Below, one piece after another: positions 1 through 64,000 of a stretch of 64,000 nucleotides of DNA. Origin of the DNA: Elusimicrobiota bacterium (GTDB taxonomy: Bacteria > Elusimicrobiota > Elusimicrobia > UBA1565 > UBA9628). The stretch is taken from NCBI GenBank assembly GCA_036676805.1, contig JAKFCD010000004.1, positions 17,687-81,686 on the forward strand. The letters are read 5' to 3'. The stretch's first letter is position 1, and each line of letters opens with the position of its first letter. The translations under genes and the position numbers were made by a program. A model generated the notes under the pieces. That model made no database searches. It was given only the letters and a program-made list of their open reading frames with translations, and was not told where the DNA came from.

Positions 1-585
1 GTCGGCGCCCAAGGCCAGCGGGCGCTGGAGGGCGGGGCTGGCGAAGGTGTTGTCCACGACGAGCTTGGCCTTTTTCGCGCGGGCCAGCTTGGCGACGGCG
101 CGGATGTCCGTGATCTTCAACAGCGGATTGGACGGGGTCTCGATCCAGACCAGCTTCGTTTTATCGATGAACGCGGACTCGACGGCATTTAAATCGGTCG
201 TGTCGACGAATGTAAAGGTCACCCCGAAGCGGGCGAAGACTTTCGTGAATACTCGATACGTTCCGCCGTACAAGTCGTTTCCGCAGACCACGTGGTCGCC
301 GGAAGAGAGCGCCTCGATGACCGTGGACGTCGCCGCCATACCCGACGCGAAGCATAACCCGAAGGCGGCCCCTTCCAACGACGCTAAATTTTTCTGCAGG
401 GCCTCTCTGGTGGGATGAACGGTCCTGGCGTAGTCGAAGCCCTTGTGCTTTTCCGGAGCTTCCTGCACGTACGTCGACGTCAAATAAACCGGAGTCATGA
501 TCGCGCCCGTCGCGGGATCGGGGGATTGTCCGGCGTGGACGGCGCGGGTGGAGAAGCCGAGATCTTTGTCGTCGGAGGAGCTCAT
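1..585 (-). CDS. Cys/Met-metabolism PLP-dependent enzyme (cystathionine gamma-synthase/gamma-lyase family). Only the N-terminal part is present; the 3' end runs off the window.
   Basis: Reverse-strand translation from the ATG at 585 reads MSSSDDKDLGFSTRAVHAGQSPDPATGAIMTPVYLTSTYVQEAPEKHKGFDYARTVHPTREALQ..., the typical N-terminus of MetB/MetC/CGL enzymes. The six-frame track misses it because the ORF is cut by the window edge. The + ORF at 47..418 is its antisense shadow. Confidence 0.75.
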   Translation of the reverse strand, partial: MSSSDDKDLGFSTRAVHAGQSPDPATGAIMTPVYLTSTYVQEAPEKHKGFDYARTVHPTREALQKNLASLEGAAFGLCFASGMAATSTVIEALSSGDHVVCGNDLYGGTYRVFTKVFARFGVTFTFVDTTDLNAVESAFIDKTKLVWIETPSNPLLKITDIRAVAKLARAKKAKLVVDNTFASPALQRPLALGAD

Positions 586-598
586 GGGGCCGATTCTA

Positions 599-949
599 TC
601 AATTTGCGGGGACGAGCTCGATCTCGATGCCCGAGCCGCGTATGACGAACTCGCTCGACTCCGCCGGCACGAGCAGCAATGCGACCTCCCCTTCCGCCTC
701 GAGCGGCCAGGGGAGCGCCTCGTCGTACTTGTCCCCGTCGAGGACGAGACTGCCTCCGTCGAGCAGGACCGGGAAGTCGAGCTCCTCTCGCTCGGTGACG
801 CCGTCCTTGACGCGGATGACGGCATCGCGGTAGCGACCCGGCCCCTCCGGCTCGGGCACGAAGACCGCGCAGGCGAGCAGCATCTCGCCGTCCTCCTCCG
901 TCAGCGCGTCGATGGTGGCGGCGCGAAGCTCGAGCCGGCCTTTCATCAT
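599..949 (-). CDS. Hypothetical small acidic protein (116 aa)
   Basis: ORF of 116 aa fitted tightly between the PLP enzyme and the M32 peptidase. Its start overlaps the upstream stop (ATGA at 946-949). I recognise no domain. Confidence 0.45.
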   Translation of the reverse strand: MMKGRLELRAATIDALTEEDGEMLLACAVFVPEPEGPGRYRDAVIRVKDGVTEREELDFPVLLDGGSLVLDGDKYDEALPWPLEAEGEVALLLVPAESSEFVIRGSGIEIELVPAN

Positions 950-2448
950 AAGGAGTCTCCGGGCAGGCCGGCGAGGTCGCCGTACTTGCGGCTCATGTAG
1001 CGCAGATACGGCGCGGGGTCGATAGCCCGCCCGGTCGCCGCGGTCACGATCTCCTCGGCCGTGCCGGATCTGCCGCGGCGATGGACGTTCTCGACGAGCC
1101 AGGAGAGCAAGGACGGCGCGCCGCCGCGCTCGATCTCGTCAGCGATGCCCGGGCGCTCGGCGACCGCGGCCTCCCAGAGCTGCAGGGAGACCGCGTTGCC
1201 GATGGCGTAGGTCGGGAAGTAGCCGATGAGGCCCTCCGCCCAATGGACGTCCTGCAGGACGCCGCGGGCGTCGTCGGGCGGGACGACGCCGAGATAATCC
1301 TTCATTTTCGCGTTCCACGCCTCGGGCAGGTCGACGGCGCGCAGGCGTCCGGCCAGCAGATCGCGCTCGAGCTCGAAGCGCAGGATCACGTGCAGGCCGT
1401 AGGTCAGCTCGTCCGCCTCGACCCTGATGAAGGAGGCCTCCACGCGGTTGACGGCGCGGTAGAAGTCCTCGGGGCCGAGGCCGCGCGTCTGCGGAAACGC
1501 CTCGTGGTATCGCGGGGTCCAACGCTTCCAGAAGCCGCGGCTGCGGCCGACGACGTTCTCCCACAGGCGCGACTGGGACTCGTGCACGGCGCTGGTCGCT
1601 CCCCCGCCGAGAGGCGTTCCATCGAGTTCGGGGGCGACCCCCTGCTCATAGAGGCCGTGGCCGGCCTCGTGCAGGCAGGAGTAGAGGCTCGACAGCGGCA
1701 GGTCCTCGTGATAGCGCGCGGTGATGCGCACGTCGCCGCGCCCCAGGCCGCAGCAGAACGGATGGACCGCGATGTCGAGGCGGCCGCGGGTGAAATCGAA
1801 TCCCATTTCGCGCACGGCCAGCTCGCCGAGGCGGCGCTGGGCGTCGACGGGATAAAGCCCCGGCAGGGGCGGCGCGCCGACCCCCCGCGCCAGCACGCGC
1901 TTGGCCAGCGGGGCGAGGCCGGCGCGGATCGCCTCAAGCAGGCCCCCCGCCTGCGCCGTGGTCATGCCCGGCTCGAACTCCTGGAGCCAGGCGTCATAAA
2001 GGTCCCCCGACGGAGAAAGGGCCTCGGCCTGGCGGCGCTTGAGCTCGAACATCTTCTCGAGCGCCGGACGGAAGACGGCGAAGTCGCTCTTGGCCCGGGC
2101 CTCAACCCAGAGCCCGTGACTGAGCGCGGCGTGGCGGGCGAGCTCTTCGACGAGCGCGGCCGGCACCCGCCGCCGGCGCTCATGCTCGCGCCGAGCCCAG
2201 CGAAGCATCCCGGCCTCCACGGCGTCAGCGGGTTTCTCGGCCTCGGCGGCGTCGAGCAGGCGGGCGAAGTCCTCGCCGGCGATCACCGCGTGCATCGCGG
2301 AGCCGACCGCGGCGCCGGCCTCGGCCCTGGCGGTCCCGCCCTCCGGAGGCATCATGACCGCGTGATCCCAGGCGAGCAGGCCGTCGGCGCTGCTCAGCGC
2401 CTTGAACGAACGCAGGCGGTCAAGAAGGGCGCGATAAGCCGGGGTCAT
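946..2448 (-). CDS. M32 family carboxypeptidase (carboxypeptidase Taq-like)
   Basis: 500 aa. It carries the HEAGH zinc motif (HEAGHGLYEQG), the HPFC motif and the ...TYAIGN... C-terminal region typical of the M32 family. Confidence 0.9.
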   Translation of the reverse strand: MTPAYRALLDRLRSFKALSSADGLLAWDHAVMMPPEGGTARAEAGAAVGSAMHAVIAGEDFARLLDAAEAEKPADAVEAGMLRWARREHERRRRVPAALVEELARHAALSHGLWVEARAKSDFAVFRPALEKMFELKRRQAEALSPSGDLYDAWLQEFEPGMTTAQAGGLLEAIRAGLAPLAKRVLARGVGAPPLPGLYPVDAQRRLGELAVREMGFDFTRGRLDIAVHPFCCGLGRGDVRITARYHEDLPLSSLYSCLHEAGHGLYEQGVAPELDGTPLGGGATSAVHESQSRLWENVVGRSRGFWKRWTPRYHEAFPQTRGLGPEDFYRAVNRVEASFIRVEADELTYGLHVILRFELERDLLAGRLRAVDLPEAWNAKMKDYLGVVPPDDARGVLQDVHWAEGLIGYFPTYAIGNAVSLQLWEAAVAERPGIADEIERGGAPSLLSWLVENVHRRGRSGTAEEIVTAATGRAIDPAPYLRYMSRKYGDLAGLPGDSL

Positions 2449-2454
2449 CCGCGC

Positions 2455-3513
2455 TTACGCCGGGTCGGCGAGCGACTCGGAGAGCACGCGCTCGACGTCC
2501 TTCGTCTGCGGCTGGATGAAGTACTCGAGGTTGGGCGACAGCGCGATCCCCGGCGTGGCCTTTCCGGCGAGCAGGCGCGGGCGGACCTTGAGCTCGTAGA
2601 AGCACTCGTCGACCAGTCGGCGGATCAGGTGCTCGGCGAAATTGGTGATCTCGGTCTCCTCGTTGACGAAGACGACCCGGCCCGTCTTCTTGACCGAGGC
2701 CTTGATCGCGTCCCAGTCGTAAGGGATCAGGGAGCGAAGGTCGAGCACCTCGACGGAGCCCTTCCCCTCGGCCTTGAAGCGCCGCGCGACGTCGAGGCAG
2801 ATCGGAGCCATGCGGCCGTGCGTGACGACGGTCGCGTCGGTCCCGGGCTGGGTGATCTTCGCCTTGCCGATCTCCACCGTGTAGTCGGTCAGCTTCGGCC
2901 AAGTCGCCTTCCACTTCGTGCGGTCGCCGAGCGGGGCGTCGATCATGCCGTGCAGGAGCTTCTCGTCGGCGGGCTCGCCGGGGATGAGCTCCTCGCCCTT
3001 GGAGCGCAGCAGCGCCTTGGGCTTGAGATAGAGGACCGGGTCGTCGCTCTTGATCGCCGCGATCATCAGCCCGTACGCGTCGATCGGGGTCGAGGGGCAG
3101 ACGACTTTCATGCCGTGGAGCTTCGAGGCGACGGAGTCGAACGAATGGGAATGGTACATGCTGCCGTGGATGCCCGAGCCGGTGGGCGTCATCACGACGA
3201 GCGGCGTTTTGTAGCGCCCGCCCGAGGCCCAGTGGCCGTTGGCGGCGAGCTTGAGCATATCGATCGCGTTGAAGATGTAGTCGACGAACTGAATCTCGGC
3301 GACGGGCCTGCCCCCGGCCCAGGCCAGGCCGAGCGCGGCTCCCATGATGCCGCGTTCATCGAGCGGGGAGTTCCACGCGCGCTCGAGGCCCTGGGTCGCG
3401 GTGAACACGCCGCCCAACGGGGCGCCGACGTCCTCGCCGAATATCTCGGTGACGCCGAGGTTCTCCTCGCCGTAGTGGAGGGCCATGCGAATAGCCTGCG
3501 CCATGTTGGCCAT
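2455..3513 (-). CDS. 2-oxoacid dehydrogenase E1 component beta subunit (transketolase-like, TPP-dependent)
   Basis: 352 aa. It has the pyrimidine-binding and transketolase C-terminal-like domains, for example GIMGAALGLAWAGGRPVAEIQF and the ...VVTHG... region. It lies directly downstream of the E1 alpha gene. Confidence 0.9.
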   Translation of the reverse strand: MANMAQAIRMALHYGEENLGVTEIFGEDVGAPLGGVFTATQGLERAWNSPLDERGIMGAALGLAWAGGRPVAEIQFVDYIFNAIDMLKLAANGHWASGGRYKTPLVVMTPTGSGIHGSMYHSHSFDSVASKLHGMKVVCPSTPIDAYGLMIAAIKSDDPVLYLKPKALLRSKGEELIPGEPADEKLLHGMIDAPLGDRTKWKATWPKLTDYTVEIGKAKITQPGTDATVVTHGRMAPICLDVARRFKAEGKGSVEVLDLRSLIPYDWDAIKASVKKTGRVVFVNEETEITNFAEHLIRRLVDECFYELKVRPRLLAGKATPGIALSPNLEYFIQPQTKDVERVLSESLADPA

Positions 3514-3514
3514 G

Positions 3515-4609
3515 TCAGCTGCCTCCCTTGGTCGGATAGGACGGCGGAAGGCCGCCGGCGAACACGTCTTCCCAGATGGTGTCGAGCTCGGGGAAGGGCT
3601 CGGCCTTGACCTGCTTGTGCGCCTCGTCGAGCGCGGCCATCTCCCGGGCCCAGACCTTCTTGACGTCGTCGACCTTGACGATGCCGCACTTGACCAGGTT
3701 GTCCTCGAGCACGGCGATGCAGTCCGTCTCGGGGATTCGGTTGGCGCCGGAGGACGAGGAGTGGCCGTACAGACGGCTGCACCTCGCCTCGAGAAGGTAG
3801 GGCTTGCGGTGCTTGCGGATGTAGGCGAAGGCCTCCTCGAGCGCGGCCCAGGAGTCGAGCAAGTCGTTGCCGTCGATGGTCCTGCCGGGCATGCCCGGGA
3901 ACACCTTCGCCCAGTCCGAGATATGCTTCTCGCCGTGCTGGGTAGCGGCCGCGGTCGAAATGCCCCAGCCGTTGTTGACGACGATGATCAGCATCGGAAG
4001 AGGGAGCGCGGGCCGGTTGGCCCAGACCAGGCAGGAGTGGAAGTCGCCTTCGGCCGTGCCGGCGTCGCCGCCGTTGACGATGGTGATCGCGTCGGTCTTC
4101 GCGCGGGCCTGCGCGATGCCCGTGCCGATCGCCGTCGCGTACTGCGTCTCGATCGTCGGCGAGACCGGGACCACGTTGAGCTCCGGGATCGCGTAGTGGT
4201 TGACGAAGTTGCGCCCCTTCGAATAAGGGTCCGTCCCGACCGAGCGCATCTGGCGCAGCGAGTCGATCGGCTGGGCGCCCATCGCGAGCACGATCGCGGC
4301 CGAGCGGTAATGGAGATGGAGGAAATCGTGCTCGACGCCGTGGCCCTTCTTGATCTGGAGCCCGAGGGGCACGTTGAAGGCCTCCTCGCCGGGGCCGCCG
4401 ATCCAGAAGAAGCCGTCGCCGCCCTTGCTCATCTTGATGAGGCGTTCCTCGAGCAGGCGGGCGCGCACCATCAATTCGTGGATCTTGAGCAGCTTGGCCG
4501 TCCCGAGCTTCTTGTAGGGATCGGCCGCGGCGGCGGCTTTGGAGGGCTTGGAGGCGGATTTGGCGGTGGGCATCGCGGGCATTCTAGGAAATCGGAAGCC
4601 CCCCGCCAA
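3515..4609 (-). CDS. 2-oxoacid dehydrogenase E1 component alpha subunit (TPP-binding)
   Basis: 364 aa. The TPP motif GDG...NN is present (NGGDAGTAEGDF...IIVVNNGWGIS) and the gene is paired with the E1 beta gene. No E2 or E3 gene is adjacent. Confidence 0.9.
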   Translation of the reverse strand: MAGGFRFPRMPAMPTAKSASKPSKAAAAADPYKKLGTAKLLKIHELMVRARLLEERLIKMSKGGDGFFWIGGPGEEAFNVPLGLQIKKGHGVEHDFLHLHYRSAAIVLAMGAQPIDSLRQMRSVGTDPYSKGRNFVNHYAIPELNVVPVSPTIETQYATAIGTGIAQARAKTDAITIVNGGDAGTAEGDFHSCLVWANRPALPLPMLIIVVNNGWGISTAAATQHGEKHISDWAKVFPGMPGRTIDGNDLLDSWAALEEAFAYIRKHRKPYLLEARCSRLYGHSSSSGANRIPETDCIAVLEDNLVKCGIVKVDDVKKVWAREMAALDEAHKQVKAEPFPELDTIWEDVFAGGLPPSYPTKGGS

Positions 4610-4637
4610 TAGGGACCGGGTATCGGGGGTATAACCG

Positions 4638-6125
4638 CTAATTCGCCGCGAGCTTGGCGGCCCGGTCGGACCCCTTCTTGGCGAGCTTGTGCGACGGGAA
4701 CTTGGAGACGACTTCCTTATAAAGCTCGATCGCCTTGGCGTTGTCCTTGACCGAGCTCTCGTAGACGCCGGCGGCGTCGTACAGGGCCTGAGGGGCCTCC
4801 CTGGCGCCCGCGTAGTCGTCTGAGATCTTGCGCAGCAATTCAGCCTGACGGCTGAATTCCTTTAAATCTCGGCGCGCGTAATCGGCCGCCTGCAGGAGCG
4901 CGTCGATGCCGTCCTGGCCGCCGTGCATGGAAGACAGGCGCATCAAGGTCTTGACCGCTTCGTCCGCGGAGCCCAGCCGGTCGCGCTGGAGCTTGGCGAT
5001 CGACTTGAGCGACTTCAGCGACGCAGGGGTCTTAGGGAACAGCTTCACGATGCGCTCGTGCATCTCGACGGCGAGCGCGTACTGGCGCAGCTTGTCGTCG
5101 AAGAGCCGCGCCGAGTTCTCGAGCGCGGCCTGGACCTCGGGCGCGTCCGGGTGCTTCTCGACGAGCTCCTGATAGGCGTCGATCGCCTTCCTCGGGTCGC
5201 GCAGGGCGCCGGCGTACAGGTCGCCGACGGCCATCCGCGCCTGAGCGAGGGCGGGGCTCCCGGGGAACAGCGCGAGCAGCTTGCGCCAGGACAGAAGCGC
5301 GGCGGCGGGCTTGTCGTTGGCGGCGTGAAGCCGCGCCAGCGCGGCCTGCAGCTTGTCGCCGTCCTTGTGGCCGGGGAAGCGCACGGTGAAGTCGCGGATC
5401 TCGGCGGCGACGGGCTCGTAGAGCGCGTCGGGCGCCCGCTCGGCGAGCCTGCGCCACAGCGCGGACAGGCGGTCGGCCTTGCCGGCCGTCTCGGGGAGCT
5501 TCACGAGCTCGCTCAAGATCGGGCGGTGGCGGCGCGAAGCCTTCTTGTCGACGATGGTCAGGTAGTCGGATTTCGCGCGCAGGCCGATCTTCGTCTCGGG
5601 ATATTCGTACAGGAGCCGCAGCAGGGCCGCGGTCGCGACCTGCCAATCGCCGTTCCTCTGGCGCAGGCCGGCCAGCAGAAGCATCGCCTCGGGCGCTTGA
5701 TCCGAGTCGGGGTGGCGGCGAGCGAAGAGGGCGAGCTCCTCCATCGCGGCCTCGGAGACCTTGGCCTCGGCGTCCTCGGCGGCGGCCTTGGCGAATGCGA
5801 ATTCCTCGTCGGCGCCGGGGGCCTTGGCCGCCGCGGGGACGGGCGCGGGCTCGGGCTTCGGCTCGGGTATCGGTTCCGGCTTGGGCGCCGCCGCCTGCGG
5901 CGGCGGGTCCTCTCGTTTGACGCCTTCGGCGGACTCCTCGTTCTTCGTTTCAAGCATCGAGGGGCGGGGAAGGGCGCCGCCTTCCTCCGCCGCGGCTTCG
6001 CCGGCGGGTGATTTCGCCGCCTCCCGGACCTCGGTCGGCGGCGGGACGAGCATCTCCTTGGGGGCTTCTTCCTGGGCGAAGGCCGGGGCGGCGCAGAGAA
6101 GCAGGAGCGGGAGGAAAAGTTTCAT
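4638..6125 (-). CDS. Secreted tetratricopeptide-repeat protein with a Pro/Ala-rich linker
   Basis: 495 aa. There is a signal peptide (MKLFLPLLLLCAAPAFAQEE), a PEPKPEPIPEP low-complexity stretch, and then multiple TPR-like helical repeats. Its start overlaps the CBS stop (TGATG). Confidence 0.7.
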   Translation of the reverse strand: MKLFLPLLLLCAAPAFAQEEAPKEMLVPPPTEVREAAKSPAGEAAAEEGGALPRPSMLETKNEESAEGVKREDPPPQAAAPKPEPIPEPKPEPAPVPAAAKAPGADEEFAFAKAAAEDAEAKVSEAAMEELALFARRHPDSDQAPEAMLLLAGLRQRNGDWQVATAALLRLLYEYPETKIGLRAKSDYLTIVDKKASRRHRPILSELVKLPETAGKADRLSALWRRLAERAPDALYEPVAAEIRDFTVRFPGHKDGDKLQAALARLHAANDKPAAALLSWRKLLALFPGSPALAQARMAVGDLYAGALRDPRKAIDAYQELVEKHPDAPEVQAALENSARLFDDKLRQYALAVEMHERIVKLFPKTPASLKSLKSIAKLQRDRLGSADEAVKTLMRLSSMHGGQDGIDALLQAADYARRDLKEFSRQAELLRKISDDYAGAREAPQALYDAAGVYESSVKDNAKAIELYKEVVSKFPSHKLAKKGSDRAAKLAAN

Positions 6126-7510
6126 CAGCGAGCCTCCGAGGCGCGGGACACGGCGTTGACGACGTCGTATTTGGTCACGATGTCGTAGGCGGACTTGGCC
6201 GTCTTGACGAGGACGGCCGGCCGGTCGGGCGTGAAGTAGCGCAGAACGGACTCGACGCGCGCCTCGGGGGCGAGCACCGGCAGCGGCCCCGTCATCGCCT
6301 CGCGCACGATCATCTTCTTGATGTCGCGGCCCTTGAGCATGTGGCCGAGGACCTCATCCTCCATCACCGTGCCGACGACCTTGTCCTTCTCGAAAACGGG
6401 CAGTTGGGAGATGTCGAGCTTGCGCATCAGCGCCATCGCCGCGAACAGCTTGTCGGTCGGCTTGACGGTCGCGAGCTTGCCGGTCTTGCCGTGCTTGCGC
6501 TTGGCGGCGAGGATGTCGGCGACCTTCAAGTGGACTTCGCTCTCGAAGTACTGGTTCTCCTTCATCCACTCGTCGTTGTAGATCTTGGAGAGGTAGCGCA
6601 TGCCCGTGTCGGGCACGAGGATGACCATGAAGTCCTTTTCGCCGAGCTTCTTGGCGTACTCGAGGCCGGCCACCACCGCCGACCCGCCGGAGCCGCCGGT
6701 GAGAATGCCCTCCATCGTCGCGAGCCTGCGCGTCATCAGGAAGCAGTCCTTGTCGGGCGTGACGATCACGTCGTCGACGCACTTGAGGTCCATCGTGCCC
6801 GGAAAAAAGTCCTCGCCGATGCCTTCGACGACGTAGGGCTTGGCGACCCCGATCTTGTTGTTGACGATCTTGTCGTAGTACAGCGAGCCGACGGGGTCGG
6901 AGCCGATGATCTTGATCCGGGGGTTCTGCTCCTTGAGGTACTTGGCGACGCCGGAGACGGTGCCTCCGGTGCCCATGCCGGCGACGAAGTGCGTGATCTC
7001 CCCGTCGGTGTCGGCCCAGATCTCGGGGCCGGTCGTGCGGTAGTGCGCCTTCGGGTTCTCCATGTTCTCGTACTGGTTCGGATGGAACGCGCCGGGGATC
7101 TCGGCGGTCATTTTGTCGGCGACGGAGTAATAGGAGCGCGGATCCTCGGGCTCGACGGCGGTCGGGCAGACGATCACCTCGGCGCCGAGGGCCTTGAGCA
7201 GGTTGATCTTCTCGCGGGACTGCTTGTCGGTGATGGTGAAGATCAGCTTGTAGCCGCGAAGCGCCGCGACGAGAGCGAGCCCGATGCCGGTGTTGCCCGA
7301 CGTGCCCTCGACGATGGTGCCGCCGGGCTTGAGCAGGCCCTTGCGCTCGGCGTCGTCGATCATCGCCACGCCGATGCGGTCCTTGACGGAGCCGCCCGGG
7401 TTCATGAACTCGGCCTTCACGTAAATCCGGGGCTTGAGCCCCTTCGCGAGCCGGTTGAGGCGGATCAGCGGCGTGTTGCCGATGGCTTCGAGCACGTTTT
7501 CGTAGCGCAT
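6125..7510 (-). CDS. Cystathionine beta-synthase (PLP domain followed by two CBS domains)
   Basis: The true start is MRYENVLEAIGNTPLIRL at 7510. The Arg-rich N-terminal extension of the 814-aa track ORF is rejected as an artefact. The PLP-lysine motif SVKDR and a C-terminal CBS pair are present. Confidence 0.9.
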   Translation of the reverse strand: MRYENVLEAIGNTPLIRLNRLAKGLKPRIYVKAEFMNPGGSVKDRIGVAMIDDAERKGLLKPGGTIVEGTSGNTGIGLALVAALRGYKLIFTITDKQSREKINLLKALGAEVIVCPTAVEPEDPRSYYSVADKMTAEIPGAFHPNQYENMENPKAHYRTTGPEIWADTDGEITHFVAGMGTGGTVSGVAKYLKEQNPRIKIIGSDPVGSLYYDKIVNNKIGVAKPYVVEGIGEDFFPGTMDLKCVDDVIVTPDKDCFLMTRRLATMEGILTGGSGGSAVVAGLEYAKKLGEKDFMVILVPDTGMRYLSKIYNDEWMKENQYFESEVHLKVADILAAKRKHGKTGKLATVKPTDKLFAAMALMRKLDISQLPVFEKDKVVGTVMEDEVLGHMLKGRDIKKMIVREAMTGPLPVLAPEARVESVLRYFTPDRPAVLVKTAKSAYDIVTKYDVVNAVSRASEAR

Positions 7511-7524
7511 GATGGGCTCCTGAG

Positions 7525-8112
7525 CTAGACTTCCCGGCGTCCCGACAGGGCGAAGGACAAGGTGCGCTCGTCGAGGTAGTCGAGGTCGCCCCCCAGCGGC
7601 ACGCCGTGAGCGATGCGCGTGACCTTGACCGGGAAGGGCTTCAAAATTTGGGCGAGATAAAGGGCGGTCGCCTCGCCCTCGGTGTCGGGATCCGTGGCGA
7701 GCACGATCTCGCGCACGCCGCCGGCGCGCGCGCGCTCGACGAGCTCCTTGGCCTTGATGCGGTCGGGGCCGACGCCGTCGAGCGGCGACAGCGAGCCGTG
7801 GAGGACGTGGTAGAGGCCGTTGAAGGCGCGCGAGCGCTCGAGCGCGGCCAGGTCCTGGGTTTCCTCGACGACGCAGATGAGCCCGGAGTCGCGCGCGGGG
7901 TCGGAGCAGAGCCGGCAGATCTCCTTGTCCGTGAAGTCGAGGCAGCGCGCGCACAGGCGCACCCCGGCCTTCGCCTCGCGCAGCGCGTCGACGAGGCCCT
8001 CGACCTCGGTGCGCGGAGCGCGCAGGAGGTGGATCGCGAAGCGCTCGGCCTGCTTGGGCCCGACGCCCGGAAGGCGCTTGAGCGCCCCGATCAACTTTTC
8101 GAAGGACTTCAT
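7525..8112 (-). CDS. recR: Recombination protein RecR
   Basis: 195 aa. It has the HhH motif, a C4 zinc finger (CARCLDFTDKEICRLC) and a Toprim DPDTEGE motif. ATGA overlap with the dnaX stop. Confidence 0.9.
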   Translation of the reverse strand: MKSFEKLIGALKRLPGVGPKQAERFAIHLLRAPRTEVEGLVDALREAKAGVRLCARCLDFTDKEICRLCSDPARDSGLICVVEETQDLAALERSRAFNGLYHVLHGSLSPLDGVGPDRIKAKELVERARAGGVREIVLATDPDTEGEATALYLAQILKPFPVKVTRIAHGVPLGGDLDYLDERTLSFALSGRREV

Positions 8113-9773
8113 GGCTGCGGCTTTTTGACGATTCGCGCCTTGCCGCCGAACACGCCCTCGGCGTTCTTGAGGCCGCCGGTCCCGGCGCCGGGGGCGCCCT
8201 CGCCGATGTCCTTCCAGCGCGTGCCGGGCGGCGCGTCCGCGCCGACGGCGGGCTCGGGCATGCCGCGGTCGACGATGTCGCTGACCGGGGCGGAATCGGC
8301 CGCGCCGAGCGCGAGCTCGAGCGCGACCGGACGTCCGGCCAGGCTCCGCAGCGCCCCTTCCAGGATGGAGGCGGAGCGCTTGGCCATGTCGAGATCGAAC
8401 GCCTTGGGGAAGGTGATGCGGTAGCCGGCGCCGACGGCCTCGCCCTTGGCCCGCTCCAGGGCGGAGCCCAAAGTGATCTTCGTCTTCGAGACGGCCTCGA
8501 CGAGCGCGGGCCAGGATATGTCTGCGCTGGCGGCCGGAGCGGCGGCCGCCGGTTGCCGGCTGTCCTCAAGGATAGTCGCCGGGGCCGCGCGCGGCGACAG
8601 GGCCGGCGCGGGCGACAGGCCGCCGCCGCCGCCGCCGGCGGCGAGGCGCTTCTCGAGCGCCTCGAGACGCGCGACCCAGGCGCCGAGGTCGTGCGCCGCC
8701 TCGAGCGCGGAGAACAGGCCGAGCTCGAGCGCCAGGCGCGGGGAGTCGCCGTAGCGCAGCTCCTCGAGCGCGCGGTTGAGCCGGCGCAGGAGGAAGCCCA
8801 GGCCGTCGGCGGAGGCGCCCTCGAGCGCCTTCATCCACGGCGCGTCGACGGGCTCCCCGGCGCCGAGCTTGACGAGGTAGACGCCCTCGATCGCCGCGCG
8901 CAGGTCCTTGAGCAGCTGGGCGGGCTCGATGCCTTCTTCATAGATCTTCCCGAGCCAGCCCGCGAGCGCCTTGGGGTCGCGAGCGAGCAGGGCGGAGGCC
9001 ACCCCGATGAGCAGGTCCTGGGGCACGAAGCCGAACATCTCGCGCACCGACTCGACGGTGACCTTCCCTTCCCCCGCCGAGCGGCACTGGTCGAGCAGGC
9101 TGATCGCGTCGCGCAGGGAGCCCTCCGCGGCGCGCGCCAGCAGGGCCAGCGCCTCCGGCTCGACGGAGATCTTCTCCTTCTTGGCGATCCCCGACAGGTA
9201 CTCGGCCAACGGCTCCGGTCCCACCGGGCGGAACTTGAAGCGCTGGCAGCGCGAGGCGATCGTCGCGGGGACCTTGTGCGCCTCGGTCGTCGCGAGGATG
9301 AACACGACATGCGGCGGCGGCTCCTCGATGGTCTTGAGCAGGGCGTTGAACGCCGAGTTGGAGAGCATGTGCGTCTCGTCGATGATGAAGACCTTGCAGC
9401 GGTCGCGAGTCGGGGCGAGCGCCACGGTCTCGATGATCACCTCGCGGACGTCGTCGACGCCGGTGTGCGACGCGGCGTCCATCTCGAGCACGTCGAGGCT
9501 GGAGGATGAGGCGATCTCCCGGCACGAGACGCACTCGTCGCAGGGCGTCGGCGTCGGGCCCTTCTCGCAGTTGAGGGCCTTGGCGAGTATTCGCGCCGTG
9601 GTCGTCTTGCCGCAGCCGCGCGGACCGGTGAACAGGTAGGCGTGGTGGACGCGCTTGGTCGCCAGGGCGTTGGCGAGCGTCTGCGAGACGGCGGGCTGGC
9701 CGATGAGCTCCTCGAACCCCTGCGGGCGGTACTTGCGCGCGAAAACCTGGTGGGCCGCTTTGTCCTTGCTCAT
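8109..9773 (-). CDS. dnaX: DNA polymerase III subunit gamma/tau
   Basis: 554 aa. Walker A GPRGCGKTT, a zinc module CDECVSC and an SRC motif are present. It is followed immediately by recR, and no ybaB-like gene lies between them. Confidence 0.9.
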   Translation of the reverse strand: MSKDKAAHQVFARKYRPQGFEELIGQPAVSQTLANALATKRVHHAYLFTGPRGCGKTTTARILAKALNCEKGPTPTPCDECVSCREIASSSSLDVLEMDAASHTGVDDVREVIIETVALAPTRDRCKVFIIDETHMLSNSAFNALLKTIEEPPPHVVFILATTEAHKVPATIASRCQRFKFRPVGPEPLAEYLSGIAKKEKISVEPEALALLARAAEGSLRDAISLLDQCRSAGEGKVTVESVREMFGFVPQDLLIGVASALLARDPKALAGWLGKIYEEGIEPAQLLKDLRAAIEGVYLVKLGAGEPVDAPWMKALEGASADGLGFLLRRLNRALEELRYGDSPRLALELGLFSALEAAHDLGAWVARLEALEKRLAAGGGGGGLSPAPALSPRAAPATILEDSRQPAAAAPAASADISWPALVEAVSKTKITLGSALERAKGEAVGAGYRITFPKAFDLDMAKRSASILEGALRSLAGRPVALELALGAADSAPVSDIVDRGMPEPAVGADAPPGTRWKDIGEGAPGAGTGGLKNAEGVFGGKARIVKKPQP

Positions 9774-10147
9774 GCCTTGCCGCCCTCGAGGCTGATGTCG
9801 CCGGGGCCCCGGGCGATCAGGTTGAGCAGCGCGCCCAGGATCGCGAGGTTCTTAAGGAGGTGGATGCGCTGGTCGGGGCCGGTGTGGAACACCCAGGTCG
9901 CCGCGACGAGGAACGCGGCGAGGCCGGCCGCGCCCCAGCGGGTCTTGTAGCCGAGGATGACGGCGATCGCGCCGAGCGCCTCGACGAGGATCGCCGCGAC
10001 GCACAGGAGGGCGACGGCCGGCATGCCGTGGGTCTCCATGTACTGCAAGGTCCCGTCGAAGTTGGTGATCTTGCCGAAGGCCGACGCGAGGAAGATGAGG
10101 GCCACGAACAGGCGCCCCACGAGGGCCAGCACATCGTCGGTGTCCAT
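9770..10147 (-). CDS. DoxX family membrane protein
   Basis: 125 aa with four predicted TM helices. The sequence is DoxX-like (FGKITNFDGTLQYMETHGMP...). ATGA overlap with the dnaX start. Confidence 0.7.
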   Translation of the reverse strand: MDTDDVLALVGRLFVALIFLASAFGKITNFDGTLQYMETHGMPAVALLCVAAILVEALGAIAVILGYKTRWGAAGLAAFLVAATWVFHTGPDQRIHLLKNLAILGALLNLIARGPGDISLEGGKA

Positions 10148-10242
10148 CCGATCATGTTAACAAAGAAACGCAAAGAACGACAGGGCGCCAGGTCACTGAT
10201 TATTAGGGCCTCGCCCACTACCGCGTCTGAAGATTGGGAGGC

Positions 10243-11052
10243 TCATACAGCCTTGAGGTTGTTAACGAAATCCTGAAAGGTCCGGCAGACCATCGCGCGA
10301 AAGGCTGGATCGGACCCGCCGCCGGGGCGCTGCCCTTCCACGAGGATCGTTCCTTCCGATTCGGGGGTCTTGAAATGCTTGTCGAGATTGTCCAGAAAAC
10401 GGGCATACCATTTCGGCGGGAAACCGGCTTGAAGCTTCGGGATTTCGGCTTCGCAACGCTTGCGCAGCTCCGGATAGTTGGCGAGAAGGTCGAAGACGTA
10501 ATAGAGGTCCTTCGCCTTCTTCTTAGGGTCGACGCGCTCGACGAAGCTCAGCCCCTTCTGGAAGCAGTAAGCTTCCGGCGTGGGAAACGTCGCCTCGACG
10601 TCGATCTGCTGCCCGCCGGAGGTTTCATCCTTGACGCGGACCTTCATCCTGGAAGCCAAAAGCACGTCCACATAACGCAGCAGGGTCGCCACCACCCCGG
10701 CGGGGATGGCGGTGGCCGGCCGCTCGTCCCTGCCGACGCGCGGCGTCATGAAGGTGAGCTCGATCTCCACGCCATCTTTCTCCAACTCGTAAATCGTTTC
10801 CTCAGGCCCCTTCGGACCGAAGCGGCCCAAGGGCATTCCGCCGCGGCTGCGCTCGGAGCCCTCCAGGAGTTTGCCGAGGGACGGCCGAGAGCCAGGCGAA
10901 AGATCGGCGGGCACGGTGATATCAACGTCCTTCGTTCCCAAAGGCGGCTGACCGGGCCGAGCCGTCTTGAGATATCTGTAGTAGACGAACGGCACCCAGC
11001 CGCCCGAGATCACGATATCCGGCAGGTAGGGCTTGAGCGCTTCCAGCGCCAT
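10243..11052 (-). CDS. Pol-beta-superfamily nucleotidyltransferase-fold protein (AbiEii/MNT-like). This is the downstream gene of a lower-GC two-gene cassette.
   Basis: 269 aa from the ATG at 11052, which is preceded by a GAGGA Shine-Dalgarno about 10 nt upstream. An alternative GTG start lies at 11079. The NTase signature is hG[GS] (IVISGGW) followed by DVDI (DhDh). The region is about 50-55% GC against about 70% background. Confidence 0.55.
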   Translation of the reverse strand: MALEALKPYLPDIVISGGWVPFVYYRYLKTARPGQPPLGTKDVDITVPADLSPGSRPSLGKLLEGSERSRGGMPLGRFGPKGPEETIYELEKDGVEIELTFMTPRVGRDERPATAIPAGVVATLLRYVDVLLASRMKVRVKDETSGGQQIDVEATFPTPEAYCFQKGLSFVERVDPKKKAKDLYYVFDLLANYPELRKRCEAEIPKLQAGFPPKWYARFLDNLDKHFKTPESEGTILVEGQRPGGGSDPAFRAMVCRTFQDFVNNLKAV

Positions 11053-11071
11053 AAGAAAGCTGTCCTCGTCC

Positions 11072-12136
11072 TTAGCCACCGGACGCCTCCAGATGCCATT
11101 TCGGCGCCAGGCATTTCTTGAAGAGATGCTCCGCCTGCTCCCCTCCCCGAATCGGATAGAGCTTCAAGTCCAGGTAGAGCTGGACATCGGACACGACGGA
11201 GAATCCTTTGATCACCCTGGAGCCATAACGCCCTGCCACTTGGTAATAAGGAGTCACAAGGACCAAATTGCATTCGCTTGGCGCGCCTTCCTCCAGCCGC
11301 AGTTCTTGCCGCCAATCCTCGATGCTGGCTGGAAGGCCGTCCGAATAGACGTGAACCTCCTGGAAACGGGCATGAGGGGCCACGAGCGAAGCTCCGGCCT
11401 GAAATGAAAGCAGGCCCTTGTGCTTCTGGAACGCCTTGGAAACCTTAAGAGCCTTCATGACGGCGTCGACATTGTCGGCGGGGCAACGAAATCGGTGCTG
11501 CTCCTGCTTTCGCTGACGGTAGAACTCGACCCAGTCCTGGAGAACGTCCTGAGGGCGGAAAAGCTTAAGCTTGCGGCTTTCCGAGCGGACGATGTAGCGC
11601 AACTCCTCAAGCCTGTGGCAAATCTGGCTCGCCCAGCCCGCGCTGACGCTCGCCTTCTCCGCGATCTCATTGTTGCCCCAGTAGCGCTCCGGATCGTCCA
11701 TCATGACGCGCAGCACCAAGGATGACTTGTCCGAAAAAGGACTGTTGACCTCGCGGAAGCCAGGGGCCTGCCTTTCCCGGGACCGCTGGTCGATGAGAAC
11801 GCCCGGGGCCTTAATCCAGGCGTTGCCGGCAAGGTCCACGAAGCATATCTTCTCGCCGCGCAGAAGCTCCTGCCGCTCGGGGCTCAAAGACGGCGCCGCT
11901 AGAAGCGGCATCGCCCGCTTTCCCAGGGCTATGGCCTTCAAACGCCGGACATTCTCGTTGAAATGGACGCTGGAGCGGCTCAGAAGCGCTTCCCCTAAAA
12001 ACACGTTCCGCCCGATCCGAAGCTCGAAATCCGCCCCAGCCGCACGGTCGTTAAAACGCCAGGACAGCGCGGCCTGGCCCACAAGTTGGGCCAGGCGGCT
12101 CTTTAGATGCTTTTCGAGGAAGTCCTGTTGGCGCAT
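11072..12136 (-). CDS. Winged-HTH-containing protein (AbiEi-like putative regulator/antitoxin). This is the upstream gene of the cassette.
   Basis: 354 aa. The central wHTH reads ...NNEIAEKASVSAGWASQICHRLEELRYIVR.... It has its own AT-rich promoter region with a TTGACA hexamer and a 5-6-5 inverted repeat. Its stop lies 19 nt before the NTase ATG (it would overlap an alternative GTG start). Confidence 0.5.
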   Translation of the reverse strand: MRQQDFLEKHLKSRLAQLVGQAALSWRFNDRAAGADFELRIGRNVFLGEALLSRSSVHFNENVRRLKAIALGKRAMPLLAAPSLSPERQELLRGEKICFVDLAGNAWIKAPGVLIDQRSRERQAPGFREVNSPFSDKSSLVLRVMMDDPERYWGNNEIAEKASVSAGWASQICHRLEELRYIVRSESRKLKLFRPQDVLQDWVEFYRQRKQEQHRFRCPADNVDAVMKALKVSKAFQKHKGLLSFQAGASLVAPHARFQEVHVYSDGLPASIEDWRQELRLEEGAPSECNLVLVTPYYQVAGRYGSRVIKGFSVVSDVQLYLDLKLYPIRGGEQAEHLFKKCLAPKWHLEASGG

Positions 12137-12153
12137 ATTCTTTAAATAATCAG

Positions 12154-12169
12154 TTTGGTATACACCAAA
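12154..12169. promoter_or_regulatory. Inverted repeat tttgg-N6-ccaaa in the 5' region of the wHTH gene (candidate autoregulatory operator)
   Basis: It reads tttggtatacaccaaa, 18-33 nt upstream of the ATG at 12136 on the minus strand. A TTGACA -35-like hexamer (minus-strand sense) sits at 12193-12198. Confidence 0.35.
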
Positions 12170-12401
12170 TATGTAGCAGATAGAACACTATCTGTCAATG
12201 CCCGTCGGAGAAGTGCGGCCGGGCATCGCTCTCTTCTTGCCGCACCACCGCGTCTTAAGGAAAGTTTCGTTGCCGTTTGAAAAGATCGGCGCCGAAGGCG
12301 ACGACCCTGGCCGCCCCCCGCGGGGGCGGCCATTCCGTTGGGGGGCAAATGCCGTTCAGCTCGAAGGACCCCAAAAGCCCGGGAACATGGTACGCCCAGG
12401 C

Positions 12402-12429
12402 TTGCCAAGCGGATGTTTTCCGCTATACT
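12402..12429 (+). promoter_or_regulatory. Sigma70-like promoter (TTGCCA-16 nt-TATACT) ending 6 nt before the ATG of the 12436 gene. Probably a leaderless transcript.
   Basis: -35 ttgcca at 12402-12407, -10 tatact at 12424-12429, ATG at 12436. There is no Shine-Dalgarno sequence. Confidence 0.4.
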
Positions 12430-12435
12430 AAGTCG

Positions 12436-13080
12436 ATGCGCCGGTCACTCCTCGCCATCCTCCTGCTCGCGCCCGCCCTGCCGGCGGCGGCGGCCGAGCA
12501 GGCGCCGACGCTGTGGCAGGAGCGCTTCTTCTGGGACGCCCTGCTCACCGCGCGCGACCGCCTGGCGCGCCAGCAAAGCGACCCGATGATGATCCCGGTG
12601 ATGAAGGCCATCGCCGGGCAGGTCGCCCAGCAGGTGGCCAACCTCGCCCAGATTCACCAGTACGTGCGCGCGCAGGGCGACAACCTGCGCTACGCCTACG
12701 CCCAGCCCGACCCCCAGCCGAGCCTCGACACCATCATCAACAACTTCGAGACCTTGACGACGGGCTGCGACCAGGTGCGCCAGAACCTGTACTACCTGAC
12801 CGCCCGCCAGCGTCTCGCCCAGTCGCAGGCCCTGCCCGACCCGGAGATGTACCAGACCGGCCTGCTCATCCTCGGGCAGGTGCAGCAGCTGCAGCTGACC
12901 CTGAACGCCCTGTACACCGACATGACGGCCGTGCGCGGCGTCGTCGCGGACAACGACTGGGCCAACGACCGCCACTTCAGCAACAAGACCGAGGAGCTCA
13001 TGCGCAGCATCGTGCGCGTGCAGGACTCGGTGTTCGCGGTGTACAACGCCGGCTACGAGCTGGCGATGCGCTGCCGCTGA
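12436..13080 (+). CDS. Secreted hypothetical protein (Gln/Ala-rich, 214 aa)
   Basis: It has a clear signal peptide, MRRSLLAILLLAPALPAAAAEQ. The upstream in-frame extension to 12277 lacks signal-peptide character. No domain recognised. Confidence 0.5.
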   Translation: MRRSLLAILLLAPALPAAAAEQAPTLWQERFFWDALLTARDRLARQQSDPMMIPVMKAIAGQVAQQVANLAQIHQYVRAQGDNLRYAYAQPDPQPSLDTIINNFETLTTGCDQVRQNLYYLTARQRLAQSQALPDPEMYQTGLLILGQVQQLQLTLNALYTDMTAVRGVVADNDWANDRHFSNKTEELMRSIVRVQDSVFAVYNAGYELAMRCR

Positions 13081-13084
13081 CGCC

Positions 13085-13894
13085 TTACTTCGTCGAGGCG
13101 GGAGCCGTCGACGGCGGTACCGCCAAGGCGGCGGGAAGCGAGCCGGGATATACGACCTTCGCCGTTTCGCGCCCCGCCAGCAGCTCCCGGGCCGCGCGCG
13201 CCGCCTCGCGGCCGCAGTCGCGGAAAGAGACCGTGAGCTCCCCGCGCACCTCGCCCTCGACGAGCCCCGCCGCGGGCGCGAAGAACGGCACCGCCCGCGC
13301 GCGGGAGAACTCCCGCGCCGCGCCGAACGTCTCCGGCGTCACCGAGCCGGGATCGGGCGCCAGCCAGATCGCGTCCGCGCGCACTCCATCGCGCCGCAGG
13401 AGCCGGGGCATGGCCTCCGGCCCGGTGAGGATCCGGTCGGCGATCTCGACGCCGGCCGCCGCCCCCGCCGCGGCCGCCCGGCGCGTGAACTCCGGCTCCG
13501 CCGGCGCCGCGCGCACCGCGAGCAGGCGCTTGACGCCCGCCGCCGCCAGCGCGGCCACGAGCCGTTCCGGCGAGGGCGTCATCGCGACGCGGACCGTCGT
13601 CGCGGCGCGGAGTTTCCCGCGGTAGGCGGGCGCCAGGGCCACGACCAGCGGCCGCTGGTGATCGCGCGCCCGAACCGCGGCGCGTCCGCCGAAGGCCAGG
13701 ACCACGTCGTGCGGGCCTTCCGGCAGGGGCCGGTCGGCGCGCGCGGTATCGACGGGCTCCCCCCACTCGGCGAGGAAGCCGTCGAAGGCCTCGCGCAAGG
13801 ACGGCGAGAGCGGCTCGCTCAGCACGACGAGGGCCTTCGCGGCGAAGGCCGCGGAGGGCGACAGGAGCAGGAGGGCGAGGAGTGCCGCGCGCAT
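13085..13894 (-). CDS. Periplasmic substrate-binding-like protein (ABC-type SBP fold, COG2984-like). No permease or ATPase gene is adjacent.
   Basis: 269 aa with the signal peptide MRAALLALLLLSPSAAFAAKA. The start overlaps the TonB receptor stop. The Arg-rich upstream part of the 784-aa track ORF is rejected. Confidence 0.45.
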   Translation of the reverse strand: MRAALLALLLLSPSAAFAAKALVVLSEPLSPSLREAFDGFLAEWGEPVDTARADRPLPEGPHDVVLAFGGRAAVRARDHQRPLVVALAPAYRGKLRAATTVRVAMTPSPERLVAALAAAGVKRLLAVRAAPAEPEFTRRAAAAGAAAGVEIADRILTGPEAMPRLLRRDGVRADAIWLAPDPGSVTPETFGAAREFSRARAVPFFAPAAGLVEGEVRGELTVSFRDCGREAARAARELLAGRETAKVVYPGSLPAALAVPPSTAPASTK

Positions 13895-15813
13895 CAGAAC
13901 CTCACCGTCGCGCCGCCCTGGATGCGCCGCGGGACGAGCAGCCCGTCGACGTACTCGCGGCGATAGGGCCGCTCGAGGTTCTGGCCCGCGACGAACAGCT
14001 CGAGCCAGGATGACGGGGACCACGACAGGCGCGCATCCACGCGCCAGAAGGCGTGCACGTGGTTCTGCGCGGGGCCCGCGGTCGAGTCCGCCAGATAGGC
14101 GTCCTTCCAGCCCGCGTTCATCGAGGCCCGCAGGTCGAGGGGAAGCGCCCAGTCGAAGCCGAGGTTCACCTTGTGGCGGGGCGTGGTCTTGACGTATACG
14201 TCGTGCGCGTCCTGGTCGGCGACGGTTTCCTGCGTGTAGTTGGCGTAGAGGGAGCGCCCCGCGGCGACGCGCCAGCGCGCCGCCGCCTCGAGGCCGCGCA
14301 GGATCACGGTGTTGGTGTTGTCGTAGGTGAAGTTGACGAAGGCTGGGCCGTTGGTCGCGTCGAGGTTGATGTGGTCGCGGATCTCGGTGTAGAAGCCGGT
14401 CAGTTCCAGAGTCAGCGCCCGCTCCCGGAAAAGCCCACGCCAGCCGAGCTCGTAGTTCGTGAGCGGAGAGGGCGTCAGGTTCGGGTTGCCCGCGACGTGC
14501 CCTCCCATGAACCCGCCGCCCAGGTCGAAGTTGAAGTCGGCGTAGCGATGCAGGATCTGGGGCTTGGTGTTCGCGCGCGCGTACGCGGCCCGCAAGGAAT
14601 GCTCCTCGACGGGCGCCCAGAGCACGGCGCCCTGGAAATCCTTGTGGTAGCCGCCGGCGGTGGCCGTCTCGTGGTTCATGCCGCCCATGACGCTGACCGT
14701 GGGCAGGACCCGGATCGACTGGTGCAGGAAACCGCGCACGGTGCGGTTGGCCTGGAGCGGGGTCGCGCCGTAGAGGAAGCTCGACCGCGAGGCCGCGTAG
14801 CGCCAAGCGGCGCCGTAGGTCGTGTGCAGGCGCCCGCCGCCCCACGCCACGGTGTGGAACGCCTCGGTGTCGTACTGCCAGAAGCGCACGCTCGTGTCGA
14901 GGCCGGTCCGAGCGGTGAACTCGCGGGCGAGGGACTCGCTGCGCGACGCGCGCAGCTCGAAGCTCGAGTCCGCGCCGGTCGGGGCGGTCAGCTTCAAGGT
15001 CTGGAAATGCGACAAGTCCTGCTGCTGCGGGTGGTTGGTGATCGTCTTGCCGTGGTTGAGCGAGGATATCCCCGCCAGCAGCTCGAGGCGGCTTTCTCCG
15101 AAGGTCCTGAAGCCGCGAAGATTGCCCGTGTGCTTGTGGAGGAAGTCGTGGCCCTCGACGGCGGGGTCGGCCGCCGTCGGCGCGCCGCCCTGGGTGCGCG
15201 ACGTGGCGCTCAGGCGAAGGCCGCCGCGCTCGCCGGCCGCCTCGCCGGCCGCGGACAGCTCGCCCAGGCGCCGGGTGCCGCCCTTGACCGTCGCTTCGCC
15301 CAGGGCCGGCGCGGCGGGACGGCGCGTGATGATGTTGATGACGCCGAGGCCCGCGTTGGAGCCGTACAGAGCGGCGTTGGGGCCGCGCACGATCTCGATG
15401 CGCTCGATGTCCTGAAGCTGGACGGGTATGCGTTCCCACAAGGTCGTGCCGCCGAGGGGATCGTAGACGCTGCGACCGTCGAGGAGCACGAGCAGCTCAT
15501 GGGTCCCGTCGCGCGGGATGCCGCGCACCGACACCACGGTCCGGTTGCTTCCCGCGCTCGAGCGGCCCTCGATCACGTCGAGGCCGACGCGAAAGCGCAG
15601 CAGATCCCACAGGTTGACCGCCCCGGAGGCGGCTATCTCCTCGGCGGTGACCACGTCCACCGGCACCGGGGAGCCCTGCGCCGGCATGACGCGCTTAAGC
15701 GCCGTCGACGCCCGGCCTTCCTCGGCGAAGAAGCGGTAGGCTTCATCGGTCGGCTTGGTCCGCGCCGCCGCCGGGGCGGCCGCCAGGGCGAGGAGGGCCG
15801 CGAGCCTAAACAT
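13894..15813 (-). CDS. TonB-dependent outer-membrane receptor
   Basis: 639 aa with a signal peptide, a plug domain (...VSVRGIP...GGTTLWERIP...) and a beta-barrel with a C-terminal aromatic residue (...ATVRF). Confidence 0.85.
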   Translation of the reverse strand: MFRLAALLALAAAPAAARTKPTDEAYRFFAEEGRASTALKRVMPAQGSPVPVDVVTAEEIAASGAVNLWDLLRFRVGLDVIEGRSSAGSNRTVVSVRGIPRDGTHELLVLLDGRSVYDPLGGTTLWERIPVQLQDIERIEIVRGPNAALYGSNAGLGVINIITRRPAAPALGEATVKGGTRRLGELSAAGEAAGERGGLRLSATSRTQGGAPTAADPAVEGHDFLHKHTGNLRGFRTFGESRLELLAGISSLNHGKTITNHPQQQDLSHFQTLKLTAPTGADSSFELRASRSESLAREFTARTGLDTSVRFWQYDTEAFHTVAWGGGRLHTTYGAAWRYAASRSSFLYGATPLQANRTVRGFLHQSIRVLPTVSVMGGMNHETATAGGYHKDFQGAVLWAPVEEHSLRAAYARANTKPQILHRYADFNFDLGGGFMGGHVAGNPNLTPSPLTNYELGWRGLFRERALTLELTGFYTEIRDHINLDATNGPAFVNFTYDNTNTVILRGLEAAARWRVAAGRSLYANYTQETVADQDAHDVYVKTTPRHKVNLGFDWALPLDLRASMNAGWKDAYLADSTAGPAQNHVHAFWRVDARLSWSPSSWLELFVAGQNLERPYRREYVDGLLVPRRIQGGATVRF

Positions 15814-18430
15814 GCAGGGCTTCCCCGGCTTCGCGCAAGCGCGCGAGCTCCTCGTCGGCCTGCGCGAGCAGCGGCGCCGCCTCCTCGAGCTGCCCGTCCT
15901 TCTCCGCGGCCTCGACGCGGCGGCACAGCTCGCGCAGGCCGCGCGCGCCCAGGGCCGCGGCCGCGCCCTTGACCGCGTGGACCTGAGCCGACATCCCGGA
16001 ATGATCGCCGGCGCGAAGCGCCGCGCCCGCCCGCTCGAGGCGCCGGGCGGAATCCGAGATGAAATCGTCGACGAGTCCGCGGAAGGACGCTTCGTCCGGC
16101 GCGGCCAGCTCGGCGTAGGCCTTCACCGCGGCGGCGTCGAAGGGCAGGTCCCAGCGATCGAGGACGGCGGCCAGGTCGTCGAGCGTCGCCGGCTTAGCCA
16201 GGTACTCGTCCATGCCCGCGGCGAGGCAGCGCGCGCGGTCGGTCTCGCCGGAGTGGGCGGTCAGCGCGACGACGGGCACCCGCCGCTTTCCGCCCTCCGC
16301 CTCGCGCAGCAGCCGCGTCGCCTCGTAGCCGTCGATGCCGGGCATCTGGCAGTCCATCAGGATCAGGCCGTAGTCGCCGCGGGCGGCCGCCTCGAGGGCG
16401 GCCTGCCCGTCGGCCGCGACGTCGGCTCGACGGCCCAGCTTCTCGATCTGCATGAGCAGCAGGCGGCGGTTGATCGCGTTGTCCTCGACGATCAGCACGC
16501 GCTGCCGGTCGCGGCGCACGTTCGCGGCGCGCGGCCGCTGGCGGTCGCCGGGCACGGGCTCGCCGGGAGCGAGCGCCGCCCGCTCGAAGGGCAGGCGGAC
16601 CCAGAAGTTCGAGCCCTTGCCCGGCTCGCTGTCGGCGCCGATCGTGCCGCCGAGAAGCTCGACGAGGCCCTTGGAGATGGAGAGACCGAGCCCGGTGCCT
16701 CCGTAGCGGCGCGTCGTCGAGCTGTCGGCCTGGGTGAAGGCGCCGAAGACCTCGGGCAGAATCTCCGGATCGATCCCGATGCCGCTGTCCTGCACGGACA
16801 GCTCGAGAACCACGGCCTCGCCGCCGCCCGGCGAAACGGCGCAGCGCAGGCGCACCTGCCCCGCCGGCGTGAACTTGACGGCGTTGTCGAGGAGATTCAG
16901 CAGGATCTGACGGAGGCGGGTGGGATCCCCGAGCAGGATCTCGCCGCACGCCTCGCCGGAGTCGCAGACCAGATCCAGGCCCTTCTCGGCGGCGCGGGGC
17001 TGGGCGATGGACAGGGAATCCTCGAGGACGTCGCGCAGGCGGAAGGGGATGCTTTCCGCGGTCATGCGCCCGGCCTCCATCTTGGAGAAATCGAGCACGC
17101 CGTTGACCAGTCCCAGCAGCGCGCCCGCCGCCTTGTCCACGCCCTCCACCAGCACCCGCTGCGCCGGCTCGAGGGCCCCGGCGCGCAGCAGCTCGGCGGA
17201 GCCGACGAGCGCGTTCAGCGGCGTGCGCAGCTCGTGGCTCATGTTCGCCAGAAACTCGGATTTAAGCCGGGCGGTCTGCACGGCGGCGTCGCGGGCCCGC
17301 TCCAGCGCCTGGGCGCTCTCGCGGAGCATCGTCATGTCCTGGAAGGAAAGCACGCGGGCGAACACGACTCCATCGGCGCGCATGGCCCGCATCGATCGCC
17401 GGTAGACGCGTCCGTTCTTGAGGCGCAGCTCATCGAGGTGGTCCTGCTCGTGGTCGCTGATGGCTTCGTCGGCGCGCCGCTGGAATTCCTCCGGATCCTC
17501 GACGGACTGCCGGACCCGCTCCAGCATGGCCGCGCGGCCGCGGGCGGCGATCTCGGGGGAGAGATCCCACATCTCGAGGAAGCGCTGGTTGTACGCCAAG
17601 GTCGAGTGCTTCAGGTCGAAGACGAGGATGCCCTCCGACGAGGCCTCGATGGTCCCGCGGGCGATGACGAGCGCCTTGGCGAGCTCGTCGCGCGAGACGG
17701 TCGTGCGCGAGAGAGTGTCGCTCATCCGGTTGAAGGACGCGGCCAGGTCGCCGACCTCGTCTTTCGTCACGACAGGGACCTTGCTGCCGTAGTCGCCGGA
17801 CATGATGCGGGCGGTCGCCTCCGAAAGCTGGCGCACCGGCCCCAGCAGCCACTGCAGAAGCCCCATGGTCACCGCCAGGGCGAGCAGGCAGAAGATCGCG
17901 ACGAGGCCGGAGACGAAATCGGCGATGCGGCGAGCCGACTCCAGCGAGCGCGCGAGCGGCAGGGCGACGTGCAGCTCGCCGAGGCGCCGCTTCCCCGACT
18001 GAGAGGAGAGCAGGAAGTCGGCCGCCGGCTCGTGGATCGGGACGGAGAGGACGAGCAGTTCCTTGCCGTGGAAGACGAGGCGTTCCCATGACGGCGACGT
18101 CGAGGACTCATTTCGCGAGCCGGGAGCGCGCTTTCCGGTTTCCAGGACGTTGGTGTGCGCGACCGCCCGGCCCGAGGCGTCGTACAGCGCGACATGGTCG
18201 GCGCCCGTCTGAGCCTGCGCGGCCTGCAGATGCGGCAGGATGTCCGATTCGCGGCGCCCGTACAGCGGCGCGAGCCCGGCCGCCAGCTCTCCGGCTTGAG
18301 GCTGGACGCGGCTGACGGCCTCCTCGAGCACGATGCCCTCGATGCCCCGGCGGGAGGCCACGGTGACGATGACGACGAACACGGCGGCCATTGGCAGGAA
18401 AGCCAGCGCCGCCTTGGCCCTCAGCCGCAT
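15806..18430 (-). CDS. Hybrid sensor histidine kinase (TM, periplasmic domain, TM, HAMP, PAS, HisKA, HATPase, REC, Hpt)
   Basis: The start is MRLRAKAALAFL at 18430, with an alternative at 18460. Motifs: H-box HELRTPLN, N-box DNAVKFT, G2 GTGLGLSI, REC VLIVEDN...LMDCQMPGIDG, Hpt HAVKGAAAALG. Confidence 0.85.
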   Translation of the reverse strand: MRLRAKAALAFLPMAAVFVVIVTVASRRGIEGIVLEEAVSRVQPQAGELAAGLAPLYGRRESDILPHLQAAQAQTGADHVALYDASGRAVAHTNVLETGKRAPGSRNESSTSPSWERLVFHGKELLVLSVPIHEPAADFLLSSQSGKRRLGELHVALPLARSLESARRIADFVSGLVAIFCLLALAVTMGLLQWLLGPVRQLSEATARIMSGDYGSKVPVVTKDEVGDLAASFNRMSDTLSRTTVSRDELAKALVIARGTIEASSEGILVFDLKHSTLAYNQRFLEMWDLSPEIAARGRAAMLERVRQSVEDPEEFQRRADEAISDHEQDHLDELRLKNGRVYRRSMRAMRADGVVFARVLSFQDMTMLRESAQALERARDAAVQTARLKSEFLANMSHELRTPLNALVGSAELLRAGALEPAQRVLVEGVDKAAGALLGLVNGVLDFSKMEAGRMTAESIPFRLRDVLEDSLSIAQPRAAEKGLDLVCDSGEACGEILLGDPTRLRQILLNLLDNAVKFTPAGQVRLRCAVSPGGGEAVVLELSVQDSGIGIDPEILPEVFGAFTQADSSTTRRYGGTGLGLSISKGLVELLGGTIGADSEPGKGSNFWVRLPFERAALAPGEPVPGDRQRPRAANVRRDRQRVLIVEDNAINRRLLLMQIEKLGRRADVAADGQAALEAAARGDYGLILMDCQMPGIDGYEATRLLREAEGGKRRVPVVALTAHSGETDRARCLAAGMDEYLAKPATLDDLAAVLDRWDLPFDAAAVKAYAELAAPDEASFRGLVDDFISDSARRLERAGAALRAGDHSGMSAQVHAVKGAAAALGARGLRELCRRVEAAEKDGQLEEAAPLLAQADEELARLREAGEALHV

Positions 18431-18469
18431 GAATCGCTCTCCACGGAAGAATGATAACATTACGCCCTC

Positions 18470-19549
18470 ATGGCATACTATTACCTCCTGTTCGCGCTCA
18501 TCGCCCCGCTCGCGTCGTCTTGCCGGGCGGCCGCTCCGGCGCCGGGCCTCGACGTCCGGACCTTGATCCGCCGCTCCGACGTCGTGTGGGGCTTCGACTT
18601 CCTCCCCGACGGCCGGATCATCTTCTCCGAGCGGAAGGGAAGCCTGGGGGTCTACGATCCCAAGACCGGCAAGGCCTCCGGGGTCGCCGGCGCGCCCGCG
18701 GTCTGGGCCCGCGGCCAGGGCGGCCTGCTCGACGTGCGCGCGCACCCCGGCTTCGCCAAGAACCGCTGGATCTACCTGACCTGGTCCCATCCGGGCGAGG
18801 GCGGCGCCGTGACAGCCCTCGGACGGGGGCGCCTCGGGGACGGCGGGCTCGAGGGATTCGAGACTCTCTTCGTGACGAACGCCTCCGCCGGCGGCGGGGT
18901 GCACTTCGGCTCGCGCATCGCCTTCGACGGGCCTCACCTTTATATGAGCGTCGGCGAGCGGGGCAGGCGCGACCTGGCGCAGGACCTCAAGCGCCACCAC
19001 GGCAAGATCCTGCGCCTGACCCACGACGGCAAGCCCGACGGCGCTAATCTTCCCGGCGCGCTCCCTGAAATCTGGAGTTGGGGACACCGCAACCCGCAGG
19101 GTCTGGCCTTTCGCCCGGGAACCAAACAGCTTTGGTCCGCGGAGATGGGCCCGCGCGGCGGCGACGAGCTCAACCTCATCGAGCGCGGCCTCAATTACGG
19201 CTGGCCGGTCGCCACCTACGGGCGGGAGTACCACGGGCCCAAGATCGGCGTCCCCTCAAAGGAGGGCATGCAGCCGCCCGCCGCCCACTGGGTCCCGTCC
19301 ATCTCCCCCTCGGCGCTGGCCTTCTACGACGGCGAGGCCTTCCCGGAGTGGCGCGGCTCGGTCTTCCTCGCCTGCCTGAGCGGCGAGCAGCTGCGGCGGA
19401 TCGCCCTCGACGGCGACGCGCCCGGAGAGCAGGAGGTCCTGCTCGACGACCGGGGCTGGCGCTTTCGCAGCGTCCGCCAAGGCCCCGACGGCCTGCTTTA
19501 CTTCAGCACCGACGACGGGCGCCTGGGGCGCATCGCGCCGACGCGCTGA
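18470..19549 (+). CDS. PQQ-dependent soluble aldose/glucose dehydrogenase family protein (SGDH/YliI-like beta-propeller)
   Basis: 359 aa with a signal peptide and SGDH-family motifs (GLAFRPG...WSAEMGPRGGDELNLIERGLNYGWP). Confidence 0.8.
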   Translation: MAYYYLLFALIAPLASSCRAAAPAPGLDVRTLIRRSDVVWGFDFLPDGRIIFSERKGSLGVYDPKTGKASGVAGAPAVWARGQGGLLDVRAHPGFAKNRWIYLTWSHPGEGGAVTALGRGRLGDGGLEGFETLFVTNASAGGGVHFGSRIAFDGPHLYMSVGERGRRDLAQDLKRHHGKILRLTHDGKPDGANLPGALPEIWSWGHRNPQGLAFRPGTKQLWSAEMGPRGGDELNLIERGLNYGWPVATYGREYHGPKIGVPSKEGMQPPAAHWVPSISPSALAFYDGEAFPEWRGSVFLACLSGEQLRRIALDGDAPGEQEVLLDDRGWRFRSVRQGPDGLLYFSTDDGRLGRIAPTR

Positions 19550-19599
19550 GTCTGCTACTCTATCCCTGACGGATCATCCAAGCCGCAACGGAGCTCACG

Positions 19600-20031
19600 A
19601 TGGCGAACCTGAACAAAGTCATGCTGATCGGCCGTCTCACCCGCGATCCCGAGATCAAGACCTTCGGCAACGGCGGCAAGGTCGCCAACGTCGGCTTCGC
19701 CGTCAACAACCGCAAGAAGAACAAGGACACCGGGCAATGGGAGGACGTCCCCGTCTGGATCGACCTCAAGGCGTTCAACCGCGAGACCGGACGCAAGACG
19801 GCCGATCTCATCGAGTCCTCCCTCAAGAAGGGCCAGCAGATCTACGTCGAAGGCCACCTCGTGCTCGAGGAGTGGACCGGCAAGGAAGACGGCAAGAAGA
19901 TGTCGAAGATGGTCGTCTACGTCGACGACTTTCAGTTCCTCGAGAAACGGGAGGGCGGCGGCATGAGCCGGCCCGCAAGTTCGTCCCCCAAGTCCTCAAG
20001 CGACGACTCGATCGAAGAAGTCCCTTTCTAA
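19600..20031 (+). CDS. ssb: Single-stranded DNA-binding protein
   Basis: 143 aa. The OB-fold N-terminus reads MANLNKVMLIGRLTRDPE and the acidic C-terminal tail reads ...DDSIEEVPF. Confidence 0.9.
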   Translation: MANLNKVMLIGRLTRDPEIKTFGNGGKVANVGFAVNNRKKNKDTGQWEDVPVWIDLKAFNRETGRKTADLIESSLKKGQQIYVEGHLVLEEWTGKEDGKKMSKMVVYVDDFQFLEKREGGGMSRPASSSPKSSSDDSIEEVPF

Positions 20032-20054
20032 CGATCGGTAACGACGTTCCGCGC

Positions 20055-20098
20055 GATCCCCAATTTTCCACCGGTGGAAAATTGGGGATCGTTTTATG
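20055..20098 (+). terminator. Perfect 36-nt palindrome followed by a T-rich run downstream of ssb (putative intrinsic terminator)
   Basis: gatccccaattttccaccggtggaaaattggggatc (18-nt arms) followed by gttttatgg. Confidence 0.55.
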
Positions 20099-20132
20099 GC
20101 CTTCCGGGCCGGCGCTCGGGTACAATCGCGGG

Positions 20133-20600
20133 ATGGAGCAGCCCAGATTCCTCGTGGATGCCATGCTCGGCCGGCTCGCGCGCTGGCTCGTCCTGCTCGG
20201 CTACGACGCCGAGTTCGCCGGCGGCTCGGGGCGCTCCGACCTGGATCTCCTGGAGCAGGCCCGGCGCGAGGGCCGCGTGTTCGTGACCCGCGACCGGCGC
20301 GTGCCCGACGCGGCGGGCGTGGCGAAGGTGGTGATCGTGCACTCCTCGTGCGAGAAGCAGCTCCGGCAGCTGGCCGCCGAGCTCTCCCTCAAGCCGGATC
20401 CGGCCCTGCGCTTCTCGAGGTGCGCCGCCTGCAACGAGCCGCTGGAGACCTTGGCGCGGGAGGAGGCCCTGCCGCTCGTGCCCCCTCTCGTGCGGGCGCT
20501 CGAGACGCCGTTTTGGCGCTGCCGCCGCTGCCGCCGGCTGTACTGGAACGGGACCCACACCGAGCGCATCCTCGGAACGATCCGCCGCCTGGGGTTCTAG
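20133..20600 (+). CDS. Mut7-C RNase domain protein (PIN-like nuclease fold with a C-terminal zinc ribbon)
   Basis: 155 aa from MEQPRFLVDAMLGRLARWLVLLGYDA. A C-terminal CxxC...CxxC is present (CAACNEPL...CRRCRRLYW). The in-frame upstream part of the 287-aa track ORF overlaps ssb and is rejected. Confidence 0.65.
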   Translation: MEQPRFLVDAMLGRLARWLVLLGYDAEFAGGSGRSDLDLLEQARREGRVFVTRDRRVPDAAGVAKVVIVHSSCEKQLRQLAAELSLKPDPALRFSRCAACNEPLETLAREEALPLVPPLVRALETPFWRCRRCRRLYWNGTHTERILGTIRRLGF

Positions 20601-20648
20601 GGTAAGTTCCGGCGTCCTCCCGGAGTAATCCGGACGGGGGAACGCCGA

Positions 20649-23600
20649 ATGGACACAACCGGAGCGCTGCGCCGCTGGTTTCAAGGACCGGGCGGGCCGA
20701 TCCGGTCCGCCTCGAGCCTGCTCGCGCTTTTCCTCGTCCTCGTCGCGGTCCACGAGTGGACATCGTCGCGCCCGAGGCCCCGGCTCCTGTCGTGGAGCGC
20801 GTCCGGCCCCGGTCCGACGCCGCTGAAGGACGGGGCGCGCCCGGAGCCGGTCCGGATCGCCTTCTCCGACTCCGCCGCGAAGCTCGAGGACATCGGCCGG
20901 CCCGTCGCGCGCGGGATCGCGCTCTCGCCGCGGACGCGCGGGACCTGGTCCTGGGCGAGCGGCCGGGAGCTGGTCTTCACGCCCGACGAGGATTGGCCCG
21001 CGGGCCGGACCTACACGGTCCGCTTCGACAAGGGCTTCTTCCCGGATCACGTCAGGCTCCAGACCCTGGAGGGGCGCTTCGTCACGGCGCCGTTCTCCGC
21101 GACGCTCGCCTCCTCCGAATTCCACGTGGACCCGCGGGACCCCGCGCTGAAGCGGGTCGCCGCGACCTTCCGCTTCAGCCATCCCGTCGACGCCGACGCG
21201 TTCGAGAAGCGCCTGACCATGATCATGAGCGGGCAAAAGCAGGGCCTGTTCGACCGCGACCGCGTTCCGCATAAGTTCACCGTCGCCTACGACAAATTCC
21301 ACGGCGAGGCCTACGTCGCCTCGCGGCCGCTGCCCATCCCGATCGAGGCGGCGACGATGGAGATCGCCGCCGCCGCCGGCGTGAGCCCCGCGCGCGGAGG
21401 CCCGAAGACCTCGGCCCCGCTCTCCGCGGCGGTCCGGGTGCCGGGCATGTACGACTATTTCCGGATCGAGAGCGCCCGGGCCGAGCTCGTGCGCAACGAA
21501 CGGCTCGAGCCAGAGCAGGTGCTCATCGTTTCGGCCTCGGGCGGCGTCGGCGAGAAGGAGCTGGCCGCCGGGCTCCAAGCTTGGATCCTGCCCGCCGACC
21601 GACCCGCGGCGCCCGGCCGCCTCCTGCAGCGAAATCACCCCTGGAGCGATCCGTCCGAGGTCGGCCCCGAGACGCTCGCCCGCTCGACCGCCGCGGCCCT
21701 GGCGCCGATCGCGGCCGAGCGCGAGCACCCGTCCGCGCACAGCTTCAAGCTGCGGGCTCCTCCCGGCGCGGCGCTTTACGTCAAGGCCCGCCGCGGGCTC
21801 GTCGCGTACGGCGGCTACGTGCAGGCGAAGGATTTCGACGCCGTCGTCCGCCTGCCGGGATTCCCCCGCGAGATCAAGATCCTCCACCAGGGCGCCCTGC
21901 TGCGGTTGTCGGGAGAGAAGAAGCTTTCCTTATATTCCCTCGGCGAGGGCGCGGTCCGCCTCGAGGCCGGCCGCGTGCGGCCGAGCCAGCTCAATCACCT
22001 GGCGAGCCAGACCGAAGGCGACTTCTCCAAGCCGAGCTTCCGCGGCTGGACGTTCGGCCAGGACGACATCACGGAGCGCTTCGAGGAGGTGCGGCGCTTC
22101 GGGCGCGTCGAGCCGGACCGGCTTCATTTCTTCGCCTTCGACTTCGCGCCGCACCTGCAATCCCCGGCCTCCGGGACGCGCAACGGTCTCTTCTTCCTCC
22201 GCGCCGAGGGGTGGGACGCCGAGCACAAGCGGGCGACGGGCCCCGCCGACACGCGCTTCATCCTCATCACCGACCTCGGCGTGCTCGTCAAGGAGAACGC
22301 CGACGCGTCCCGGGACGCGTTCGTGCAGTCGCTGGCGACCGGCGAGCCGGTCCCGGGCGCCCGCGTCGAGGTCGTCGGCGTCAACGGCCTTCCGATCGCG
22401 AGCGCCGCGACCGACGCGGCGGGGCGCGCCCGGCTCCCCGACCTGTCCGGCTTCAAGCGGGAGCGCAGGCCGGCGGCGTTCGTCGTGCGCAGCGGAGAGG
22501 ATCTCTCCTTCCTCCCGTTCGACCGCCAGGACCGGAGGCTCGACGTGTCCCGCTTCGACGTCGGGGGAGATTCGACCCGGGGCCGCGAGCGGGAGCTGTC
22601 CGCCTTCCTGTTCAGCGACCGCGGGCTGTACCGTCCGGGCGAGGCGTTTCACGCGGGCATCATCGTGCGCCCCGCCGTGTGGGGGCAGGACCTCGCCGGC
22701 GTGCCGCTCGAGGTCTCCGTCCTCGACCCGCGCGGCCTCGAGGTGAAGAAGGTGAAGCTGCCCCTTTCCGCCGCGGGCTTCGAGACGATCGACTATCAGA
22801 CGCAGGAGAACGGCCTGACCGGGAGCTTCACGGTCTGCGTCTACATCGTCAAGGACGGGCGCCGCGGCGCCCTGCTCGGCTCGACGACGGTGCGCGTCGA
22901 GGAGTTCCTGCCGGACCGCCTGAGGATCACGGCTCGCTTCTCCGAAGAGAGGACCGAAGGCTGGGTCTCGCCCAAGGACCTCAAGGCCGCGATCAGCCTG
23001 CGCAACCTGTTCGGCGCGCCCGCGGAGGGCCGGCGCGTCTCCGGACGTATACGCCTCTCTCCGGCGGCCCCGGCCTTCAAGGCGTTCGCCGGCTACGCGT
23101 TCTTCGATCCGTCCGAGGCGAAGAAGAGCTTCACGGAGAGCCTCGACGACGCGAAGACGGACGCCGACGGCGCGGCGTCGTTCGACATGCTCCTCGAGCG
23201 CTTCGCCGAGGGCACCTACCGCCTCGAGCTGACGGCGGAGGGTTTCGAGGCCGAGGGCGGTCGCGGCGTCGCCGCGCAGGCGGCGGTGCTCGTGTCGCCC
23301 CGGCCCTACCTGATCGGGCTGAAGGCCGACGGGGACCTGCGCTACGTGCCGCGCGGGAGCACGCGCGCGGTGACGGCGGCGGCCGTCGGCCCGGAGGGGC
23401 GGGCCGTCGCCGCTTCGTCCATCACTTTGCAGCTCGTCGAGGAGCGCTGGGTGTCCGCGCTCGTCAAAGGAAACGACGGCCTGCACCGCTACCAGTCGGT
23501 CAGAAAGGAGCTGTTCGTCTCGTCGCGGGCCCTTAACCTGCCGGCGAGCCCGCGCACCGTCCGCCTCGACGTTTCGTCCCCGGGCGATTACGCCTTGGTC

Positions 23601-26285
23601 CTGCGCGACGCGGCCGGCTCCGAGCTCAATCGCCTGCGGTACTCCGTCGCCGGCCACGGGAACCTGTCGCGCAGCCTCGAGAGGAACGCCGAGCTGCAGC
23701 TGCGGCTGGAGAAGACCGATTACGCGCCGGGGGAGCTCGTGAAGATGCAGATCAAGGCGCCTTACTCCGGGGCCGGCCTGATCTCGATAGAGCGCGACAA
23801 GGTGCACGCTCATAAATGGTTCCAGGCCTCGGCCAGCGCCTCGACGCAGAGCATACGGCTTCCCGACGGCGTCGAGGGCAACGCCTACGTGACGGTGACC
23901 TTCCTGCGCGCGCCGGACTCCCGGGAGATCTTCATGAACCCGCTCTCCCACGGCGTCGCCGCGTTCAGCGTGAGCCGCGCGCGCCGCGAGCTCCCGGTGA
24001 CGCTCGATGCGCCGGAGACCCTCAAGCCCGGGAAAAAGGTCTCGCTGCGGGTGAAGACCCCGCGCCGGGCGCGCGTCGCGGTATTCGCCTCCGACGAGGG
24101 CATACTCCAGGCCGCGGGCTGGAGGACGCCGGATCCCCTGGCGCATTTCCTGCGCAAGCGCGCCCTGGAGGTCCGCACTTATCAGCTGCTCGACCTGCTG
24201 CTCCCCGAATACCGCCTGTCGATGTCCGTCATGGCGCCGGGCGGCGACAAGGACGGCTGGGACGCGGCCGGCAAGAACCTCAACCCGTTCAAGCGCCGCC
24301 GCGACAAGCCCGCGGTGTTCTGGTCGGGGATCGTCGAGACGGGCCCGGAAGGCAAGGAGGTCTCCTTCCTCGTGCCCGACTCCTTCAACGGGACCTTGCG
24401 CGTCACCGCCGTCGCCGTCGAGCCGTCGGCGATCGGCGTCGCGCAGAGGACAGTGCTCGTGCGCCAGGCCATCGTGCTCTCCCCCAACGCCCCCCTCTTC
24501 GTCGCCCCCGGCGACGAGTTCGAGGCGAGCGTGGCGGTCGCCAACGGCGTGAAGGGGTCGGGCCCGGGCGCCGTCGGCCGCGTGACGCTCAAGACCTCCG
24601 GACACCTCGAGGTCTTAGGCGGGAGCGTCAGGCTCGTGCCCGTCGGCGAGAACCGCGAGGCCGTCGCGGTGTTCCGCCTCCGCTCCCGCCCCGCGCTGGG
24701 CGCCGCGCTGCTGACCTTCGAGACGACCGTCTCCTCGGAGACGGCCCGGCGCGAGATATCGCTGAGCGTGCGTCCCTCGATGCCTTACCGGGTGACGCTC
24801 GACACGGGCCATCTCGAGGCCGGGCGCCGGGAATCGCCGGCCCCGCGCAAGCTCTACCCGTCCTTCCGGACGCTCGAGGTCTCGGTCTCCCCCGTTCCGC
24901 TCGTCCTCGCCAAGGGCCTCCTCCAATATCTGCGGAGCTATCCGTACGGCTGCACCGAGCAGGTCCTCAGCCAGACCTTCCCCGCCCTGATCCTTCGCCG
25001 CCGCCCGGAGTTCGGGTACGCGCCCGCGACCGTGGAGGCGAACCTCGCGCGCGCGGTCGACATCCTGCGCTCGCGACAGAACGAGGACGGCGCGTTCGGC
25101 ATGTGGGCGGCCAATTCCCACGTCTCGCCCTTCCAGGCCGTTTACGCGGCGCATTTCCTGACCGAGGCCAAAGAGCTGGGCTACGCCGCGCCTCCCGAAC
25201 TGTTGGAACGCTCGCTGGTCTACCTCAACGCGGTCGCCGCCGGCGAACCCGGCATCGACGCGCCGCCGCGCGTGCGCGCCTACGCGGTCTACGTGCTGAC
25301 CCGCAACGGGCGCGTCACCACGCCGCTGATCGACGCGCTGCGCGCGCGCTTCGACAAGGACGCAGTCGGGGCCTGGAAGAAAGATCTGACCGCGGCCTAC
25401 CTCGCGTCCTCCTATTCGATGCTCCACCTCGACGGCCCGGCCGAGGTCCTCATGAAGGGCGTGTCGACCGGCGAACCGAGAACGCCGGATTGGGAGTGGT
25501 TCTACGACGATTCGATCCACGAGGCGCAGTATCTGTACCTGCTCGCCCGGCATTTCCCGGCGAGGCTGGCGGCCCTCGACGCGGACGCCGTGCTCCGCGT
25601 CGTTGCGCCCCTGCAGCGCGGGAGCTACAACTCGCTCTCGGCCGCGTACTCCATACTCGCCCTCGACGCGTACGCGGCGGCGGCCGGGGAGCTCAAGCCC
25701 GGCGAGGCGCGCGTCGAGGAGGTCCTCGAGGCGGGCGGCCGGCGCGCGCTGGCGCTGCCTCCGGGGCTGTTCGCGAAAGCCGGGTTCACGCCGGCGGCGA
25801 AGGCGGTCTCGGTGGAGAACCTGTCCCCGCGCCGCCTGTTCTATCAGACGACCCAGTCGGGCTACGACCTCGCCGTCCCGGCGGCGCCGGTGCGCCGCAA
25901 GCTCGAGGTTCTCCGCGAGATTCTCGACGACACGGGCCGCGCCGTGACGACGGCCGAGCTCGGCCGCGACTACACGGTGCGGCTGCGCGTGCGCTCGCTC
26001 GACGGCGCCCATGTCCCGAACCTCGCGGTGGTCGATCTCGCGCCGGGCGGCTTCGAGCCCTCGTGGAGAGACCGGTCCGACGGGCCCGCGGGGGTCGATT
26101 ATCAGGACATCCGCGAGGATCGCGTGCTGTTCTTCGGCTCGGCGGGCGCGAGCGTCCTCGAGCTGACCTACCGCCTCAAGGCCTCCGGCCGCGGGACCTT
26201 CATCGTCCCGCCGCCGTTCGCCGAATCGATGTATGACCGCTCGGTCTCCGCGCTCGGCTCCTCCGGCTCCATCGAGGTCCGATGA
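20649..26285 (+). CDS. Bacterial alpha-2-macroglobulin family protein (YfhM-like) with an intact thioester
   Basis: 1878 aa with an N-terminal membrane anchor. Repeated macroglobulin/Ig-like domains are present. The thioester CxEQ motif occurs as YPYGCTEQVLSQTF. It is translationally coupled (ATGA) to pbpC. Confidence 0.9.
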   Translation: MDTTGALRRWFQGPGGPIRSASSLLALFLVLVAVHEWTSSRPRPRLLSWSASGPGPTPLKDGARPEPVRIAFSDSAAKLEDIGRPVARGIALSPRTRGTWSWASGRELVFTPDEDWPAGRTYTVRFDKGFFPDHVRLQTLEGRFVTAPFSATLASSEFHVDPRDPALKRVAATFRFSHPVDADAFEKRLTMIMSGQKQGLFDRDRVPHKFTVAYDKFHGEAYVASRPLPIPIEAATMEIAAAAGVSPARGGPKTSAPLSAAVRVPGMYDYFRIESARAELVRNERLEPEQVLIVSASGGVGEKELAAGLQAWILPADRPAAPGRLLQRNHPWSDPSEVGPETLARSTAAALAPIAAEREHPSAHSFKLRAPPGAALYVKARRGLVAYGGYVQAKDFDAVVRLPGFPREIKILHQGALLRLSGEKKLSLYSLGEGAVRLEAGRVRPSQLNHLASQTEGDFSKPSFRGWTFGQDDITERFEEVRRFGRVEPDRLHFFAFDFAPHLQSPASGTRNGLFFLRAEGWDAEHKRATGPADTRFILITDLGVLVKENADASRDAFVQSLATGEPVPGARVEVVGVNGLPIASAATDAAGRARLPDLSGFKRERRPAAFVVRSGEDLSFLPFDRQDRRLDVSRFDVGGDSTRGRERELSAFLFSDRGLYRPGEAFHAGIIVRPAVWGQDLAGVPLEVSVLDPRGLEVKKVKLPLSAAGFETIDYQTQENGLTGSFTVCVYIVKDGRRGALLGSTTVRVEEFLPDRLRITARFSEERTEGWVSPKDLKAAISLRNLFGAPAEGRRVSGRIRLSPAAPAFKAFAGYAFFDPSEAKKSFTESLDDAKTDADGAASFDMLLERFAEGTYRLELTAEGFEAEGGRGVAAQAAVLVSPRPYLIGLKADGDLRYVPRGSTRAVTAAAVGPEGRAVAASSITLQLVEERWVSALVKGNDGLHRYQSVRKELFVSSRALNLPASPRTVRLDVSSPGDYALVLRDAAGSELNRLRYSVAGHGNLSRSLERNAELQLRLEKTDYAPGELVKMQIKAPYSGAGLISIERDKVHAHKWFQASASASTQSIRLPDGVEGNAYVTVTFLRAPDSREIFMNPLSHGVAAFSVSRARRELPVTLDAPETLKPGKKVSLRVKTPRRARVAVFASDEGILQAAGWRTPDPLAHFLRKRALEVRTYQLLDLLLPEYRLSMSVMAPGGDKDGWDAAGKNLNPFKRRRDKPAVFWSGIVETGPEGKEVSFLVPDSFNGTLRVTAVAVEPSAIGVAQRTVLVRQAIVLSPNAPLFVAPGDEFEASVAVANGVKGSGPGAVGRVTLKTSGHLEVLGGSVRLVPVGENREAVAVFRLRSRPALGAALLTFETTVSSETARREISLSVRPSMPYRVTLDTGHLEAGRRESPAPRKLYPSFRTLEVSVSPVPLVLAKGLLQYLRSYPYGCTEQVLSQTFPALILRRRPEFGYAPATVEANLARAVDILRSRQNEDGAFGMWAANSHVSPFQAVYAAHFLTEAKELGYAAPPELLERSLVYLNAVAAGEPGIDAPPRVRAYAVYVLTRNGRVTTPLIDALRARFDKDAVGAWKKDLTAAYLASSYSMLHLDGPAEVLMKGVSTGEPRTPDWEWFYDDSIHEAQYLYLLARHFPARLAALDADAVLRVVAPLQRGSYNSLSAAYSILALDAYAAAAGELKPGEARVEEVLEAGGRRALALPPGLFAKAGFTPAAKAVSVENLSPRRLFYQTTQSGYDLAVPAAPVRRKLEVLREILDDTGRAVTTAELGRDYTVRLRVRSLDGAHVPNLAVVDLAPGGFEPSWRDRSDGPAGVDYQDIREDRVLFFGSAGASVLELTYRLKASGRGTFIVPPPFAESMYDRSVSALGSSGSIEVR

Positions 26286-28600
26286 AGCGCCGCTTGGCCG
26301 CCGGCGCCGCCCTCCTGGCCCTGCTCGCGGCACCCTTCCTGCCCCCGCTGCCCCGTCCCGCGCCGCTGCGCGAGGGCATTCCCTTCTCGCGCGCCGTGTA
26401 CGCGCGCGACGGCCGCCTCCTGCGGCTGACCTTGGCGGCCGACGGGCGCTACCGCCTCTGGGTGCCGCTGCGCGAGATGTCCCCCGTCCTCGTGGAGGCG
26501 ACCTTGCTGCACGAGGACCGGCGCTTCCGCCTCCACCCCGGCGTGGACCCCGCGTCGCTGCTGCGCTCGGCGTGGACGACCTACGTCGCGCGGACGCGCC
26601 GCCGGGGAGCCTCGACCATCACGATGCAGCTGGCCCGCCTCAAGTACGGACTCGACTCGAGCCGGCCCGCGGGGAAGGCGGTCCAGATACTGTGCGCGCT
26701 GCGGCTCGAGCTGCTGTACTCCAAGGACCGCATCCTCGAGGCCTACCTCAACCTGGTCCCCTACGGCGGGAACATCGAGGGGGCCGGCGCGGCGAGCTTC
26801 GCCTATTTCGGCAAGGACGTGTCCCGCCTCGAGCTGAGCGAGGCGATCACGCTCGCCGTGATTCCCCAGAATCCGGTCCGCCGCACGATGACCCGATCGG
26901 AGAGAGCGAGCCGGCGCACCCTCGAGGAGGCGCGCCGCCGCCTGTTCGCCCGCTGGCTCGCCCTCCACCCCGAAGACTCCCGCCGGAGCGCCGCCCTGGA
27001 GGCGCCGTGGGAGGCGCGCGGCCCGCGGACGCTCCCGTTCGGCGCGCCTCATTTCACGCGCCGCGTGCTCGCCCGGAGCCGCGACGAGCGCGTCGTGACG
27101 ACCTTGGACCTCGACGCGCAGCGGCTGCTCGAGCGGCTCGTGGCCGGCCATGTCGAACGGCGCCGCGACCAGGGCATCCGCAACGCGGCGGCGCTGCTCG
27201 TCGACTTCACCTCGATGGAGATCGTCGCCGCCGTCGGCTCGGCCGGCTACGGCGACGCGGGCATACTCGGGCAGGTGAGCGCGCTGACCGCGCGGCGCTC
27301 CCCGGGCTCGGCGCTGAAGCCCTTCGCCTACGCGCTCGCTTTCGAGCAGGGGCTCATCCACCCCCAGACTTTGCTCAAGGACGCGCCCACCGCCTTCGGC
27401 GTCTATGATCCGGAGAATTTCGACGGGGATTTCGCGGGCCCGCTTCCCGCGCGGGAAGCGCTGGCCAAGAGCCGGAACATCCCCGCGGTGACCTTGGCGT
27501 CGAAGCTCGCCCCGCCGGGGCTCTACGGCTTCCTGAAGTCGGCGGGCGTCGATCTGCCCCGCCCCGCCGAGCACTACGGCCTCGGACTCGTGCTCGGCAC
27601 CGGCGAGACGAGCATGGAGGACCTGGCGCGGCTCTACGCGATGCTCGGCAACGGCGGCGAGCTCAAGCCGCTGCGCCGCGCGTCCTCCGATCCGAGGGGA
27701 CCGGGCGCGCGGCTGCTTTCGCCGGACGCGGTCTTCCTCACGATGGACGCCCTCCGGTCCAATCCGCGGCCGCTCCAGTCCTTCCGCGAGGACTGGCGCG
27801 CGGGGGCGCTCCCGGTGTATTGGAAAACCGGCACCTCCTGGGCCTTCCGGGATGCCTGGGCCGCGGGAGTCTTCGGCCGCTACGCGCTCGTCGTGTGGAT
27901 CGGAGACTTCCGCGGGGAAAGCAATCCCGCATTCGTCGGCGCGGAGGCCGCCGCACCCTTGTTCTTCGACATCGCCGACGCGCTTCAGGCGCGCGGGCCG
28001 CCGCGCGACGAGTACGCGCTGGGCCAGGCCGGGCTGAAGGCCGTCTCCCTCGAGGTCTGCGCCTTGTCGGGCGCGGCCCCGGGGCCGCTCTGCCCGCGCC
28101 GCGCGAAGACCTGGTTCATCCCGGGCGTCTCGCCGATCGCGGCGTGCGAGGTGCACCGCGAGATCCTCGTCGACGAGCGCTCGGGACGCCGGGCCTGCGG
28201 CCATGCCGGCGCCCGGGCGGAGGTGTTCGAATTCTGGCCGTCCGACCTTCTGCGCATCTTCCGTCAGGCCGGCATCCCGCGGCGAACGCCCCCCGCCTAC
28301 GACCCCGCCTGCGGCCTGACCGACCGCTCCGGCCGCGGGGCGCCGCCGCGCATCACCTCGCCGTTGTCCGGAGTGACCTACCACGCGACCGCCGCCGATC
28401 CGGGGCCGATCCCGCTGTCGGCCGTGGCCGACGCCGACGCGACCGAGCTGTACTGGTTCGCCGATGGCGCTTTGCTCGGGCGAGCGCTCGCCGGCAAGCC
28501 CCTGTTCTGGACGCCCCGGCCGGGACGCAGCACCGTGCGCGTCGTGGACGACCAGGGCCGCGGGGACGCGCGGGACGTCGAGGTCGCGTTCAGCGAGTAG
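26282..28600 (+). CDS. pbpC: Penicillin-binding protein 1C (GT51 transglycosylase and transpeptidase)
   Basis: 772 aa. GT51 motifs EDRRFRLHPG, GASTITMQLAR and RILEAYLNLVPYGG are present, as are the transpeptidase motifs SALK, SRN and KTGTS. Confidence 0.9.
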   Translation: MKRRLAAGAALLALLAAPFLPPLPRPAPLREGIPFSRAVYARDGRLLRLTLAADGRYRLWVPLREMSPVLVEATLLHEDRRFRLHPGVDPASLLRSAWTTYVARTRRRGASTITMQLARLKYGLDSSRPAGKAVQILCALRLELLYSKDRILEAYLNLVPYGGNIEGAGAASFAYFGKDVSRLELSEAITLAVIPQNPVRRTMTRSERASRRTLEEARRRLFARWLALHPEDSRRSAALEAPWEARGPRTLPFGAPHFTRRVLARSRDERVVTTLDLDAQRLLERLVAGHVERRRDQGIRNAAALLVDFTSMEIVAAVGSAGYGDAGILGQVSALTARRSPGSALKPFAYALAFEQGLIHPQTLLKDAPTAFGVYDPENFDGDFAGPLPAREALAKSRNIPAVTLASKLAPPGLYGFLKSAGVDLPRPAEHYGLGLVLGTGETSMEDLARLYAMLGNGGELKPLRRASSDPRGPGARLLSPDAVFLTMDALRSNPRPLQSFREDWRAGALPVYWKTGTSWAFRDAWAAGVFGRYALVVWIGDFRGESNPAFVGAEAAAPLFFDIADALQARGPPRDEYALGQAGLKAVSLEVCALSGAAPGPLCPRRAKTWFIPGVSPIAACEVHREILVDERSGRRACGHAGARAEVFEFWPSDLLRIFRQAGIPRRTPPAYDPACGLTDRSGRGAPPRITSPLSGVTYHATAADPGPIPLSAVADADATELYWFADGALLGRALAGKPLFWTPRPGRSTVRVVDDQGRGDARDVEVAFSE

Positions 28601-28601
28601 C

Positions 28602-29033
28602 TTACGCGGGGATGGAAACGGGCGCGGACCGGCGCGAGACGATCATCATGTTGACGCGCACGGCGAAGCCCTCGTCCTGCTGGAGGACGCGGCGGAAGGA
28701 CTCCTGGGGGATCAAGAGGACCTCGGCGCCGGCCGCGGAGGCCTTGATCGTCGCCCCCGCCGTGCCCATCTCGACGATGGACATCTCGCCGAACACCTCG
28801 CCCGAGCCGAGCCCGGCGACGCGGACCATGGTCTTGTTCGAGGCTTTCACGAACACGTCCGCCCCTCCCGATACGACGACGTGAAGGCCGTCGACGGTCG
28901 CGCCCTTGAAGAGGATGGTCTGGCCCGGCCGGAACGACAGCAGCTCGGAGGCCCGCGCCAAGGCGGCCAGGTTCTCCTCGTTCACGCCGGCGAACAGCGC
29001 GACGTGGTCGCGCAGATAGGTCAGGGCATCCAT
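28602..29033 (-). CDS. Stand-alone cyclic-nucleotide-binding-like (CAP_ED) domain protein, paralog 2
   Basis: 143 aa with a beta-roll fold and an FGE motif, but the phosphate-binding-cassette Arg is replaced (FGEMSIVEMGTAGATIK). It converges on pbpC with only 1 nt between the two stop codons. Confidence 0.65.
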   Translation of the reverse strand: MDALTYLRDHVALFAGVNEENLAALARASELLSFRPGQTILFKGATVDGLHVVVSGGADVFVKASNKTMVRVAGLGSGEVFGEMSIVEMGTAGATIKASAAGAEVLLIPQESFRRVLQQDEGFAVRVNMMIVSRRSAPVSIPA

Positions 29034-29099
29034 GACGCTTATGATAGCGCGGCGGCCGCCGCCCGCCCAGGGCCTTTTGGTCCCATGGACTTGGGCCCC

Positions 29100-29519
29100 C
29101 TACGGCGCCTTGCGCGAGGCGATCAGGGCCTTCACCCGGACCACGAAGTCCGGGTTCTCGCGGAGCAGGACACGAAAGGCGTCCTGGGGGATGTTCAGGA
29201 CGAAGGTGCCGTCCTCGACGCACTTGATCGTCGCTCCGGCGGTGCCGTTCTCGATGATCGAGGTCTCCCCGAACACGTCGCCGCTGGCGAGCTCGGCGAC
29301 CTGGACCGCCGGCTGGGTCGGAGGCTTGACGAAGACGCCGGCCTTTCCCACGGCCATGACATGAAGCCCGTCGACGGTGGCGCCCTTGAACATGATGGTC
29401 TGCCCGCTCTTGTACGAGCTGAGCGTCGACACAGTGGCCAGCGCCGTCAGGTGCTCCTCGGAGACGCCGGCGAACAAGTCCACGCGTTCGCGCAAAAAGG
29501 TCAGGGCATCCATCCTCAT
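29100..29519 (-). CDS. Stand-alone cyclic-nucleotide-binding-like (CAP_ED) domain protein, paralog 1
   Basis: 139 aa and roughly 55% identical to the paralog at 28602-29033. It shows the same FGETSIIENGTAGATIK variant. Confidence 0.65.
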   Translation of the reverse strand: MRMDALTFLRERVDLFAGVSEEHLTALATVSTLSSYKSGQTIMFKGATVDGLHVMAVGKAGVFVKPPTQPAVQVAELASGDVFGETSIIENGTAGATIKCVEDGTFVLNIPQDAFRVLLRENPDFVVRVKALIASRKAP

Positions 29520-29560
29520 ACCTTAACAAAACCGACGCGTGCCTTTGTTAGACTTAAGCG

Positions 29561-31027
29561 ATGATCGATCCGGGGCGTTTGTTCATGTTCGGGGCCTACG
29601 GCCTCAAGCCGTCGCGCCAGACCGCGTCCCTGTTCAAGTCGACGGGGGCCACCGGCCTGCTGCTGCTCGCGCGCAACATCGAGACGCCCGCGCAAACCAA
29701 GGCCTTCGTGACCGAGCTCGAGCAGCGTCTCGGCCGCCCCCTGCTCGTCGCGATCGACCACGAAGGCGGTTGGGTGCTGCGTTTTAAAAGCGGGGTCACG
29801 CCGTTTCCGGGGAACGCGGCCCTGGGACGCGCCCGCGATCCCAAGCTGGCCTACGCCGTGGGGAGGCAGATGGCGCGCGAGCTGGCGCCGCTGGGCATCC
29901 GCATGAATCTGGCGCCGGTGCTCGACGTGGCGACGAAGGCCTACAACCCGGGCATCGGGATCAGGTCCTTCGGAGACGACCCGGCGCTGGCCTCCCGCCT
30001 GGGCGCGGCCGTCATCCGCGGCATGCAGGACAACGGGGTATCCGCCTGCGCGAAGCACTTCCCGGGCAAGGGCGCGGCGACCGTCGACGCGCATGTCGAT
30101 CTGCCGACGATCAAGCTGCCGCGCGCGGCGTTTCAGCGCGTCCATCTGGCGCCCTTCCGCGCGGCCTGCGCCGCGGGCGTGGACGCGGTCATGACCTCGC
30201 ACGTCCGCTTCCCCGCCTTCGACAAGGAGGTGGCGACCTTCTCGACGAAAATCGTCCGGGACGTCCTGCGCGGCGAGCTCGGCTACGACGGCCTGGTCGT
30301 CAGCGACGATCTGTGCATGGGCGCCGTCACCAAGCGCTGGCCGGTCGCCGAGGCCACGCTGAAGTGCCTCGACGCCGGCCACGACGTGCTGATGATCGCC
30401 CACGACCTGCAGGGGATGACGGACGCCGTCGAGCTCCTGCGCCAGGCCGGGGCGCCCGAGGAGCGGCTGTCCGCCGCCGACGCGCGCATCACCCGCCTGC
30501 TTCATCGCCGCCAGGCGCCCGCCGCCAGGCTTTCCGACGGCGCCGCGCTGTCCGCCCGGATCGCGGTCAAGGCCGTCGTCGTCGTTCGCCGGGGCGAAAC
30601 CGCCCTCCCCGTGCCCCTGTCCCCCGGCACTCTCGTCGTGGTCCCCGATTTTCGCGAGGTGAAGGACCGCTTCACCTTCGAGGGCGGCCCCGGCGGTCCC
30701 GAGGCTCTCGTGCGCCGCCTAGCGCGAGGCTGCGCGTTCGCCCGCGCGCCGATCGTCGGGACGGACCTCGGCCGTCTTCCCGAGCTGGCGCGCCGGGCGA
30801 AACGCGTGCTTTTATTGTGCTTCGAGGCCGCGCGCTTCCCCGGCCAGGCGGCCGCCCTGCGCCTGCTCGCCGGGACGGCCGCGGCCAAAACCGCCGCCGT
30901 CCTGATCCGTTCTTCCCGGGATCTCGACCTTTGCCCCAAGACGATGACCGTCGTGGACGCCGCCGGCTACCGCCTCGTCAGCCTCGAGGCGGCGCTGTCC
31001 CGGACCTTGTCCCGGAGAAAATCATGA
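29561..31027 (+). CDS. nagZ: Beta-N-acetylhexosaminidase (GH3, NagZ-like)
   Basis: 488 aa. The KHFPGKG and VSDDLCMGA motifs are present, together with a GH3 N-terminal domain. Confidence 0.85.
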   Translation: MIDPGRLFMFGAYGLKPSRQTASLFKSTGATGLLLLARNIETPAQTKAFVTELEQRLGRPLLVAIDHEGGWVLRFKSGVTPFPGNAALGRARDPKLAYAVGRQMARELAPLGIRMNLAPVLDVATKAYNPGIGIRSFGDDPALASRLGAAVIRGMQDNGVSACAKHFPGKGAATVDAHVDLPTIKLPRAAFQRVHLAPFRAACAAGVDAVMTSHVRFPAFDKEVATFSTKIVRDVLRGELGYDGLVVSDDLCMGAVTKRWPVAEATLKCLDAGHDVLMIAHDLQGMTDAVELLRQAGAPEERLSAADARITRLLHRRQAPAARLSDGAALSARIAVKAVVVVRRGETALPVPLSPGTLVVVPDFREVKDRFTFEGGPGGPEALVRRLARGCAFARAPIVGTDLGRLPELARRAKRVLLLCFEAARFPGQAAALRLLAGTAAAKTAAVLIRSSRDLDLCPKTMTVVDAAGYRLVSLEAALSRTLSRRKS

Positions 31028-32064
31028 TCACCGCCCTGCTCGTAGCACTGCTGCTCGCCGGCTCCCCGCTGCGGGCCGCGGAGCCCCTCCACGGGGCGCC
31101 CGTGGCCGCGCCCAGCGTGACCGTCCTCAAGGACCGCTTCATCGAGGCCGTCAACGCCGCGGAGCGCACCCGCATACTCGATCAGATCGCCCGGACGGCG
31201 CCCCGAACGGGCCAGGACGTGGCGCATCTCTTCGACCTGTTCTCCCGGTTCACCGACGCGTACACGCGCGACTCGGTGATGTCCTCCTTGGCGCGTCTCG
31301 AGCCCGGCAGCCCCCAGCTCGAGCCCCTGTTCATGACCTACCTGCGCCAGCCGGAGCCCGAGGCCCAGCTTTTCGGCGTCAACGGCGCCTTCCGCCTGCG
31401 ATCCCGGGTCGCCTTGCCCATGATCCGCGAAATCGCCGCGCGCAAGTTCGGCGCCAGCAGCGTCACCGAGAACAACATGATGACGGAGCGCAACTCCTGG
31501 TGGACGCAGTACGAGGCCCTGTCGGTGCTGGCGCAATGGGAGCCGGAAAAATCCTATTCGCTCCTCGAGAGAAAGGGGCTGGAAAGCGCCAAGGTCGGCA
31601 CCTTGCTCGGCCGCTACTACTGGAAGAAGACCTTGCCCAAGCTGAAGGGCTGGAGCCAGTCCGGCAACCTGATCGCGACCGAGCGCGCGGCGCTGGCGGC
31701 CGCGGCCCCGATCGACCTCGCCGACGCCCGCGATACCCGCGAGCAGATGCTGAACCTGCTCCGCGACCCCAAGCTCGACCACGAGATCCGCCGGCACATG
31801 GCGCTCAAGATCGGCGTCTCCTCGACCGACGAGGAAGCCGCGGCGCTCGCCGAGGAGCATGACGCCGTCAAGGACGACACCGAGCGCCTGTATTGGGTCA
31901 CCGCGGCCTTCAGCACGCGCAGCCCCAAGGTCATCCCCCTGCTCGTGAGGTACGCCCGCCAAAAGGAGGATGACGCGATGAGGAAGGGGGCGACCCTCCA
32001 GCTCATCGACATGGTCGGCGAGGCCGAGGCCAAGAAGCTCGTCGAGCCCGAAAAAATTAAGTAA
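31024..32064 (+). CDS. Secreted alpha-helical (HEAT-like repeat) hypothetical protein
   Basis: 346 aa from MITALLVALLLAGSPLRAAEP (signal peptide). ATGA overlap with the nagZ stop. The upstream part of the 583-aa track ORF is rejected because it is Arg/Pro-rich and overlaps nagZ. Confidence 0.5.
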   Translation: MITALLVALLLAGSPLRAAEPLHGAPVAAPSVTVLKDRFIEAVNAAERTRILDQIARTAPRTGQDVAHLFDLFSRFTDAYTRDSVMSSLARLEPGSPQLEPLFMTYLRQPEPEAQLFGVNGAFRLRSRVALPMIREIAARKFGASSVTENNMMTERNSWWTQYEALSVLAQWEPEKSYSLLERKGLESAKVGTLLGRYYWKKTLPKLKGWSQSGNLIATERAALAAAAPIDLADARDTREQMLNLLRDPKLDHEIRRHMALKIGVSSTDEEAAALAEEHDAVKDDTERLYWVTAAFSTRSPKVIPLLVRYARQKEDDAMRKGATLQLIDMVGEAEAKKLVEPEKIK

Positions 32065-32074
32065 AATAAGCTTT

Positions 32075-33313
32075 ATGGAAGGCTTATTCTGGTGGGCCGC
32101 GGCCTTGTGCGTCGTCCTCCTGGCCGCCCTCGCCCTCACCCTTCGCCGGCTCTATTCCTTAGAAGCCTCCCGGCCCGCCAGCGCCCCCGCTCCGGCGGCC
32201 GCGCGCGCCCCCGAAGGGTGGAGCAAGCTCGACGAGCTCCTGAACATGCTGCTCGCCCTCCAGGAGAACGGCGTCTCCCACTCGGGCGCCATCTCCCGGG
32301 AGGAGTTCGGCCGGGCGGTCCTCGACTGCGCCTGCCAGCTCATGAAGTGCGACCGCGGCTCGGTAATGAACTGGGATGAAAAAGAGGGCTGCCTCAAAAT
32401 CGTCGCCGCCCGAAGCCTCCTGGCCCAGGACGCCCAGAAGCTCTTCCTCCGCCCGGGGGAGGGCGTCGCCGGAAAGGCCTTCGCTTCCGGCCAGCCCATC
32501 TTCGTCGCCGACCCGGCCAACGACCCGCGCTACCTCGCCCCCGCCTCCGGCGACGTCGAGCCCTTCGTTTCCATCCCGTTGCTGGTCAAGGGCAAGCCCA
32601 TCGGCGTCCTCAATCTGCACGCGAAGGTCGGCGCGGAGCCCTTCAGCGACTACAACGTCAAATTCCTCAGCATACTCGCCGGCGAGGCCGCCGTCATGCT
32701 CCACAACATGGACATGTTCGACAACCTCCAGATCTTCTATCTCGAGATGGTGCAGACCTTGGCCCGCGCCGTGGACTCCAAGGACGCCTATACCGCCGAG
32801 CACTCCGACCGCGCCCGCGTGAAGGCCCGCCGCGTCGCCCAGGAGATGGGCCTGCCCGATCCGATGGTCCGCCACGTCGAGTACGCCGCGCTCCTGCACG
32901 ACATCGGCAAGATCGGCATCGACGAGGCCATCCTCCTCAAGCCCGGCAAGCTCACGCCCGAGGAATACGAGGAGATGAAGAAGCACCCCATCATCGGCCA
33001 CCAGATCCTCGCCCCGGTCAAATACCTCGGCCCCGTCGCCCAGATGGTCCTCTACCACCAGGAGTGGTTCGACGGAAGAGGTTATCCCGAAGGGCTGAAG
33101 GGCGAGCAAATCCCGCTCGGCGCGAGGATCGTCGCGTGTCTCGACGCCTGGGACGCCATGATGAGCGACCGCCCCTACCGCAAGGCTCTCGGCCGCGACA
33201 TCGCTTTGGGCGAACTGAAGAAGGGCGCCGGCACCCAATTCGACCCCAAGGTCGTGGAGACCTTCATGCGTTTGGAGCTCTCCGAGTGGTCGCGCGAGCC
33301 GGCGGCGCATTAA
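32075..33313 (+). CDS. Membrane-anchored GAF plus HD-GYP domain protein (putative c-di-GMP phosphodiesterase)
   Basis: 412 aa with an N-terminal TM helix, a GAF domain, and HD-GYP motifs HDIGK and HHQEWFDGRGYP. Confidence 0.85.
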   Translation: MEGLFWWAAALCVVLLAALALTLRRLYSLEASRPASAPAPAAARAPEGWSKLDELLNMLLALQENGVSHSGAISREEFGRAVLDCACQLMKCDRGSVMNWDEKEGCLKIVAARSLLAQDAQKLFLRPGEGVAGKAFASGQPIFVADPANDPRYLAPASGDVEPFVSIPLLVKGKPIGVLNLHAKVGAEPFSDYNVKFLSILAGEAAVMLHNMDMFDNLQIFYLEMVQTLARAVDSKDAYTAEHSDRARVKARRVAQEMGLPDPMVRHVEYAALLHDIGKIGIDEAILLKPGKLTPEEYEEMKKHPIIGHQILAPVKYLGPVAQMVLYHQEWFDGRGYPEGLKGEQIPLGARIVACLDAWDAMMSDRPYRKALGRDIALGELKKGAGTQFDPKVVETFMRLELSEWSREPAAH

Positions 33314-33996
33314 TGCTCTATGTGGTTCCCACGCCGCTAGGCAACCTGGAAGACATGACCGCACGGGCGTTAAGGATTTTGAAGGAATCAAAAGTGGTGT
33401 TCTGCGAGGACACGCGCCGGACAAGAAATTTGATGAGCCATTTCGGATTAAGCATTCCCCTCGAGCGCTACGATGAAAACGATCCGCGTTCGGTGGATAA
33501 GCTTTTAGAGCGAGTCCGCCGAGGCGACGAGGTCAGCTTGGTGTCCGACGGCGGATTGCCCGGCGTGTCGGATCCCGGCCGCAAGGCGGTCGCCGCAGCG
33601 CGAAGAGAAGGTTTGCCCGTCACCGCGCTGCCCGGCCCCTGCGCCGTCGCGACCGCCGTCGCGGGTTCCGGTCTGCCCGGCGATTCGTTTTTATTCCTTG
33701 GATTTCTGCCAAGGACGTCGTCCAAGCGCCGCAAGGCGCTTGAAGCTTCAAAGCTGTTGGACCGCACGATCGTTATTTACGAATCCCCATTCAGGGTTCT
33801 AGAACTGCTCGAGGACGTCATAATGTCCGTCGGAGCGAGCGCCCAAGTCGTTGCCGTTCGCGAATTATCCAAGGTCCACGAGGAATGGATTCGGGGGACC
33901 GCATCGGCGGTGCGCGACGCCCTCGCCGCCAAGCCCGAGATCCTCGGCGAGTTCGTCGTCGTCGTACACCCCGACCCCGAGCCCCCCCATGCCTGA
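33313..33996 (+). CDS. rsmI: 16S rRNA (cytidine1402-2'-O)-methyltransferase
   Basis: 227 aa from MLYVVPTPLGNLEDMTARA, with a tetrapyrrole-methylase-like fold. TAATG overlap with the upstream stop. Confidence 0.85.
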   Translation: MLYVVPTPLGNLEDMTARALRILKESKVVFCEDTRRTRNLMSHFGLSIPLERYDENDPRSVDKLLERVRRGDEVSLVSDGGLPGVSDPGRKAVAAARREGLPVTALPGPCAVATAVAGSGLPGDSFLFLGFLPRTSSKRRKALEASKLLDRTIVIYESPFRVLELLEDVIMSVGASAQVVAVRELSKVHEEWIRGTASAVRDALAAKPEILGEFVVVVHPDPEPPHA

Positions 33997-34618
33997 GTCC
34001 CTCCCCCTCTCGAACGGCGCCCTCACCCCCGACCAGGCCTCCCGCGCCGGCGCCGCCGGAAAATCCTGCAAGCTCGTCGCCTTCCCCACGGAGTCCTCCT
34101 ACGCCGTCGGCTCGACCGGCTTGATCAAGGCCGCCACCCGCCGTCTCCTCCAGGTCAAGGAGCGCTCGACTTTGAGGCCCCTCGCCGTCATGATCCACTC
34201 GACCGAAGCCGCCAAGCAGTGGGTGGAATGGACCCCGCTCGCCGAAGTCCTCGCGGCGAAGTTCTGGCCCGGCCCCCTCCTGCTTCTGCTCAAGCCCACG
34301 GCCCAGGGCCGCCTTCTGACCTTCCCTGAATACCCGACCGTCGCGATCCGCGTTCCCGCGCACGCCGCCGCCCGCGCGATGATCGAGGCCTCGGCCGTTC
34401 CCTGGATCTACACCAGCGCCAACAAGTCCGGCCTCCCCGCCAAGCTCGACGCCGCGTCCGTCCTCGCCGAGCTCGGGCCCGACCTCGACCTCCTCCTCGA
34501 CGGCGGCGCCGTGCCGGGCGGCGAGGAGACCATCGTGGACGCCACGGGCGACAAGCCCCGCGTGACCAAGACCGGGCTGATCCCCGCCGAGGCGATCCTC
34601 GAGGCGGTGGCGGCATGA
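33989..34618 (+). CDS. tsaC: L-threonylcarbamoyladenylate synthase (YrdC/Sua5 family)
   Basis: 209 aa containing a YrdC domain (...SSYAVGS...RVPAHAAARAMIEA...). Confidence 0.8.
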   Translation: MPESLPLSNGALTPDQASRAGAAGKSCKLVAFPTESSYAVGSTGLIKAATRRLLQVKERSTLRPLAVMIHSTEAAKQWVEWTPLAEVLAAKFWPGPLLLLLKPTAQGRLLTFPEYPTVAIRVPAHAAARAMIEASAVPWIYTSANKSGLPAKLDAASVLAELGPDLDLLLDGGAVPGGEETIVDATGDKPRVTKTGLIPAEAILEAVAA

Positions 34619-35085
34619 TCAAATCCGTTCTGTTCGTCTGCACCGGCAACACCTGCCGCTCGCCTTTAGCCGAGCATCTCTTCGTCAAGCTTTCCCGTGA
34701 AGCCGGCCTTTCCATGACCGCCGCCTCCGCCGGCACGCAGGCGGCCTACGGCATGCCGCTGTCCCGCGGCGCCGCCGCCGTCTTCGCCGAGCGGGGCCTA
34801 GGCGCCGCCTCGCACCGCGCCCGCCGCGTCGACAAGGCGCTCCTCGACGCCGCCGAGGCCGTCTACGTGATGGAGCGCGCGCACCGCGACGAGCTCGCCA
34901 AGCGCTTCCCCGACGCCAAGGCCAAGCTCTTCGTCCTGCGCGAGGCCGCCGGCCTGGCACCCGCCGACGTGGAGGACCCCGTCGGCGCCGACGCCGCGGA
35001 ATACCGGGCGTGCGCCGCCTCGATCGAGGAGGCTCTCGCCATCATCGTTCTTAGGGAGAAAGAAAACCATGCCCACGCTCGCTGA
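34615..35085 (+). CDS. Low-molecular-weight protein tyrosine phosphatase
   Basis: 156 aa. The P-loop reads [16 protein letters not shown] (CX4CRS) and a DP acid loop is present. Confidence 0.8.
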
Positions 35086-36334
35086 GCAGGACCCCGAGCT
35101 GTACGCGTCGATCGCGCGCGAGGCGCGCCGCCAGTCCGACAACCTCGAGCTTATCGCCTCGGAGAACTACACCTCCGAGGCCGTGATGGAAGCCCAGGGC
35201 TCCCTGCTGACCAACAAGTACGCCGAGGGCTATCCCGGGAAGCGGTACTACGGCGGCTGCGAGTTCGTCGACCAGGCCGAGACGCTCGCCATCGAGCGCG
35301 CCAAGAAGCTCTTCGGCGCCGAGCACGTCAACGTCCAGCCGCACTCCGGCTCCCAGGCCAACATGGCCATGTATCTGTCGGTGCTCAAGCCCGGCGACGG
35401 CGTGATGGGCCTCAACCTCGCGCACGGGGGCCACCTGTCCCACGGGCACCCGATGAACTTCTCCGGAAAGTACTACAAGATCATCCCGATAAACGTGCGC
35501 AAGGACGACGAACTGATCGATTACGATCAGGCCGAGAAAGACGCCCGGGAGCAGAAGCCGCGCATCCTTTTCGTGGGCGCCTCGAACTACTCGCGCGTCA
35601 TCGACTGGGCCCGTCTCAAGAAGATCGCCGACGAGAACGGCGCCCTCTTCGCCGCCGACATCGCGCATTACGCGGGCCTCGTCGCCGCGGGCGTCTATCC
35701 TTCGCCGGTGGGATTGGCGGACTTTACGACGACCACCACGCACAAAACCCTCAGGGGACCGCGCGGCGGCATGGTGATGTGCAAGTCGGCCCACGCCAAG
35801 GCGCTTGACTCGAGCGTGTTTCCCGGCGAGCAGGGCGGGCCTTTGATGCATGTCATCGCCGCGAAGGCCGTCTGCTTCGGCGAGGCGCTCAGGCCCGAGT
35901 TCAAGCTGTACCAGACTTCGGTGATCGCCAACGCCCGGCGCCTCTCGAAAGCCCTGTCCGACCGGGGCCTTCGCATCGTCGCCGGCGGCACCGACTGCCA
36001 CCTTTTCTCCGTGGACCTTCGCCCGAAGAACGCGACGGGCAAGGAGGCCGAGGAGGCGCTCGACAAGGCCGGCATCACGGTCAACAAGAACGCGATACCC
36101 TACGATCCCCAGAAGCCGTTCATCGCCTCCGGCGTGCGCATCGGCACGCCCGCGATCACGACGCGCGGGATGGGCGAGGCGGAGATGGACGAGGTGGCCT
36201 CGCTCATCGACGACGCGCTCAAGGTCCGGACCGACGACGCGGCGCTCGGGCGGGTCAAGCAGGGCGTCACCGCCCTGTGCCGCCGCTTCCCGATATATCC
36301 GTCGATCATGGAGAAGCTGCTCACGGCCAAATGA
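35069..36334 (+). CDS. glyA: Serine hydroxymethyltransferase
   Basis: 421 aa. The PLP-lysine motif [11 protein letters not shown] is present. Confidence 0.95.
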
Positions 36335-36714
36335 TCGCGCAAATCCTGATCGCCGACGACAACCCGGACATCACCGGCCTCCTGAACGACTACCTGACGT
36401 CCAAGGGCAACCGCGTGATCGTCGTCAGCGACGGCTATCAGCTCGCCCAAAAGGCCGGCGAGCACCGGCCGCACCTGATCCTCACCGACATCCAGATGCC
36501 GGGCGCGTACGGCTCGTCGGCCTACCAGGTCCTCCAGAAGGACGAGGCCACGAAGAACATCCCCGTGATCTTCATGTCGGCCCATCCTTACGCCAAGCTC
36601 GAGAAGCTCCTGCCCAAGGATCCGAAAACCCGCTTCGTCCAGAAGCCCGTCAACCTCGACACGCTCTACGCGCTCATCAAGGAGCTCCTGCCCCTCGGAG
36701 GGTACTGCCCGTGA
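36331..36714 (+). CDS. Single-domain response regulator (CheY-like receiver)
   Basis: 127 aa from [15 protein letters not shown], with ...[10 protein letters not shown]... marking the phospho-acceptor Asp region. ATGA overlap with the glyA stop. Confidence 0.7.
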
Positions 36715-37583
36715 AGAAAAGCAAGACTTACGCGAAGGTCGGAGTCATCGGAGGCAGCGGACTCTACTCCTCCGACGCGATCGAGAACCCCCGCGAGCTG
36801 CGCCTGAAGACGCCGTTCGGGGCGCACTCCGGGCCCATCACCTTGGGCGACCTCGAGGGCGTCCCGTGCGCCTTCCTCCCGCGCCACGGCAAGGGCCATG
36901 TCGTCACCCCGACCGAGATCAACCAGCGCGCCAACATGTGGGCGCTTAAATCCCTCGGCGTGGAGCGCGTGCTGGCCTTCAGCGCGGTCGGCTCCCTGAA
37001 GGAGGAGTTGGCTCCGCGGACCTTCGTGTTCCCCGACCAGCTGGTGGACCGGACCAAGGACCGCGTGCAGACGTTCTTCGGCAACGGCCTGGTCGCCCAC
37101 ATCGCCCTGAACCCTCCCTTCGCCCCGGAGCAGAACCGCATCGTCTACGACTGCGCCAAGGAGCTCGGCATCAAGTCCGTTTTAGGCGGCACCTACTGCT
37201 GCATGGAGGGCCCGGCGTTCTCGACCAAGGCCGAGAGCGAGATGCATCGCTCCTTCGGCTGGTCCTTGATCGGCATGACCGCAGCCACCGAGGCCAAGCT
37301 CGCCCGCGAGGCCGAGCTCGTCTACTCGCAGGCCGCGATGGTCACGGACTACGACTGCTGGAAGGAGGGCGAGGAGGTCCACACCGAGATGGTCGTGGCC
37401 AACCTGCACGCGAACTCGGCCAACGCGCAGAAGCTGATGCGCCTGGCCGTGCCCCGCATCGCCGCGGCTCCCCTCGAGCCGGCCTTCTCCGAAGCCCTCA
37501 AGGGCGCGCTGTTCACCGCCCCCGAGGCGCGCAGCAAGGCGGCGCTCAAGAAGCTCGAACTGCTCGTGAGGAAATACCTCTAA
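36711..37583 (+). CDS. mtnP: S-methyl-5'-thioadenosine phosphorylase
   Basis: 290 aa of PNP family 2 (...VIGGSGLY...GMTAATEAKLAREAEL...). Confidence 0.85.
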   Translation: MKKSKTYAKVGVIGGSGLYSSDAIENPRELRLKTPFGAHSGPITLGDLEGVPCAFLPRHGKGHVVTPTEINQRANMWALKSLGVERVLAFSAVGSLKEELAPRTFVFPDQLVDRTKDRVQTFFGNGLVAHIALNPPFAPEQNRIVYDCAKELGIKSVLGGTYCCMEGPAFSTKAESEMHRSFGWSLIGMTAATEAKLAREAELVYSQAAMVTDYDCWKEGEEVHTEMVVANLHANSANAQKLMRLAVPRIAAAPLEPAFSEALKGALFTAPEARSKAALKKLELLVRKYL

Positions 37584-38065
37584 TGGCCAAGAACTCCAAG
37601 CGCTCCGTCGAACGGCTCATCGAGACCGCCGTGCAGGCGCAGAAGCGGGCCTACTGCCCCTATTCGCGCTACCCCGTCGGCGCCGCCGTGCTCACCGCGG
37701 GCGGCCGGGTGTTTCCCGGCTGCAACGTGGAGAACGCGAGCTACGGCCTGGCGATGTGCGCCGAGCGCGCCGCGATCTACCACGCGGTCGCCAGCGGCCA
37801 CGACTCGATCCGGGCCGTCGCCGTCGTCGGCGCCGCGGCCAAGCCCTGCGGAGCGTGCCGGCAGGTCATGCACGAGTTCAGCGACAAGGACACCGACATC
37901 TATCTCGTCGACCTGAATCCGGCCACCGGGCGCCGCAGCGTCCTCAAGACGACGGTCTACAAGCTCCTGCCCCTGGCCTTCGATCCGCTCGCCTCCGGCC
38001 TGCTGCCCAAGAACCCGCGGAACCTGCTGCGACGCAAGACCGGGAAACCCAAGAAGAGGAAATGA
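37583..38065 (+). CDS. cdd: Cytidine deaminase
   Basis: 160 aa. The zinc ligands CAERAA and PCGACRQ are present. Confidence 0.85.
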   Translation: MAKNSKRSVERLIETAVQAQKRAYCPYSRYPVGAAVLTAGGRVFPGCNVENASYGLAMCAERAAIYHAVASGHDSIRAVAVVGAAAKPCGACRQVMHEFSDKDTDIYLVDLNPATGRRSVLKTTVYKLLPLAFDPLASGLLPKNPRNLLRRKTGKPKKRK

Positions 38066-38463
38066 CCATGGACGCTTCTCCTATAAAAAAAATAGCCGAT
38101 TGGATGAAGTCCGCCGATCTCGCCGAGGTCGCCTACCGCAAGGGCGGCACGGGCTTCTCCCTGACCGCCCTCGGAGCGGGCGACCACCCCACGCTCTCCG
38201 CCCCGCCGATGCCCGCCGGGCGCTTCGCGTCCGTCGCGAGCGACGGCGTCGGCGTTTTCCAGTGGAGCGAGCCCGGCAAGGCTCGCAGGACCGAGGAAGG
38301 CGTCGAGCTCGCCGCCGGCGACGTCGTCGGGCTGATCGTGACCGGGTCGGGAGCGTCCAGGCCCGTCGTCTCGCCCCACGCCGGCCGCGTCGCGAAAATC
38401 TTCATCGAGGCGGGGCAGGCCGTGGAGTACGGCCAGCCGATCCTCCTGCTCGAGACCCGCTGA
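38062..38463 (+). CDS. Biotin carboxyl carrier protein (AccB) homolog that lacks the biotinylated lysine (BADC-like)
   Basis: 134 aa. The N-terminus is AccB-like (PIKKIADWMKSADLAEVAY) and a C-terminal biotinyl/lipoyl hammerhead is present. The EAMKM position reads GLIVTGSGASRP, so no Lys is available for biotinylation. Confidence 0.6.
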   Translation: MTMDASPIKKIADWMKSADLAEVAYRKGGTGFSLTALGAGDHPTLSAPPMPAGRFASVASDGVGVFQWSEPGKARRTEEGVELAAGDVVGLIVTGSGASRPVVSPHAGRVAKIFIEAGQAVEYGQPILLLETR

Positions 38464-39836
38464 TGTCAAACGCCGCGATCTTGTGCACGCAGTGCGGGGC
38501 CGCCTCGGCGACCCCGCTCTCGCAGTGCGCGAAATGCGGCGGCAAGAACTCCCGCGTGTGCGGGGGCTGCGGCTTCCAGAACTCGCTCGCCAAGAATTAC
38601 TGCGACAAGTGCGGAAACCCGATCTCGGAGATCGGGCCCGTCGTGGCGCCTCCGCCCCCGACGGCCGTGCCGGACGCGCCCAAGAACGACATCCCGGCGA
38701 CGGTGGTCAAGCATCTCACCAAGGAGCCGGCGGCCAAAAAGGAAGCGCCGCCTCCCGCTGCCCTGCCGCCGGCTAAGATGAAGGCGCTCGAGCCCGGCAA
38801 GCCCAGCGCGTCGCCGCCGGGCGCCCCCCTGCCCGTCGCGGGCCGCCAGGCCGTCGATCCTTTCGCCGCCTCCTCCGTCTCCAACGACCCTTGGGCCCCC
38901 GTCGCCCCGCCGCAGGCCGAGTTCATCCCCAAGCCCTCCCCCTGGGTCGGGACGGCGCGGCGCGCCGTCACCGTCGCGTTCGCCACCTTCGCCGTCGTCG
39001 CGGCGCTCATCGCCGTCTGGCATTGGACGGAGAACAACAAGCCGGAGAACGCCTCCCGCCGCGCCGCCATCCGCTACCTCGAGGACCTGCGCGCGCGCGA
39101 CTACGCCTCGGCGTACGCCCGGTTCTCCGAGATCGCGCGAAAATACTGCACGCTCGAGGAATTCACCGCCTCCCGCGACACCTCGACCTGGACCTGGTCC
39201 GACCTGCGCATCGATCACATCGAGCCGGGCGCCGTGCTCTTCGCCTATCGCCTCAACGTCGAGGGGCAGCCCTCGCGCGTCGACCGCGTCCTTTTCGTCG
39301 AAGAGAACAAGAACTGGGTCCGTCCCTACAGCTGGGTGCTGATGCGCAAGGTCGAGGATGCCTTCGAGAAAAACAACGCGGACATGGGCCTCGTGCTCGC
39401 TCAGGCCGCCGCGACGGTCAATCCCCGCGACCCGATGGCCCGGGGCTACCTCTGCGAGGCCGCCTATTACCGCAAGTCTCCCGTCGACACCGAGCGGCAG
39501 TGCCTGACCGCGATCGAGCTCTCCCACGTCTACCCCTCGAATCTTTCGCTGAAAAGCCTCTACCATCTGCACGCGATCCTGGCAGACACCTATAAGAACG
39601 CGCTGAATAAGCCGGACCTCGCCCTTGACCAGTTCGCGCAGATGCTGGCCTTCCCGAGCATCTCGCCCGCCGACCAGTGCGAGATCCTGCTCGCGCGCTC
39701 CGAGGCGTACCTGACCCTCAGCCGGCCGGGAGAGGCTCTCGCCGACGCGAACCGCGCCGGCCAACTGTGCGTCCGCCCGCAGGACCTCGCCTACATCGAG
39801 GAGATCCGCCGCAAGCTCAACGCGCCCAACCAATGA
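38463..39836 (+). CDS. Membrane protein with an N-terminal double zinc ribbon, a Pro-rich linker, one TM helix and a C-terminal alpha-helical (TPR-like) domain
   Basis: 457 aa from MSNAAILCTQCGAASATPLSQCAKCGG...CGGCGFQ...CDKCG (four CxxC pairs). The TM helix reads AVTVAFATFAVVAALIAVW. TGATG overlap with the upstream stop. Confidence 0.6.
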   Translation: MSNAAILCTQCGAASATPLSQCAKCGGKNSRVCGGCGFQNSLAKNYCDKCGNPISEIGPVVAPPPPTAVPDAPKNDIPATVVKHLTKEPAAKKEAPPPAALPPAKMKALEPGKPSASPPGAPLPVAGRQAVDPFAASSVSNDPWAPVAPPQAEFIPKPSPWVGTARRAVTVAFATFAVVAALIAVWHWTENNKPENASRRAAIRYLEDLRARDYASAYARFSEIARKYCTLEEFTASRDTSTWTWSDLRIDHIEPGAVLFAYRLNVEGQPSRVDRVLFVEENKNWVRPYSWVLMRKVEDAFEKNNADMGLVLAQAAATVNPRDPMARGYLCEAAYYRKSPVDTERQCLTAIELSHVYPSNLSLKSLYHLHAILADTYKNALNKPDLALDQFAQMLAFPSISPADQCEILLARSEAYLTLSRPGEALADANRAGQLCVRPQDLAYIEEIRRKLNAPNQ

Positions 39837-39850
39837 GGATGACGAGTGAT

Positions 39851-39930
39851 GGTGTCAGGCTTGTCGTTGTTGCAGTATTCCTATCGGTCAATTCCCATTG
39901 GAATACTGCAACAACGACAAGCCTGACACC
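39851..39930. repeat. Perfect 31-bp inverted repeat with an 18-nt loop, flanked by direct repeats of about 12-15 bp (MITE- or REP-like palindromic insertion)
   Basis: The arms are ggtgtcaggcttgtcgttgttgcagtattcc and ggaatactgcaacaacgacaagcctgacacc. The flanking direct repeats caatgaggatga lie at 39831-39842 and 39941-39952. The element is about 48% GC in a 70% GC genome. Confidence 0.6.
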
Positions 39931-39956
39931 GGTTATCGCCCAATGAGGATGATGCC

Positions 39957-41318
39957 ATGTTCAAGAAGATCCTGATCGCCAACCGCTCCGAGATCGCCGT
40001 GCGAGTGATCCGCGCCGCGCGCGAGCTCGGAGTCAAGACCGTCGCCGTCTACTCCGACGCCGACCGCGAGTCGCGCCACATCGGCATGGCCGACGAGGCG
40101 GTCTGCATCGGCCCCGGCCCCTCCAAGCTCTCCTACCTCGACCAGGAGGCGGTGCTCTCGGCGGCGAAGAACACCGGCGCCGACGCCATTCATCCCGGGT
40201 ATGGATTCCTCTCCGAAAACGCCGATTTCTCCGAGCTGTGCGCCGAGCGCGGCATCACCTTCATCGGCCCGCCCCCCGCCGCGAGCCGCAAGCTCGGCTT
40301 CAAGAGCGCGGGCAAGGCCGTCGCGGCGCTCGCCCAGGTCCCCGTCGTGCCGGGGACCGAGGGCGACATCACGACCGACGTCTCCAAGGAGGTGGCCGCG
40401 ATCGGCTATCCCGTCCTCATCAAGGCCTCCGCCGGCGGCGGCGGCAAGGGCATGAGGATCGTCCGGACCCCGGAGGAGCTCAAGCCCCAGCTCGAGGCGG
40501 CCGCCACCGAGGCCAAGGCCGCCTTCGGCGACGGCTCGGTGTTCATCGAGAAGCTCTTGGAGCGGCCCCGTCACGTCGAGATTCAGATCATCGCGGACGG
40601 GTTCGGCAACGTGGTCGCTTTCCCGGAGCGCGACTGCACGGTCCAGCGCCGCCACCAGAAGCTCGTCGAGGAATCCCCGTCTCCGGCGATATCGCCGGAG
40701 ATTCGCCGTAATATGCAGGCGGCCGCCATCCGCCTCGCCAAGGCGGCGGGCTATCAGAACGTGGGCACCGTCGAATTCCTTTTCCAGGACGGGAAGTTCT
40801 ATTTCATCGAAGTGAACGCGCGACTGCAGGTCGAGCATCCCGTGACCGAGGCCGTCGCGGGCGTCGACCTCATGGAGTTAATGATAAAAGTCGCCGCGGG
40901 CGAGAAGCTGCCGTTCGGCCAGGAACGCGCCAGCGAGATCCGCTGCCACGCCATCGAGCATCGCATCAACGCCGAGGACCCCGACAACAACTTCATGCCC
41001 TGCCCGGGCAAGATCGAGAGCATCGAGCTGCCCGGCGGGGCGGGCGTGCGCGTGGACACCCACGTCTACGCCGGCTATACCATCCCCAGCTACTACGACA
41101 GCATGATCGCGAAGCTCATCATCTCGGCGGGCGACCGGCCCGCCGCCCTGCGGCGCTCCCTGAGAGCGCTCGGCGAGCTCAAGATCGCCGGCGTCAAGAC
41201 GACCGCCGGGATGCACGCGAAGGTCGTCTCCCATCCCGTGTTCATGAGCGGGGACTTCGACACCCACTTCATCGAGAAGACCGGCCTGCTCGACAAAAAG
41301 GAGCCCGCCCATGCCTGA
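39957..41318 (+). CDS. accC: Acetyl-CoA carboxylase biotin carboxylase subunit
   Basis: 453 aa. The ATP-grasp motif GGGGKGMRIV and the biotin carboxylase N- and C-terminal domains are present. Confidence 0.95.
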   Translation: MFKKILIANRSEIAVRVIRAARELGVKTVAVYSDADRESRHIGMADEAVCIGPGPSKLSYLDQEAVLSAAKNTGADAIHPGYGFLSENADFSELCAERGITFIGPPPAASRKLGFKSAGKAVAALAQVPVVPGTEGDITTDVSKEVAAIGYPVLIKASAGGGGKGMRIVRTPEELKPQLEAAATEAKAAFGDGSVFIEKLLERPRHVEIQIIADGFGNVVAFPERDCTVQRRHQKLVEESPSPAISPEIRRNMQAAAIRLAKAAGYQNVGTVEFLFQDGKFYFIEVNARLQVEHPVTEAVAGVDLMELMIKVAAGEKLPFGQERASEIRCHAIEHRINAEDPDNNFMPCPGKIESIELPGGAGVRVDTHVYAGYTIPSYYDSMIAKLIISAGDRPAALRRSLRALGELKIAGVKTTAGMHAKVVSHPVFMSGDFDTHFIEKTGLLDKKEPAHA

Positions 41319-41907
41319 TTTCAAGAATACCATCACGGCGCAGCTCAAGGACTCGGCCAAGGTGCTGACGGCGGTCGCCAGGCTGTCCCCCGTCATCGAC
41401 GCGGCCGCCCGGGATCTCCTGCTCGCTTACCGCAACGGCGGTAAGCTTCTGAGTTTCGGCAACGGCGGCTCCTCGTGCGACGCGATCAACTTCGCCGACG
41501 AGCTCACCGGCCGCTACCGCCGCAACCGCCCCGGCCTGCCCGCGATCGCCCTCTCGGCCAACCAGAGCGACCTGACCTCGATCGCCAACGACTTCGGCTT
41601 CGAGCACGTCTTCGAGCGCCCGCTGCGCGCGCTCGGCCGGCCCGGGGACGTCGCCGTCGCCATCTCGACCTCAGGAAACTCCAAGAACGTGCTGAAGGCC
41701 GCCGCCGCCGCCCGCGAGCTCGGCCTGACCGTCATCGGGCTGACCGGCCGGTCCGGAGGAAAGCTCAAGGCCCTGTGCGACCATTGCGTGCGCGTGCCGT
41801 CGGACTCCACGGCGCGCATTCAAGAAGCCCACATCGCGGTCATCCAGATCTGGTGCGGCATACTCGAGGACGAGCTTTTCCCGAACGCGCCTCTCGCCCA
41901 CGGCTGA
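41311..41907 (+). CDS. gmhA: D-sedoheptulose 7-phosphate isomerase (SIS domain)
   Basis: 198 aa. The SIS motif GNGGSSCDAINFA is present. Its start overlaps accC. Confidence 0.85.
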   Translation: MPDFKNTITAQLKDSAKVLTAVARLSPVIDAAARDLLLAYRNGGKLLSFGNGGSSCDAINFADELTGRYRRNRPGLPAIALSANQSDLTSIANDFGFEHVFERPLRALGRPGDVAVAISTSGNSKNVLKAAAAARELGLTVIGLTGRSGGKLKALCDHCVRVPSDSTARIQEAHIAVIQIWCGILEDELFPNAPLAHG

Positions 41908-42380
41908 TGATCTCCACGACCAAGATCCTGCCGCTCAAGAAGCTCGCGACCATGCGCGAGCTGTGGCGCTGGGAAGGCCGCGCCGTCGTCTTCACCAACG
42001 GCGTCTTCGATATCCTGCACGCCGGCCACGTGAAGGTGCTCGAGAAGGCCAAGGCGCAGGGCGACCTGCTCGTCGTCGGCGTCAACTCCGACCGCTCCGC
42101 GCGCGCTCTCGACAAGGCCCCCGGCAGGCCTATAAACGCGTGGCGCGACCGCGCCCTCGTGATCGCCGCGCTCGGCTGCGTCGACGCCGTGGTCAAGTTC
42201 GACGAGCCCACCCCGGAGAAGCTGATGGCCCGCCTCAAGCCCGACGTCCAGGTCAAGGGCGGCGACTACAAGCCCTCCGACCTGCCCGAGGCCAGGCACG
42301 CCGGCAAGGTCGTCATCGTGCCGCTCAGGAAGGGCTATTCGACGACGGGCCTCATCAAGCGCCTTCAGGGAAGACGCTAG
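41907..42380 (+). CDS. D-glycero-beta-D-manno-heptose 1-phosphate adenylyltransferase (RfaE/HldE domain II, cytidylyltransferase-like)
   Basis: 157 aa from MISTTKILPL. The HxGH motif reads FTNGVFDILHAGH. TGATG overlap with gmhA. Confidence 0.8.
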   Translation: MISTTKILPLKKLATMRELWRWEGRAVVFTNGVFDILHAGHVKVLEKAKAQGDLLVVGVNSDRSARALDKAPGRPINAWRDRALVIAALGCVDAVVKFDEPTPEKLMARLKPDVQVKGGDYKPSDLPEARHAGKVVIVPLRKGYSTTGLIKRLQGRR

Positions 42381-43119
42381 CTCTCCCGGCAAGACGCTCC
42401 CAGCCGCGCGCGAGGAGAGGATCCCCGGGGTGCAGCGCGCGCGCCATGCGCAGGACCTCGGCGCCCGCCGTTCGCATTCCCTTGAGGTCCAGCGTCATGG
42501 CCAGGTTGCAGTGCACGAGGCTGTTGCGGGGATTGATGCGCAGGGCGGCCATGAAGCAAAGGACGGCCTCGTCCAGGCGTCCGGCCGCACAAAGGGCGGT
42601 CCCGCAGTCGTTCTCAAGGGCGCAGGAAGGAGCGAGCTCCCGCGCCCTGCGCATCGCGGGATCGGCCAGATCGTAGCCGGCGGCGCGCCACGACTGATGC
42701 CACGCCTCACCGTCGTCAGGATCGAGGGCGACGGCGATCAGCGCCTCCCGCTTGGCCCGCTCGCGATCGCCCTTGGCGCCGCGCCGGATCGAGAGCGAGA
42801 AGGCGCGATGGGCGTCCGCCCTCTCCGGCGCCAGCCTCAGAGCCTGGGAGGCGAGCGAGTAGGCCGCGTCATAGTAGCCGAGGCATTCCTGGCCGGCCGC
42901 CTCCCGGCGGAAGCCCCAAAAGGAATACGTCTCCGCCAGGGCGGCGAGAGCCGGGGCGGAACGGGGCGCGTGCGTCAATATCCGCCGGAAACGCTCGGCG
43001 GCGCGCTCGTAGCCTTCGAGGTCGAAAAGGCGCATGAGCCCGCGCGCCTCGAGGAACAAGGACTCGAGGCGCGGAGGCGGAAGGACGGAAGCGGCTCTCG
43101 GCGGACACGCGATCAGCAT
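42355..43119 (-). CDS. TPR-repeat protein
   Basis: 254 aa with TPR-like repeats. Its 3' end converges on the rfaE-II gene and overlaps it by about 26 nt. The true start may be the internal Met (MRLFDLEGYERAAERF). Confidence 0.5.
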   Translation of the reverse strand: MLIACPPRAASVLPPPRLESLFLEARGLMRLFDLEGYERAAERFRRILTHAPRSAPALAALAETYSFWGFRREAAGQECLGYYDAAYSLASQALRLAPERADAHRAFSLSIRRGAKGDRERAKREALIAVALDPDDGEAWHQSWRAAGYDLADPAMRRARELAPSCALENDCGTALCAAGRLDEAVLCFMAALRINPRNSLVHCNLAMTLDLKGMRTAGAEVLRMARALHPGDPLLARGWERLAGRASVFPEGA

Positions 43120-43121
43120 GA

Positions 43122-44945
43122 CTAAGCCGACAGGACGATCTTGAGCGCTTCGCTCAGCGAAGTCTCCCCGGAGGCCGCCAGGTTCAGCGCGGCTTGACGC
43201 AGGCTCGTCATTCCCTCCCGTGCCGCGAGCTCCGTCATCGACTCCCCGCCGTCCGACGACAGGACCAGCTGGCGCATGGCGGACGTGCCGATGGGCATCG
43301 TCTCGAAGATGGGCCGGCGCCCGGCATAGCCGGTCTGCCCGCAGTCGGCGCAGCCGACCCCCCGGTAGATCTCACGCAAGGACGCGAGTTCCGCCTCGGC
43401 CAGAACCCGTTTCTCCGCCTCGGAGAGAGGGACCTGGATCTTGCATTTCGGGCACAGCCGCTTGAGCAGCCGCAGGGCGATCACCAGCCTGAGGCTGGCC
43501 GCCGCGAGATAAGGCTTGATTCCCATCTGCGTCAGGCGGGTGATGGCGGCGGGAGCGCTGTTCGTGTGCAAGGTGGAGAGAACGAGATGCCCCGTGATCG
43601 AGGCCTTCACCGCGATCTCGGCGGTTTCCAGGTCCCGGATCTCGCCGATGAGCATGATGTCGGGGTCCTGGCGCAGCAGGGAGCGCAGCACCGCCTCGAA
43701 GGTCAGGCCGATCGCCGGCTTGACGTGCACCTGCGTGATTCCCGGTATCTGATACTCGATCGGATCCTCGGCCGTCATGATGTTGACGTCGGGCTTGTTG
43801 AGCATGGCGATCATGGAGTAGAGAGTGGTCGTCTTCCCGCTGCCCGTCGGCCCGGTGACCAGGATCAGGCCGTTTTGGGATTGGACGGCTTTCTCGACGC
43901 AATCGAGATCCCGGGGATTGAAGCCGACCTCGGACAGCGCCGTCTTCGAGCCCGCCCCCAGAACGCGCATCACGATCTTCTCGCCGTGCATGCTGGGCAG
44001 GAAGCTGACCCGGAACTCGATCTTCCGGCCATGCGCCGTTATCCGGAATTGGCCGTCCTGGGGCCTTCGCCGCTCCGTGATGATCAGGTTCGAGATGATC
44101 TTGATGCGGGCGCTCAATCTGGCGCCGAGGGAGGAGGGCAGCGCGCACAGCGGATTGAGCGCGCCGTTGAGGCGCACGCGCACCTTGATCTCATTCTCCT
44201 GCGGTTCGACGTGAATGTCGCTGGCGCCCAATTCGACCGCGCTCAGCAGAATCCGGTTCACGCAGTTGATCAACGGCGAATCGTGGACGCGGACCTCCAG
44301 GCTGGAACCCGCTTCCTCGTGCTCCTTCCCGCCCGGCTCGGCCAGGTCCCCCTCCGCCGCCTGCAGCCCCTTCAAGGAATCATGTTTCGAGCCGCCCGTC
44401 CCCGTCCCCGACCCCGGCCTCGGATCCAGGACGATCTCGTGCCGGCCGGCCGGCTCGTCGAGCGCGAGTCCCAGCACGCCGCGGACGGCCTCGAGCACTC
44501 GGAACCCCGGCACCGGCTTTTCCAGGAAGGCGGAGACGTGCAGCGGGAGCTCCTTCATGGCGCCGCGGCTGCCTTTTCCCGCGATCATGATGACCGGCAC
44601 CTTGCGCAGGTCGAAATCGCCGCGCAGCTGCAGAAGGAGCTCGTAGCCGTTCATCATGGGCAGGTCGAAATCCAGCAGAACGAGGTCGGGACGGTCCGCG
44701 AGAGCCCGCCGCAGGCCCTCGGCGCCGTCGAACGCCTCGACGACCTCATACCCGTTTTCCACGAGCAGGCGGCAAACGACGGAGCGATAGTCCTGGCTGT
44801 CGTCGACCACCAGCACCTTCGGAGGCTTGGGGCCTCGCCCCGCGGGCTCGGAAGAGGCGCCGCCCTTGAGCAGGGAGTCGAGTTCGGCCAGCAGCAACTC
44901 GGCGCGGATCGGAGCGGCGTGCGTCGTCGGGAGCGATGTGGACAT
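43122..44945 (-). CDS. Response-regulator receiver domain fused to a GspE/PilB-family secretion ATPase
   Basis: 607 aa from MSTSLPTTHAAP. REC: VLVVDDSQ...LLDFDLPMMNG. ATPase: Walker A GPTGSGKTT, Walker B DIMLIGEIRD, His box GHLVLSTLHTN, and a tetracysteine motif CPKCK...CADCGQTGY. Confidence 0.85.
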   Translation of the reverse strand: MSTSLPTTHAAPIRAELLLAELDSLLKGGASSEPAGRGPKPPKVLVVDDSQDYRSVVCRLLVENGYEVVEAFDGAEGLRRALADRPDLVLLDFDLPMMNGYELLLQLRGDFDLRKVPVIMIAGKGSRGAMKELPLHVSAFLEKPVPGFRVLEAVRGVLGLALDEPAGRHEIVLDPRPGSGTGTGGSKHDSLKGLQAAEGDLAEPGGKEHEEAGSSLEVRVHDSPLINCVNRILLSAVELGASDIHVEPQENEIKVRVRLNGALNPLCALPSSLGARLSARIKIISNLIITERRRPQDGQFRITAHGRKIEFRVSFLPSMHGEKIVMRVLGAGSKTALSEVGFNPRDLDCVEKAVQSQNGLILVTGPTGSGKTTTLYSMIAMLNKPDVNIMTAEDPIEYQIPGITQVHVKPAIGLTFEAVLRSLLRQDPDIMLIGEIRDLETAEIAVKASITGHLVLSTLHTNSAPAAITRLTQMGIKPYLAAASLRLVIALRLLKRLCPKCKIQVPLSEAEKRVLAEAELASLREIYRGVGCADCGQTGYAGRRPIFETMPIGTSAMRQLVLSSDGGESMTELAAREGMTSLRQAALNLAASGETSLSEALKIVLSA

Positions 44946-45051
44946 GTCGGGTCGGCGGGCGTCTCGAAATCGTTTCAAGAGTATAGCCGCGAAGCGACCC
45001 GGAGCGAATAGAAGGCCCGCAACGAATTTATGTCGGCCCCGTGACACGGGG

Positions 45052-45079
45052 AAAAAATGCCCCCGCCTTTCGGCGAGGG
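45052..45079 (-). terminator. Intrinsic terminator for the 45100-45582 gene. On the minus strand it reads CCCUCGCC-GAAA-GGCGGGGG followed by CAUUUUUU.
   Basis: The plus strand reads aaaaaatgcccccgcctttcggcgaggg. There is an 8-bp stem (one G-U pair), a GAAA loop and a U6 tract. Confidence 0.55.
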
Positions 45080-45099
45080 AAATTTTCAGAGCGTCCGAT

Positions 45100-45582
45100 T
45101 CAAGGCTGCTCGGCTTCCGCGACCTTCTCGCCGCCTTTCTCGGCGATCATGACCTTCGCGCCCTCGATGGCCTTGTCGACGTCCTCGGCCCGGTGCTTGG
45201 GGTGCGCGGTCTTGAACTTCTCGAGGGCCTTGAGGCCGTCCGCGGCCTGGCCCTTGCCGAGCAGATCGACGGCGGCCTCGAGCTCGAGGTCATAGGCCAT
45301 CTCCCGCTTGACCCGGGCGTTGCGGAAGTCTCCCATCAGGCCGGGCTCGTTGGGATCGGCGATGTTTTTCTTGCCCTGCTCCGAGCCGCGCACGGCCGCG
45401 ACGCCCTGGGCGCCCCGGCCCTTCTTGCGCTGCCCCCCGACGGCCGACTGGGCGAGAGAGTTCTTGAAGTTCTTCAAGAAGTTCGCCCAGCTCGACTTGG
45501 CGGGGGCCGCCGCGGGCTTGTCCTCCGCCCGCGCGGGAACCGAGAGCATCGCGGCAAGAACGGCGATGAAAGTCAGCTTCAT
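45100..45582 (-). CDS. Small secreted hypothetical protein
   Basis: 160 aa with the signal peptide MKLTFIAVLAAMLSVPARAED. It is Lys/Ala/Glu-rich and has no recognised domain. Confidence 0.5.
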   Translation of the reverse strand: MKLTFIAVLAAMLSVPARAEDKPAAAPAKSSWANFLKNFKNSLAQSAVGGQRKKGRGAQGVAAVRGSEQGKKNIADPNEPGLMGDFRNARVKREMAYDLELEAAVDLLGKGQAADGLKALEKFKTAHPKHRAEDVDKAIEGAKVMIAEKGGEKVAEAEQP

Positions 45583-45599
45583 GTTTTCCTCCTCCTAAA

Positions 45600-48500
45600 T
45601 CAGCTTCCCTTGATGAGGCTGTCGACGGCCGGCTTGAAGCCCGGGGCGAGCTCCACGGCCTTCTCGCCCATCGCTCTCGCCTTGTCGGCCTTATTGAGGC
45701 GCAGCGAGGTCTTGACGAGGTTCAGCCAGATGGTAGGGTCGTTGGGCTCGGCGTCCGCGGCCTGGGTGAAGCGCCGCTCCGCCTCGACGTTGTCGCCCTC
45801 GAGGAAGGCCACGCTGCCGAGGTTGTTGAGCGCCGCGGCGTTCGACGGGTCGAGGGCGAGGACCTTGTTGAACTCGGTCAGAGCCGCCTCGCGGTTGCCG
45901 AACTGGTACTCGATGATCCCGAGCTGAAGCTGGGCGTCGGCGTCCTTGCCGTTGCGCCTGATGTCGGCCTGATATTCCTTCTTGAGAAACTGATACCGGT
46001 CCTTGGCGAGCACGTTGACCTGATCGTCGTAGCGGCGCTCGAGCGCGGCGCTCTCGGGGAACTTCGGGCTGAAGTCGGTCGGAGGCATCGTGACCGGCTC
46101 GTAGGTGCTCCAGGCCTTGTGCAGCGCGTACACCTTCACGCGGCCCTTATCGGCCTCGGTCTTATACGCGTACGCGGCCTTCGAGACCGCGTCGATGAAC
46201 GGCTTGCCGATGAAGGTCACCTCGATCGGGACCCACATCGTGCCCTCGTGCTCGATGAGCAGTTCGGCGGGCATGCCCGCCTCGTAGGCGTCCTCGGCCT
46301 CGGTGTCGAACATCATCGTCATGTGTCCGGGATAGTCGAGGATCGCCACGCGGACCTCGCTGTCCTCCAGCATCGCGCCGTAGAGCGAGGTCAGGTCGGA
46401 GCACTGCCCGGCCTTGCTGCGCAGGGTCTCGCGCGGGAACTGCGTGTAGTCGACCGGGAAGTTGGGGTCGTCGTGCGCGGCGGCGAACGGATTGGCCGGA
46501 TTGGCGACGAACTTGATGCCGTACTCGGACAGCGCGTTCCAGATGCGCATCGCCTTGACCGCCGGCTCGTTGAGCGCGCCGGCCTTGCGGTTCTTGAACT
46601 CGAGCGTCGAGACGGAGCGCACGAAGTCGCGCACCGGCGGGTCCTTGCGCGTCACGAAGTTCGCGATGCGCCGCGGGTCCTGCCAGGTGATCGCGTTGCG
46701 GGAGTACAGCCTCAGCGGCTTGGTGATCGAGACCGTCTGCTGCTTGCCGCTCTCGAAGTAGGTCATCGTGAACTCGGCCTGGATCGGCGTGTCCTCGCTG
46801 ACCTCGAGCACCCTGTTGTTCAGCGTCGCGATCAACGGAATCTCGACGGTCTGCTTCGGATCGAGCCGCTTGATCTCGGTGTCGAAGCCGAAGTCCATGT
46901 AGTCCTTGAGCTTGAAGGTCAGCTTCACGTTCTGAAAGGACACGTTGACGTTGTTGGTCAGCACGGCCGTGCCCATCGGGTTGCGCAGGTACCACTTGTA
47001 GTTCGCCGCGAAGATGTCTCCGAGCGTGATCGTCGAGATCTCGACGGGCGACCGGTTGAAGGAGCCGGCGACGAACACGTCGATCGGCCGGCCCGCGGGG
47101 CCCACGTCCGAGGTCTTCGCCTTGGTGGCGATGCGATACCAGTACTTCTCGTAAGGGGTCACGTCGGAGTCCTCGAACTTCTCCTTCTTCGTCTCCCCCG
47201 CCGCCGCCCAGGGGCCGAAGGGCCCGGTCGCGCGCGAGACGACGTAGCCGCCGGTCCAGGGATCGGCGACGGGCTCCCACGCGAGCGTGACGATCCCGTC
47301 CTTCGTCGAGCTGGAGACCGCGGCCGGCGAGGTGAGCATCGGGTGCAGGTCGTAGCTGACGAGGCGGCCCTTGCCCTTGTCGGCGATCACGAGCTTGTCG
47401 CCCTGGACGGATACGGCGATCGGCTCGAGCAGCTCGCGCTCCTGCTTGCCGCCCGCGAAGAAGTCGGCGAGCCAGTGGCCGTCCTTGGTGTGGACGCTGA
47501 CGCGCCGCAGCTCGGAGTCCAGGGTGTAGAGGTAGTTCTGGCCGTCGAAGGCGATCGAGACGGGCGACTTGAACTCGCCGGGGCCGTCGCCGTCGGCTCC
47601 CCAGGAGGCGATGTAGGCGCCGGAGGGCTCGCACTTGAAGACGCGCTTGAGGCCCTTGTCGACGAAGTAGACGAAACCGGCGTCGTCCCAGGCGACCGCC
47701 ACGGGCTCGAGAAGCATGTACGAGCCCACCTTGGGCCCGAAGCCGAACAGGAACACGCCCTCGGGGCTGAACGCGTCGATGCGCTGGTTTCCGGTGTCGG
47801 CCACGTAGACGACGCCCTGGCCGTTGATCGCGACGCCGTGGGGGTTCTTCATGCGCCCCTCGCGCTTCTTGGAATCAAAGAAGCCCTGGGCTTCCCCTAC
47901 GTTGGACTTCCACTTGCCGTCGAGGCCGAACTGCTGGAGCCGGTGGTTCGGCAGGTCGGTCACGTACAGGCCCTCGACCTTGTCCGACTTCACCGCCGCC
48001 ATCCCGCCGACGCCGCGGGTGACCTCTCCGCCCTTGCCCTTCGAGGAGCCGAAGCGCTTCTTCTCCTTGCCCTTCTCGTCGATGAGCACGAACTGCATCT
48101 CCTTGGGCAGCCAGGCGTACAGATCGTCGCCGTGCGGCGCGAGGACCGAGGCCGAGTAGGGCCACGCCCGCGACGGACCGGAAACGGACATCTTGGTGCG
48201 CAGATTCAGCGGCAGGGGCTTGACCTTCAATTTATTGGTGAGCTCGACTCGGTGGATGCGGTTGTTGCCCGTATCAAGGACGATGAGGAGCCCGTCCGGC
48301 GTGATCGCGATGCCCTCGGCCTTGCGCATCTGGCCGACGCCGGTGCCCAGCGAGCCGAAGCGGCCCATGATGAAGCCCTCGCCGGACTGCTCGATGACCT
48401 TGCCGTTCTTGCCGTCGAGGACATACAGGAAGCCGTACTGGTCCGCGGTGAAGTCGTTGCCGAGCAGCGCGTACTCCTTGACGAACTTGGCCGCGGAGTC

Positions 48501-49103
48501 GAACTTCTGCATGCGCTCGTTGTTGCGGTCGAGGACGAAGACGTTGTCGGACTGGTCGACCGCGATGCGCGTCGGATGGTTCAGCAGGCCGGGCTCCTTC
48601 CCATAGCGCCCAAAAAGGAAAAGCAGGATGCCCTCCTCGGTGAAGACCTGGATGCGGTTGTTGCCGGTGTCGGAGACGTAGATGCGCCCGTCGGCGCCGA
48701 CGGCGACGGATTCGGGATTCTTGAGCTTGCCCGGTTCGGACCCTTTTTCTCCGAAGGCGTAGACAAAGTTGCCGTCGCGGTCGAATATCTCGACCCGGCT
48801 GTTGCCGGTGTCCGCGACGTATACCTTGCCGCTGGGACCGACGGCGACGCCTCGCGGCTCATCGAACGCGCCCGGCTGATTGCCGGAGCGGCCGACGGAC
48901 TTGATCAGCCGGCCGGTCGAGTCGTAAAGAAACAGGGAGTTCTTCTTCTCATCGACGACGTAGAGGCGATCGGCCGCGGCGGCCGCGGCGACGGGGCGGG
49001 CCATCTCATCGCCCTTGATGGGCTCGAGGAAGCGGATCGTGTCGTAGGCGCGCGCGGGAACGCAGAGCAGCAGCGCGAAGGCGAGCACCTTCATATAGTT
49101 CAT
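45600..49103 (-). CDS. Large secreted protein combining NHL-repeat regions, a transglutaminase-like cysteine-protease-fold domain and C-terminal TPR repeats
   Basis: 1167 aa with a signal peptide. NHL-type repeats are numerous (...YVADTGNSRVEIFD..., ...YVSDTGNNRIQVF..., ...YVADTGNQRIDAF...). A TGase-like Cys/His core is present (GQCSDLTSL...YPGHMTMMFD...WVPIEVT). ATGA overlap with gatB. Confidence 0.8.
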   Translation of the reverse strand: MNYMKVLAFALLLCVPARAYDTIRFLEPIKGDEMARPVAAAAAADRLYVVDEKKNSLFLYDSTGRLIKSVGRSGNQPGAFDEPRGVAVGPSGKVYVADTGNSRVEIFDRDGNFVYAFGEKGSEPGKLKNPESVAVGADGRIYVSDTGNNRIQVFTEEGILLFLFGRYGKEPGLLNHPTRIAVDQSDNVFVLDRNNERMQKFDSAAKFVKEYALLGNDFTADQYGFLYVLDGKNGKVIEQSGEGFIMGRFGSLGTGVGQMRKAEGIAITPDGLLIVLDTGNNRIHRVELTNKLKVKPLPLNLRTKMSVSGPSRAWPYSASVLAPHGDDLYAWLPKEMQFVLIDEKGKEKKRFGSSKGKGGEVTRGVGGMAAVKSDKVEGLYVTDLPNHRLQQFGLDGKWKSNVGEAQGFFDSKKREGRMKNPHGVAINGQGVVYVADTGNQRIDAFSPEGVFLFGFGPKVGSYMLLEPVAVAWDDAGFVYFVDKGLKRVFKCEPSGAYIASWGADGDGPGEFKSPVSIAFDGQNYLYTLDSELRRVSVHTKDGHWLADFFAGGKQERELLEPIAVSVQGDKLVIADKGKGRLVSYDLHPMLTSPAAVSSSTKDGIVTLAWEPVADPWTGGYVVSRATGPFGPWAAAGETKKEKFEDSDVTPYEKYWYRIATKAKTSDVGPAGRPIDVFVAGSFNRSPVEISTITLGDIFAANYKWYLRNPMGTAVLTNNVNVSFQNVKLTFKLKDYMDFGFDTEIKRLDPKQTVEIPLIATLNNRVLEVSEDTPIQAEFTMTYFESGKQQTVSITKPLRLYSRNAITWQDPRRIANFVTRKDPPVRDFVRSVSTLEFKNRKAGALNEPAVKAMRIWNALSEYGIKFVANPANPFAAAHDDPNFPVDYTQFPRETLRSKAGQCSDLTSLYGAMLEDSEVRVAILDYPGHMTMMFDTEAEDAYEAGMPAELLIEHEGTMWVPIEVTFIGKPFIDAVSKAAYAYKTEADKGRVKVYALHKAWSTYEPVTMPPTDFSPKFPESAALERRYDDQVNVLAKDRYQFLKKEYQADIRRNGKDADAQLQLGIIEYQFGNREAALTEFNKVLALDPSNAAALNNLGSVAFLEGDNVEAERRFTQAADAEPNDPTIWLNLVKTSLRLNKADKARAMGEKAVELAPGFKPAVDSLIKGS

Positions 49104-50551
49104 GCTTTGACGGCCTCCTTAATAAGCTTGTTGACGAGGGAGGGGTTCGCCTTGCCCTTCGAGAGCTTCATGACGCCGCCGACGATCGAGCCGATCGCGG
49201 CGTCCTTGCCTCCTTTCAGATCCGCGGCGGCCTTGGGATTGGCCGCGAGCGCCTGACGGACCCACTCCATGATCTGCTTGTCGTCGGACACCTGCGACAG
49301 GCCGAGCTCCTCGACGAGCGCCTTCGGCCCCTTTCCCGTCTCCCACATCTTGGCGAACACGTCCTTGGCGCCCTTGGAGGAGAGGGTCCCGCCGACGATG
49401 AGCCCGGCGAGCTCTCCCAGGTGCGCGGCGGCGACGGGAGAATCGGCGGCGGCCCTGCTCTCGGCGTTGAGACGTCCCAGCATTTCGGTGGTCAAAAGAT
49501 TGGACACGGTTTTAGCGGACCCGGGAGGAGCGGCCGCGACGGCCTTCTCGAAGTACTCGGAGAGAGCCCTGTCGCCCGTCAGAACCTCGGCGTCGTAGGA
49601 GGATAGCCCCAATTCCGCGGTAAGTCGAGCCCTTTTTTTCGCGGGAAGCTCCGGCAATTGGGCCCGGAGCTCCTCCACCCATTTCGGGTCCGCGACGAGC
49701 GGAACGAGGTCGGGATCGGGGAAATAGCGGTAATCGTGGGCGTCTTCCTTCGTGCGCATCGAGCGCCCGGCCTGCAAAACCGCGTCCCAAAGGCGGGTCT
49801 CCTGGACGATCTTCCCTCCGCTTTCGATGACTTCGACCTGGCGGCGGAACTCGGCGTCGATGGCGTCCTTGACGTTCTTGAACGAGTTCAGATTCTTGGT
49901 TTCGGTCCTGGTCCCGAACTCTTTTTGGCCGACAGGGCGCACCGAGACGTTCGCGTCGCAGCGCATCTCCCCCTTCTCCATGTCGCAGCGGGAGGCGCCG
50001 GTGAACTGGATGACCTCCTTGAGCGCGATGAGGTAGGCGTAGGCCTCCTCGGAGGAGCGGAGGTCCGGCTCGCTGACGATCTCGACGAGGGGCACTCCGG
50101 CGCGGTTGAGGTCCACGAGCGAGCCGTCGAGCTTGGAGCCGGCCAGCTCGTGCGTCAGCTTGCCGGCGTCCTCCTCCAGATGGATGCGCGTGATGCCGAC
50201 CGATTTTTCGGCGCCGTCGACCTTGATCAGAAGCTGGCCGTGCTCGGAGAAGGGCCGGTCGTACTGCGAGATTTGATAGGCCTTGGGCAGGTCCGGATAA
50301 AAATAATTCTTTCGCGCGAAGACCGACTGGTCCGCCAGCTTGCAGTCGAGCGCCATGGCCGCCTGGAAGGCGAGCTCGACGGCGCGGCGGTTGAGCACCG
50401 GAAGCACGCCCGGCTGGGCCGTGCACAGCGGGCAGATGCGGCTGTTCGGCGCCGAGCCGAAGCCGTCGGTGCCGCAGCCGCAGAACAGCTTGGTTTTGGT
50501 CGCCAGCTGGCAGTGGACCTCCAGGCCGACGATGAGCTCGTATTTATTCAC
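49100..50551 (-). CDS. gatB: Asp-tRNA(Asn)/Glu-tRNA(Gln) amidotransferase subunit B
   Basis: 483 aa (MNKYELIVGLEVHCQL...) with a GTG start. GatB/GatE catalytic and YqeY-like domains are present. Confidence 0.9.
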   Translation of the reverse strand: MNKYELIVGLEVHCQLATKTKLFCGCGTDGFGSAPNSRICPLCTAQPGVLPVLNRRAVELAFQAAMALDCKLADQSVFARKNYFYPDLPKAYQISQYDRPFSEHGQLLIKVDGAEKSVGITRIHLEEDAGKLTHELAGSKLDGSLVDLNRAGVPLVEIVSEPDLRSSEEAYAYLIALKEVIQFTGASRCDMEKGEMRCDANVSVRPVGQKEFGTRTETKNLNSFKNVKDAIDAEFRRQVEVIESGGKIVQETRLWDAVLQAGRSMRTKEDAHDYRYFPDPDLVPLVADPKWVEELRAQLPELPAKKRARLTAELGLSSYDAEVLTGDRALSEYFEKAVAAAPPGSAKTVSNLLTTEMLGRLNAESRAAADSPVAAAHLGELAGLIVGGTLSSKGAKDVFAKMWETGKGPKALVEELGLSQVSDDKQIMEWVRQALAANPKAAADLKGGKDAAIGSIVGGVMKLSKGKANPSLVNKLIKEAVKA

Positions 50552-50621
50552 GCGTTGTCCATTGTGATTGAAAAAAATCGATTGCGCCAGACCGAATCGG
50601 TTGCGGGGCTTGGGACTATGG

Positions 50622-51032
50622 TCACGCCTTCCTCAAGCAGCGGGCGATGAGCCTGAGGTCGCTCGGATAGGCGAGGCTTTTCGCCGCCGAACGCTTCGGC
50701 ACCCATTTCGTCTTCATGATCTCGACCGCGTCCGGACGCCCGGTCCTCACGAGCGGCGCCATCTTATACCAACGCACCTTTTTGGCCACCGGCCGGCCGT
50801 TGCGATTGAATCGATATCGGATCAGCGCCAACGGACCCGTACTCCGGCACTTCCAGCCGGTCTCTTCCTCGACTTCGCGCAAGGCCGCCTTCAACGGCGT
50901 TTCGCCTTTTTCCAAATGACCTTTGGGGAGGGTCCAGACGACCTTGCCTTGGAGGTTGGTCACCTTCACGAGCAAGATCTTGCCGTTCTTCTCGACGACC
51001 CCGCCGGCGGCGTATTCCTTGGCTTCCTTCAT
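50622..51032 (-). CDS. NUDIX hydrolase
   Basis: 136 aa from [13 protein letters not shown]. The Nudix box reads [26 protein letters not shown] overlap with the gatA stop. Confidence 0.75.
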
Positions 51033-52480
51033 CCCTTGAGCGCCGCGAAAGGCTTGAGCGCTTCGTAGGCCTTCGCCGCCGAGAGCAGCTTCTTTTCCTG
51101 GAACACATCCGAGATCAGCTGAAGACCGATGGGCAGCCCCGTCTTCGACAGCCCGCAAGGGATGGAGACGCTCGCGTTGCCCGCCATGTTGGAGGGGATG
51201 GTGAACACGTCCGACAGGTACATCGCGATCGGATCGCTCGTTTTCTCCCCGAAGCGAAATGGCGGGGTGGGCGTGGTGGGCGCGGCGATGAGGTCCACCT
51301 GCTTGAACGCTTCCTTAAAATCATTCGCCATGAGAGTGCGCACGCGCTGGGCCTTGGCGTAGTAGGCGTCGTAATAGCCCGACGACAGGGCGTAGGTGCC
51401 GAGCATGATGCGGCGCTTGACCTCGGCGCCGAAGCCCGCGCCGCGCGTCATCTCATAGACCTCGGTGAGGCTCGCCGCCCCCTTATCGACGAAGCCGTAG
51501 CGGATGCCGTCGAAGCGGGCCAGGTTGGAGGAGGCCTCGGACGGGGCGATGATGTAGTAGGCCGCGACCGCGTACTTCGTGTGCGGCAGGCTCACCGGCT
51601 TGATCTCGGCCCCGAGGGACTCAAGCGCGGCGACCGCGTCGCGCACCGACTTCTCGATCTCGGGATCGAGCCCTTCGATGAAATATTCTTTAGGCAGGCC
51701 GATTCGAAGCCCCTTGAGATCATCAGGAACCGCCGACGGCGACCCGGGCGCGTTCAAGGACGAGGTGCTGTCCTTCGGGTCGTGGCCGCCGATGACGGAC
51801 AGCGCGAGCTCCGCGTCCTCGACGGTGCGCGCGAAGGGGCCGATCTGGTCGAGCGAGGAGGCGAAGGCCACGAGGCCGTAGCGCGAGACCAGGCCGTAGG
51901 TCGGCTTGAGGCCGACGACGCCGCAGAACGCGGCGGGCTGGCGTATGGAGCCGCCGGTGTCGGAGCCGAGCGAGAACGAGCACATGCGCGCCGCCGCCGC
52001 CGCCGCCGAGCCGCCCGAGGAGCCGCCGGGCACGCAGGCATGATCCCAAGGGTTCGCGGTCTTCTGAAACGCCGAGTTTTCGGTCGAAGAGCCCATCGCG
52101 AACTCATCCAGATTCGTTTTGCCTATGATCACGGCATCGGCCTGTTCGAGGCGCCGAGTCACCGTCGCGTCGTACGCCGCGATGTGTCCCTTCAAGATCT
52201 TGGAGCCGCAGGTGGTCTCGACGCCTTTGAGCTGGATATTGTCTTTCAAGGCCACCGGCACGCCGGCCAGGGCCCCCAAGGTTCCCCCCTGCTTTCGTTT
52301 CAGATCGACGGCGCGCGCCCTCTCGAGCGCCCGGTCCTTGGTCACCGCGAGGAACGCCTTGATCGCGGCGTCGAGCTTCTCGATCCGGGCAAAATGGGAC
52401 AGCGCGACGGCCTCGGCCGTGACCTCCCCGCCGCGAACGGCGCCGGCGATCTGAGCGGCTGTCTTCTCGGTGATATCCAT
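51029..52480 (-). CDS. gatA: Glutamyl-tRNA(Gln) amidotransferase subunit A
   Basis: 483 aa from [10 protein letters not shown]. The amidase signature [12 protein letters not shown] is present. The Arg-rich upstream part of the 825-aa track ORF is rejected. TAATG overlap with the upstream TPR gene. Confidence 0.9.
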
Positions 52481-53706
52481 TATCGATCGATGAAGAGCGG
52501 CTCTTCCTCGCCGCTGTTGCGCAGCTCGGGCGGCTCCCGGCGCGGGCGCCGGGCCGGCGCCGCGTCCTTGGATTCCGGCTTGGCGGGAAGATCGTCGAGG
52601 TCGGTCTCGGGCGCCCGGACGCGGCGGGGAGCGGCGTCCTTCCCCTCTTTCTCGATGCTCACGCCGGGGCCGTCGTCGCCGAACGACGGCGCGTCGCGCT
52701 CGCGCGCGGGCGCCCGGCGCGGCGGGGCCGCCGCTTCGGGCGCGGGGGCCTCGGGCTCCTCGGCCTCCGGCTCCTCGTCGGCCTCGATGGCGTTGATGGC
52801 CGCGGTGATCTTGGCCCGGCGCTGCGGGTCGAGCTCGAGCGCCTTGCGCAGATCCGCGACGGCGCCGGCCTTGTCGCCCGTGAGCGCCCGCGTCTGGCCG
52901 CGGTTGGAGTAGGCGAGCCCCTTGCGCGGGTTCAACGCGATCACCTTGGTCAGGTCGGCGATGGCGCCGCGATAGTCGCCGAGGAGGAAGCGCACGTTGG
53001 AGCGCAGGTAGAACGAGTCCTCGTGGTCCTCGTTGGTCTCGACGAAGGCGGTGAACTCCGCCTCCGCGCCCCGGTAGTCCTTGAGCTCGCGCAGGGCCTT
53101 GCCGCGGTAGTAGCGGGCCCATACGAACTTCGGGTTGATCTCCAGGATGGAGCCGAAGTCCTCGGCCGCCCCGCGGAAGTCGCGCAGGCGGTCCTTGACC
53201 GAGCCGCGCATGAGCAAAGCGGCCGCCGAGCCGGGGTCGCGCTTGAGCGCCGTATTGAGCGCCGAGAGCGCCTCGCGCGGCTTGCCCAGCGCCGAGAGCG
53301 TGCTGCCCTCGCCGAGCGGGCCCTCGACCGAGCGGGCGTCCGCCGCCGAGGACGCGCGGAAGTCCGCCAGAGCGCCGGCGTAATCCTTGAGCACGAGGCG
53401 GGCCTTGCCCCGGGCGGCGAAGGACGCCGCGTCGTTGGGCCTGAGCTTGGCCGCGACCTCGGCGTCCTCGGCGGCCCCGGCGAGGTCGCCCAGCGTCCAG
53501 AGGCACGCGGCGCGAAAGCCCGCGCCCGTCTTCCAGCCCGGGAACGCCTCGAGCGCCGCGTCGAAGCGCGCGGAGGCCGAAGCGAGCTCGAGCTTGTGAT
53601 ACAGCCGGTTCGCCGCCGCGAGGTCGCGCTTGGCCTGGGCGCCGGGCGCCGCGCCCGAGGCGAGCGCCGGAGCGCAGAGGAGCAGCGCCGCCGGAAGGAG
53701 CCTCAC
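52480..53706 (-). CDS. Secreted TPR-repeat protein with an acidic, Pro-rich C-terminus
   Basis: 408 aa with a GTG start and the signal peptide [21 protein letters not shown], followed by multiple TPR motifs. It is inserted between gatC and gatA. Confidence 0.7.
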
Positions 53707-53990
53707 TCGATCACCTTCTTCACCTTGAAGTACGGGCCGTCGCGCTCGGGGGCGTTGGCGAGCAGGGCCTCCGCGTCCGCGAAGGGCTCGGGCTCGTCGT
53801 CCCGCATTACGTTCACGACGCCGAGAACCGAGGCCGTCGGCGCGACCGCGCTCGTGTCGACGGCGGCGAGCTCGGCCATCGAGTCGACGATCTTCGTCAG
53901 CTGCCCGCCGTACAGGGCGGCCTCGGCCTCGGTCAGGCGCAGGCGCGCGAGCTTGGCGATCTTCTTCACCTCGTCTTGCGAGACGCTCAT
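53703..53990 (-). CDS. gatC: Asp/Glu-tRNA amidotransferase subunit C
   Basis: 95 aa from [24 protein letters not shown]. It overlaps the uvrD-family gene stop by ATGA. Confidence 0.85.
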
Positions 53991-56167
53991 GCGGGCTCCA
54001 GGGGCGCGTAGCGGGTGAGCAGCTTGGCCACGCGCCCGTCGTCGAATCTCACCGTCACCTTCATCGTGTCGCCGGCGCCGGATATCTCGGCGACGATCCC
54101 GCGGCCGAACTGCGGGTGCTTCACGCGCTGGCCGTTCTTGAAGCCGGTCGCAGCAGCTCGCACGACCGGCACGGGGGCCGAGCCGACCGAGCCATAAGGC
54201 GAGGAAGTGCCGCTTCCACTCGCCGTTGCAGAGCGGCCGAATAATTTGGCCTCGATGATGAAGCGCGAGGGCAGGCTCGCGTAGACCTGGCCGAACAGGC
54301 GGCGCGTGGCGGCGTAGGTCAGGTACAGGCGCTCGCGGGCGCGGGTGATGCCGACATAGCACAGCCGGCGCTCCTCCTCCAGATCCTCCGGGGTCGCGTT
54401 GCCCCCGCCGATCGGGAACAGGCCCTCCTCGAGGCCGGTCAGGAACACGACGGGGTACTCGAGGCCCTTGGCGAGGTGGATCGTCATCAAGGTCACCGCG
54501 GGCGTGTTCTCGTCGTAGTCGTCGAGGCCGGTCTGCAGGGCGACCTCCTCGAGGTAGGTCGCCAGGCTGCTCACGCGCCCCGCCTGCTTCTCCTTGTCGT
54601 CGTACTCCTTGACGGCGTTGAGCAGCTCCTGAAGGTTGGCCAGGCGCCCCGCGGCCTCGGGGTCGTGCTCCATCTCGGACTCGATCCAGGCCCAGTAGCC
54701 CGTCTGCTCGAAGATGAGGGCCATAGCACCCCCGGCGGGCATGGTCTCGGTCGTCTCGCGCAGCTTGTCGAGCGTCTGCGTGAAGTCGCTGAAGGCGGAA
54801 TGCGCCTTGGATCCGAGCCCGTCGATCTGCCCGTGCGCCCAGAAAGCGTCCCACAGGGAGAGGTTGTGCGCGGCCGCGTAGTTCTCGGCGAGCTCGAGGC
54901 TTTTGGCGCCCAGGCCGCGCGGCGGGCAGTTGATGACGCGGTCGAGCGAGACCGAGTCGCGCTTGTTGACGACGACGCGCGCGTAGGCCATCGCGTCCTT
55001 GATCTCCTTGCGCTCGTAGAAGCGCATGGCGCCGACGATCTTGTAGGGAATGCGCGCCCGGCGCATCGCCTCCTCGAACGAGCGCGACTGGGCGTTCGTG
55101 CGGTAGAACACCGCCGCGTCCTTGAGCGAGCGGCCCGCCTGCACCTCGTCCTGGATGCGGCGCACGACGTAGGTCGCCTCCTCGTGCTCGTTGGGCAGCT
55201 CCTGCACGCGGACCTCGTCGCCGGGAGGGGCCTGCGTCCAGAGCTTCTTGGATTTGCGCGTCTTGTTGTGATGGATCACCAGGGCGGCGGCGTCGAGGAT
55301 ACGAGCCGTTGATCTGTAGTTCTGCTCCAAGGTCACGACCATGGTGTTGGGAAAATCGCGCTCGAACTCAAGGATGTTGCGGATGTTGGCGCCTCGCCAG
55401 GAGTAGATGGACTGGTCGTCGTCGCCCACGACGCAGACATTCTTGTGTTTCGCCGCCAAGGTCTTCGTGAGGATGTACTGGGCGTGATTGGTGTCCTGAT
55501 ACTCGTCGACCAGCAGGTGCGTGAAGTGCGCCTGCCACTTCTCGCGGACCTCCGGATGGTCCCTCAAGAGCTGGCAAGTCTTCAACAACAAGTCCCCGAA
55601 GTCGAGCGCCCCCGCCTTGTTCAGCTTGTTCTCGTAGACCTTGTAGATCTTCGCCGCCGTCTGCCGGCTTTGATCGATCGAGGCCATCGCGTGGATCTCG
55701 TAGGAGCCGGCGTCGAGCAGGTCGTCCTTGGCGCGCGAGATGATGTTTACGAACAGGCCGGCCTTGGACTTCTGGTCCTCGAGGCCGAGCTCCTTCATCG
55801 CCTCGTTGACGAGCTTCTTCTGGTCGCTCTGGTCGTAGATCGTGAAGTGGCGGGGAAGACCCAGCTCGACATGATGCATCCGCACGAGCTTGGCGCAGAA
55901 GGAGTGGAAGGTGAAGGCCCAGACGAGCGCGCCCTTGCCGGGTGCGAGCTCCTCGAGGCGCCGGCGCATCTCGCCGGCCGCCTTGTTGGTGAAGGTCACC
56001 GCGAGGATGCGGTCCGGGGATATGCCCGTCTCGATCAGCCGGGCGATCCGGTACGTGATGACCCGGGTCTTGCCCGTGCCCGCTCCGGCGAGCACCAGCA
56101 GGGCGCCGTCCAGGTGCGTCGCCCCGGCGCGCTGCTCGGGGTTGAGCTTTTCGAGATCGACGCCCAT
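53987..56167 (-). CDS. UvrD/PcrA-family ATP-dependent DNA helicase
   Basis: 726 aa from MGVDLEKLNPEQRAG. Walker A GAGTGKTRV, DEYQDTN and helicase motifs I-VI are present, with a C-terminal Tudor/UvrD_C-like end. The upstream 190 codons of the track ORF are rejected as Arg/Gly-rich. Confidence 0.9.
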   Translation of the reverse strand: MGVDLEKLNPEQRAGATHLDGALLVLAGAGTGKTRVITYRIARLIETGISPDRILAVTFTNKAAGEMRRRLEELAPGKGALVWAFTFHSFCAKLVRMHHVELGLPRHFTIYDQSDQKKLVNEAMKELGLEDQKSKAGLFVNIISRAKDDLLDAGSYEIHAMASIDQSRQTAAKIYKVYENKLNKAGALDFGDLLLKTCQLLRDHPEVREKWQAHFTHLLVDEYQDTNHAQYILTKTLAAKHKNVCVVGDDDQSIYSWRGANIRNILEFERDFPNTMVVTLEQNYRSTARILDAAALVIHHNKTRKSKKLWTQAPPGDEVRVQELPNEHEEATYVVRRIQDEVQAGRSLKDAAVFYRTNAQSRSFEEAMRRARIPYKIVGAMRFYERKEIKDAMAYARVVVNKRDSVSLDRVINCPPRGLGAKSLELAENYAAAHNLSLWDAFWAHGQIDGLGSKAHSAFSDFTQTLDKLRETTETMPAGGAMALIFEQTGYWAWIESEMEHDPEAAGRLANLQELLNAVKEYDDKEKQAGRVSSLATYLEEVALQTGLDDYDENTPAVTLMTIHLAKGLEYPVVFLTGLEEGLFPIGGGNATPEDLEEERRLCYVGITRARERLYLTYAATRRLFGQVYASLPSRFIIEAKLFGRSATASGSGTSSPYGSVGSAPVPVVRAAATGFKNGQRVKHPQFGRGIVAEISGAGDTMKVTVRFDDGRVAKLLTRYAPLEPA

Positions 56168-56172
56168 GCGGG

Positions 56173-58317
56173 TCAGCGCGAGCCGACGGCCTCCCGCTTC
56201 GGGGCGTACAGCAGGTTGCAATAGTCCTTGACCATGCGGTCGGCGCCGTACTCCGAGGCGACGGAGCGGATCGACTCCTTCATGACCTTGACCCAGCCCC
56301 GGGGGATGCCGTGCTCGTCGCGGTCGTAATAAAGCGGCACGATCTTCTCCTCGAGCGTGCGGTAGATGTCCTCGGCGTCGGCCTTGTCGGCCTCCGGCCC
56401 GGCCCCGCGTCCGCCGGCCTGGCCGATCGGCCAGCCGTTGCCGGCGTTGAAGCCCTCCTCCCACCAGCCGTCGAGCACCGAGAAGTTGGGCACGCCGTTG
56501 GCCCCGGCCTTCTCGCCGGAGGTGCCGCAGGCCTCGAGGGGTGCCAACGGGTTGTTGAGCCACATGTCGACGCCCTGGACCAGATATCTCGCCACGTGCA
56601 TGTCGTAGTCCTCGATGAAGGCGATGCGGCCGCCGAACTCGGGGTTCTTGGCGAGCTGATAGACCTGCTGAATAAGGGCCTTGCCGCCGTCGTCGGCCGG
56701 ATGGGCCTTGCCCGCGAACACGAGCTGGACGGGGCGCCATGGGTCGAACAGCATTTTTTTAAGACGCGGAAGGTCGCTGAGGATCAGGGTCGCGCGCTTG
56801 TAGCTCGCGAAGCGCCGGGCGAAGCCGATGACGAGGGCCGGATGGTCGAGCAGCGCGCCGCTGGCCAGGACCTGCGCGGGGTCGTGCTTCTCCTTCATCC
56901 ACCGCGCGCGGGCGCGGGCGCGCGCCAGCTGCAGCAGCGCGCTCTTGTTCCGGTTGTGCTGGAGCCAGAGCACCTCGTCGGGGATCGACGCGACCTTCGA
57001 CCACACCGCCTGGTCGTCCTGGCGCACGCGCCAGTCGGCCCCGAGGTAGCGGTCGTACACCTCGCCGAGCTCCTGGTTGACCCAGGTCGGCAGGTGCACG
57101 CCGTTGGTGACGTGCGCGATCGGGATCTCGTTCTCGGGCAAGGAAGGCCAAAGAGACTTCCACATCTCGCGGGAGACCTGGCCGTGGCGGCGGCTGACGG
57201 CGTTGCGGCGGGAGGCGATCTTCAGCGAAAGCGCGGTCATGTTCCAGCCGGTGTGGCCGGGGACGCGCGCGAAGTCCATGAAGCGCTCGCGGTCGACGCC
57301 GAGCTGGGGCCAGTAGGACGAGAAGTACTCCGCGATCATCTCCTCGGCGAACACGTCGTGGCCGGCCTCGACGGGGGTGTGGGTCGTGAACACGGCGTTC
57401 TCCCCGACCTGGCGCAGGGCCTCATCGAGAGGGGTCCCGCCGGCGACCTTTTCGCGGGCGAGCTCCAGGAACAAGAACGAGGAGTGGCCCTCGTTGGCGT
57501 GGAATACCGCCGGGTGCACGCCGAGGGCGCGCAGCACGCGCACGCCGCCGATGCCGAGGATGATCTCCTGGCGCAGGCGCATGGTGCGGTCTCCGCCGTA
57601 CAGGCGGCCGGAGATCTCGCGATCGAGGGGCGAGTTGCCGTCGACGTTGGTGTCCATCAGGAACAGGGGCACGCGGCCGACCTGGACCTTCCACACGGCG
57701 ACTTTAATAGTTCCGCGGCCGAGGGGAATATCGAGCAGCATGCGCCCGCCCGACGGGCCGAAGACGGGCCGCACCGGAGAGACGTCCCAGTTGACCGACT
57801 CGTAGACGTTCTGCTGCCAGCCGTCGGAGGACATCTTCTGGACGACGTAGCCCTCGGGATACATGAAGCCGACGCCGACGAGGGGCACGCCCAGGTCGGA
57901 GGCGGACTTGCAGTGGTCGCCGGCGAGGATGCCCAGGCCGCCGGAGTAGATCTTCAGCGAGTTGTGGACGCCGAACTCGGCCGAGAAGTAGCCGATGTTC
58001 TTGCCCTTCATGTCGGGGTGGCTCTGGGCGAACCAGGTCTGGTCCGTGGTCATGTAGCGGTCGAAGGCGGCGATGACCGCGTCGAGCCGGGCCTGGAAGC
58101 CGGCGTCGGCGGCCAGCATCTCGAGGCGGGCCGGAGGGCAGCTGCGCAGCAGGGAAACGGGGTTGTGGTGCATCTCCGCCCACAAGGTGAGGTCGATCTC
58201 CTTGAACAGGGCGCGGGCTTCGGGATGCCAGCTCCACCAGAGGTTGTACGCCAGGTCTTTGAGGCGCGCGAGCCGAGGCGGGAGCTGCCAGTCGTTATAC
58301 GAGTCGGTGATTACCAT
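56173..58317 (-). CDS. Alpha-glucan family phosphorylase (GT35, glycogen/maltodextrin phosphorylase-like)
   Basis: About 714 aa from MVITDSYNDW (alternative TTG at 58353). The GT35 motif reads GGLGILAGDHCKSASDLG. Confidence 0.85.
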   Translation of the reverse strand: MVITDSYNDWQLPPRLARLKDLAYNLWWSWHPEARALFKEIDLTLWAEMHHNPVSLLRSCPPARLEMLAADAGFQARLDAVIAAFDRYMTTDQTWFAQSHPDMKGKNIGYFSAEFGVHNSLKIYSGGLGILAGDHCKSASDLGVPLVGVGFMYPEGYVVQKMSSDGWQQNVYESVNWDVSPVRPVFGPSGGRMLLDIPLGRGTIKVAVWKVQVGRVPLFLMDTNVDGNSPLDREISGRLYGGDRTMRLRQEIILGIGGVRVLRALGVHPAVFHANEGHSSFLFLELAREKVAGGTPLDEALRQVGENAVFTTHTPVEAGHDVFAEEMIAEYFSSYWPQLGVDRERFMDFARVPGHTGWNMTALSLKIASRRNAVSRRHGQVSREMWKSLWPSLPENEIPIAHVTNGVHLPTWVNQELGEVYDRYLGADWRVRQDDQAVWSKVASIPDEVLWLQHNRNKSALLQLARARARARWMKEKHDPAQVLASGALLDHPALVIGFARRFASYKRATLILSDLPRLKKMLFDPWRPVQLVFAGKAHPADDGGKALIQQVYQLAKNPEFGGRIAFIEDYDMHVARYLVQGVDMWLNNPLAPLEACGTSGEKAGANGVPNFSVLDGWWEEGFNAGNGWPIGQAGGRGAGPEADKADAEDIYRTLEEKIVPLYYDRDEHGIPRGWVKVMKESIRSVASEYGADRMVKDYCNLLYAPKREAVGSR

Positions 58318-58402
58318 AAAATTGATTCTACCTATTATCGACGGGCGGTCCAAGGCCGATTGGGGCCTTGACGGCGGAGGCGGGGAGGACTATCCTGTCG
58401 TC

Positions 58403-59107
58403 GTGCGCGCGCTCGCCTTGGCCCTGCTCCTCGCCGTTCCCGCCTCCTCCCAGGAAGAGGAGGCCGGCCTGGCCGCCCAGCAGGCCCGGGAGCAGATCGA
58501 CGCCCTGCCCGCGCAGGCGCGCGTCGAGCTCAAGAAGATGTATCGCCGCTACAAGGACGCCGTCGCGCGCAAGCTCGAGGCCGGCTGGCGGCCGAGGGTG
58601 CTCAGCGAGGCCGTCATCGAGGACGTCGACGAGCCCTTCCAGCCCGCCCGTCTGGTGGGGGGCATGATCGACCGGCGTAAAAAGGAGATCGCCGAGTTCC
58701 AGGAGGCGCTCAACGAGCTCAAGGACGGAGACTACCGCAAGGAAAAGCGCCTGCGCGCCGCGTTGTCGGCCAAGCGCGAGGAGCTCGCGTCCTTGGTCTC
58801 GATGGACCGGCGCGAAAAGGGGCTGTGCCGCGACTGGTCGGACCTGATCTGGTCGGAGTTCACGGCCATGGAGCTCGAATATTGGGGCGCGCGCGACGAG
58901 CGGCGGGCGACGAGGCCCTACCACACCGCCGCCGTGGCCTGCTCGCCGGCGGAATCGCCCACGGTGTGCCTGGCCTTCGACCCTTGGGAGGACGGCCGCC
59001 CCAACGTCTACGCCTACCGGGCCTGGGACGAGTCGGCCCCCGGGGGCCGCTTCCCGACCGTGTACCTGCTCCACGGCCTGCCCGACCGGGCCGGAAAGGC
59101 CCCGTGA
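58403..59107 (+). CDS. Secreted hypothetical protein with a coiled-coil-rich N-terminal half
   Basis: About 234 aa from the GTG at 58403 (VRALALALLLAVPASSQEEE signal peptide). The start is uncertain and no domain is recognised. Confidence 0.4.
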   Translation: MRALALALLLAVPASSQEEEAGLAAQQAREQIDALPAQARVELKKMYRRYKDAVARKLEAGWRPRVLSEAVIEDVDEPFQPARLVGGMIDRRKKEIAEFQEALNELKDGDYRKEKRLRAALSAKREELASLVSMDRREKGLCRDWSDLIWSEFTAMELEYWGARDERRATRPYHTAAVACSPAESPTVCLAFDPWEDGRPNVYAYRAWDESAPGGRFPTVYLLHGLPDRAGKAP

Positions 59108-59751
59108 CCGCCACGGCTCTCCCCCTCCTCGCCCGCCTCGGCGAGGCGGCCAGCTACCCGGCGGGAGTCCGAAGCTACGAGACCGATCCCTGGAGCTACA
59201 TGCGCCGCAAGCTGGACGACTGCGCGGGCCCCCTGCGGGAATACAAGCGCTCCCTGTACGAGCAGGCCACCGCCCGCCTGCTCGAGGATCTCCGGGAGAC
59301 CTTCCTCAAGCCCGGCGCGCTGATGGACCATAAGGAAACCTTCGAGAAGCTCCTCACGCCCGACGTCTACGCCGATCTTTCCTTCCACCTCGACCCGGGC
59401 GGCGACCCGGCGACCCGGCGCGACGCGGTCAAGGAGCTCCTCGCCGGCGGCAAGGTCAAGACCCTCTTCGACACCGAGGCCCTGCCGCCCGAGCGCCGGG
59501 GCAAGCCCTGGCAGACCATGGTCGCCGACGCCGCGAGCCGCCTGGAGCTCGACCAACTCAAGGCGCTGCTCGACCGCGCCCCCCGGACCGAGCGGCGGCG
59601 CGCCTATGTCGTGCGCCGCGCGCGGCGCAACTTCGCGGAGTTCATGACGGTCACCCGCGGTGAGGCGGGCATGCGCGAGGAGATCACCCTGTTCGTCCTG
59701 ACCCGCGTCGAGGCGGCGGTCGCGGCGCTGCTGCGCTTCCTCAACGCCTAG
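59104..59751 (+). CDS. Hypothetical protein
   Basis: 215 aa with a GTG start overlapping the upstream stop (GTGA). It is high-GC in codon position 3 and no domain is recognised. Confidence 0.4.
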   Translation: MTATALPLLARLGEAASYPAGVRSYETDPWSYMRRKLDDCAGPLREYKRSLYEQATARLLEDLRETFLKPGALMDHKETFEKLLTPDVYADLSFHLDPGGDPATRRDAVKELLAGGKVKTLFDTEALPPERRGKPWQTMVADAASRLELDQLKALLDRAPRTERRRAYVVRRARRNFAEFMTVTRGEAGMREEITLFVLTRVEAAVAALLRFLNA

Positions 59752-60713
59752 CCGACGGCGTAGGGCGAGCGGGCACCGCAGATCAGGGCGTCGACGAGGG
59801 CCGACGCCGCCATCACGCCCATCTTCCTGCGCGTCTCGAGGGTGGCCGAGGCCAGGTGGGGCGCCAGGACGGCGTTGCGGCAGGCGGCCAGGCCGGGCGC
59901 CATCTTCGGCTCCCATTCGTACACGTCGAGGCCGGCGCCGCGGATCCGGTCCGACTTGAGGGCGCGCACGAGCGCCTTCTCGTCGACGATCGGGCCGCGG
60001 GCGGCGTTGATCAGGCAGGCCGACTTCTTCATCAAGCCGAAGGCCCGGTCGTCGAGCAGGTGGCGCGTGCCCTCGTCGAGCACGGTATGGACCGAGACGT
60101 AATCGGACTCGCGCAGCAGTTCGTCGAGCGGCACGAACTTCGCGTTGAGCGCCGCCTCCGCCTCGGGCGCCGCCCGGCGCGTGTCGTAATACAGCACGCG
60201 CATGGAGAAGCCTCCCGCGCGCTTGGCCACGGCCTGGCCGATGCGGCCGAAGCCGATGATCCCGAGCGTCTTTCCGAACACGTCCGTGCCGAGCAGCATC
60301 AGAGGGTCCCAACCCTTGTATTTCCCGCCGCGCATGTACGCGTCACCTTCGACGACGCGGCGCGCCGCCGCCATCAAGAGGGCCCAGGTGAAGTCCGCGG
60401 TGGACTCGGTCAGCACGCCGGGCGTGTTGGTCACGGCCACGCCGCGCGCCTTGCACGCGGGCACGTCGATGTGGTCGTAGCCGACGGAAAACGTCGAGAC
60501 CGCCTTGAGCTTAGGCCCCGCGGCCAGCAGCTCGGAGTCGATCTTGTCGGTGAGCAGGCACAGCAGGCCTTCCTTGTCCTTGACGCCCTTGAGCAGCCGC
60601 TTTCGCGGGATCGCGGTCCCCTTATTATAGTGCTCGACGGCGAAATGCTTCTTCAAAAGGTCGAGGCACTCCTGCGGGACGCGGCGCGTGACGAGGACCT
60701 TGGGCTTGCTCAT
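59748..60713 (-). CDS. D-isomer-specific 2-hydroxyacid dehydrogenase (glyoxylate/hydroxypyruvate reductase-like)
   Basis: 321 aa from MSKPKVLVTRRVP. The Rossmann motif GIIGFGRIGQAVA and the catalytic His region are present. Confidence 0.85.
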   Translation of the reverse strand: MSKPKVLVTRRVPQECLDLLKKHFAVEHYNKGTAIPRKRLLKGVKDKEGLLCLLTDKIDSELLAAGPKLKAVSTFSVGYDHIDVPACKARGVAVTNTPGVLTESTADFTWALLMAAARRVVEGDAYMRGGKYKGWDPLMLLGTDVFGKTLGIIGFGRIGQAVAKRAGGFSMRVLYYDTRRAAPEAEAALNAKFVPLDELLRESDYVSVHTVLDEGTRHLLDDRAFGLMKKSACLINAARGPIVDEKALVRALKSDRIRGAGLDVYEWEPKMAPGLAACRNAVLAPHLASATLETRRKMGVMAASALVDALICGARSPYAVG

Positions 60714-60748
60714 GCCGGCGATTATAGCAGAAGTGCTAAAATCCCCTC

Positions 60749-61771
60749 GTGACACTCCGGATCGGAGGCCTCAATCTCCCGTCGAAGATCATCCAGTCCC
60801 CTCTCGCCGCCTGCTCCGACCTGCCGTTCCGGCTGATCGGGCGGGAGAAGGGGCTCGGGTTCTGCTACCTGGAGATGATCTCGGCGCAGTCGCTGACGCG
60901 CGAGAACGCCAAGACCCGGCGCATGCTCAACACCTTGCCCGCGGACAAGCCTCTGGGCGCGCAGCTGCTCGGCTGCGATCCGGGCATGATGGCCGAAGCC
61001 GCGACCATACTCGTCGAGATGGGCTTCGACCTCATCGACATGAACCTCGGCTGCCCGGTCAAGAAGGTCGTCGGCAACGGCGAGGGCTCCGCGATGCTGA
61101 AGAATCCCGGCGGGGCGGAAAAGGTGTTCCGCGCGGTGCGCGACGCCCTGCCGTCGAGAATCCCCGTCACGATGAAAACGCGGAAGGGCTTTCAGGATCC
61201 GTCCGGCGTCGAGGCCGTCGAGCTCGCCAAGCGCGCCGAGGGCGCGGGCCTGTCCGCCGTCACGATCCACGGCCGCACCCAGGCCCAGGGCTACGCCGGC
61301 CGGTCGGACTGGGAGGCGATCGGCCGCGTGAAGGCGGCGGTCAAGATCCCGATCATCGGCAACGGCGACGTGCTGACCGCCGCCGACGCCAAGCGGCTGT
61401 TCGAAGTCTCGGGCTGCGACGGCATCATGATCGGCCGCGGCGGGCTGGGCAACCCGTGGATCTACAAGAATCTGGATCGCGGCATCGAGGGGAACGCCGA
61501 GGCGTACGTCCCATCGGTGGCCGAGCGCAAGCAGACGCTCCTCAAGCACTTCTCGCTCGAGCGCCGGCTCCTCGGCGACCGCCAGGCCGCGCTGAACATG
61601 CGCCGCATCACGGTCTGGTACACCCAGGGCCTGCCCCGCAACAAGGTCATGCGCGTCGGCGTCTGCTCGACGATGGATTGCGACGAGATCGTCCGTCTGA
61701 TTTCGGAGTTCTTCGACCAGCTCCCCGCGGACGCCCCTCCCCCGTCGGTCCCCATCCTGCTCGCCGAATAG
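60749..61771 (+). CDS. tRNA-dihydrouridine synthase (Dus family, DusB-like)
   Basis: 340 aa with a GTG start. It has a TIM barrel with LGCPVKKV and a C-terminal helical domain. Confidence 0.85.
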   Translation: MTLRIGGLNLPSKIIQSPLAACSDLPFRLIGREKGLGFCYLEMISAQSLTRENAKTRRMLNTLPADKPLGAQLLGCDPGMMAEAATILVEMGFDLIDMNLGCPVKKVVGNGEGSAMLKNPGGAEKVFRAVRDALPSRIPVTMKTRKGFQDPSGVEAVELAKRAEGAGLSAVTIHGRTQAQGYAGRSDWEAIGRVKAAVKIPIIGNGDVLTAADAKRLFEVSGCDGIMIGRGGLGNPWIYKNLDRGIEGNAEAYVPSVAERKQTLLKHFSLERRLLGDRQAALNMRRITVWYTQGLPRNKVMRVGVCSTMDCDEIVRLISEFFDQLPADAPPPSVPILLAE

Positions 61772-61785
61772 AGGTCTGACCCCGA

Positions 61786-62475
61786 TTAAAGGTTGGGGGC
61801 GGCGGCGAAGAGCTTCTCGGGAGATTCGCCCAGCTTGTAGCGGGTCTCGAGCCAGACGCGGCGGGCGATGTAGGCCAGGGGGCCGATCGAGTGCACGTGG
61901 CGGGCGGCGGGGCGAAGGCGCTCGGGCAGCAGCGCGATGCGGCCGCGCGCGGCCAGGCGCCGGGAGAACTCCAGGTCCTCGAGGACCGGGAAGGCGGGAA
62001 AGCCGCCGACGGCCTTGTAGATCTCCGGCGTCGTGCAAAGCCCGTGATCGGAGGAGGCCAGGCCCGAGCGCACGCGCGCGTTGGACCACATCGACAGCAA
62101 ACCCAGCCCCCAGCCCGCGCCGTAGGAGACCGAGAAAGCGGTGGCGGCCAGGCCTTCGGTGGGAGTGGCGAGCCAGAAATGCTCGAGGGCCTGCTGCCAG
62201 TTGCCCGGCGGCTGGGCGTCGGCGCGCAGGAAAAACAACAGGTCCCCCGTCGCCTTCTCCGCGCCCGCGTGCCACTGCGCCCCGCGGTTGGGCCGGCCCT
62301 GCTCCAGGACCTCGTCGGCCCACTCGCGCGCGGCCTCCACCGTGCCGTCGTCGGAGCCGCCGTCGACGACGAGAACCTCCATCGGGCTGGTGTGGGAAAT
62401 CTGCCGCAGGCGCTTGAGCGAGGATCCGATCTGCGGGCCCTCGTTGTAGGCCGCGATGATGACGGAGAACTTCAC
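61786..62475 (-). CDS. Family 2 glycosyltransferase
   Basis: 229 aa from the GTG (VKFSVIIAAYNEG...VVDGGSDDGT). GTGA overlap with the DUF1015 gene. Confidence 0.7.
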   Translation of the reverse strand: MKFSVIIAAYNEGPQIGSSLKRLRQISHTSPMEVLVVDGGSDDGTVEAAREWADEVLEQGRPNRGAQWHAGAEKATGDLLFFLRADAQPPGNWQQALEHFWLATPTEGLAATAFSVSYGAGWGLGLLSMWSNARVRSGLASSDHGLCTTPEIYKAVGGFPAFPVLEDLEFSRRLAARGRIALLPERLRPAARHVHSIGPLAYIARRVWLETRYKLGESPEKLFAAAPNL

Positions 62476-63635
62476 TGGGCGTCCAGCGGGCGGAAGACCA
62501 GCCCCGTCGCGATCTTGGGGTAGAAGTAGGTGGATTTCTGGGGCAGCAGCCCGACGGCCTTGGCCGCCCGCCTCACCTGCGCCACGGAGAAGGGCTTGAC
62601 GAGCACCGCCGCTCCGCGCGAGTCCTTCGCCTTCTTCACGGCCAGCGCCGCGTCGGGGGTGTAGCTCATCTCGTCGGGACGGACACCCGACAGCAGGTTC
62701 GCGCCCAGCCATTCGACGGCGAGGCCGCCGCGGCAGCCGAGGGGCTTGGGCTCGCCGAAATATAAGCCGTTCTCGATCAGGCCGAACGCGTAAGGATTCG
62801 CGGAGCGCTCGACGAGCTTCAGCAGCTCCCGCAGGGTCCGCGCTTGCTTCAGGGAGGCCAGCTCGGAGGCTCGCTTGAGCAGGCTTTTCTTGGCGATGCG
62901 ATGGGTGGGCAGCACGACGAGCCCCGGATCCTCGTCGGGCACGAGATAGGTCAGCACCGCGTCGGTGCCCGGGCCCTTCGTCCTGGCGTGATGGTCGCGG
63001 CTGACGGAATAGCGGTGATGGCCGTCGGCGATCAAGATGGAGCGGGGCGCCAGCGCCCGGCGGATCGCCGCGACGAGCTTGGGCTCGTCGACGACCCAGA
63101 CCTTGTAATCCACGCCCGCGTGAGACCTTCCCGCCGCGTCCGGGGACCCTTTCATCCCGGCCCGGATCGCGCGGCGCGCCGCGCCGGAGGGATCGGCGAA
63201 GACGCCGAAAATAGGGGAGATGTTGACGCCGACCGCGTCGAGCATCTTCAGGCGATCCGCCTTGGGTTTAGCCAAGGTTCGTTCGTGGGGAATAATAGCC
63301 TTCGCGGCCTTGGGCGTCGCGCCGAGGGCGGAGAGGATCCCGCGGCGAATATATTTTTTGCCGTTGAGCGCGTAGCGCTCTTCGATAGCGTAAAACGCGG
63401 CCTTAGGGTCCCTGGCAAGAGTCCCGTCCACGGTCCATTTACGCCACAAAGCCGCCGCCCGGCCGTATTTCGCGGGCGGCTCACCCTGCGGCAATTCCAA
63501 ATGAACCGCGTTAGCCGTCCGCCGCCGCAACGCGGCGGCAAGCTCCGGCCCTATCACATCATAAGGAGGACACAGCGCGGAGCTCAAGGAAGGGGCGGTA
63601 TAACGAACCCCCCGAAAAGGTCGGACATCAGCCAT
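62472..63635 (-). CDS. DUF1015-family protein
   Basis: 387 aa. The family-typical N-terminus reads MADVRPFRGVRY. Confidence 0.75.
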   Translation of the reverse strand: MADVRPFRGVRYTAPSLSSALCPPYDVIGPELAAALRRRTANAVHLELPQGEPPAKYGRAAALWRKWTVDGTLARDPKAAFYAIEERYALNGKKYIRRGILSALGATPKAAKAIIPHERTLAKPKADRLKMLDAVGVNISPIFGVFADPSGAARRAIRAGMKGSPDAAGRSHAGVDYKVWVVDEPKLVAAIRRALAPRSILIADGHHRYSVSRDHHARTKGPGTDAVLTYLVPDEDPGLVVLPTHRIAKKSLLKRASELASLKQARTLRELLKLVERSANPYAFGLIENGLYFGEPKPLGCRGGLAVEWLGANLLSGVRPDEMSYTPDAALAVKKAKDSRGAAVLVKPFSVAQVRRAAKAVGLLPQKSTYFYPKIATGLVFRPLDAQ

Positions 63636-63664
63636 AAATCATCATCCCGTTTACAGGCTCTCAT

Positions 63665-63692
63665 TGTCAAGCCGCTCCGAGGGCGGTAGAAT
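63665..63692 (+). promoter_or_regulatory. Sigma70-like promoter (TTGTCA-16 nt-TAGAAT) ending about 10 nt before the nadD ATG. Probably leaderless.
   Basis: ttgtca at 63665-63670, tagaat at 63687-63692, ATG at 63703. There is no Shine-Dalgarno sequence. Confidence 0.4.
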
Positions 63693-63702
63693 CAAGGTCC
63701 CC

Positions 63703-64000
63703 ATGCGCGTTCTCGTCTACGGCGGCACCTTCGATCCTCCGCATCGCGGCCATGCATTGATGCTTTACGCCGCGATAAAAAAAATCCGTCCCGATAAGGT
63801 TCTCATCGTTCCCGCCTACCAAGCTCCGTTGAAGGAAGCGCCGCAGGCAAGCTCCAAAGATCGTCTGACCATGGCCCGTCTGGGCATTCTCGATCCGCTG
63901 CCGTTAAGATGGCGGAAGATTTGCCGTATAGACGCGCGCGAAGCGCGCTCGCGCCGACAAGTCTTCACCGTCGAGACCCTCGGCGCGCTTAAAGGAGAGC
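63703..64000 (+). CDS. nadD: Nicotinate-nucleotide adenylyltransferase (5' part; the 3' end is cut by the window)
   Basis: MRVLVYGGTFDPPHRGH carries the HxGH motif. Confidence 0.85.
   Translation, partial: MRVLVYGGTFDPPHRGHALMLYAAIKKIRPDKVLIVPAYQAPLKEAPQASSKDRLTMARLGILDPLPLRWRKICRIDAREARSRRQVFTVETLGALKGE

Follow-up and report, generated by a model that had tools for sequence, protein, structure and literature searches.

The window, a stretch of 64,000 nucleotides of DNA from an Elusimicrobiota bacterium, carries a self-contained, horizontally acquired two-gene cassette that is probably an AbiE/MenAT-type module of the branch with COG4861 partners, in which the nucleotidyltransferase (NTase) has a predicted role as toxin. 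Two open reading frames, both on the minus strand, fill the segment 10148-12240: gene A encodes the winged helix-turn-helix (wHTH) partner protein and gene B a pol-beta-type NTase. An earlier note on this DNA had described the segment as a linked pair of this kind with an AbiE-like layout, and this description is supported. Its further suggestion that the pair may be an undescribed variant was overstated, because the NTase passes PF12281 and homologues already carry NCBI names ('GSU2403 family nucleotidyltransferase fold protein' and, for some homologues of A, 'type IV toxin-antitoxin system AbiEi family antitoxin'). Dy et al. 2014 (PMC3985639) had already described NTases associated with COG4861 partners. 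The cassette is a new example within a catalogued, predicted branch of AbiE/MenAT toxin-antitoxin (TA) modules. Against NCBIfam neither A nor B gave a usable match; among the PADLOC-DB v2 models B matched none, and A matched only PDC-M05A (E 0.007), across the HTH.

The features are listed below by position in the window; the promoter-like site, the second inverted repeat and the translational-coupling junction were read directly from the sequence.

~10172-12415, no strand: inserted segment of ~2.24 kb, delimited by empty sites in relatives and by GC, borders good to ~10 nt
10243-11079, minus strand: gene B, 278 aa, NTase and putative toxin, Pfam PF12281 NTP_transf_8 ('GSU2403 family')
11072-12136, minus strand: gene A, 354 aa, three domains, partner and putative repressor/antitoxin of COG4861 / AbiEi_2 type
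11075-11554, minus strand: C-terminal AbiEi_2 domain of A, aa ~195-354, dead NTase-like fold, presumed toxin-binding
11077-11090, minus strand: translational-coupling junction, GGAGG (11090-11086), 6-nt spacer, GTG (11079-11077)
11561-11722, minus strand: central wHTH of A, aa ~139-192
11783-12136, minus strand: N-terminal domain of A, aa 1-~118, restriction-endonuclease-like PD-(D/E)xK fold (Foldseek)
12154-12169, no strand: candidate operator, the 16-bp palindrome TTTGGT-GTAT-ACCAAA, immediately following the -10, at 18-33 nt before the ATG of A
12170-12198, minus strand: promoter-like site, -35 TTGACA (12198-12193), 17-nt spacer, -10 TACATA (12175-12170)
12178-12193, no strand: second inverted repeat AGATAG-TGTT-CTATCT, within the promoter spacer
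12290-12331, minus strand: pair of GC-rich hairpins within the insert, on the upstream side of the promoter (terminator scan and direct reading)

The insertion and its control region

The ~2.24 kb segment is a strain-specific insertion, since the site is empty in at least 17 related metagenomic contigs, where the two flanking genes lie 36-330 nt apart. Neither A nor B is present in any of 74 doxX loci. The insert is bounded by two native promoters, that of doxX (…CGTTTCTTTGTTAACATG-N6-ATG) and that of the secreted-protein gene (TTGCCA-16-TATACT). The horizontal acquisition that had been proposed is supported by these comparisons and also by base composition. The GC content over 10148-12240 is 59.5%, as against 68.6% for windows of the same size elsewhere (sd 2.5%, minimum 63.0%), and this dip of ~3.6 sd makes it the lowest-GC stretch of that size within the window. 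GC3 is 74% in A and 77% in B, compared to 93-97% in doxX, dnaX, recR and the secreted-protein gene. The low GC reported by the earlier note is real when computed exactly, but the value given there (48-55%) exaggerated it; GC of 44-54% is reached only by intergenic bits of the segment. The inserted DNA also extends further to the right than the end at 12240 then assigned, to ~12415.

We found no terminal inverted repeats, mobility genes or recognizable ends in the insert, and a search of Rfam over 9900-12600 returned no match. Two 17-nt direct repeats flank the operon (10216-10232 and 12243-12259); they were considered as att sites or as a target-site duplication and rejected, as both are located within the insert and other cassettes lack them, and they are probably due to chance. 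In some relatives (six loci) the same intergenic site holds larger occupants, whose genes have native GC and no relation to A or B.

The promoter-like site upstream of A received no call in a consensus promoter scan because its -10 is weak. A TTGACA-17-TATAxx arrangement is also found upstream of gene A in seven loci (L001, L003, L010, L011, L012, L014 and L015), in differing flanks. The same seven comprise the cassettes of the Elusimicrobiota clade, and in all of them the 16-bp palindrome is placed at the same relative position. The pattern TTTGGT-N4-ACCAAA has a single match in the 64-kb window, where 0.01 would be expected, and occurs in none of the 74 doxX loci. We infer that A binds this candidate operator; the inverted-repeat operator that had been claimed for the promoter finds a counterpart in a clade-conserved palindrome adjoining the -10, to which binding is predicted. 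The second inverted repeat is weaker evidence than the palindrome, because its conservation is limited to the closest cassettes (L011 and partly L003) and does not extend to L010, L014 or L001. Further upstream, the two hairpins (GGCCGCCCCCGCGGGGGGCGGCC at ~12309-12331, and at 12290-12303 a stem with a T-run that resembles a terminator) may insulate the cassette from read-in transcription.

The two proteins

Protein B matches PF12281 with 40.6 bits (E 3.6e-10, aa 21-198; gathering threshold 26.3), and the family is likewise matched by 31/31 B homologues and by 10/10 distant representatives tested. PF12281 alone was reported for B in Pfam at E≤1, without PF08843 (AbiEii/DUF1814). The pol-beta NTase signature recognized earlier is present as DIVISGGW...TKDVDI, with the catalytic residues in place. 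Across 45 diverse members, residues G26, D53, K175 and D191 are invariant, and conservation is 90% or higher for G27, T49, D51, R182 and K190; in profile A1 the entire pol-beta catalytic set (G26-G27, D51-V-D53 and E107) is invariant. The conserved motif set of B comprises hGG, T-x-D-x-D, E107, K175..R182 and K190-D191. Four motifs have been described for DUF1814, namely I, hG[GS]; II, DhD; III, K..a..R; and IV, +DxxD (PMC3985639). The first three are all present in B as G26G27, D51xD53 and K175-x3-F-x2-R182, and K190-D191…D197 is equivalent to the +DxxD of motif IV with altered spacing; in distant relatives of B the COG4849/DUF1814 motifs KLxAaxxR and +DxxD are found in exact form. Between motifs I and II (hG[GS] to DxD) the spacing is 23 residues in B versus the x15 reported for AbiEii (PMC3985639), which agrees with the earlier observation that the motif spacing is unlike that of AbiEii.

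Thr49, two residues before D51, is invariant in profile A1 and at least 90% conserved in profile A5. An HMM alignment puts the family's T49-x-D-x-D on T39-R-D41-V-D43 of MenT1, for which the roles of T39 and S78 have been described (PMC11375011). The AF2 model of B (pLDDT 89) finds its best PDB structural matches in 5uvd, MenT3/TglT and MenT1 (Foldseek), the MenT matches at probability 0.99-1.0; the link to the MenT proteins is weak in places, with a Foldseek E of ~2e-3 and TM-scores of 0.43-0.57. Searches of the PDB with the single A or B sequence or with profile A1 gave no significant sequence match; with the broader profile A5 the top sequence match was MenT1, at a marginal E of 0.064.

We prefer GTG 11079 as the start of B. 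This start overlaps the stop codon of A (TAA, 11074-11072), and the resulting 8-nt overlap of the two genes recurs in the gene calls of homologous loci (e.g., 4944-6008 / 6001-6843). The start chosen in the earlier note, ATG 11052, which would give a protein of 269 aa downstream of A, is rejected, as Met10 is Leu in most homologues, the B homologues are all ~278-281 aa long, and their N-terminal AKxED residues are kept.

Protein A, whose AF2 model has a pLDDT of 91.8, has 119 homologues, the distant ones carrying PF09952. The window protein itself scores 18.6 bits against PF09952, under the gathering threshold of 21, but is connected, with E values from 1e-25 to 1e-60, to many homologues with PF09952 as a precomputed domain. 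Its wHTH is central, as had been noted, because an extra N-terminal domain comes first. This N-terminal domain has the fold of NucS/EndoMS (2vld, 5gke; Foldseek probability 1.0, E 4e-3, ~100 residues covered) and, at the level of the family, a D…E-x-K nuclease-like motif (D36 in 43/48, E49 in 39/48 and K51 in 28/48 sequences); the window protein differs in having Leu for Lys at position 51. The domain is probably inactive in the Elusimicrobiota clade. We know of no nuclease activity in COG4861 proteins, nor of any counterpart of the domain in characterized AbiEi or MenA antitoxins, and the latter point speaks against the TA reading. For the C-terminal AbiEi_2 domain, hhalign detected no homology with B by sequence (probability 1.2%); its kinship with B is a structural one, suggested by the predicted models.

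Pairing, distribution and known relatives

The two genes occur as a unit: in 48/48 genome loci that hold upstream DNA, A directly precedes B in the same orientation, abutting or overlapping it. These 48 paired loci span Elusimicrobiota, Desulfobacterota, Chloroflexota, Aminicenantes, Gemmatimonadota, Planctomycetota and Ignavibacteria, and the pairing is also found in L058, in Verrucomicrobiota (L061) and on Burkholderia conjugative plasmids. In two 486-aa proteins, the wHTH, AbiEi_2 and NTP_transf_8 are naturally fused in one chain. No conserved third gene accompanies A and B among the compared loci. Some cassettes have mobile contexts (an integrase; a plasmid with TrwC/RepC/ParAB) and others defense contexts (a Gabija-like AAA+UvrD pair, a type III R-M locus, the inside of a type I R-M operon). 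The idea that the pair travels in defense islands is not sustained by the neighborhoods as a whole, which are heterogeneous, include many housekeeping genes and give no consistent island signal. A search of 50,697 phage records returned no homologues. Gene B is disrupted (split, truncated or interrupted) in about eight loci, in most of which A is still one ORF; this pattern would fit the decay of a toxin gene, and MAG errors could also have caused it. The PF12281 NTase family comprises ~1,900 clusters at 50% identity, yet it is missed by standard defense-finder models, and to our knowledge none of its enzymes has been characterized biochemically.

The pairs of COG4861/PF09952 with COG4849/DUF1814 proteins described by Dy et al. 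2014 (PMC3985639) have the same large wHTH partner upstream of a pol-beta NTase. The homologues of A share PF09952 with them, the distant relatives of B share the COG4849 motifs given above, and MenT1, a COG4849 protein, is the best PDB match of B by sequence profile and among the best by structure. The window cassette differs in that B belongs to PF12281 and not to PF08843, and in that A falls below the PF09952 threshold. The example with a COG4861 partner in M. tuberculosis is MenA2/MenT2 (Rv0837c/Rv0836c). We know of no member of the PF12281 / COG4861 branch that has been demonstrated to be toxic, which counts against the TA reading.

AbiEi/AbiEii of Streptococcus agalactiae and Lactococcus lactis (COG5340 + COG2253/PF08843) were once classed as type IV and are now proposed to be a type VII TA/Abi system. 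They resemble the window cassette in their bicistronic, antitoxin-first operon and in the inverted-repeat operator of the promoter, which is a candidate here. AbiEii has motifs I-IV in common with B, and in both a Thr stands two residues ahead of the first catalytic Asp (T65/D67 in AbiEii, T49/D51 in B). The AbiEi antitoxin joins a wHTH with an NTase-like C-terminal domain (PMC7319586), as A does. The differences are that both proteins belong to other Pfam families, that A has the extra PD-(D/E)xK-like domain and a central wHTH and so does not fit the AbiEi pattern of an N-terminal wHTH plus a COG5340 C-terminal domain (AbiEi_1/3/4), and that B, besides its longer hG[GS]-to-DxD spacing (23 residues versus ~15), has KDLYYxFD as motif IV in place of +DxxD. 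MenA1/MenT1 and MenA3/MenT3 (TakA/TglT) of M. tuberculosis are tRNA-acceptor-stem NTase toxins that are neutralized by auto-phosphorylation induced by the antitoxin. MenT1 and MenT3 are structurally closest to B, which keeps the catalytic T/S-x-D-x-D, Lys and Asp; however, B is just 12-15% identical to them in sequence, MenA3 is a COG5340 protein, and MenA1, at 68 aa, is a peptide that lacks an HTH.

Proposed mechanism and alternative readings

The mechanism that we propose for the cassette is borrowed from the MenAT systems (PMC7450476, PMC11375011). The central wHTH of A would bind TTTGGT-N4-ACCAAA, abutting the -10, and repress the operon, and the C-terminal AbiEi_2 domain with its dead NTase fold would dock on B and hold it inactive. 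Silencing may occur by occlusion or by induced auto-phosphorylation of Thr49 beside the catalytic Asp51/Asp53, as modeled on the type VII systems MenA1/MenT1, MenA3/MenT3 and AbiEi/AbiEii. B, translationally coupled to A, would be an active pol-beta-type PF12281 NTase that, once freed from A, probably adds nucleotides to tRNA 3' ends and thereby arrests translation and growth; the outcome could be plasmid or island stabilization, abortive infection, or both. Several results tell against this reading: the non-toxicity of MenA2/MenT2 described below, the lack of a PF08843 match for B, the sub-threshold PF09952 score of A, the weak link to MenT, the mixed neighborhoods, and the lack of usable NCBIfam or PADLOC matches and of homologues in the phage records. 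For this genome the cassette would be a routine mobile TA/Abi-type island. Its wider interest is that it is a clean, laterally inserted NTase module with an empty-site control, that it belongs to the least-studied AbiE/MenAT branch, with a COG4861-type partner and a PF12281 NTase, and that it offers predictions (the 16-bp operator, the Thr49 phospho-switch, the pseudo-NTase docking domain and the nuclease-like domain) for which tractable homologues exist on the Burkholderia conjugative plasmids, e.g., the Burkholderia gladioli plasmid homologue WP_338510258.1.

We tentatively entertain a second possibility, that the cassette is not a classical TA system and instead forms a conditional two-component defense or regulatory module, whose NTase is harmless until activated by its partner, which would serve as a sensor through its nuclease-like and wHTH domains and not as an antidote, or whose NTase has a target other than tRNA. 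The behavior of MenA2/MenT2, the sole tested pair with a COG4861 partner, would agree with this, as it was non-toxic in M. smegmatis and E. coli, with MenT2 non-toxic when expressed alone (PMC7450476). In L. lactis AbiE both genes are needed for defense, as cited in 10.64898/2026.01.19.700257. A is also larger than B and has the additional conserved PD-(D/E)xK-like domain, the natural fusions suit a regulator-enzyme unit better than a labile antidote, and some loci lie in R-M or Gabija-like islands. However, B keeps all MenT/AbiEii-type activity residues together with the phospho-acceptor Thr, B appears to be a pseudogene in the roughly eight loci mentioned above, where A is mostly still one ORF, and an antitoxin-first, translationally coupled and (as predicted) autoregulated layout is typical of TA modules. 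It is also conceivable, if unlikely, that the PD-(D/E)xK-like domain and the wHTH of A sense or cut foreign DNA and that the dead-NTase domain switches B, so that COG4861/PF12281 would be a sensor-effector defense system; if true, this would explain both the non-toxicity of MenT2 alone and the existence of single-chain fusions.

That the cassette is the decayed remnant of a mobile element, without current function, we consider very improbable. The lack of a mobility gene or recognizable ends in the insert and the loss of K51 from the nuclease-like motif of A would be in line with decay, but both ORFs are intact, full-length and overlapping as in homologues, every catalytic and family-invariant residue of B is present, the promoter and palindrome are intact, and the identical cassette is present in independent assemblies. 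There is an equally slim chance that a wHTH repressor here controls a small-molecule NTase, for example an antibiotic-modifying enzyme of the ANT/Lnu type. Against this, B has no Pfam ANT or Lnu match at E≤1, its top 50 Foldseek PDB matches include MenT3 and MenT1 and no antibiotic NTase, and resistance genes are not known to have an obligate pseudo-NTase partner of the kind present here in 48/48 loci; K..R and +D, both conserved in B, are motifs specific to DUF1814/COG4849 (PMC3985639). The suggestion of an MNT/HEPN-like module, made in the earlier note from the string RFQEVH at aa 257-262 of A, a C-terminal R-x4-H that would mark a HEPN RNase, is almost certainly wrong, as no Pfam HEPN family is matched by A, B, which has 278 aa and a C-terminal half made of helices, is no minimal NTase, R257 is found in only 21/48 and H262 in 26/48 sequences, and the motif falls on a beta-strand within an NTase-like alpha/beta fold and not in an all-helical HEPN domain.

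Anatomy and foreign origin of the cassette

The cassette consists of two genes on the minus strand, gene A for a winged helix-turn-helix (wHTH) protein, the putative antitoxin, and gene B for a nucleotidyltransferase (NTase), the putative toxin. The features of the operon are:

11072-12136, minus strand: gene A, 354 aa, ATG start
10243-11079, minus strand: gene B, 278 aa, GTG start, 8-nt overlap with the TAA of gene A
12198-12193 and 12175-12170, minus strand: promoter-like site of gene A, TTGACA and TACATA with a 17-nt spacer, read from the sequence
12169-12154: 16-bp palindrome TTTGGTGTATACCAAA, directly after TACATA, read from the sequence
10216-10232 and 12243-12259: 17-nt direct repeats, 15/17 identical, flanking the A-B operon on both sides

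The two genes stand as the earlier note described them, except for the start of gene B, which it placed at ATG 11052 to give 269 aa. We prefer the GTG because homologues of B are ~278-281 aa long, the 8-nt overlap is also present in gene calls from other assemblies, the residues N-terminal to the proposed Met are conserved (the Met itself is Leu in most homologues), and the sequence reads GGAGG 6 nt 5' of the GTG.

By exact count, the GC content of 10148-12240 is 59.5%, against a mean of 68.6% (sd 2.5%, minimum 63.0%) for windows of the same size elsewhere in the 64 kb. This makes it the lowest-GC stretch in the window, ~3.6 sd below the mean, although the 48-55% first estimated is true of intergenic bits only. 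GC3 is 74% in A and 77% in B versus 93-97% in doxX, dnaX, recR, the secreted-protein gene and a receptor gene. Milder dips are seen at ~32500-33100 and ~50000-50800 (1-kb windows of 61-63% versus a mean of 68%).

A metagenome search with the DoxX protein as query gave 74 loci, none of which contains A or B. The order secreted-protein gene, doxX, dnaX and recR is kept in relatives with 66-89% DoxX identity, and in at least 17 relatives the gap between the secreted-protein gene and doxX is only 36-330 nt. These empty sites, together with the absence of both genes from the doxX loci and the dip in GC and GC3, bear out the suspected horizontal acquisition. Aligned to the empty sites, the window reveals an insert of 2.24 kb (~10172-12415) between the native promoter of doxX and that of the secreted-protein gene. 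No integrase, terminal inverted repeats or target duplication were found for the insert. The 17-nt repeats, one 123 nt before the ATG of A and the other 11 nt past the stop of B, both fall within the insert and are present in no other cassette; their placement around the operon may be coincidence.

Both native promoters, TAACAT-N6-ATG for doxX (10145-10163) and TTGCCA-16-TATACT-N7-ATG for the secreted-protein gene (12402-12435), are conserved in relatives and appear to be leaderless or near-leaderless. In other relatives, unrelated genes of native GC fill the site, and in loci L065, L066, L077 and L080 hairpin or MITE-like elements with bounds GGTGTCAGGCC…GGCCTGACACC occupy the stretch between the secreted-protein gene and doxX that corresponds to window ~10170-12415; those of L066 and L080 have long inverted arms of >60 nt. 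Given this variety of occupants, the site looks like an insertion hotspot.

The palindrome, TTTGGT-N4-ACCAAA, occurs once in the window (0.01 expected), is found in none of the doxX loci, and recurs at this position in all cassettes of the Elusimicrobiota clade despite unrelated flanking DNA. Such a phylogenetic footprint supports the prediction of an inverted-repeat operator in the promoter. A second repeat, AGATAG-N4-CTATCT, is conserved in the closest relatives only. An Rfam search of the region returned no RNA family.

The nucleotidyltransferase and its partner

Gene B matches PF12281 (NTP_transf_8) with 40.6 bits (threshold 26.3) and has no other match in Pfam, NCBIfam or PADLOC; its homologues go by the NCBI name 'GSU2403 family nucleotidyltransferase fold protein'. 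Searched with the family profile, 1.84 billion representatives yielded 1,882 clusters at E≤1e-3, of which 877 also reach E≤1e-10. Among 45 diverse members, G26, D53, K175 and D191 are invariant, and at G27, T49, D51, R182 and K190 conservation is 90% or more. The conserved residues correspond to motifs I-IV, which Dy et al. (PMC3985639) defined for the DUF1814/AbiEii toxins; however, as the earlier note remarked, the spacing differs, the 23-residue gap between motifs I and II being longer than that of AbiEii. KLxAaxxR and KDAYD occur exactly in distant NTases (loci L058 and L061). The AF2 model of B (pLDDT 89) finds its best PDB matches in 5uvd and the NTase toxins MenT3/TglT and MenT1, with Foldseek probabilities of 0.99-1.0, but E values of only ~2e-3 and TM scores of 0.43-0.57. 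MenT1 is also the top PDB sequence match of the broader family profile (E 0.064), in an alignment that places its T39-R-D41-V-D43 opposite T49-K-D51-V-D53 of the B family.

Protein A scores 18.6 bits against PF09952 (AbiEi_2, the COG4861 family), under the threshold of 21, and gives weak Pfam matches to IclR/MarR HTH domains at aa 140-188. Nevertheless, its 119 homologues grade into PF09952-bearing proteins, and the NCBI annotation of some is 'type IV toxin-antitoxin system AbiEi family antitoxin'. The AF2 model (pLDDT 92) has three domains, among them:

aa 1-~118: N-terminal domain, NucS/EndoMS PD-(D/E)xK nuclease-like (Foldseek probability 1.0)
aa ~139-192: central domain, wHTH

The wHTH is thus central, as first described, and follows the nuclease-like domain, which the literature searched does not discuss for the partner. 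The N-terminal motif of the family comprises D36 (43/48), E49 (39/48) and K51 (28/48); position 51 is Leu in the window's clade. Because both protein families are already catalogued and annotation pipelines already name the homologues, the cassette is a divergent representative of a type of system that is known and was predicted, and not the undescribed variant once suspected.

Pairing and predicted mode of action

The NTase-profile search gave 48 genome loci with DNA upstream of the NTase, and in every one of them the gene immediately before it, on the same strand, is a homologue of A; the two reading frames abut or overlap. These loci belong to Elusimicrobiota, Desulfobacterota, Chloroflexota, Aminicenantes, Gemmatimonadota, Planctomycetota and Ignavibacteria. 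A reverse search from distant partner homologues again recovered the pairing, and the genes downstream of the partner in L058 and L061 have no Pfam match yet match the NTase profile; one partner, the truncated one in L059, stands alone. Two proteins of 486 aa each from different 50% clusters, P0264 and P0284, combine wHTH, AbiEi_2 and NTP_transf_8 in a single chain, without the N-terminal nuclease-like domain. These fusions argue for a direct functional coupling of partner and NTase.

The best-supported reading is that of a mobile, autoregulated AbiE/MenAT-type module from the branch with a COG4861 partner and a COG4849-like NTase, a pairing predicted by Dy et al. 2014 (PMC3985639). By analogy, the wHTH of A would repress the operon, and the pseudo-NTase domain of A would keep B inactive, possibly via induced phosphorylation of Thr49; free B would nucleotidylate tRNA 3' ends, and translation would stop. 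In MenT1, MenT3 and AbiEii, antitoxin binding leads to auto-phosphorylation of T39, S78 and T65, respectively (PMC11375011; 10.64898/2026.01.19.700257). A serious rival is that the large partner acts conditionally in defence, as a sensor, since MenA2/MenT2 of M. tuberculosis, the only tested COG4861-type pair, showed no toxicity (PMC7450476). An MNT/HEPN module, raised earlier for the R-x4-H motif RFQEVH in the partner, is poorly supported and we reject it, as the motif sits on a beta-strand and is not conserved; the reading of B as an antibiotic NTase is likewise poorly supported.

Genomic contexts and possible decay of the NTase gene

The pair is kept as a unit, with no consistent defence-island setting of the kind considered in the earlier note. 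It lies near an integrase in L001, on a plasmid in L003 that also has TrwC/RepC/ParAB and a HigBA-like pair, and close to a Gabija-like AAA+UvrD pair, Schlafen and Fic genes in L005. L058 is a type III R-M locus, and in Luteolibacter algae (L061:630-10580, JBHUIT010000034.1) a distant pair is found inside a type I R-M operon, with hsdM/hsdS/DUF4268 on one side and hsdR on the other. At many other loci the neighbours are housekeeping genes. On conjugative plasmids of Burkholderia/Paraburkholderia the pair adjoins an integrase and IS elements; the pair on p1 of Burkholderia gladioli is WP_338510259.1/WP_338510258.1. Among 50,697 phage records there was no homologue.

In ~8 loci (L014, L015, L044, L045, L049, L050, L051 and L057) the NTase reading frame is split or frameshifted, truncated or interrupted, in L049 by ~2.4 kb between 3593 and 5977, while the partner is still one intact reading frame in most of them. 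This could reflect decay of a toxin gene or an error in the assembly of these MAGs. A Desulfococcus MAG contig (L039) carries two tandem partner-NTase pairs (2194-4102 and 4888-6761), the second with a much more divergent NTase (profile E 1e-14). An identical gene A with a 99% identical NTase (278 aa) is found on a 3.6-kb MAG contig (L006/L009; JAKFCW010000115.1, GCA_036676455.1) whose end lies 364 nt 5' of gene A; its bin label, 'Candidatus Sericytochromatia', is doubtful because all close relatives of the cassette are from Elusimicrobiota.

What the first reader, a model, noticed from the sequence alone, without database searches (positions are those of the whole stretch)
38062..38463. AccB (BCCP) homolog that has lost its biotinylation lysine (BADC-like), sitting in the accB position upstream of accC
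The protein aligns along its full length with BCCP: an AccB-type N-terminus, a Pro/Ala linker and a C-terminal biotinyl hammerhead. The invariant (E)AMKM lysine is replaced by GLIVTGSGASRP, however. Biotin attachment-domain proteins without the Lys are known in plants (BADC) as negative regulators of ACCase, and bacterial counterparts are rarely described. The gene is separated from accC by an inserted zinc-ribbon membrane gene and the palindromic element, which suggests a rearranged accBC locus.
Basis: partly seen in the sequence, partly recalled or inferred. Interest (0 to 1): 0.55.

Follow-up and report, generated by a model that had tools for sequence, protein, structure and literature searches.

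The report
AccB relative that cannot carry biotin
A small gene next to the biotin carboxylase gene accC in an Elusimicrobia genome encodes a well-conserved copy of the biotin carrier protein AccB that has lost the lysine to which biotin is attached, so it probably acts as a non-catalytic partner of the carboxylase rather than as a carrier.

Summary
Window 38062-38463 (+), more likely starting at the ATG at 38068, encodes a 131-133 aa protein with AccB architecture. It has an N-terminal helix plus beta-hairpin, a short Pro/Ala linker and a thumb-bearing biotinyl fold whose best structural match is E. coli BCCP. The hairpin tip reads TGSGA where canonical relatives read EAMK(M), so the biotinyl lysine is gone. 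Two independent assemblies give the identical sequence, so this is not a sequencing error.

The gene is not a one-off. At least 94 homologue clusters in high-GC Elusimicrobiota share the motif. A wider short-AccB family of about 50 clusters at 50% identity, including Elusimicrobiaceae, has a freely varying tip residue. Endomicrobiia and other Elusimicrobiota keep a canonical efp-accB(IEAMKIMKDV)-accC-hldE operon. The lysine-less gene therefore looks like the descendant of accB, not an extra copy.

The window's AccC keeps its catalytic and biotin-site residues. The zinc-ribbon membrane gene is an old, clade-conserved insertion. The palindrome is a 97-bp insertion that is present in some assemblies and absent in another.

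I could not determine whether the same genome also has a lysine-bearing BCCP or accA/accD, so the BADC-like reading is only partly supported. The best reading is a non-catalytic scaffold or regulator of AccC.

The parts
38062..38463 (+). CDS of the lysine-less AccB-like protein. It is 133 aa from the ATG at 38062, or more likely 131 aa from the ATG at 38068.
   Evidence: Translation. Pfam Biotin_lipoyl above cut-off. 94 homologue clusters. Identical in L001 and L002.
38062..38169 (+). N-terminal AccB-type domain, residues 1-36 (helix 6-17 and beta-hairpin 20-25/32-36). W14, D19, L20 and E22 are invariant.
   Evidence: AF2 secondary structure. hhalign aligns it to the N-terminal domain of canonical AccB. 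Conservation.
38170..38220 (+). Short Pro/Ala-rich linker, residues 37-53. It is much shorter than the E. coli linker, and the whole protein is about 15 residues shorter than canonical Elusimicrobiota AccB.
   Evidence: Low pLDDT over residues 40-46. Alignment gaps against E. coli AccB and the canonical group.
38221..38460 (+). Biotinyl-type (barrel-sandwich hybrid) domain, residues 54-133. It includes a thumb-like insertion FQWSEPGKARRTEEG (about 38257-38301).
   Evidence: Foldseek hits 1BDO/4HR7 with TM 0.87-0.92 and rmsd 1.1-1.2 A. F66, W68, P71, G72 and R75 are invariant or nearly so.
38341..38355 (+). Hairpin tip T94-G95-S96-G97-A98, occupying the position of canonical E-A-M-K(-M). The biotinyl lysine is replaced by Ser/Gly.
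   Evidence: Alignments. AF2 loop between strands 88-93 and 99-103. In the clade, position 96 is S78/A11/P2/C2/Q1/K1 and position 97 is G92 of 95.
38359..38361 (+). Codon for R100. This position is K in 82 of 95 clade members. It is homologous to the non-biotinylated +3 Lys/Arg of the canonical Elusimicrobiota motif EAMKIMKDV.
37583..38065 (+). Cytidine deaminase gene. Its stop overlaps the target's first ATG. cdd is the conserved upstream neighbour in the high-GC clade.
   Evidence: Pfam dCMP_cyt_deam_1. Synteny in L003, L006, L007, L009 and L017.
38463..39836 (+). Gene for a double zinc-ribbon, Pro-rich linker, single TM helix and helical-repeat protein (457 aa). Its start overlaps the target's stop (TGATG). 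It is conserved at this position only within the window's clade.
   Evidence: Weak Pfam DZR match. Alignment with L003 (62%) and L008 (36%), and presence in L017. Low-confidence AF2 model with a TM helix at 160-191 and repeats at 289-452.
39830..39952 (.). 97-bp palindromic insertion (39843-39939) with perfect 31-bp arms (39851-39881 and 39900-39930). It is bracketed by 13-bp direct repeats CCAATGAGGATGA (39830-39842 and 39940-39952).
   Evidence: Empty site in L001. Same element at the same site in L019. Absent in L003 and L017.
39957..41318 (+). accC, biotin carboxylase (453 aa), with catalytic and biotin-site residues intact.
   Evidence: NCBIfam PRK08591 640.7 bits and TIGR00514 625.8 bits.
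41311..42380 (+). gmhA-like SIS gene (41311-41907) followed by an hldE domain II-like nucleotidyltransferase gene (41907-42380). The accC-CTP_transf adjacency is shared with canonical accBC loci of other Elusimicrobiota.
   Evidence: Pfam SIS_2. FTNGVFDILHAGHV motif in the ORF translation. PF01467 neighbours in L003, L011, L012 and L018.

Best explanation
The gene encodes a pseudo-carrier. It descends from the accB gene of the ancestral Elusimicrobiota accB-accC operon. It keeps the parts of AccB that bind and organise biotin carboxylase: the N-terminal helix/beta-hairpin domain and the thumb-bearing biotinyl fold. It has lost the hairpin-tip lysine (EAMK to TGSG) and much of the swinging-arm linker. 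It therefore cannot be biotinylated or shuttle carboxybiotin.

Most likely it works as a non-catalytic subunit of the AccC encoded 1.5 kb downstream, either holding AccC in its active oligomer or occupying and regulating its BCCP-binding site. The biotin that the still-intact AccC must carboxylate would then be carried by another protein encoded outside this window.

Shown: homology, fold, loss of the lysine, conservation, synteny and an intact AccC. Inferred: binding to AccC, the scaffold or regulator role, and the existence of another carrier.
For: - Full-length homology to AccB, including the N-terminal domain (hhalign 99.75%, E 2.7e-27).
- BCCP fold with thumb.
- Lysine absent in the window protein and throughout its clade of at least 94 clusters. 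The alternative K100 is replaced by R/Q/V/A/T/H/N/E in 13 of 95 sequences and is homologous to the non-modified +3 K of EAMKIMKDV.
- Strong purifying selection elsewhere: 17 invariant and 27 nearly invariant columns across 52 sequences down to 41% identity.
- In the wider short-AccB family of about 50 clusters at 50% identity, the tip residue is K, R, S, A, G, Q, P or V with a scattered phylogenetic distribution.
- TIGR00531 scores fall stepwise: 108 and 103 for canonical Elusimicrobiota-type AccB, 59-42 for short family members, and 24.9 for the window protein.
- The gene sits in the accB position with conserved accC-CTP_transf synteny.
- AccC retains the K238, E276, E288, N290, R292, Q294, V295, E296 and R338 equivalents and the YGF biotin pocket.
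- Published precedents exist for non-carrier roles of BCCP parts. The N-terminal beta-hairpin of the Chloroflexus BCCP domain drives BC tetramerisation and activity (PMC11077971). Plant BADC proteins lack the lysine and act as glue or regulators of BC-BCCP (PMC11926652; bioRxiv 10.1101/2024.11.04.621944).
Against: - No interaction data exist, and no complex model could be run.
- In two relatives (L007, L009) the gene is not next to accC, whereas the cdd adjacency is kept.
- I could not show that any lysine-bearing biotinyl protein or accA/accD exists in the same genome.
- Published phylogenomics found an ACC-type BC but no ACC carboxyltransferase in Elusimicrobium minutum (PMC3199775 Table 1). 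This leaves open what the AccC module does.
- About a quarter of the wider family retain a tip lysine and could still be biotinylated.
Confidence: 0.5

Rival explanations
1. Strict BADC analogue. The protein is an extra lysine-less paralogue that coexists with a normal AccB in the same genome. It competes with AccB for AccC and so down-regulates acetyl-CoA carboxylase.
For: - It lacks the lysine but keeps the BC-interaction parts.
- A high-GC canonical type, P0134/P0267 (VIEVMKILKDV), sits in efp-accB-accC. It is the closest lysine-bearing relative of the family profile and comes from groundwater metagenomes, as do the family's relatives.
- BADC provides a precedent.
Against: - There is no second biotinyl domain in the window.
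- The P0134 organism is labelled only '[bacterium]'.
- The P0134-type gene has its own adjacent accC, so coexistence would require two accC genes.
- Among genomes identifiable by name or locus tag, canonical carriers (RIFOXYB2_FULL_48_7, RIFOXYA2_FULL_39_19, JW803, QME32) and short-family carriers (RIFOXYD12_FULL_66_9, RIFCSPLOWO2_12_FULL_59_9, HY552, HYV14, HY403, HY923, HOF38, LBG16, J6S61) do not overlap.
- The shared accC-CTP_transf synteny favours orthology.
Confidence: 0.2
2. Repurposed module. Class Elusimicrobia has lost the multi-subunit ACC, including accA/accD. The AccC plus lysine-less AccB pair survives because it does something new that needs no protein-bound biotin on AccB. Possibilities are servicing a BCCP domain fused to another enzyme, or carboxylating free biotin.
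For: - E. minutum is scored as ACC BC present, CT-alpha and CT-beta absent, and UCA-type BC present (PMC3199775).
- Short-family members occur in Elusimicrobiaceae with accC adjacent.
- The tip lysine is unconstrained across the whole family.
- The linker is shortened.
- AccC is intact but carries unusual ANRSEIA and LGFK substitutions.
Against: - The literature evidence covers one genome analysed in 2011, and I did not confirm which AccB type E. minutum carries.
- These bacteria are diderms with LPS genes and presumably need malonyl-CoA.
- No genome from the window's own clade was surveyed for carboxyltransferase genes.
Confidence: 0.2
3. The protein is still a carrier. Biotin would be attached at another residue, such as position 100, or bound non-covalently.
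For: Position 100 is Lys in 86% of clade members. A basic residue is common near the tip across the family.
Against: - The window protein has Arg at position 100, and other members have Q, V, A, T, H, N or E.
- Position 100 lies in the strand after the loop in the model.
- It aligns with the +3 K/R that canonical Elusimicrobiota AccB carries in addition to the biotinyl lysine.
- From my own knowledge of Reche and Perham's work, biotin ligase requires the lysine at the exact turn position.
Confidence: 0.04
4. Artefact or decaying pseudogene. The loss of the lysine would be a sequencing or frame error, or the gene would be drifting without function.
For: There is none beyond the low scores against curated BCCP models.
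Against: - The sequence is identical in three assemblies.
- The reading frame is intact and translationally coupled on both sides.
- At least 94 clusters share the motif, and many columns are invariant.
- The C-domain model is confident.
Confidence: 0.03

Closest known systems
Bacterial AccB / BCCP of acetyl-CoA carboxylase (E. coli AccB, PDB 1BDO and 4HR7; NCBIfam TIGR00531)
   Same: - Same three-part architecture: N-terminal domain, Pro/Ala linker and C-terminal thumb-bearing biotinyl domain.
- Best structural match, at 26% identity.
- Encoded upstream of accC on the same strand.
   Different: - There is no lysine at the hairpin tip (TGSGA in place of EAMKM).
- The linker is roughly half as long.
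- TIGR00531 scores 24.9 bits against a cut-off of 115.2.
- A membrane-protein gene lies between it and accC.
Canonical AccB of other Elusimicrobiota and Endomicrobiia (P0282 group, motif IEAMKIMKDV, in efp-accB-accC-CTP_transf)
   Same: - Closest lysine-bearing relatives.
- Shared +3 Lys/Arg, VEYGQP C-terminus and TDL.E N-terminal motif.
- Same downstream synteny (accC followed by an hldE-like gene).
   Different: - The canonical group keeps the biotinyl lysine in about 98 of 102 sequences, is 140-155 aa long and follows efp.
- The window family is 120-133 aa long, follows cdd and has lost the lysine.
Plant BADC proteins (biotin attachment domain-containing; non-catalytic subunits of plastid heteromeric ACCase)
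   Same: They are BCCP homologues without the biotinyl lysine that still associate with biotin carboxylase/BCCP. They are the only described lysine-less BCCP relatives with a defined role.
   Different: - BADCs coexist with BCCP1/2 as extra paralogues and are described as unique to plant htACCase (PMC11926652).
- Here the gene appears to replace accB at its own locus.
- Coexistence with a true BCCP is unproven.
- The origin is almost certainly independent, because the family groups with the Elusimicrobiota AccB group.
Fused BCCP domain of Chloroflexus aurantiacus BC1
   Same: It shows that the N-terminal beta-hairpin of a BCCP module can have a purely structural role, driving BC tetramerisation and raising BC activity (PMC11077971).
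   Different: That domain is fused to BC and retains a biotinylated EXMKM lysine.

Membership tests
AccB / BCCP (TIGR00531 equivalog) | Biotinyl (barrel-sandwich hybrid) domain of the ACC type with a thumb | tested here: met
   AF2 C-domain pLDDT is above 90. Foldseek top hits are 1BDO and 4HR7, with TM 0.87-0.92 and rmsd 1.1-1.2 A over 77 of 80 residues.
AccB / BCCP (TIGR00531 equivalog) | N-terminal BC-interaction domain and Pro/Ala linker | tested here: met
   hhalign aligns residues 2-36 to the canonical N-terminal domain. The linker is present but short.
AccB / BCCP (TIGR00531 equivalog) | Biotinylated lysine in the (E)AMKM hairpin tip | tested here: not met
   The canonical K aligns to S96/G97. 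There is no Lys between K73 and K112. The same holds across the clade.
AccB / BCCP (TIGR00531 equivalog) | Score at or above the curated family cut-off | tested here: not met
   The window protein scores 24.9 bits against a cut-off of 115.2. For comparison, canonical P0282 scores 108 and P0134 scores 103.5.
AccB / BCCP (TIGR00531 equivalog) | Genomic linkage to accC | tested here: met
   accC lies 1.5 kb downstream on the same strand. Linkage is conserved in L003, L011, L017 and L018, but not in L007 or L009.
BADC-type non-catalytic BCCP paralogue | BCCP homologue lacking the biotinyl lysine | tested here: met
BADC-type non-catalytic BCCP paralogue | Coexists with a biotinylatable BCCP in the same genome | not testable with these tools
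   There is none in the 64-kb window. The one genome-contig scan found no P0134-type canonical gene in the representative genomes; its single hit was a lysine-less family member.
BADC-type non-catalytic BCCP paralogue | Binds BC/BCCP and modulates ACC activity | not testable with these tools
   This needs co-purification, activity assays or a multimer model.
BADC-type non-catalytic BCCP paralogue | Common descent with the plant/algal BADC clade | not tested
   No BADC sequence was included in any comparison. The family's nearest relatives are Elusimicrobiota AccB, which suggests an independent origin.
Lipoyl domain / GcvH | Closer in sequence and structure to lipoyl carriers than to BCCP | tested here: not met
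   The only lipoyl-domain hit in the top 50, 1y8n_B, ranks 39th in Foldseek and the top ranks are BCCPs. PDB sequence hits are led by BCCP-type chains.
Membrane-fusion protein (HlyD/RND adaptor) hybrid domain | Biotin_lipoyl_2-type domain embedded in a coiled-coil/beta-barrel adaptor | tested here: not met
   Biotin_lipoyl_2 scores 19.5 bits against a cut-off of 29.8. The protein is only 133 aa and has no adaptor domains. BesA matches cover only the hybrid domain.

The most novel reading that the evidence does not exclude
A whole bacterial class (Elusimicrobia, both gut and groundwater lineages) keeps a catalytically intact ACC-type biotin carboxylase paired with an AccB descendant that cannot be biotinylated. 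At least one cultured relative is reported to lack the ACC carboxyltransferase. On this reading, the AccC/pseudo-AccB pair is a new kind of carboxylase module. It would either use a carrier domain on an unrelated enzyme or free biotin, or perform a function other than malonyl-CoA synthesis. These diderm bacteria would then make malonyl-CoA by an unrecognised route.
Probability: 0.17. Interest if true: 0.8.

Novelty: new variant of a known kind. Interest (0 to 1): 0.55.

Why it matters
Non-catalytic, lysine-less BCCP relatives are so far described only in plants (BADC), and a 2025 paper calls them unique to the plant enzyme (PMC11926652).

A conserved bacterial counterpart that occupies the accB locus itself would matter in two ways. 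It would show that BCCP has a separable, biotin-independent role in organising or controlling biotin carboxylase. It would also provide a simple bacterial system for studying that role, since Elusimicrobium minutum is cultivable.

The finding also reopens a basic question: how do these bacteria carboxylate acetyl-CoA? Automated annotation already calls some of these proteins 'acetyl-CoA carboxylase biotin carboxyl carrier protein', which is probably misleading for metabolic reconstructions.

Tried and rejected
1. Sequencing or frame error. Rejected: the sequence is identical in L001 and L002, and the motif is shared by at least 94 clusters.
2. Lipoyl/GcvH or HlyD-type domain. Rejected by Foldseek, PDB and HMM rankings.
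3. K100 as a shifted biotinylation site. Rejected: the window protein has Arg there, and the position is homologous to the +3 K of EAMKIMKDV.
4. A second accB in the window. None was found by phmmer on the six-frame translation or by an MK-motif search. Pfam searches of 30 further ORFs found no accA, accD, efp or birA.
5. Coexistence of a canonical BCCP in the same genomes. This could not be resolved.
   - The genome-contig scan with the high-GC canonical type (A4) returned only one locus, itself a lysine-less family member, L017.
   - Proteins on the P0134 contigs are labelled only '[bacterium]'.
   - Look-up of a window-edge gene to extend the contig failed.
   - The supplements to the Meheust et al. 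Elusimicrobia paper hold no ACC KO data.
   - The E. minutum genome paper is not held.
6. Literature search for bacterial lysine-less AccB. Nothing relevant was found in the held library.
7. The membrane protein as an obligatory partner. It is clade-specific and absent from L007, L009, L011 and L018, so it is not a general component.
8. Rfam search of the palindrome. It gave only sub-threshold generic hairpin (miRNA) matches.
9. dN/dS. Not computed: the available DNA homologues are either identical or too divergent, with synonymous sites saturated.
Full report
**Observation**

The ORF at window 38062-38463 (+) translates without stops to 133 aa. Its first ATG overlaps the stop of a cytidine deaminase gene at 37583-38065. 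Its stop overlaps the ATG of the next gene (TGATG at 38461-38465). A second ATG at 38068 sits at the usual distance from a GAGGA at 38056-38060. All homologues begin at the corresponding MDAS, and gene callers report 131 aa, so 38068 is the more likely start.

The protein passes the Pfam Biotin_lipoyl cut-off (26.9 bits against 22.1). It scores only 24.9 bits against the curated AccB model TIGR00531, whose cut-off is 115.2.

**Is it really BCCP-like, and is the lysine really gone?**

I built a family alignment of 52 sequences (A2) and compared it with an alignment of canonical Elusimicrobiota-type AccB (A5). The match had 99.75% probability, E 2.7e-27, over 130 columns. It covered the N-terminal domain, the linker and the biotinyl domain.

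AlphaFold2 on A2 gave a confident C-terminal domain with pLDDT above 90. The N-terminus is modelled as a helix (6-17) followed by a beta-hairpin (20-25 and 32-36). Foldseek against the PDB ranked the E. coli BCCP biotinyl domain first: 1BDO and 4HR7, with TM 0.87-0.92 and rmsd 1.1-1.2 A over 77 columns. The only lipoyl-domain hit in the top 50 ranked 39th.

In the model the hairpin loop is T94-G95-S96-G97-A98. In both MAFFT and hhalign alignments the canonical biotinyl lysine falls on S96/G97. The only lysines in the protein are K9, K10, K16, K27, K73 and K112. The gene is 100% identical in two independent Logan assemblies. A sequencing or frame error is therefore excluded.

**A conserved family, not an accident**

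A word-indexed search found 94 clusters of 119-159 aa (nearly all 125-133 aa), at 42-100% identity. Wherever a source named the organism, it was Elusimicrobiota.

Across the window protein and these 94, the tip positions are as follows:
- Position 96 is S78/A11/P2/C2/Q1/K1.
- Position 97 is G92 of 95.
- Position 100 is Lys in 82, but Arg in the window protein and three others, and Q, V, A, T, H, N or E elsewhere.

Position 100 aligns with the second lysine of the canonical Elusimicrobiota motif IEAMK-IMK-DV. It is therefore the homologue of a non-modified residue and not a relocated attachment site.

Elsewhere the protein is strongly constrained, with 17 invariant and 27 nearly invariant columns. 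These include W14, D19, L20 and E22 in the N-terminal domain, the thumb region FQWSEPGKAR, and the VEYGQP C-terminus.

An exhaustive profile search of 1.84 billion representatives found about 50 clusters at 50% identity of 114-141 aa proteins matching over their full length, ahead of the ordinary BCCPs. In this wider short-AccB family the tip residue is K, R, S, A, G, Q, P or V. A rough NJ tree shows the lysine-bearing members scattered among the others. Named members include Elusimicrobiaceae and Elusimicrobiales MAGs.

TIGR00531 scores fall stepwise. Canonical relatives score 108 and 103. A K-to-S variant scores 92. Short family members score 59-42. The window protein scores 24.9.

**Genomic context and origin**

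The window's arrangement is SHMT, response regulator, MTAP-like phosphorylase, cdd, AccB', zinc-ribbon membrane protein, accC, gmhA, hldE-like. It recurs in L003 (63% identity) and in L017, a GTDB Elusimicrobia MAG. L006 and L008 show parts of it.

In lower-GC family members, L011 and the Elusimicrobiaceae locus L018, the short AccB lies directly upstream of accC, followed by a CTP_transf gene. In Elusimicrobia bacterium RIFOXYB2_FULL_48_7 the same accC-CTP_transf pair is preceded by efp and a canonical 147-aa accB with EAMKIMKDV. About 98 of 102 relatives of that canonical protein keep the lysine.

The shared downstream synteny makes the lysine-less gene the probable direct descendant of accB rather than an added paralogue. 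In L007 and L009 the gene still follows cdd but accC is not adjacent.

The zinc-ribbon protein at 38463-39836 has a CxxC...CxxC N-terminus, a Pro-rich linker, one TM helix and a helical-repeat C-terminus. It is homologous to the gene at the same position in L003 (62%), L008 (36%) and L017. It is therefore an old, clade-specific insertion.

The palindrome is a separate matter. A 97-bp segment at 39843-39939 has perfect 31-bp arms. Its RNA fold is -70 kcal/mol with z = -10. It is bracketed by 13-bp direct repeats that duplicate the stop/RBS sequence CCAATGAGGATGA.

Contig L001 is 100% identical to the window over 4.5 kb. It reads straight from the first repeat into accC, which gives an empty site. 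The element occupies the same site in L019, which is from the contig of an 86%-identity relative. It is absent from L003 and L017. It matches no Rfam family.

**AccC**

It keeps the equivalents of K238, E276, E288, N290, R292, Q294, V295, E296 and R338, and the HPGYGFLSEN biotin pocket. It does carry unusual ANRSEIA and LGFK substitutions. It should therefore still carboxylate biotin, which implies a biotin carrier somewhere.

**What could not be settled**

The 64-kb window contains no other biotinyl domain, accA, accD, efp or birA. I could not search the rest of the genome.

The closest lysine-bearing relative of the family profile is a high-GC type, P0134/P0267, in efp-accB-accC. Its organism is labelled only '[bacterium]'.

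Genomes identifiable by name or locus tag show no overlap between canonical carriers and short-family carriers. This is weak evidence because few names are informative.

Lombard and Moreira (PMC3199775, Table 1) scored the one Elusimicrobia genome then available as having an ACC-type BC, no ACC CT-alpha or CT-beta, and a urea-carboxylase-type BC. I could not verify which AccB type that genome carries.

**Interpretation**

The protein cannot be a biotin carrier, yet it is under strong selection. It retains exactly the AccB parts known to contact or organise biotin carboxylase.

There are two published precedents. The N-terminal hairpin of the Chloroflexus BCCP domain drives BC tetramerisation and activity (PMC11077971). 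Plant BADCs are lysine-less BCCP homologues that act as glue or regulators and are described as unique to plants (PMC11926652; bioRxiv 10.1101/2024.11.04.621944).

I therefore favour a non-catalytic AccC partner (confidence 0.5). The rivals are:
- A strict BADC-like competitor that coexists with a true AccB (0.2).
- A repurposed AccC module in a lineage that has lost classical ACC (0.2).
- Residual carrier function at another residue or by non-covalent binding (0.04).
- An artefact or decaying pseudogene (0.03).

The finding is a new variant of a known kind. It is moderately interesting now, and would be considerably more so if whole-genome surveys show that no conventional carrier or carboxyltransferase is present.

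Noticed in passing
window 39830-39952; L001 4470-4547; L019 150-380: A 97-bp perfect-armed palindrome lies between the membrane gene and accC, flanked by 13-bp direct repeats that duplicate the stop/RBS sequence. It is absent (clean empty site) from a contig that is otherwise 100% identical. It is present at the same site in an 86%-identity relative and absent from more distant relatives. It is either a MITE-like insertion or a hairpin lost by slippage between the repeats. It matches no Rfam family.
   Followed up: yes
window 38463-39836; L003 10380-11540; L008 714-1925; L017 10373-12292: A double zinc-ribbon, Pro-rich linker, single TM helix and helical-repeat protein is translationally coupled to the lysine-less AccB (TGATG). 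It is conserved at this position only in the window's clade. Its function is unknown. Whether it tethers the AccB'/AccC pair to the membrane was not tested.
   Followed up: partly
proteins P0389, P0454, P0463, P0216, P0222, P0234 (EAMR); P0190, P0207 (AMS); P0149, P0161, P0164, P0169, P0147, P0196, P0205 (ETLN/ETLD/ESMS/ESMH/ESMR): Full-length, canonical-size AccB-like proteins from other lineages, mostly unnamed, also have the biotinyl lysine replaced. About 20 of the ordinary-size AccB-like proteins among the top 150 profile hits are affected. Lysine-less AccB relatives may therefore be widespread in prokaryotes.
   Followed up: no
window 39957-41318 (AccC residues about 9-15 and 110-116): The AccC proteins paired with the lysine-less AccB (window and L003) read ANRSEIA and LGFK. 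Canonical biotin carboxylases read ANRGEIA and MGDK. The other catalytic residues are intact.
   Followed up: partly
window 38056-38070: There are two in-frame ATGs, at 38062 and 38068. RBS spacing, the homologue N-termini and gene callers all favour 38068, which gives 131 aa rather than the 133 aa implied by the finding's start coordinate.
   Followed up: yes
window 37583-38463; L007 319-1195; L009 7395-8215: The cdd-AccB' adjacency, often with overlapping stop and start codons, is kept even in relatives where accC is not adjacent. The stable operon partner in the high-GC clade is thus the nucleoside-salvage cluster (SHMT, MTAP-like, cdd). The reason is unknown.
   Followed up: partly
window 20649-28600: A bacterial alpha-2-macroglobulin gene (1878 aa) is immediately followed by a PBP1C-type transglycosylase/transpeptidase gene. 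From my own recall, not checked here, this is the known A2M-PbpC pairing.
   Followed up: no
window about 8570-13890: Few ORFs in this stretch pass the high-GC3 coding filter that fits the rest of the window. Only a DoxX gene and one 267-aa ORF with no Pfam match pass. The region may be foreign or poorly coding. I did not examine it.
   Followed up: no

Follow-up and report, generated by a model that had tools for sequence, protein, structure and literature searches.

The 110 bases between the gene for a zinc-ribbon protein (ZnR) and accC in an uncultured Elusimicrobiota genome are, on comparison with related genomes, an insertion, and we consider it very probable that the insert is a MITE-like palindromic mobile element that duplicated its target on insertion. 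The whole stretch of DNA analysed, 64 kb in length, is called the window here; it contains one copy. The insert combines four features by which MITEs are recognised: it is small and non-coding (97 bp), it has terminal inverted repeats (31-bp perfect arms with conserved termini), it is flanked by a duplication that is single-copy in empty alleles (13/13 positions in the window, 16/19 in the orthologous locus L015), and copies with insertion polymorphism, albeit at low number, are present at unrelated loci. The original prediction, made from the sequence alone, had read the flanking repeats as the target-site duplication of a small non-autonomous mobile element, and the empty sites and the copies at unrelated loci bear it out. 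[quoted passage not shown]

Orthologous loci were retrieved via homologues of the ZnR protein, of which 164 were found, all from Elusimicrobiota MAGs or metagenomes; a Pfam search of this protein gave no match. The gene order PNP - cdd - BCCP-like - ZnR - accC - gmhA - rfaE-like is kept in all orthologous loci retrieved. L006 is collinear with the window over 28.6-52.4 kb at ~90% identity, and the collinear accC orthologues in L006 and L015 contain the Biotin_carb_N, CPSase_L_D2 and Biotin_carb_C domains. In the filled allele of the window, ZnR and accC are 120 bp apart. The coordinates of all features are compiled in Table 1.

Table 1. Features of the ZnR-accC junction, and the empty target site of a probable distant family member, in the window.
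Feature	Position	Strand	Remarks
Upstream gene, Zn-ribbon / TM / TPR-like protein (ZnR)	38466..39836	+	ORF; stop TGA 39834-39836
Left copy of the target duplication, CCAATGAGGATGA	39830..39842	+	direct repeat; single copy in empty alleles
97-bp element	39843-39939	–	non-coding, near-fully palindromic
Left sub-terminal segment, CGAGTGAT	39843..39850	+	terminal GAT common to family members elsewhere
Left hairpin arm (terminal inverted repeat), GGTGTCAGGCTTGTCGTTGTTGCAGTATTCC	39851..39881	+	31-nt perfect complementarity with right arm
Loop, TATCGGTCAATTCCCATT	39882..39899	+	homologous to the loop of the L021 copy, GTCGGTTCATTC
Right hairpin arm	39900..39930	+	perfect reverse complement of left arm
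Right sub-terminal segment, GGTTATCGC	39931..39939	+	7/9 conserved in orthologous copies
Right copy of the target duplication, CCAATGAGGATGA	39940..39952	+	supplies accC Shine-Dalgarno GAGGA (39945-39949)
accC (biotin carboxylase), downstream gene	39957..41318	+	ORF; ATG at 39957
Empty target site for the L006:3422-3522 member, HEAT-repeat / GAF-HD gene junction	32040..32062	+	window vs L006

The prediction had described a perfect 31-bp inverted repeat with an 18-nt loop, of about 48% GC in high-GC DNA and bracketed by direct repeats of about 12-15 bp, the left copy containing the upstream stop codon and the right copy the accC ribosome-binding site. Each of these points was reproduced. The hairpin (39851-39930) is the only long one of this sequence within the window, a 31-mer arm match occurred in 0 of 100 shuffles, and the GC content of the hairpin is 48.7% vs 68.2% for the window. 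The bracketing repeats are identical at 13/13 positions; exactly two copies of CCAATGAGGATGA are present in the 64 kb, while two copies were found in 0/100 shuffles. The TGA of ZnR lies inside the left copy, and the GAGGA of the right copy ends 7 nt before the accC ATG. Folding, likewise suggested at the outset, yields -74.9 kcal/mol for the RNA hairpin (z = -10.5) and -41.2 kcal/mol for the DNA (z = -13.6), with the accC ribosome-binding site left outside the predicted fold. The sole ORF in the insert comprises 25 codons (39849-39926) and starts at the duplicated ribosome-binding site; it was rejected as a gene and regarded as incidental, since short variants of the element lack it.

Empty sites, in which the junction has one repeat copy and the hairpin is absent, were found in four related Elusimicrobiota lineages (L006/L007, L001-L004, L017 and L018/L019), and in each of them the ZnR stop is 10 bp from the accC start. 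The filled allele of the window (W) reads ...CCAATGAGGATGA, then the 97 bp, then CCAATGAGGATGATGCCATG, compared with ...CCAATGAGGATGATGCCATG in the empty allele of L006/L007 and ...CAGTGAGGATGACGACATG in that of L001-L004. In three other assemblies (L015, L016 and L013) the hairpin occupies exactly this position, together with its sub-terminal segments. When the two flanks were aligned locally with each other, 13/13 positions matched in the window (0/500 shuffles) and 16/19 in L015 (1/500 shuffles), and L013 gave an 18-nt match containing one gap (4/500 shuffles); the left copy extended by CGA (to 39845) forms a 16-nt repeat in the orthologue L015. By these alignments the target duplication has a minimum length of 13 bp and a probable one of 16-19 bp. 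L005, whose ZnR gene is the nearest to that of the window (92.4% nt identity), has a remnant: both repeat copies persist, and the insert is cut down to its first 24 nt. This deletion spans TTGTCG to TTATCG and is of the slippage type expected for a long palindrome.

The empty alleles come from independent samples and assemblers, and collapse of a 13-bp repeat during De Bruijn assembly cannot be their source. Perfect palindromes can also arise via snap-back synthesis, and together with the single copy in the window this would fit either a one-off palindrome of local origin, from faulty replication or repair (template switch), or an assembly artefact. Such an origin is extremely improbable given that the same sequence recurs in assemblies made independently from other samples (L013, L015, L016), that related copies are located elsewhere, that the GC content is foreign to the locus and that no source for the arm sequence is present elsewhere in the window.

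A metagenome scan using the outer 20 nt of the arm as query revealed two more loci, L010 and L011, in the same metagenome as L013. The L010 copy separates a patatin-like gene from a convergent one, the L011 copy a TPR gene from speA, and both have the form GAT-GGTGTCAGGCTTGTCGTTGTTGCA...GCCTGACACC-AA with a centre that is shorter and different, yet still self-complementary. The outer 24 nt of the left arm of the window copy are common to L010, L011 and L021. As at accC, the TPR-speA junction exists in several states: it is empty in L024 (...CCGTATTGATATAATCTCACAATG), carries a long form in L021/L022, whose stem is perfect over 28 bp and whose loop GTCGGTTCATTC is homologous to the window loop ATCGGTCAATTC, and has been reduced to a remnant of TGACACC and the right tail in L023. 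At this site the native gene end (TAT TGA) is found on the right side of the element, and on the left the gene is closed by a second, diverged copy (NAC TAR); in L023 the right tail agrees with the native end at 14/17 positions. This fits a duplication of ~16 nt, the two flank copies now being too diverged for significance against each other.

A profile built from four copies was used to search for more and matched L006:3422-3522 (E = 0.005), which reads TAA-GAA-GGTGCCAGGCC, an unrelated perfect palindrome, and GGCCTGGCACC-AG. This element of 79 nt folds at -78 kcal/mol, has the outer ~11 nt of the left arm in common with the window copy (at L006:3435) and is a probable distant family member. 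The corresponding HEAT/GAF-HD junction is empty in the window (32044/32045), in L017 and in L018/19. Flank repeats at L010 and at the L006 site are weak or ambiguous (the 8-mer GAAGGCGG and the 7-mer AAATAAG), and evidence from the other loci thus counts against the mobile-element reading to the extent that the duplication there is degenerate (TPR-speA) or unclear (L010, L006 site). In total, four loci are occupied (accC, TPR-speA, downstream of the patatin gene, HEAT-GAF), three of them with empty alleles; the copies in different genomes stem from metagenome assemblies of several strains. The termini common to the family are (GAT)GGTGYCAGGC...GCCTGRCACC(AA), the interiors are variable yet self-complementary, and the copies found sit at gene 3' ends or tight operon junctions.

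A covariance model from seven copies, run unfiltered on the window and 14 loci (~240 kb), found no member beyond those already known and none in L017, L018, L024 or L025; a match at L026:1096-1170 (27 bits) was rejected as GC-rich coding sequence. On these comparisons the family is real but sparse and low-copy, and the members identified show a host range of one genus-level clade of uncultured high-GC Elusimicrobiota. For a MITE, one copy in 64 kb is very few, which counts against the mobile-element reading. Searches of wider collections agree with a narrow distribution. The arm 20-mer CAGGCTTGTCGTTGTTGCAG had no true match among 185,579 species-representative genomes; the matches in L008 and L009 were due to chance and without a hairpin, and those from metagenomes (L012, L014) were chance matches in coding sequence. 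Scans of viral contigs detected no true family member; L027, a P2-like prophage, was a chance match in which the motif falls within another palindrome of that locus. A plasmid BLAST of the element gave no match. The window had zero matches in Rfam 15 at the gathering threshold, and below it only look-alikes of miRNA hairpins, as any long perfect hairpin yields sub-threshold microRNA-precursor look-alikes in Rfam. Inspection by eye for attC, dif/Xer, IHF-site and CRISPR-repeat features found no defining motif. In the literature searched, no MITE family is described for Elusimicrobia, both terms co-occurring only in a general IS survey, and the terminal 10-mers led to unrelated papers only.

The tree derived from identity matrices of ZnR and accC is (((W,L005),L001),L006),(L015,L013),L017,L018, and filled alleles lie intermixed with empty ones across it. 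This pattern requires two or more precise losses, two or more gains, or the transfer of alleles. Across the 97 bp of the element, W and L015 differ at 6 positions, W and L013 at 9, and L015 and L013 at 13, resulting in three-taxon branches of 1, 5 and 8 for W, L015 and L013, respectively, compared with 14.0, 5.7 and 9.1 predicted by the third codon positions of accC. The W branch therefore has 1 change vs 14 expected (P about 1e-5) and is far too short, which suggests that the window copy and the ancestor copy of L015/L013 parted long after their host genes had, unless the window copy is being kept at the consensus of the family. Copy-to-copy exchange is also indicated by L011, whose imperfect right arm is idiosyncratic, common to the paralogue L010 and absent from the orthologue L021. 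Sliding identity between W and L015 or L006 showed no clear recombination block around the hairpin. The history of the element is decoupled from the host gene tree, and close relatives differ by gain, loss or partial deletion of the element.

The arms have diverged by 1.6-6.5%, vs 20-24% at the third codon positions of accC, and they have stayed paired through compensatory double changes. Two adjacent pairs are altered on both arms in L015 (GT>TG / AC>CA), where the CTTGTCG/CGACAAG of the window has become CTTTGCG/CGCAAAG and the 31-bp stem is still perfect; at pair 11 the window has T-A, L021 C-G and L010 T.G. In an alignment of six sequences three pairs are compensated on both sides (4/500 shuffles), and RNAalifold with seven sequences predicted 25 pairs unaided, 8/25 of them with compensatory changes. 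Three positions are pairable without being Watson-Crick (the terminal pair of L013, pair 11 of L010 and the inner stem of L021), and all three are sense-strand G.U, which weakly favours a structure in the RNA or on the sense strand. Selection on the hairpin would explain the perfect symmetry of the arms, and so would conversion between arms or between copies.

It is probable that the element is co-transcribed within the operon, because accC is 10 bp from the upstream stop in the empty alleles and the insert contains no promoter-like site; the promoter scan found no sigma70-like site at the hairpin or in the 120-bp gap. Once transcribed, the 31-bp duplex would be a plausible substrate for RNase III or a barrier to 3' exonucleases, and the RNA hairpin could uncouple decay of the upstream message from decay of accC. 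If accC is affected at all, this would likely be through an intercistronic RNA hairpin.

Could the hairpin be primarily a host-selected cis-regulatory RNA (an RNase III site, a 3' exonuclease barrier or an attenuator) that uncouples accC, with mobility being secondary or historical? The perfect stems and compensated pairs in the face of 20-24% divergence at synonymous-like sites, the very stable fold and the sense-strand G.U pairs would agree with this, as would the same orientation after the stop codon at three co-directional junctions and the location of 4/4 sites at gene 3' ends. Nevertheless, we regard it as rather unlikely. Close relatives (L001-4, L006, L017, L018) do without the hairpin at the same junction, deletion remnants persist (L005, L023), and L015 and L013 differ at 13/97 positions, a near-neutral rate. 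Furthermore, three G.U vs zero A.C pairs is a weak excess (p about 0.125), the agreement in orientation rests on three informative sites and is not significant, and copy-to-copy conversion explains the conservation equally well, L011 being nearer to its paralogue L010 than to its orthologue L021.

An intrinsic terminator consists of a GC-rich stem and a U-tract, and the stem here is followed by GGTTATCGCCC. As stated in the original prediction, the hairpin is not a classical terminator: no T-run follows the stem, and the terminator scan detected no terminator-like site at the hairpin. A transcription terminator of an unconventional type that lacks the U-tract, repeated by chance, would still be compatible with the very stable stem and with a position directly after stop codons, in one case between convergent genes (L010). 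This is very improbable, since a T-run is absent after every copy, where the scan is likewise empty; the hairpin stands before accC, whose 120-bp gap shows no promoter-like site; the 10-bp gap from stop to accC in empty alleles implies co-transcription; and independent terminators would not have 24-31 identical bases in common at unrelated loci.

The preferred interpretation therefore remains a mobile element that inserted into the 10-bp ZnR-accC junction and duplicated at least 13 bp of the target. A transposase or integrase acting in trans would cut the target with a wide stagger; no transposase, integrase or Y1 enzyme was detected among the ~30 window ORFs scanned, a negative result that counts against this reading. 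The left copy keeps the upstream stop, and the right copy the accC ribosome-binding site and start context. Insertion beside accC, which is presumably essential, would be tolerated because the duplication regenerates both overlapping signals, the stop codon and the Shine-Dalgarno sequence. A second, unrelated palindrome family located at the Sua5/LMWPc ATGA overlap in L015 behaves likewise, which suggests that selection filters for junction-duplicating insertions.

A duplication of 13-19 bp exceeds most duplications made by bacterial IS and MITEs. More speculatively, the hairpins could be non-autonomous partners of an integrase with a 13-19 bp stagger (casposase/Cas1-like or other), or domesticated intercistronic RNA hairpins kept perfect by selection, a proposal that we hold to be decidedly unlikely. 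As integrase partners, they would colonise tight junctions because the long duplication regenerates the stop and the next translation start; if either version were true, they would represent a new, 'junction-safe' type of bacterial mobile element. Only two features, both mildly unusual, could point to a new mechanism: the length of the duplication and the persistence of perfect arms. Otherwise the element is ordinary selfish DNA, and it should be annotated as a repeat and not as a regulator. The family adds a small palindromic mobile element to the uncultured Elusimicrobiota, a phylum for which we found none described. It also provides a clean natural series at one junction, with empty site, full element, compensated variants and deletion remnant. 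This series shows that insertion before the presumably essential and translationally adjacent accC can be harmless, because the target duplication carries stop codon and ribosome-binding site.

Among known systems, the Correia/NEMIS elements of Neisseria and the ERIC/IRU elements of enterobacteria are similar in being non-coding, ~100 bp long and equipped with long terminal inverted repeats, so that the whole element forms a hairpin. They also insert into transcribed intergenic regions next to genes and occur as filled and empty alleles among relatives. Both can act on mRNA, for example as RNase III or stability determinants, an action only inferred for the Elusimicrobiota element. In contrast to them, the element described here has no sequence similarity to either and no Rfam match, duplicates 13-19 bp instead of the TA dinucleotide, is present at very low copy number in uncultured Elusimicrobiota, and has arms that are perfect even in old orthologous copies.

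REPINs are long symmetric hairpins with paired changes on both arms, and insertion of the REP/REPIN and IS200/IS605 type leaves no target duplication. The element here has the compensatory evolution of both arms and the retention at fixed intergenic sites, apparently over long times, in common with them, and might accordingly belong to the REP/REPIN type, with a RAYT (Y1/HUH) transposase moving it as single-stranded DNA. We give this little credence: the flanking target duplication is clear, one copy per 64 kb contrasts with hundreds per genome, the termini are GGTGYCAGGC without a GTAG-type head, and neither a Y1 transposase nor a RAYT is encoded among the scanned window ORFs. Thus, of the initial designation 'MITE/REP-like', the first half stands on the four features given above, while low copy number, the lack of a GTAG-type head and the duplication speak against the second.

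Duplications of 11-13 bp are made by IS4 and of 10-13 bp by IS186, and the IS4 family comes closest to 13 bp among the classical bacterial IS families. Ends in the IS4 family are of the C(A/T) type, which the termini of the element do not seem to resemble, and the duplication in the orthologues is maybe longer, at 16-19 bp; a DDE transposase was not found among the ~30 window ORFs scanned. Casposons generate a target duplication of 15 bp, occasionally 16 or 22 bp, at a target that overlaps the 3' end of a gene (PMC5137440). The 13-19 bp duplication of the element likewise overlaps gene 3' ends, an analogy of footprint only, but casposons are large and encode Cas1 and PolB, and no Cas1 or casposon was linked to these hairpins. 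Finally, the MIRUs of mycobacteria are short, are located in intercistronic junctions of operons and preserve the flanking stop and start signals. They are tandem, non-palindromic and contain small coupling ORFs, whereas the element in Elusimicrobiota consists of a single hairpin and a duplicated junction.

The left copy of the 13-bp repeat that brackets the element sets a Shine-Dalgarno sequence 9 nt 5' of an ATG that lies at the edge of the element, thereby opening a 25-codon ORF that is closed by the TGA of the element's right terminus. The start of this ORF (ATG-GTG-TCA) is common to most copies of the element, but its peptide lacks conservation in the short variants. Further upstream, a gene for a BCCP-like protein precedes the Zn-ribbon gene, which keeps it apart from accC. 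Orthologues give no more than a weak Biotin_lipoyl match, and the protein carries VTGSG where the biotinyl-lysine motif (EAMKM) is usual. The BCCP-like protein may be a biotin-less AccB paralogue.

Positions of the features discussed in the window and in related loci
Feature	Location	Sequence
Palindrome 3' of ssb	window 20054-20091	CGATCCCCAATTTTCCACC|GGTGGAAAATTGGGGATCG
BCCP-like protein gene	window 38064-38463	
25-codon ORF	window 39849-39926	MVSGLSLLQYSYRSIPIGILQQRQA
2.67-kb indel, window side	window 42380-45053	
2.67-kb indel, L006 side	L006:13826-14008	
Possible leftover copy	L010:975-990	GGGTGTCCCC
Short palindrome	L013:2874-2899	
Palindrome in insertion	L015, about 700-770	TTATCCCCGACATTCCACCGGTGGGAAAATGGGGATAA
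Motif match	L027:1617-1688	CTGGTGTCAGGCACCAG / CTGGTGCCTGACACCAG

Five Logan contigs from different runs (L001-L005) all stop inside the first 40-70 nt of accC, and the hairpin is missing from four of them. These ends probably reflect graph branching in conserved accC among co-occurring strains rather than an effect of the hairpin. At L010, where a family member lies between a patatin-like gene and a convergent gene, a sequence similar to a partial terminus of the element directly follows the patatin stop codon (TAG), just 5' of the L010 copy, and may be the leftover of an earlier one.

At a 2.67-kb indel, the window contains a TPR gene and a second gene that encodes a response-regulator/T2SSE ATPase, whereas the corresponding interval of the related locus L006 measures just 182 bp and includes another hairpin, ACTGTTGTCAACAACAGT...ACTGTTGTTGACAACAGT followed by TTT; a short palindrome in L013 resembles this hairpin. 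The T2SSE gene is retained in L017 and L018. In addition, a second palindrome family is present. A perfect 38-bp palindrome followed by TTTT lies directly 3' of ssb, and a related one was found in L015 within an insertion of ~100 bp, which is placed at the ATGA stop-start overlap of Sua5 and LMWPc, with one copy of the duplicated ATGA on each side, and is not present in the window, L006, L017 or L018.

The motif scan also matched a P2-like prophage on an IMG/VR contig (L027), at a level equal to the chance expectation for the pattern used. In this match the motif forms a pair of small, local palindromes that are inversely oriented, an architecture unlike that of the Elusimicrobiota hairpins.
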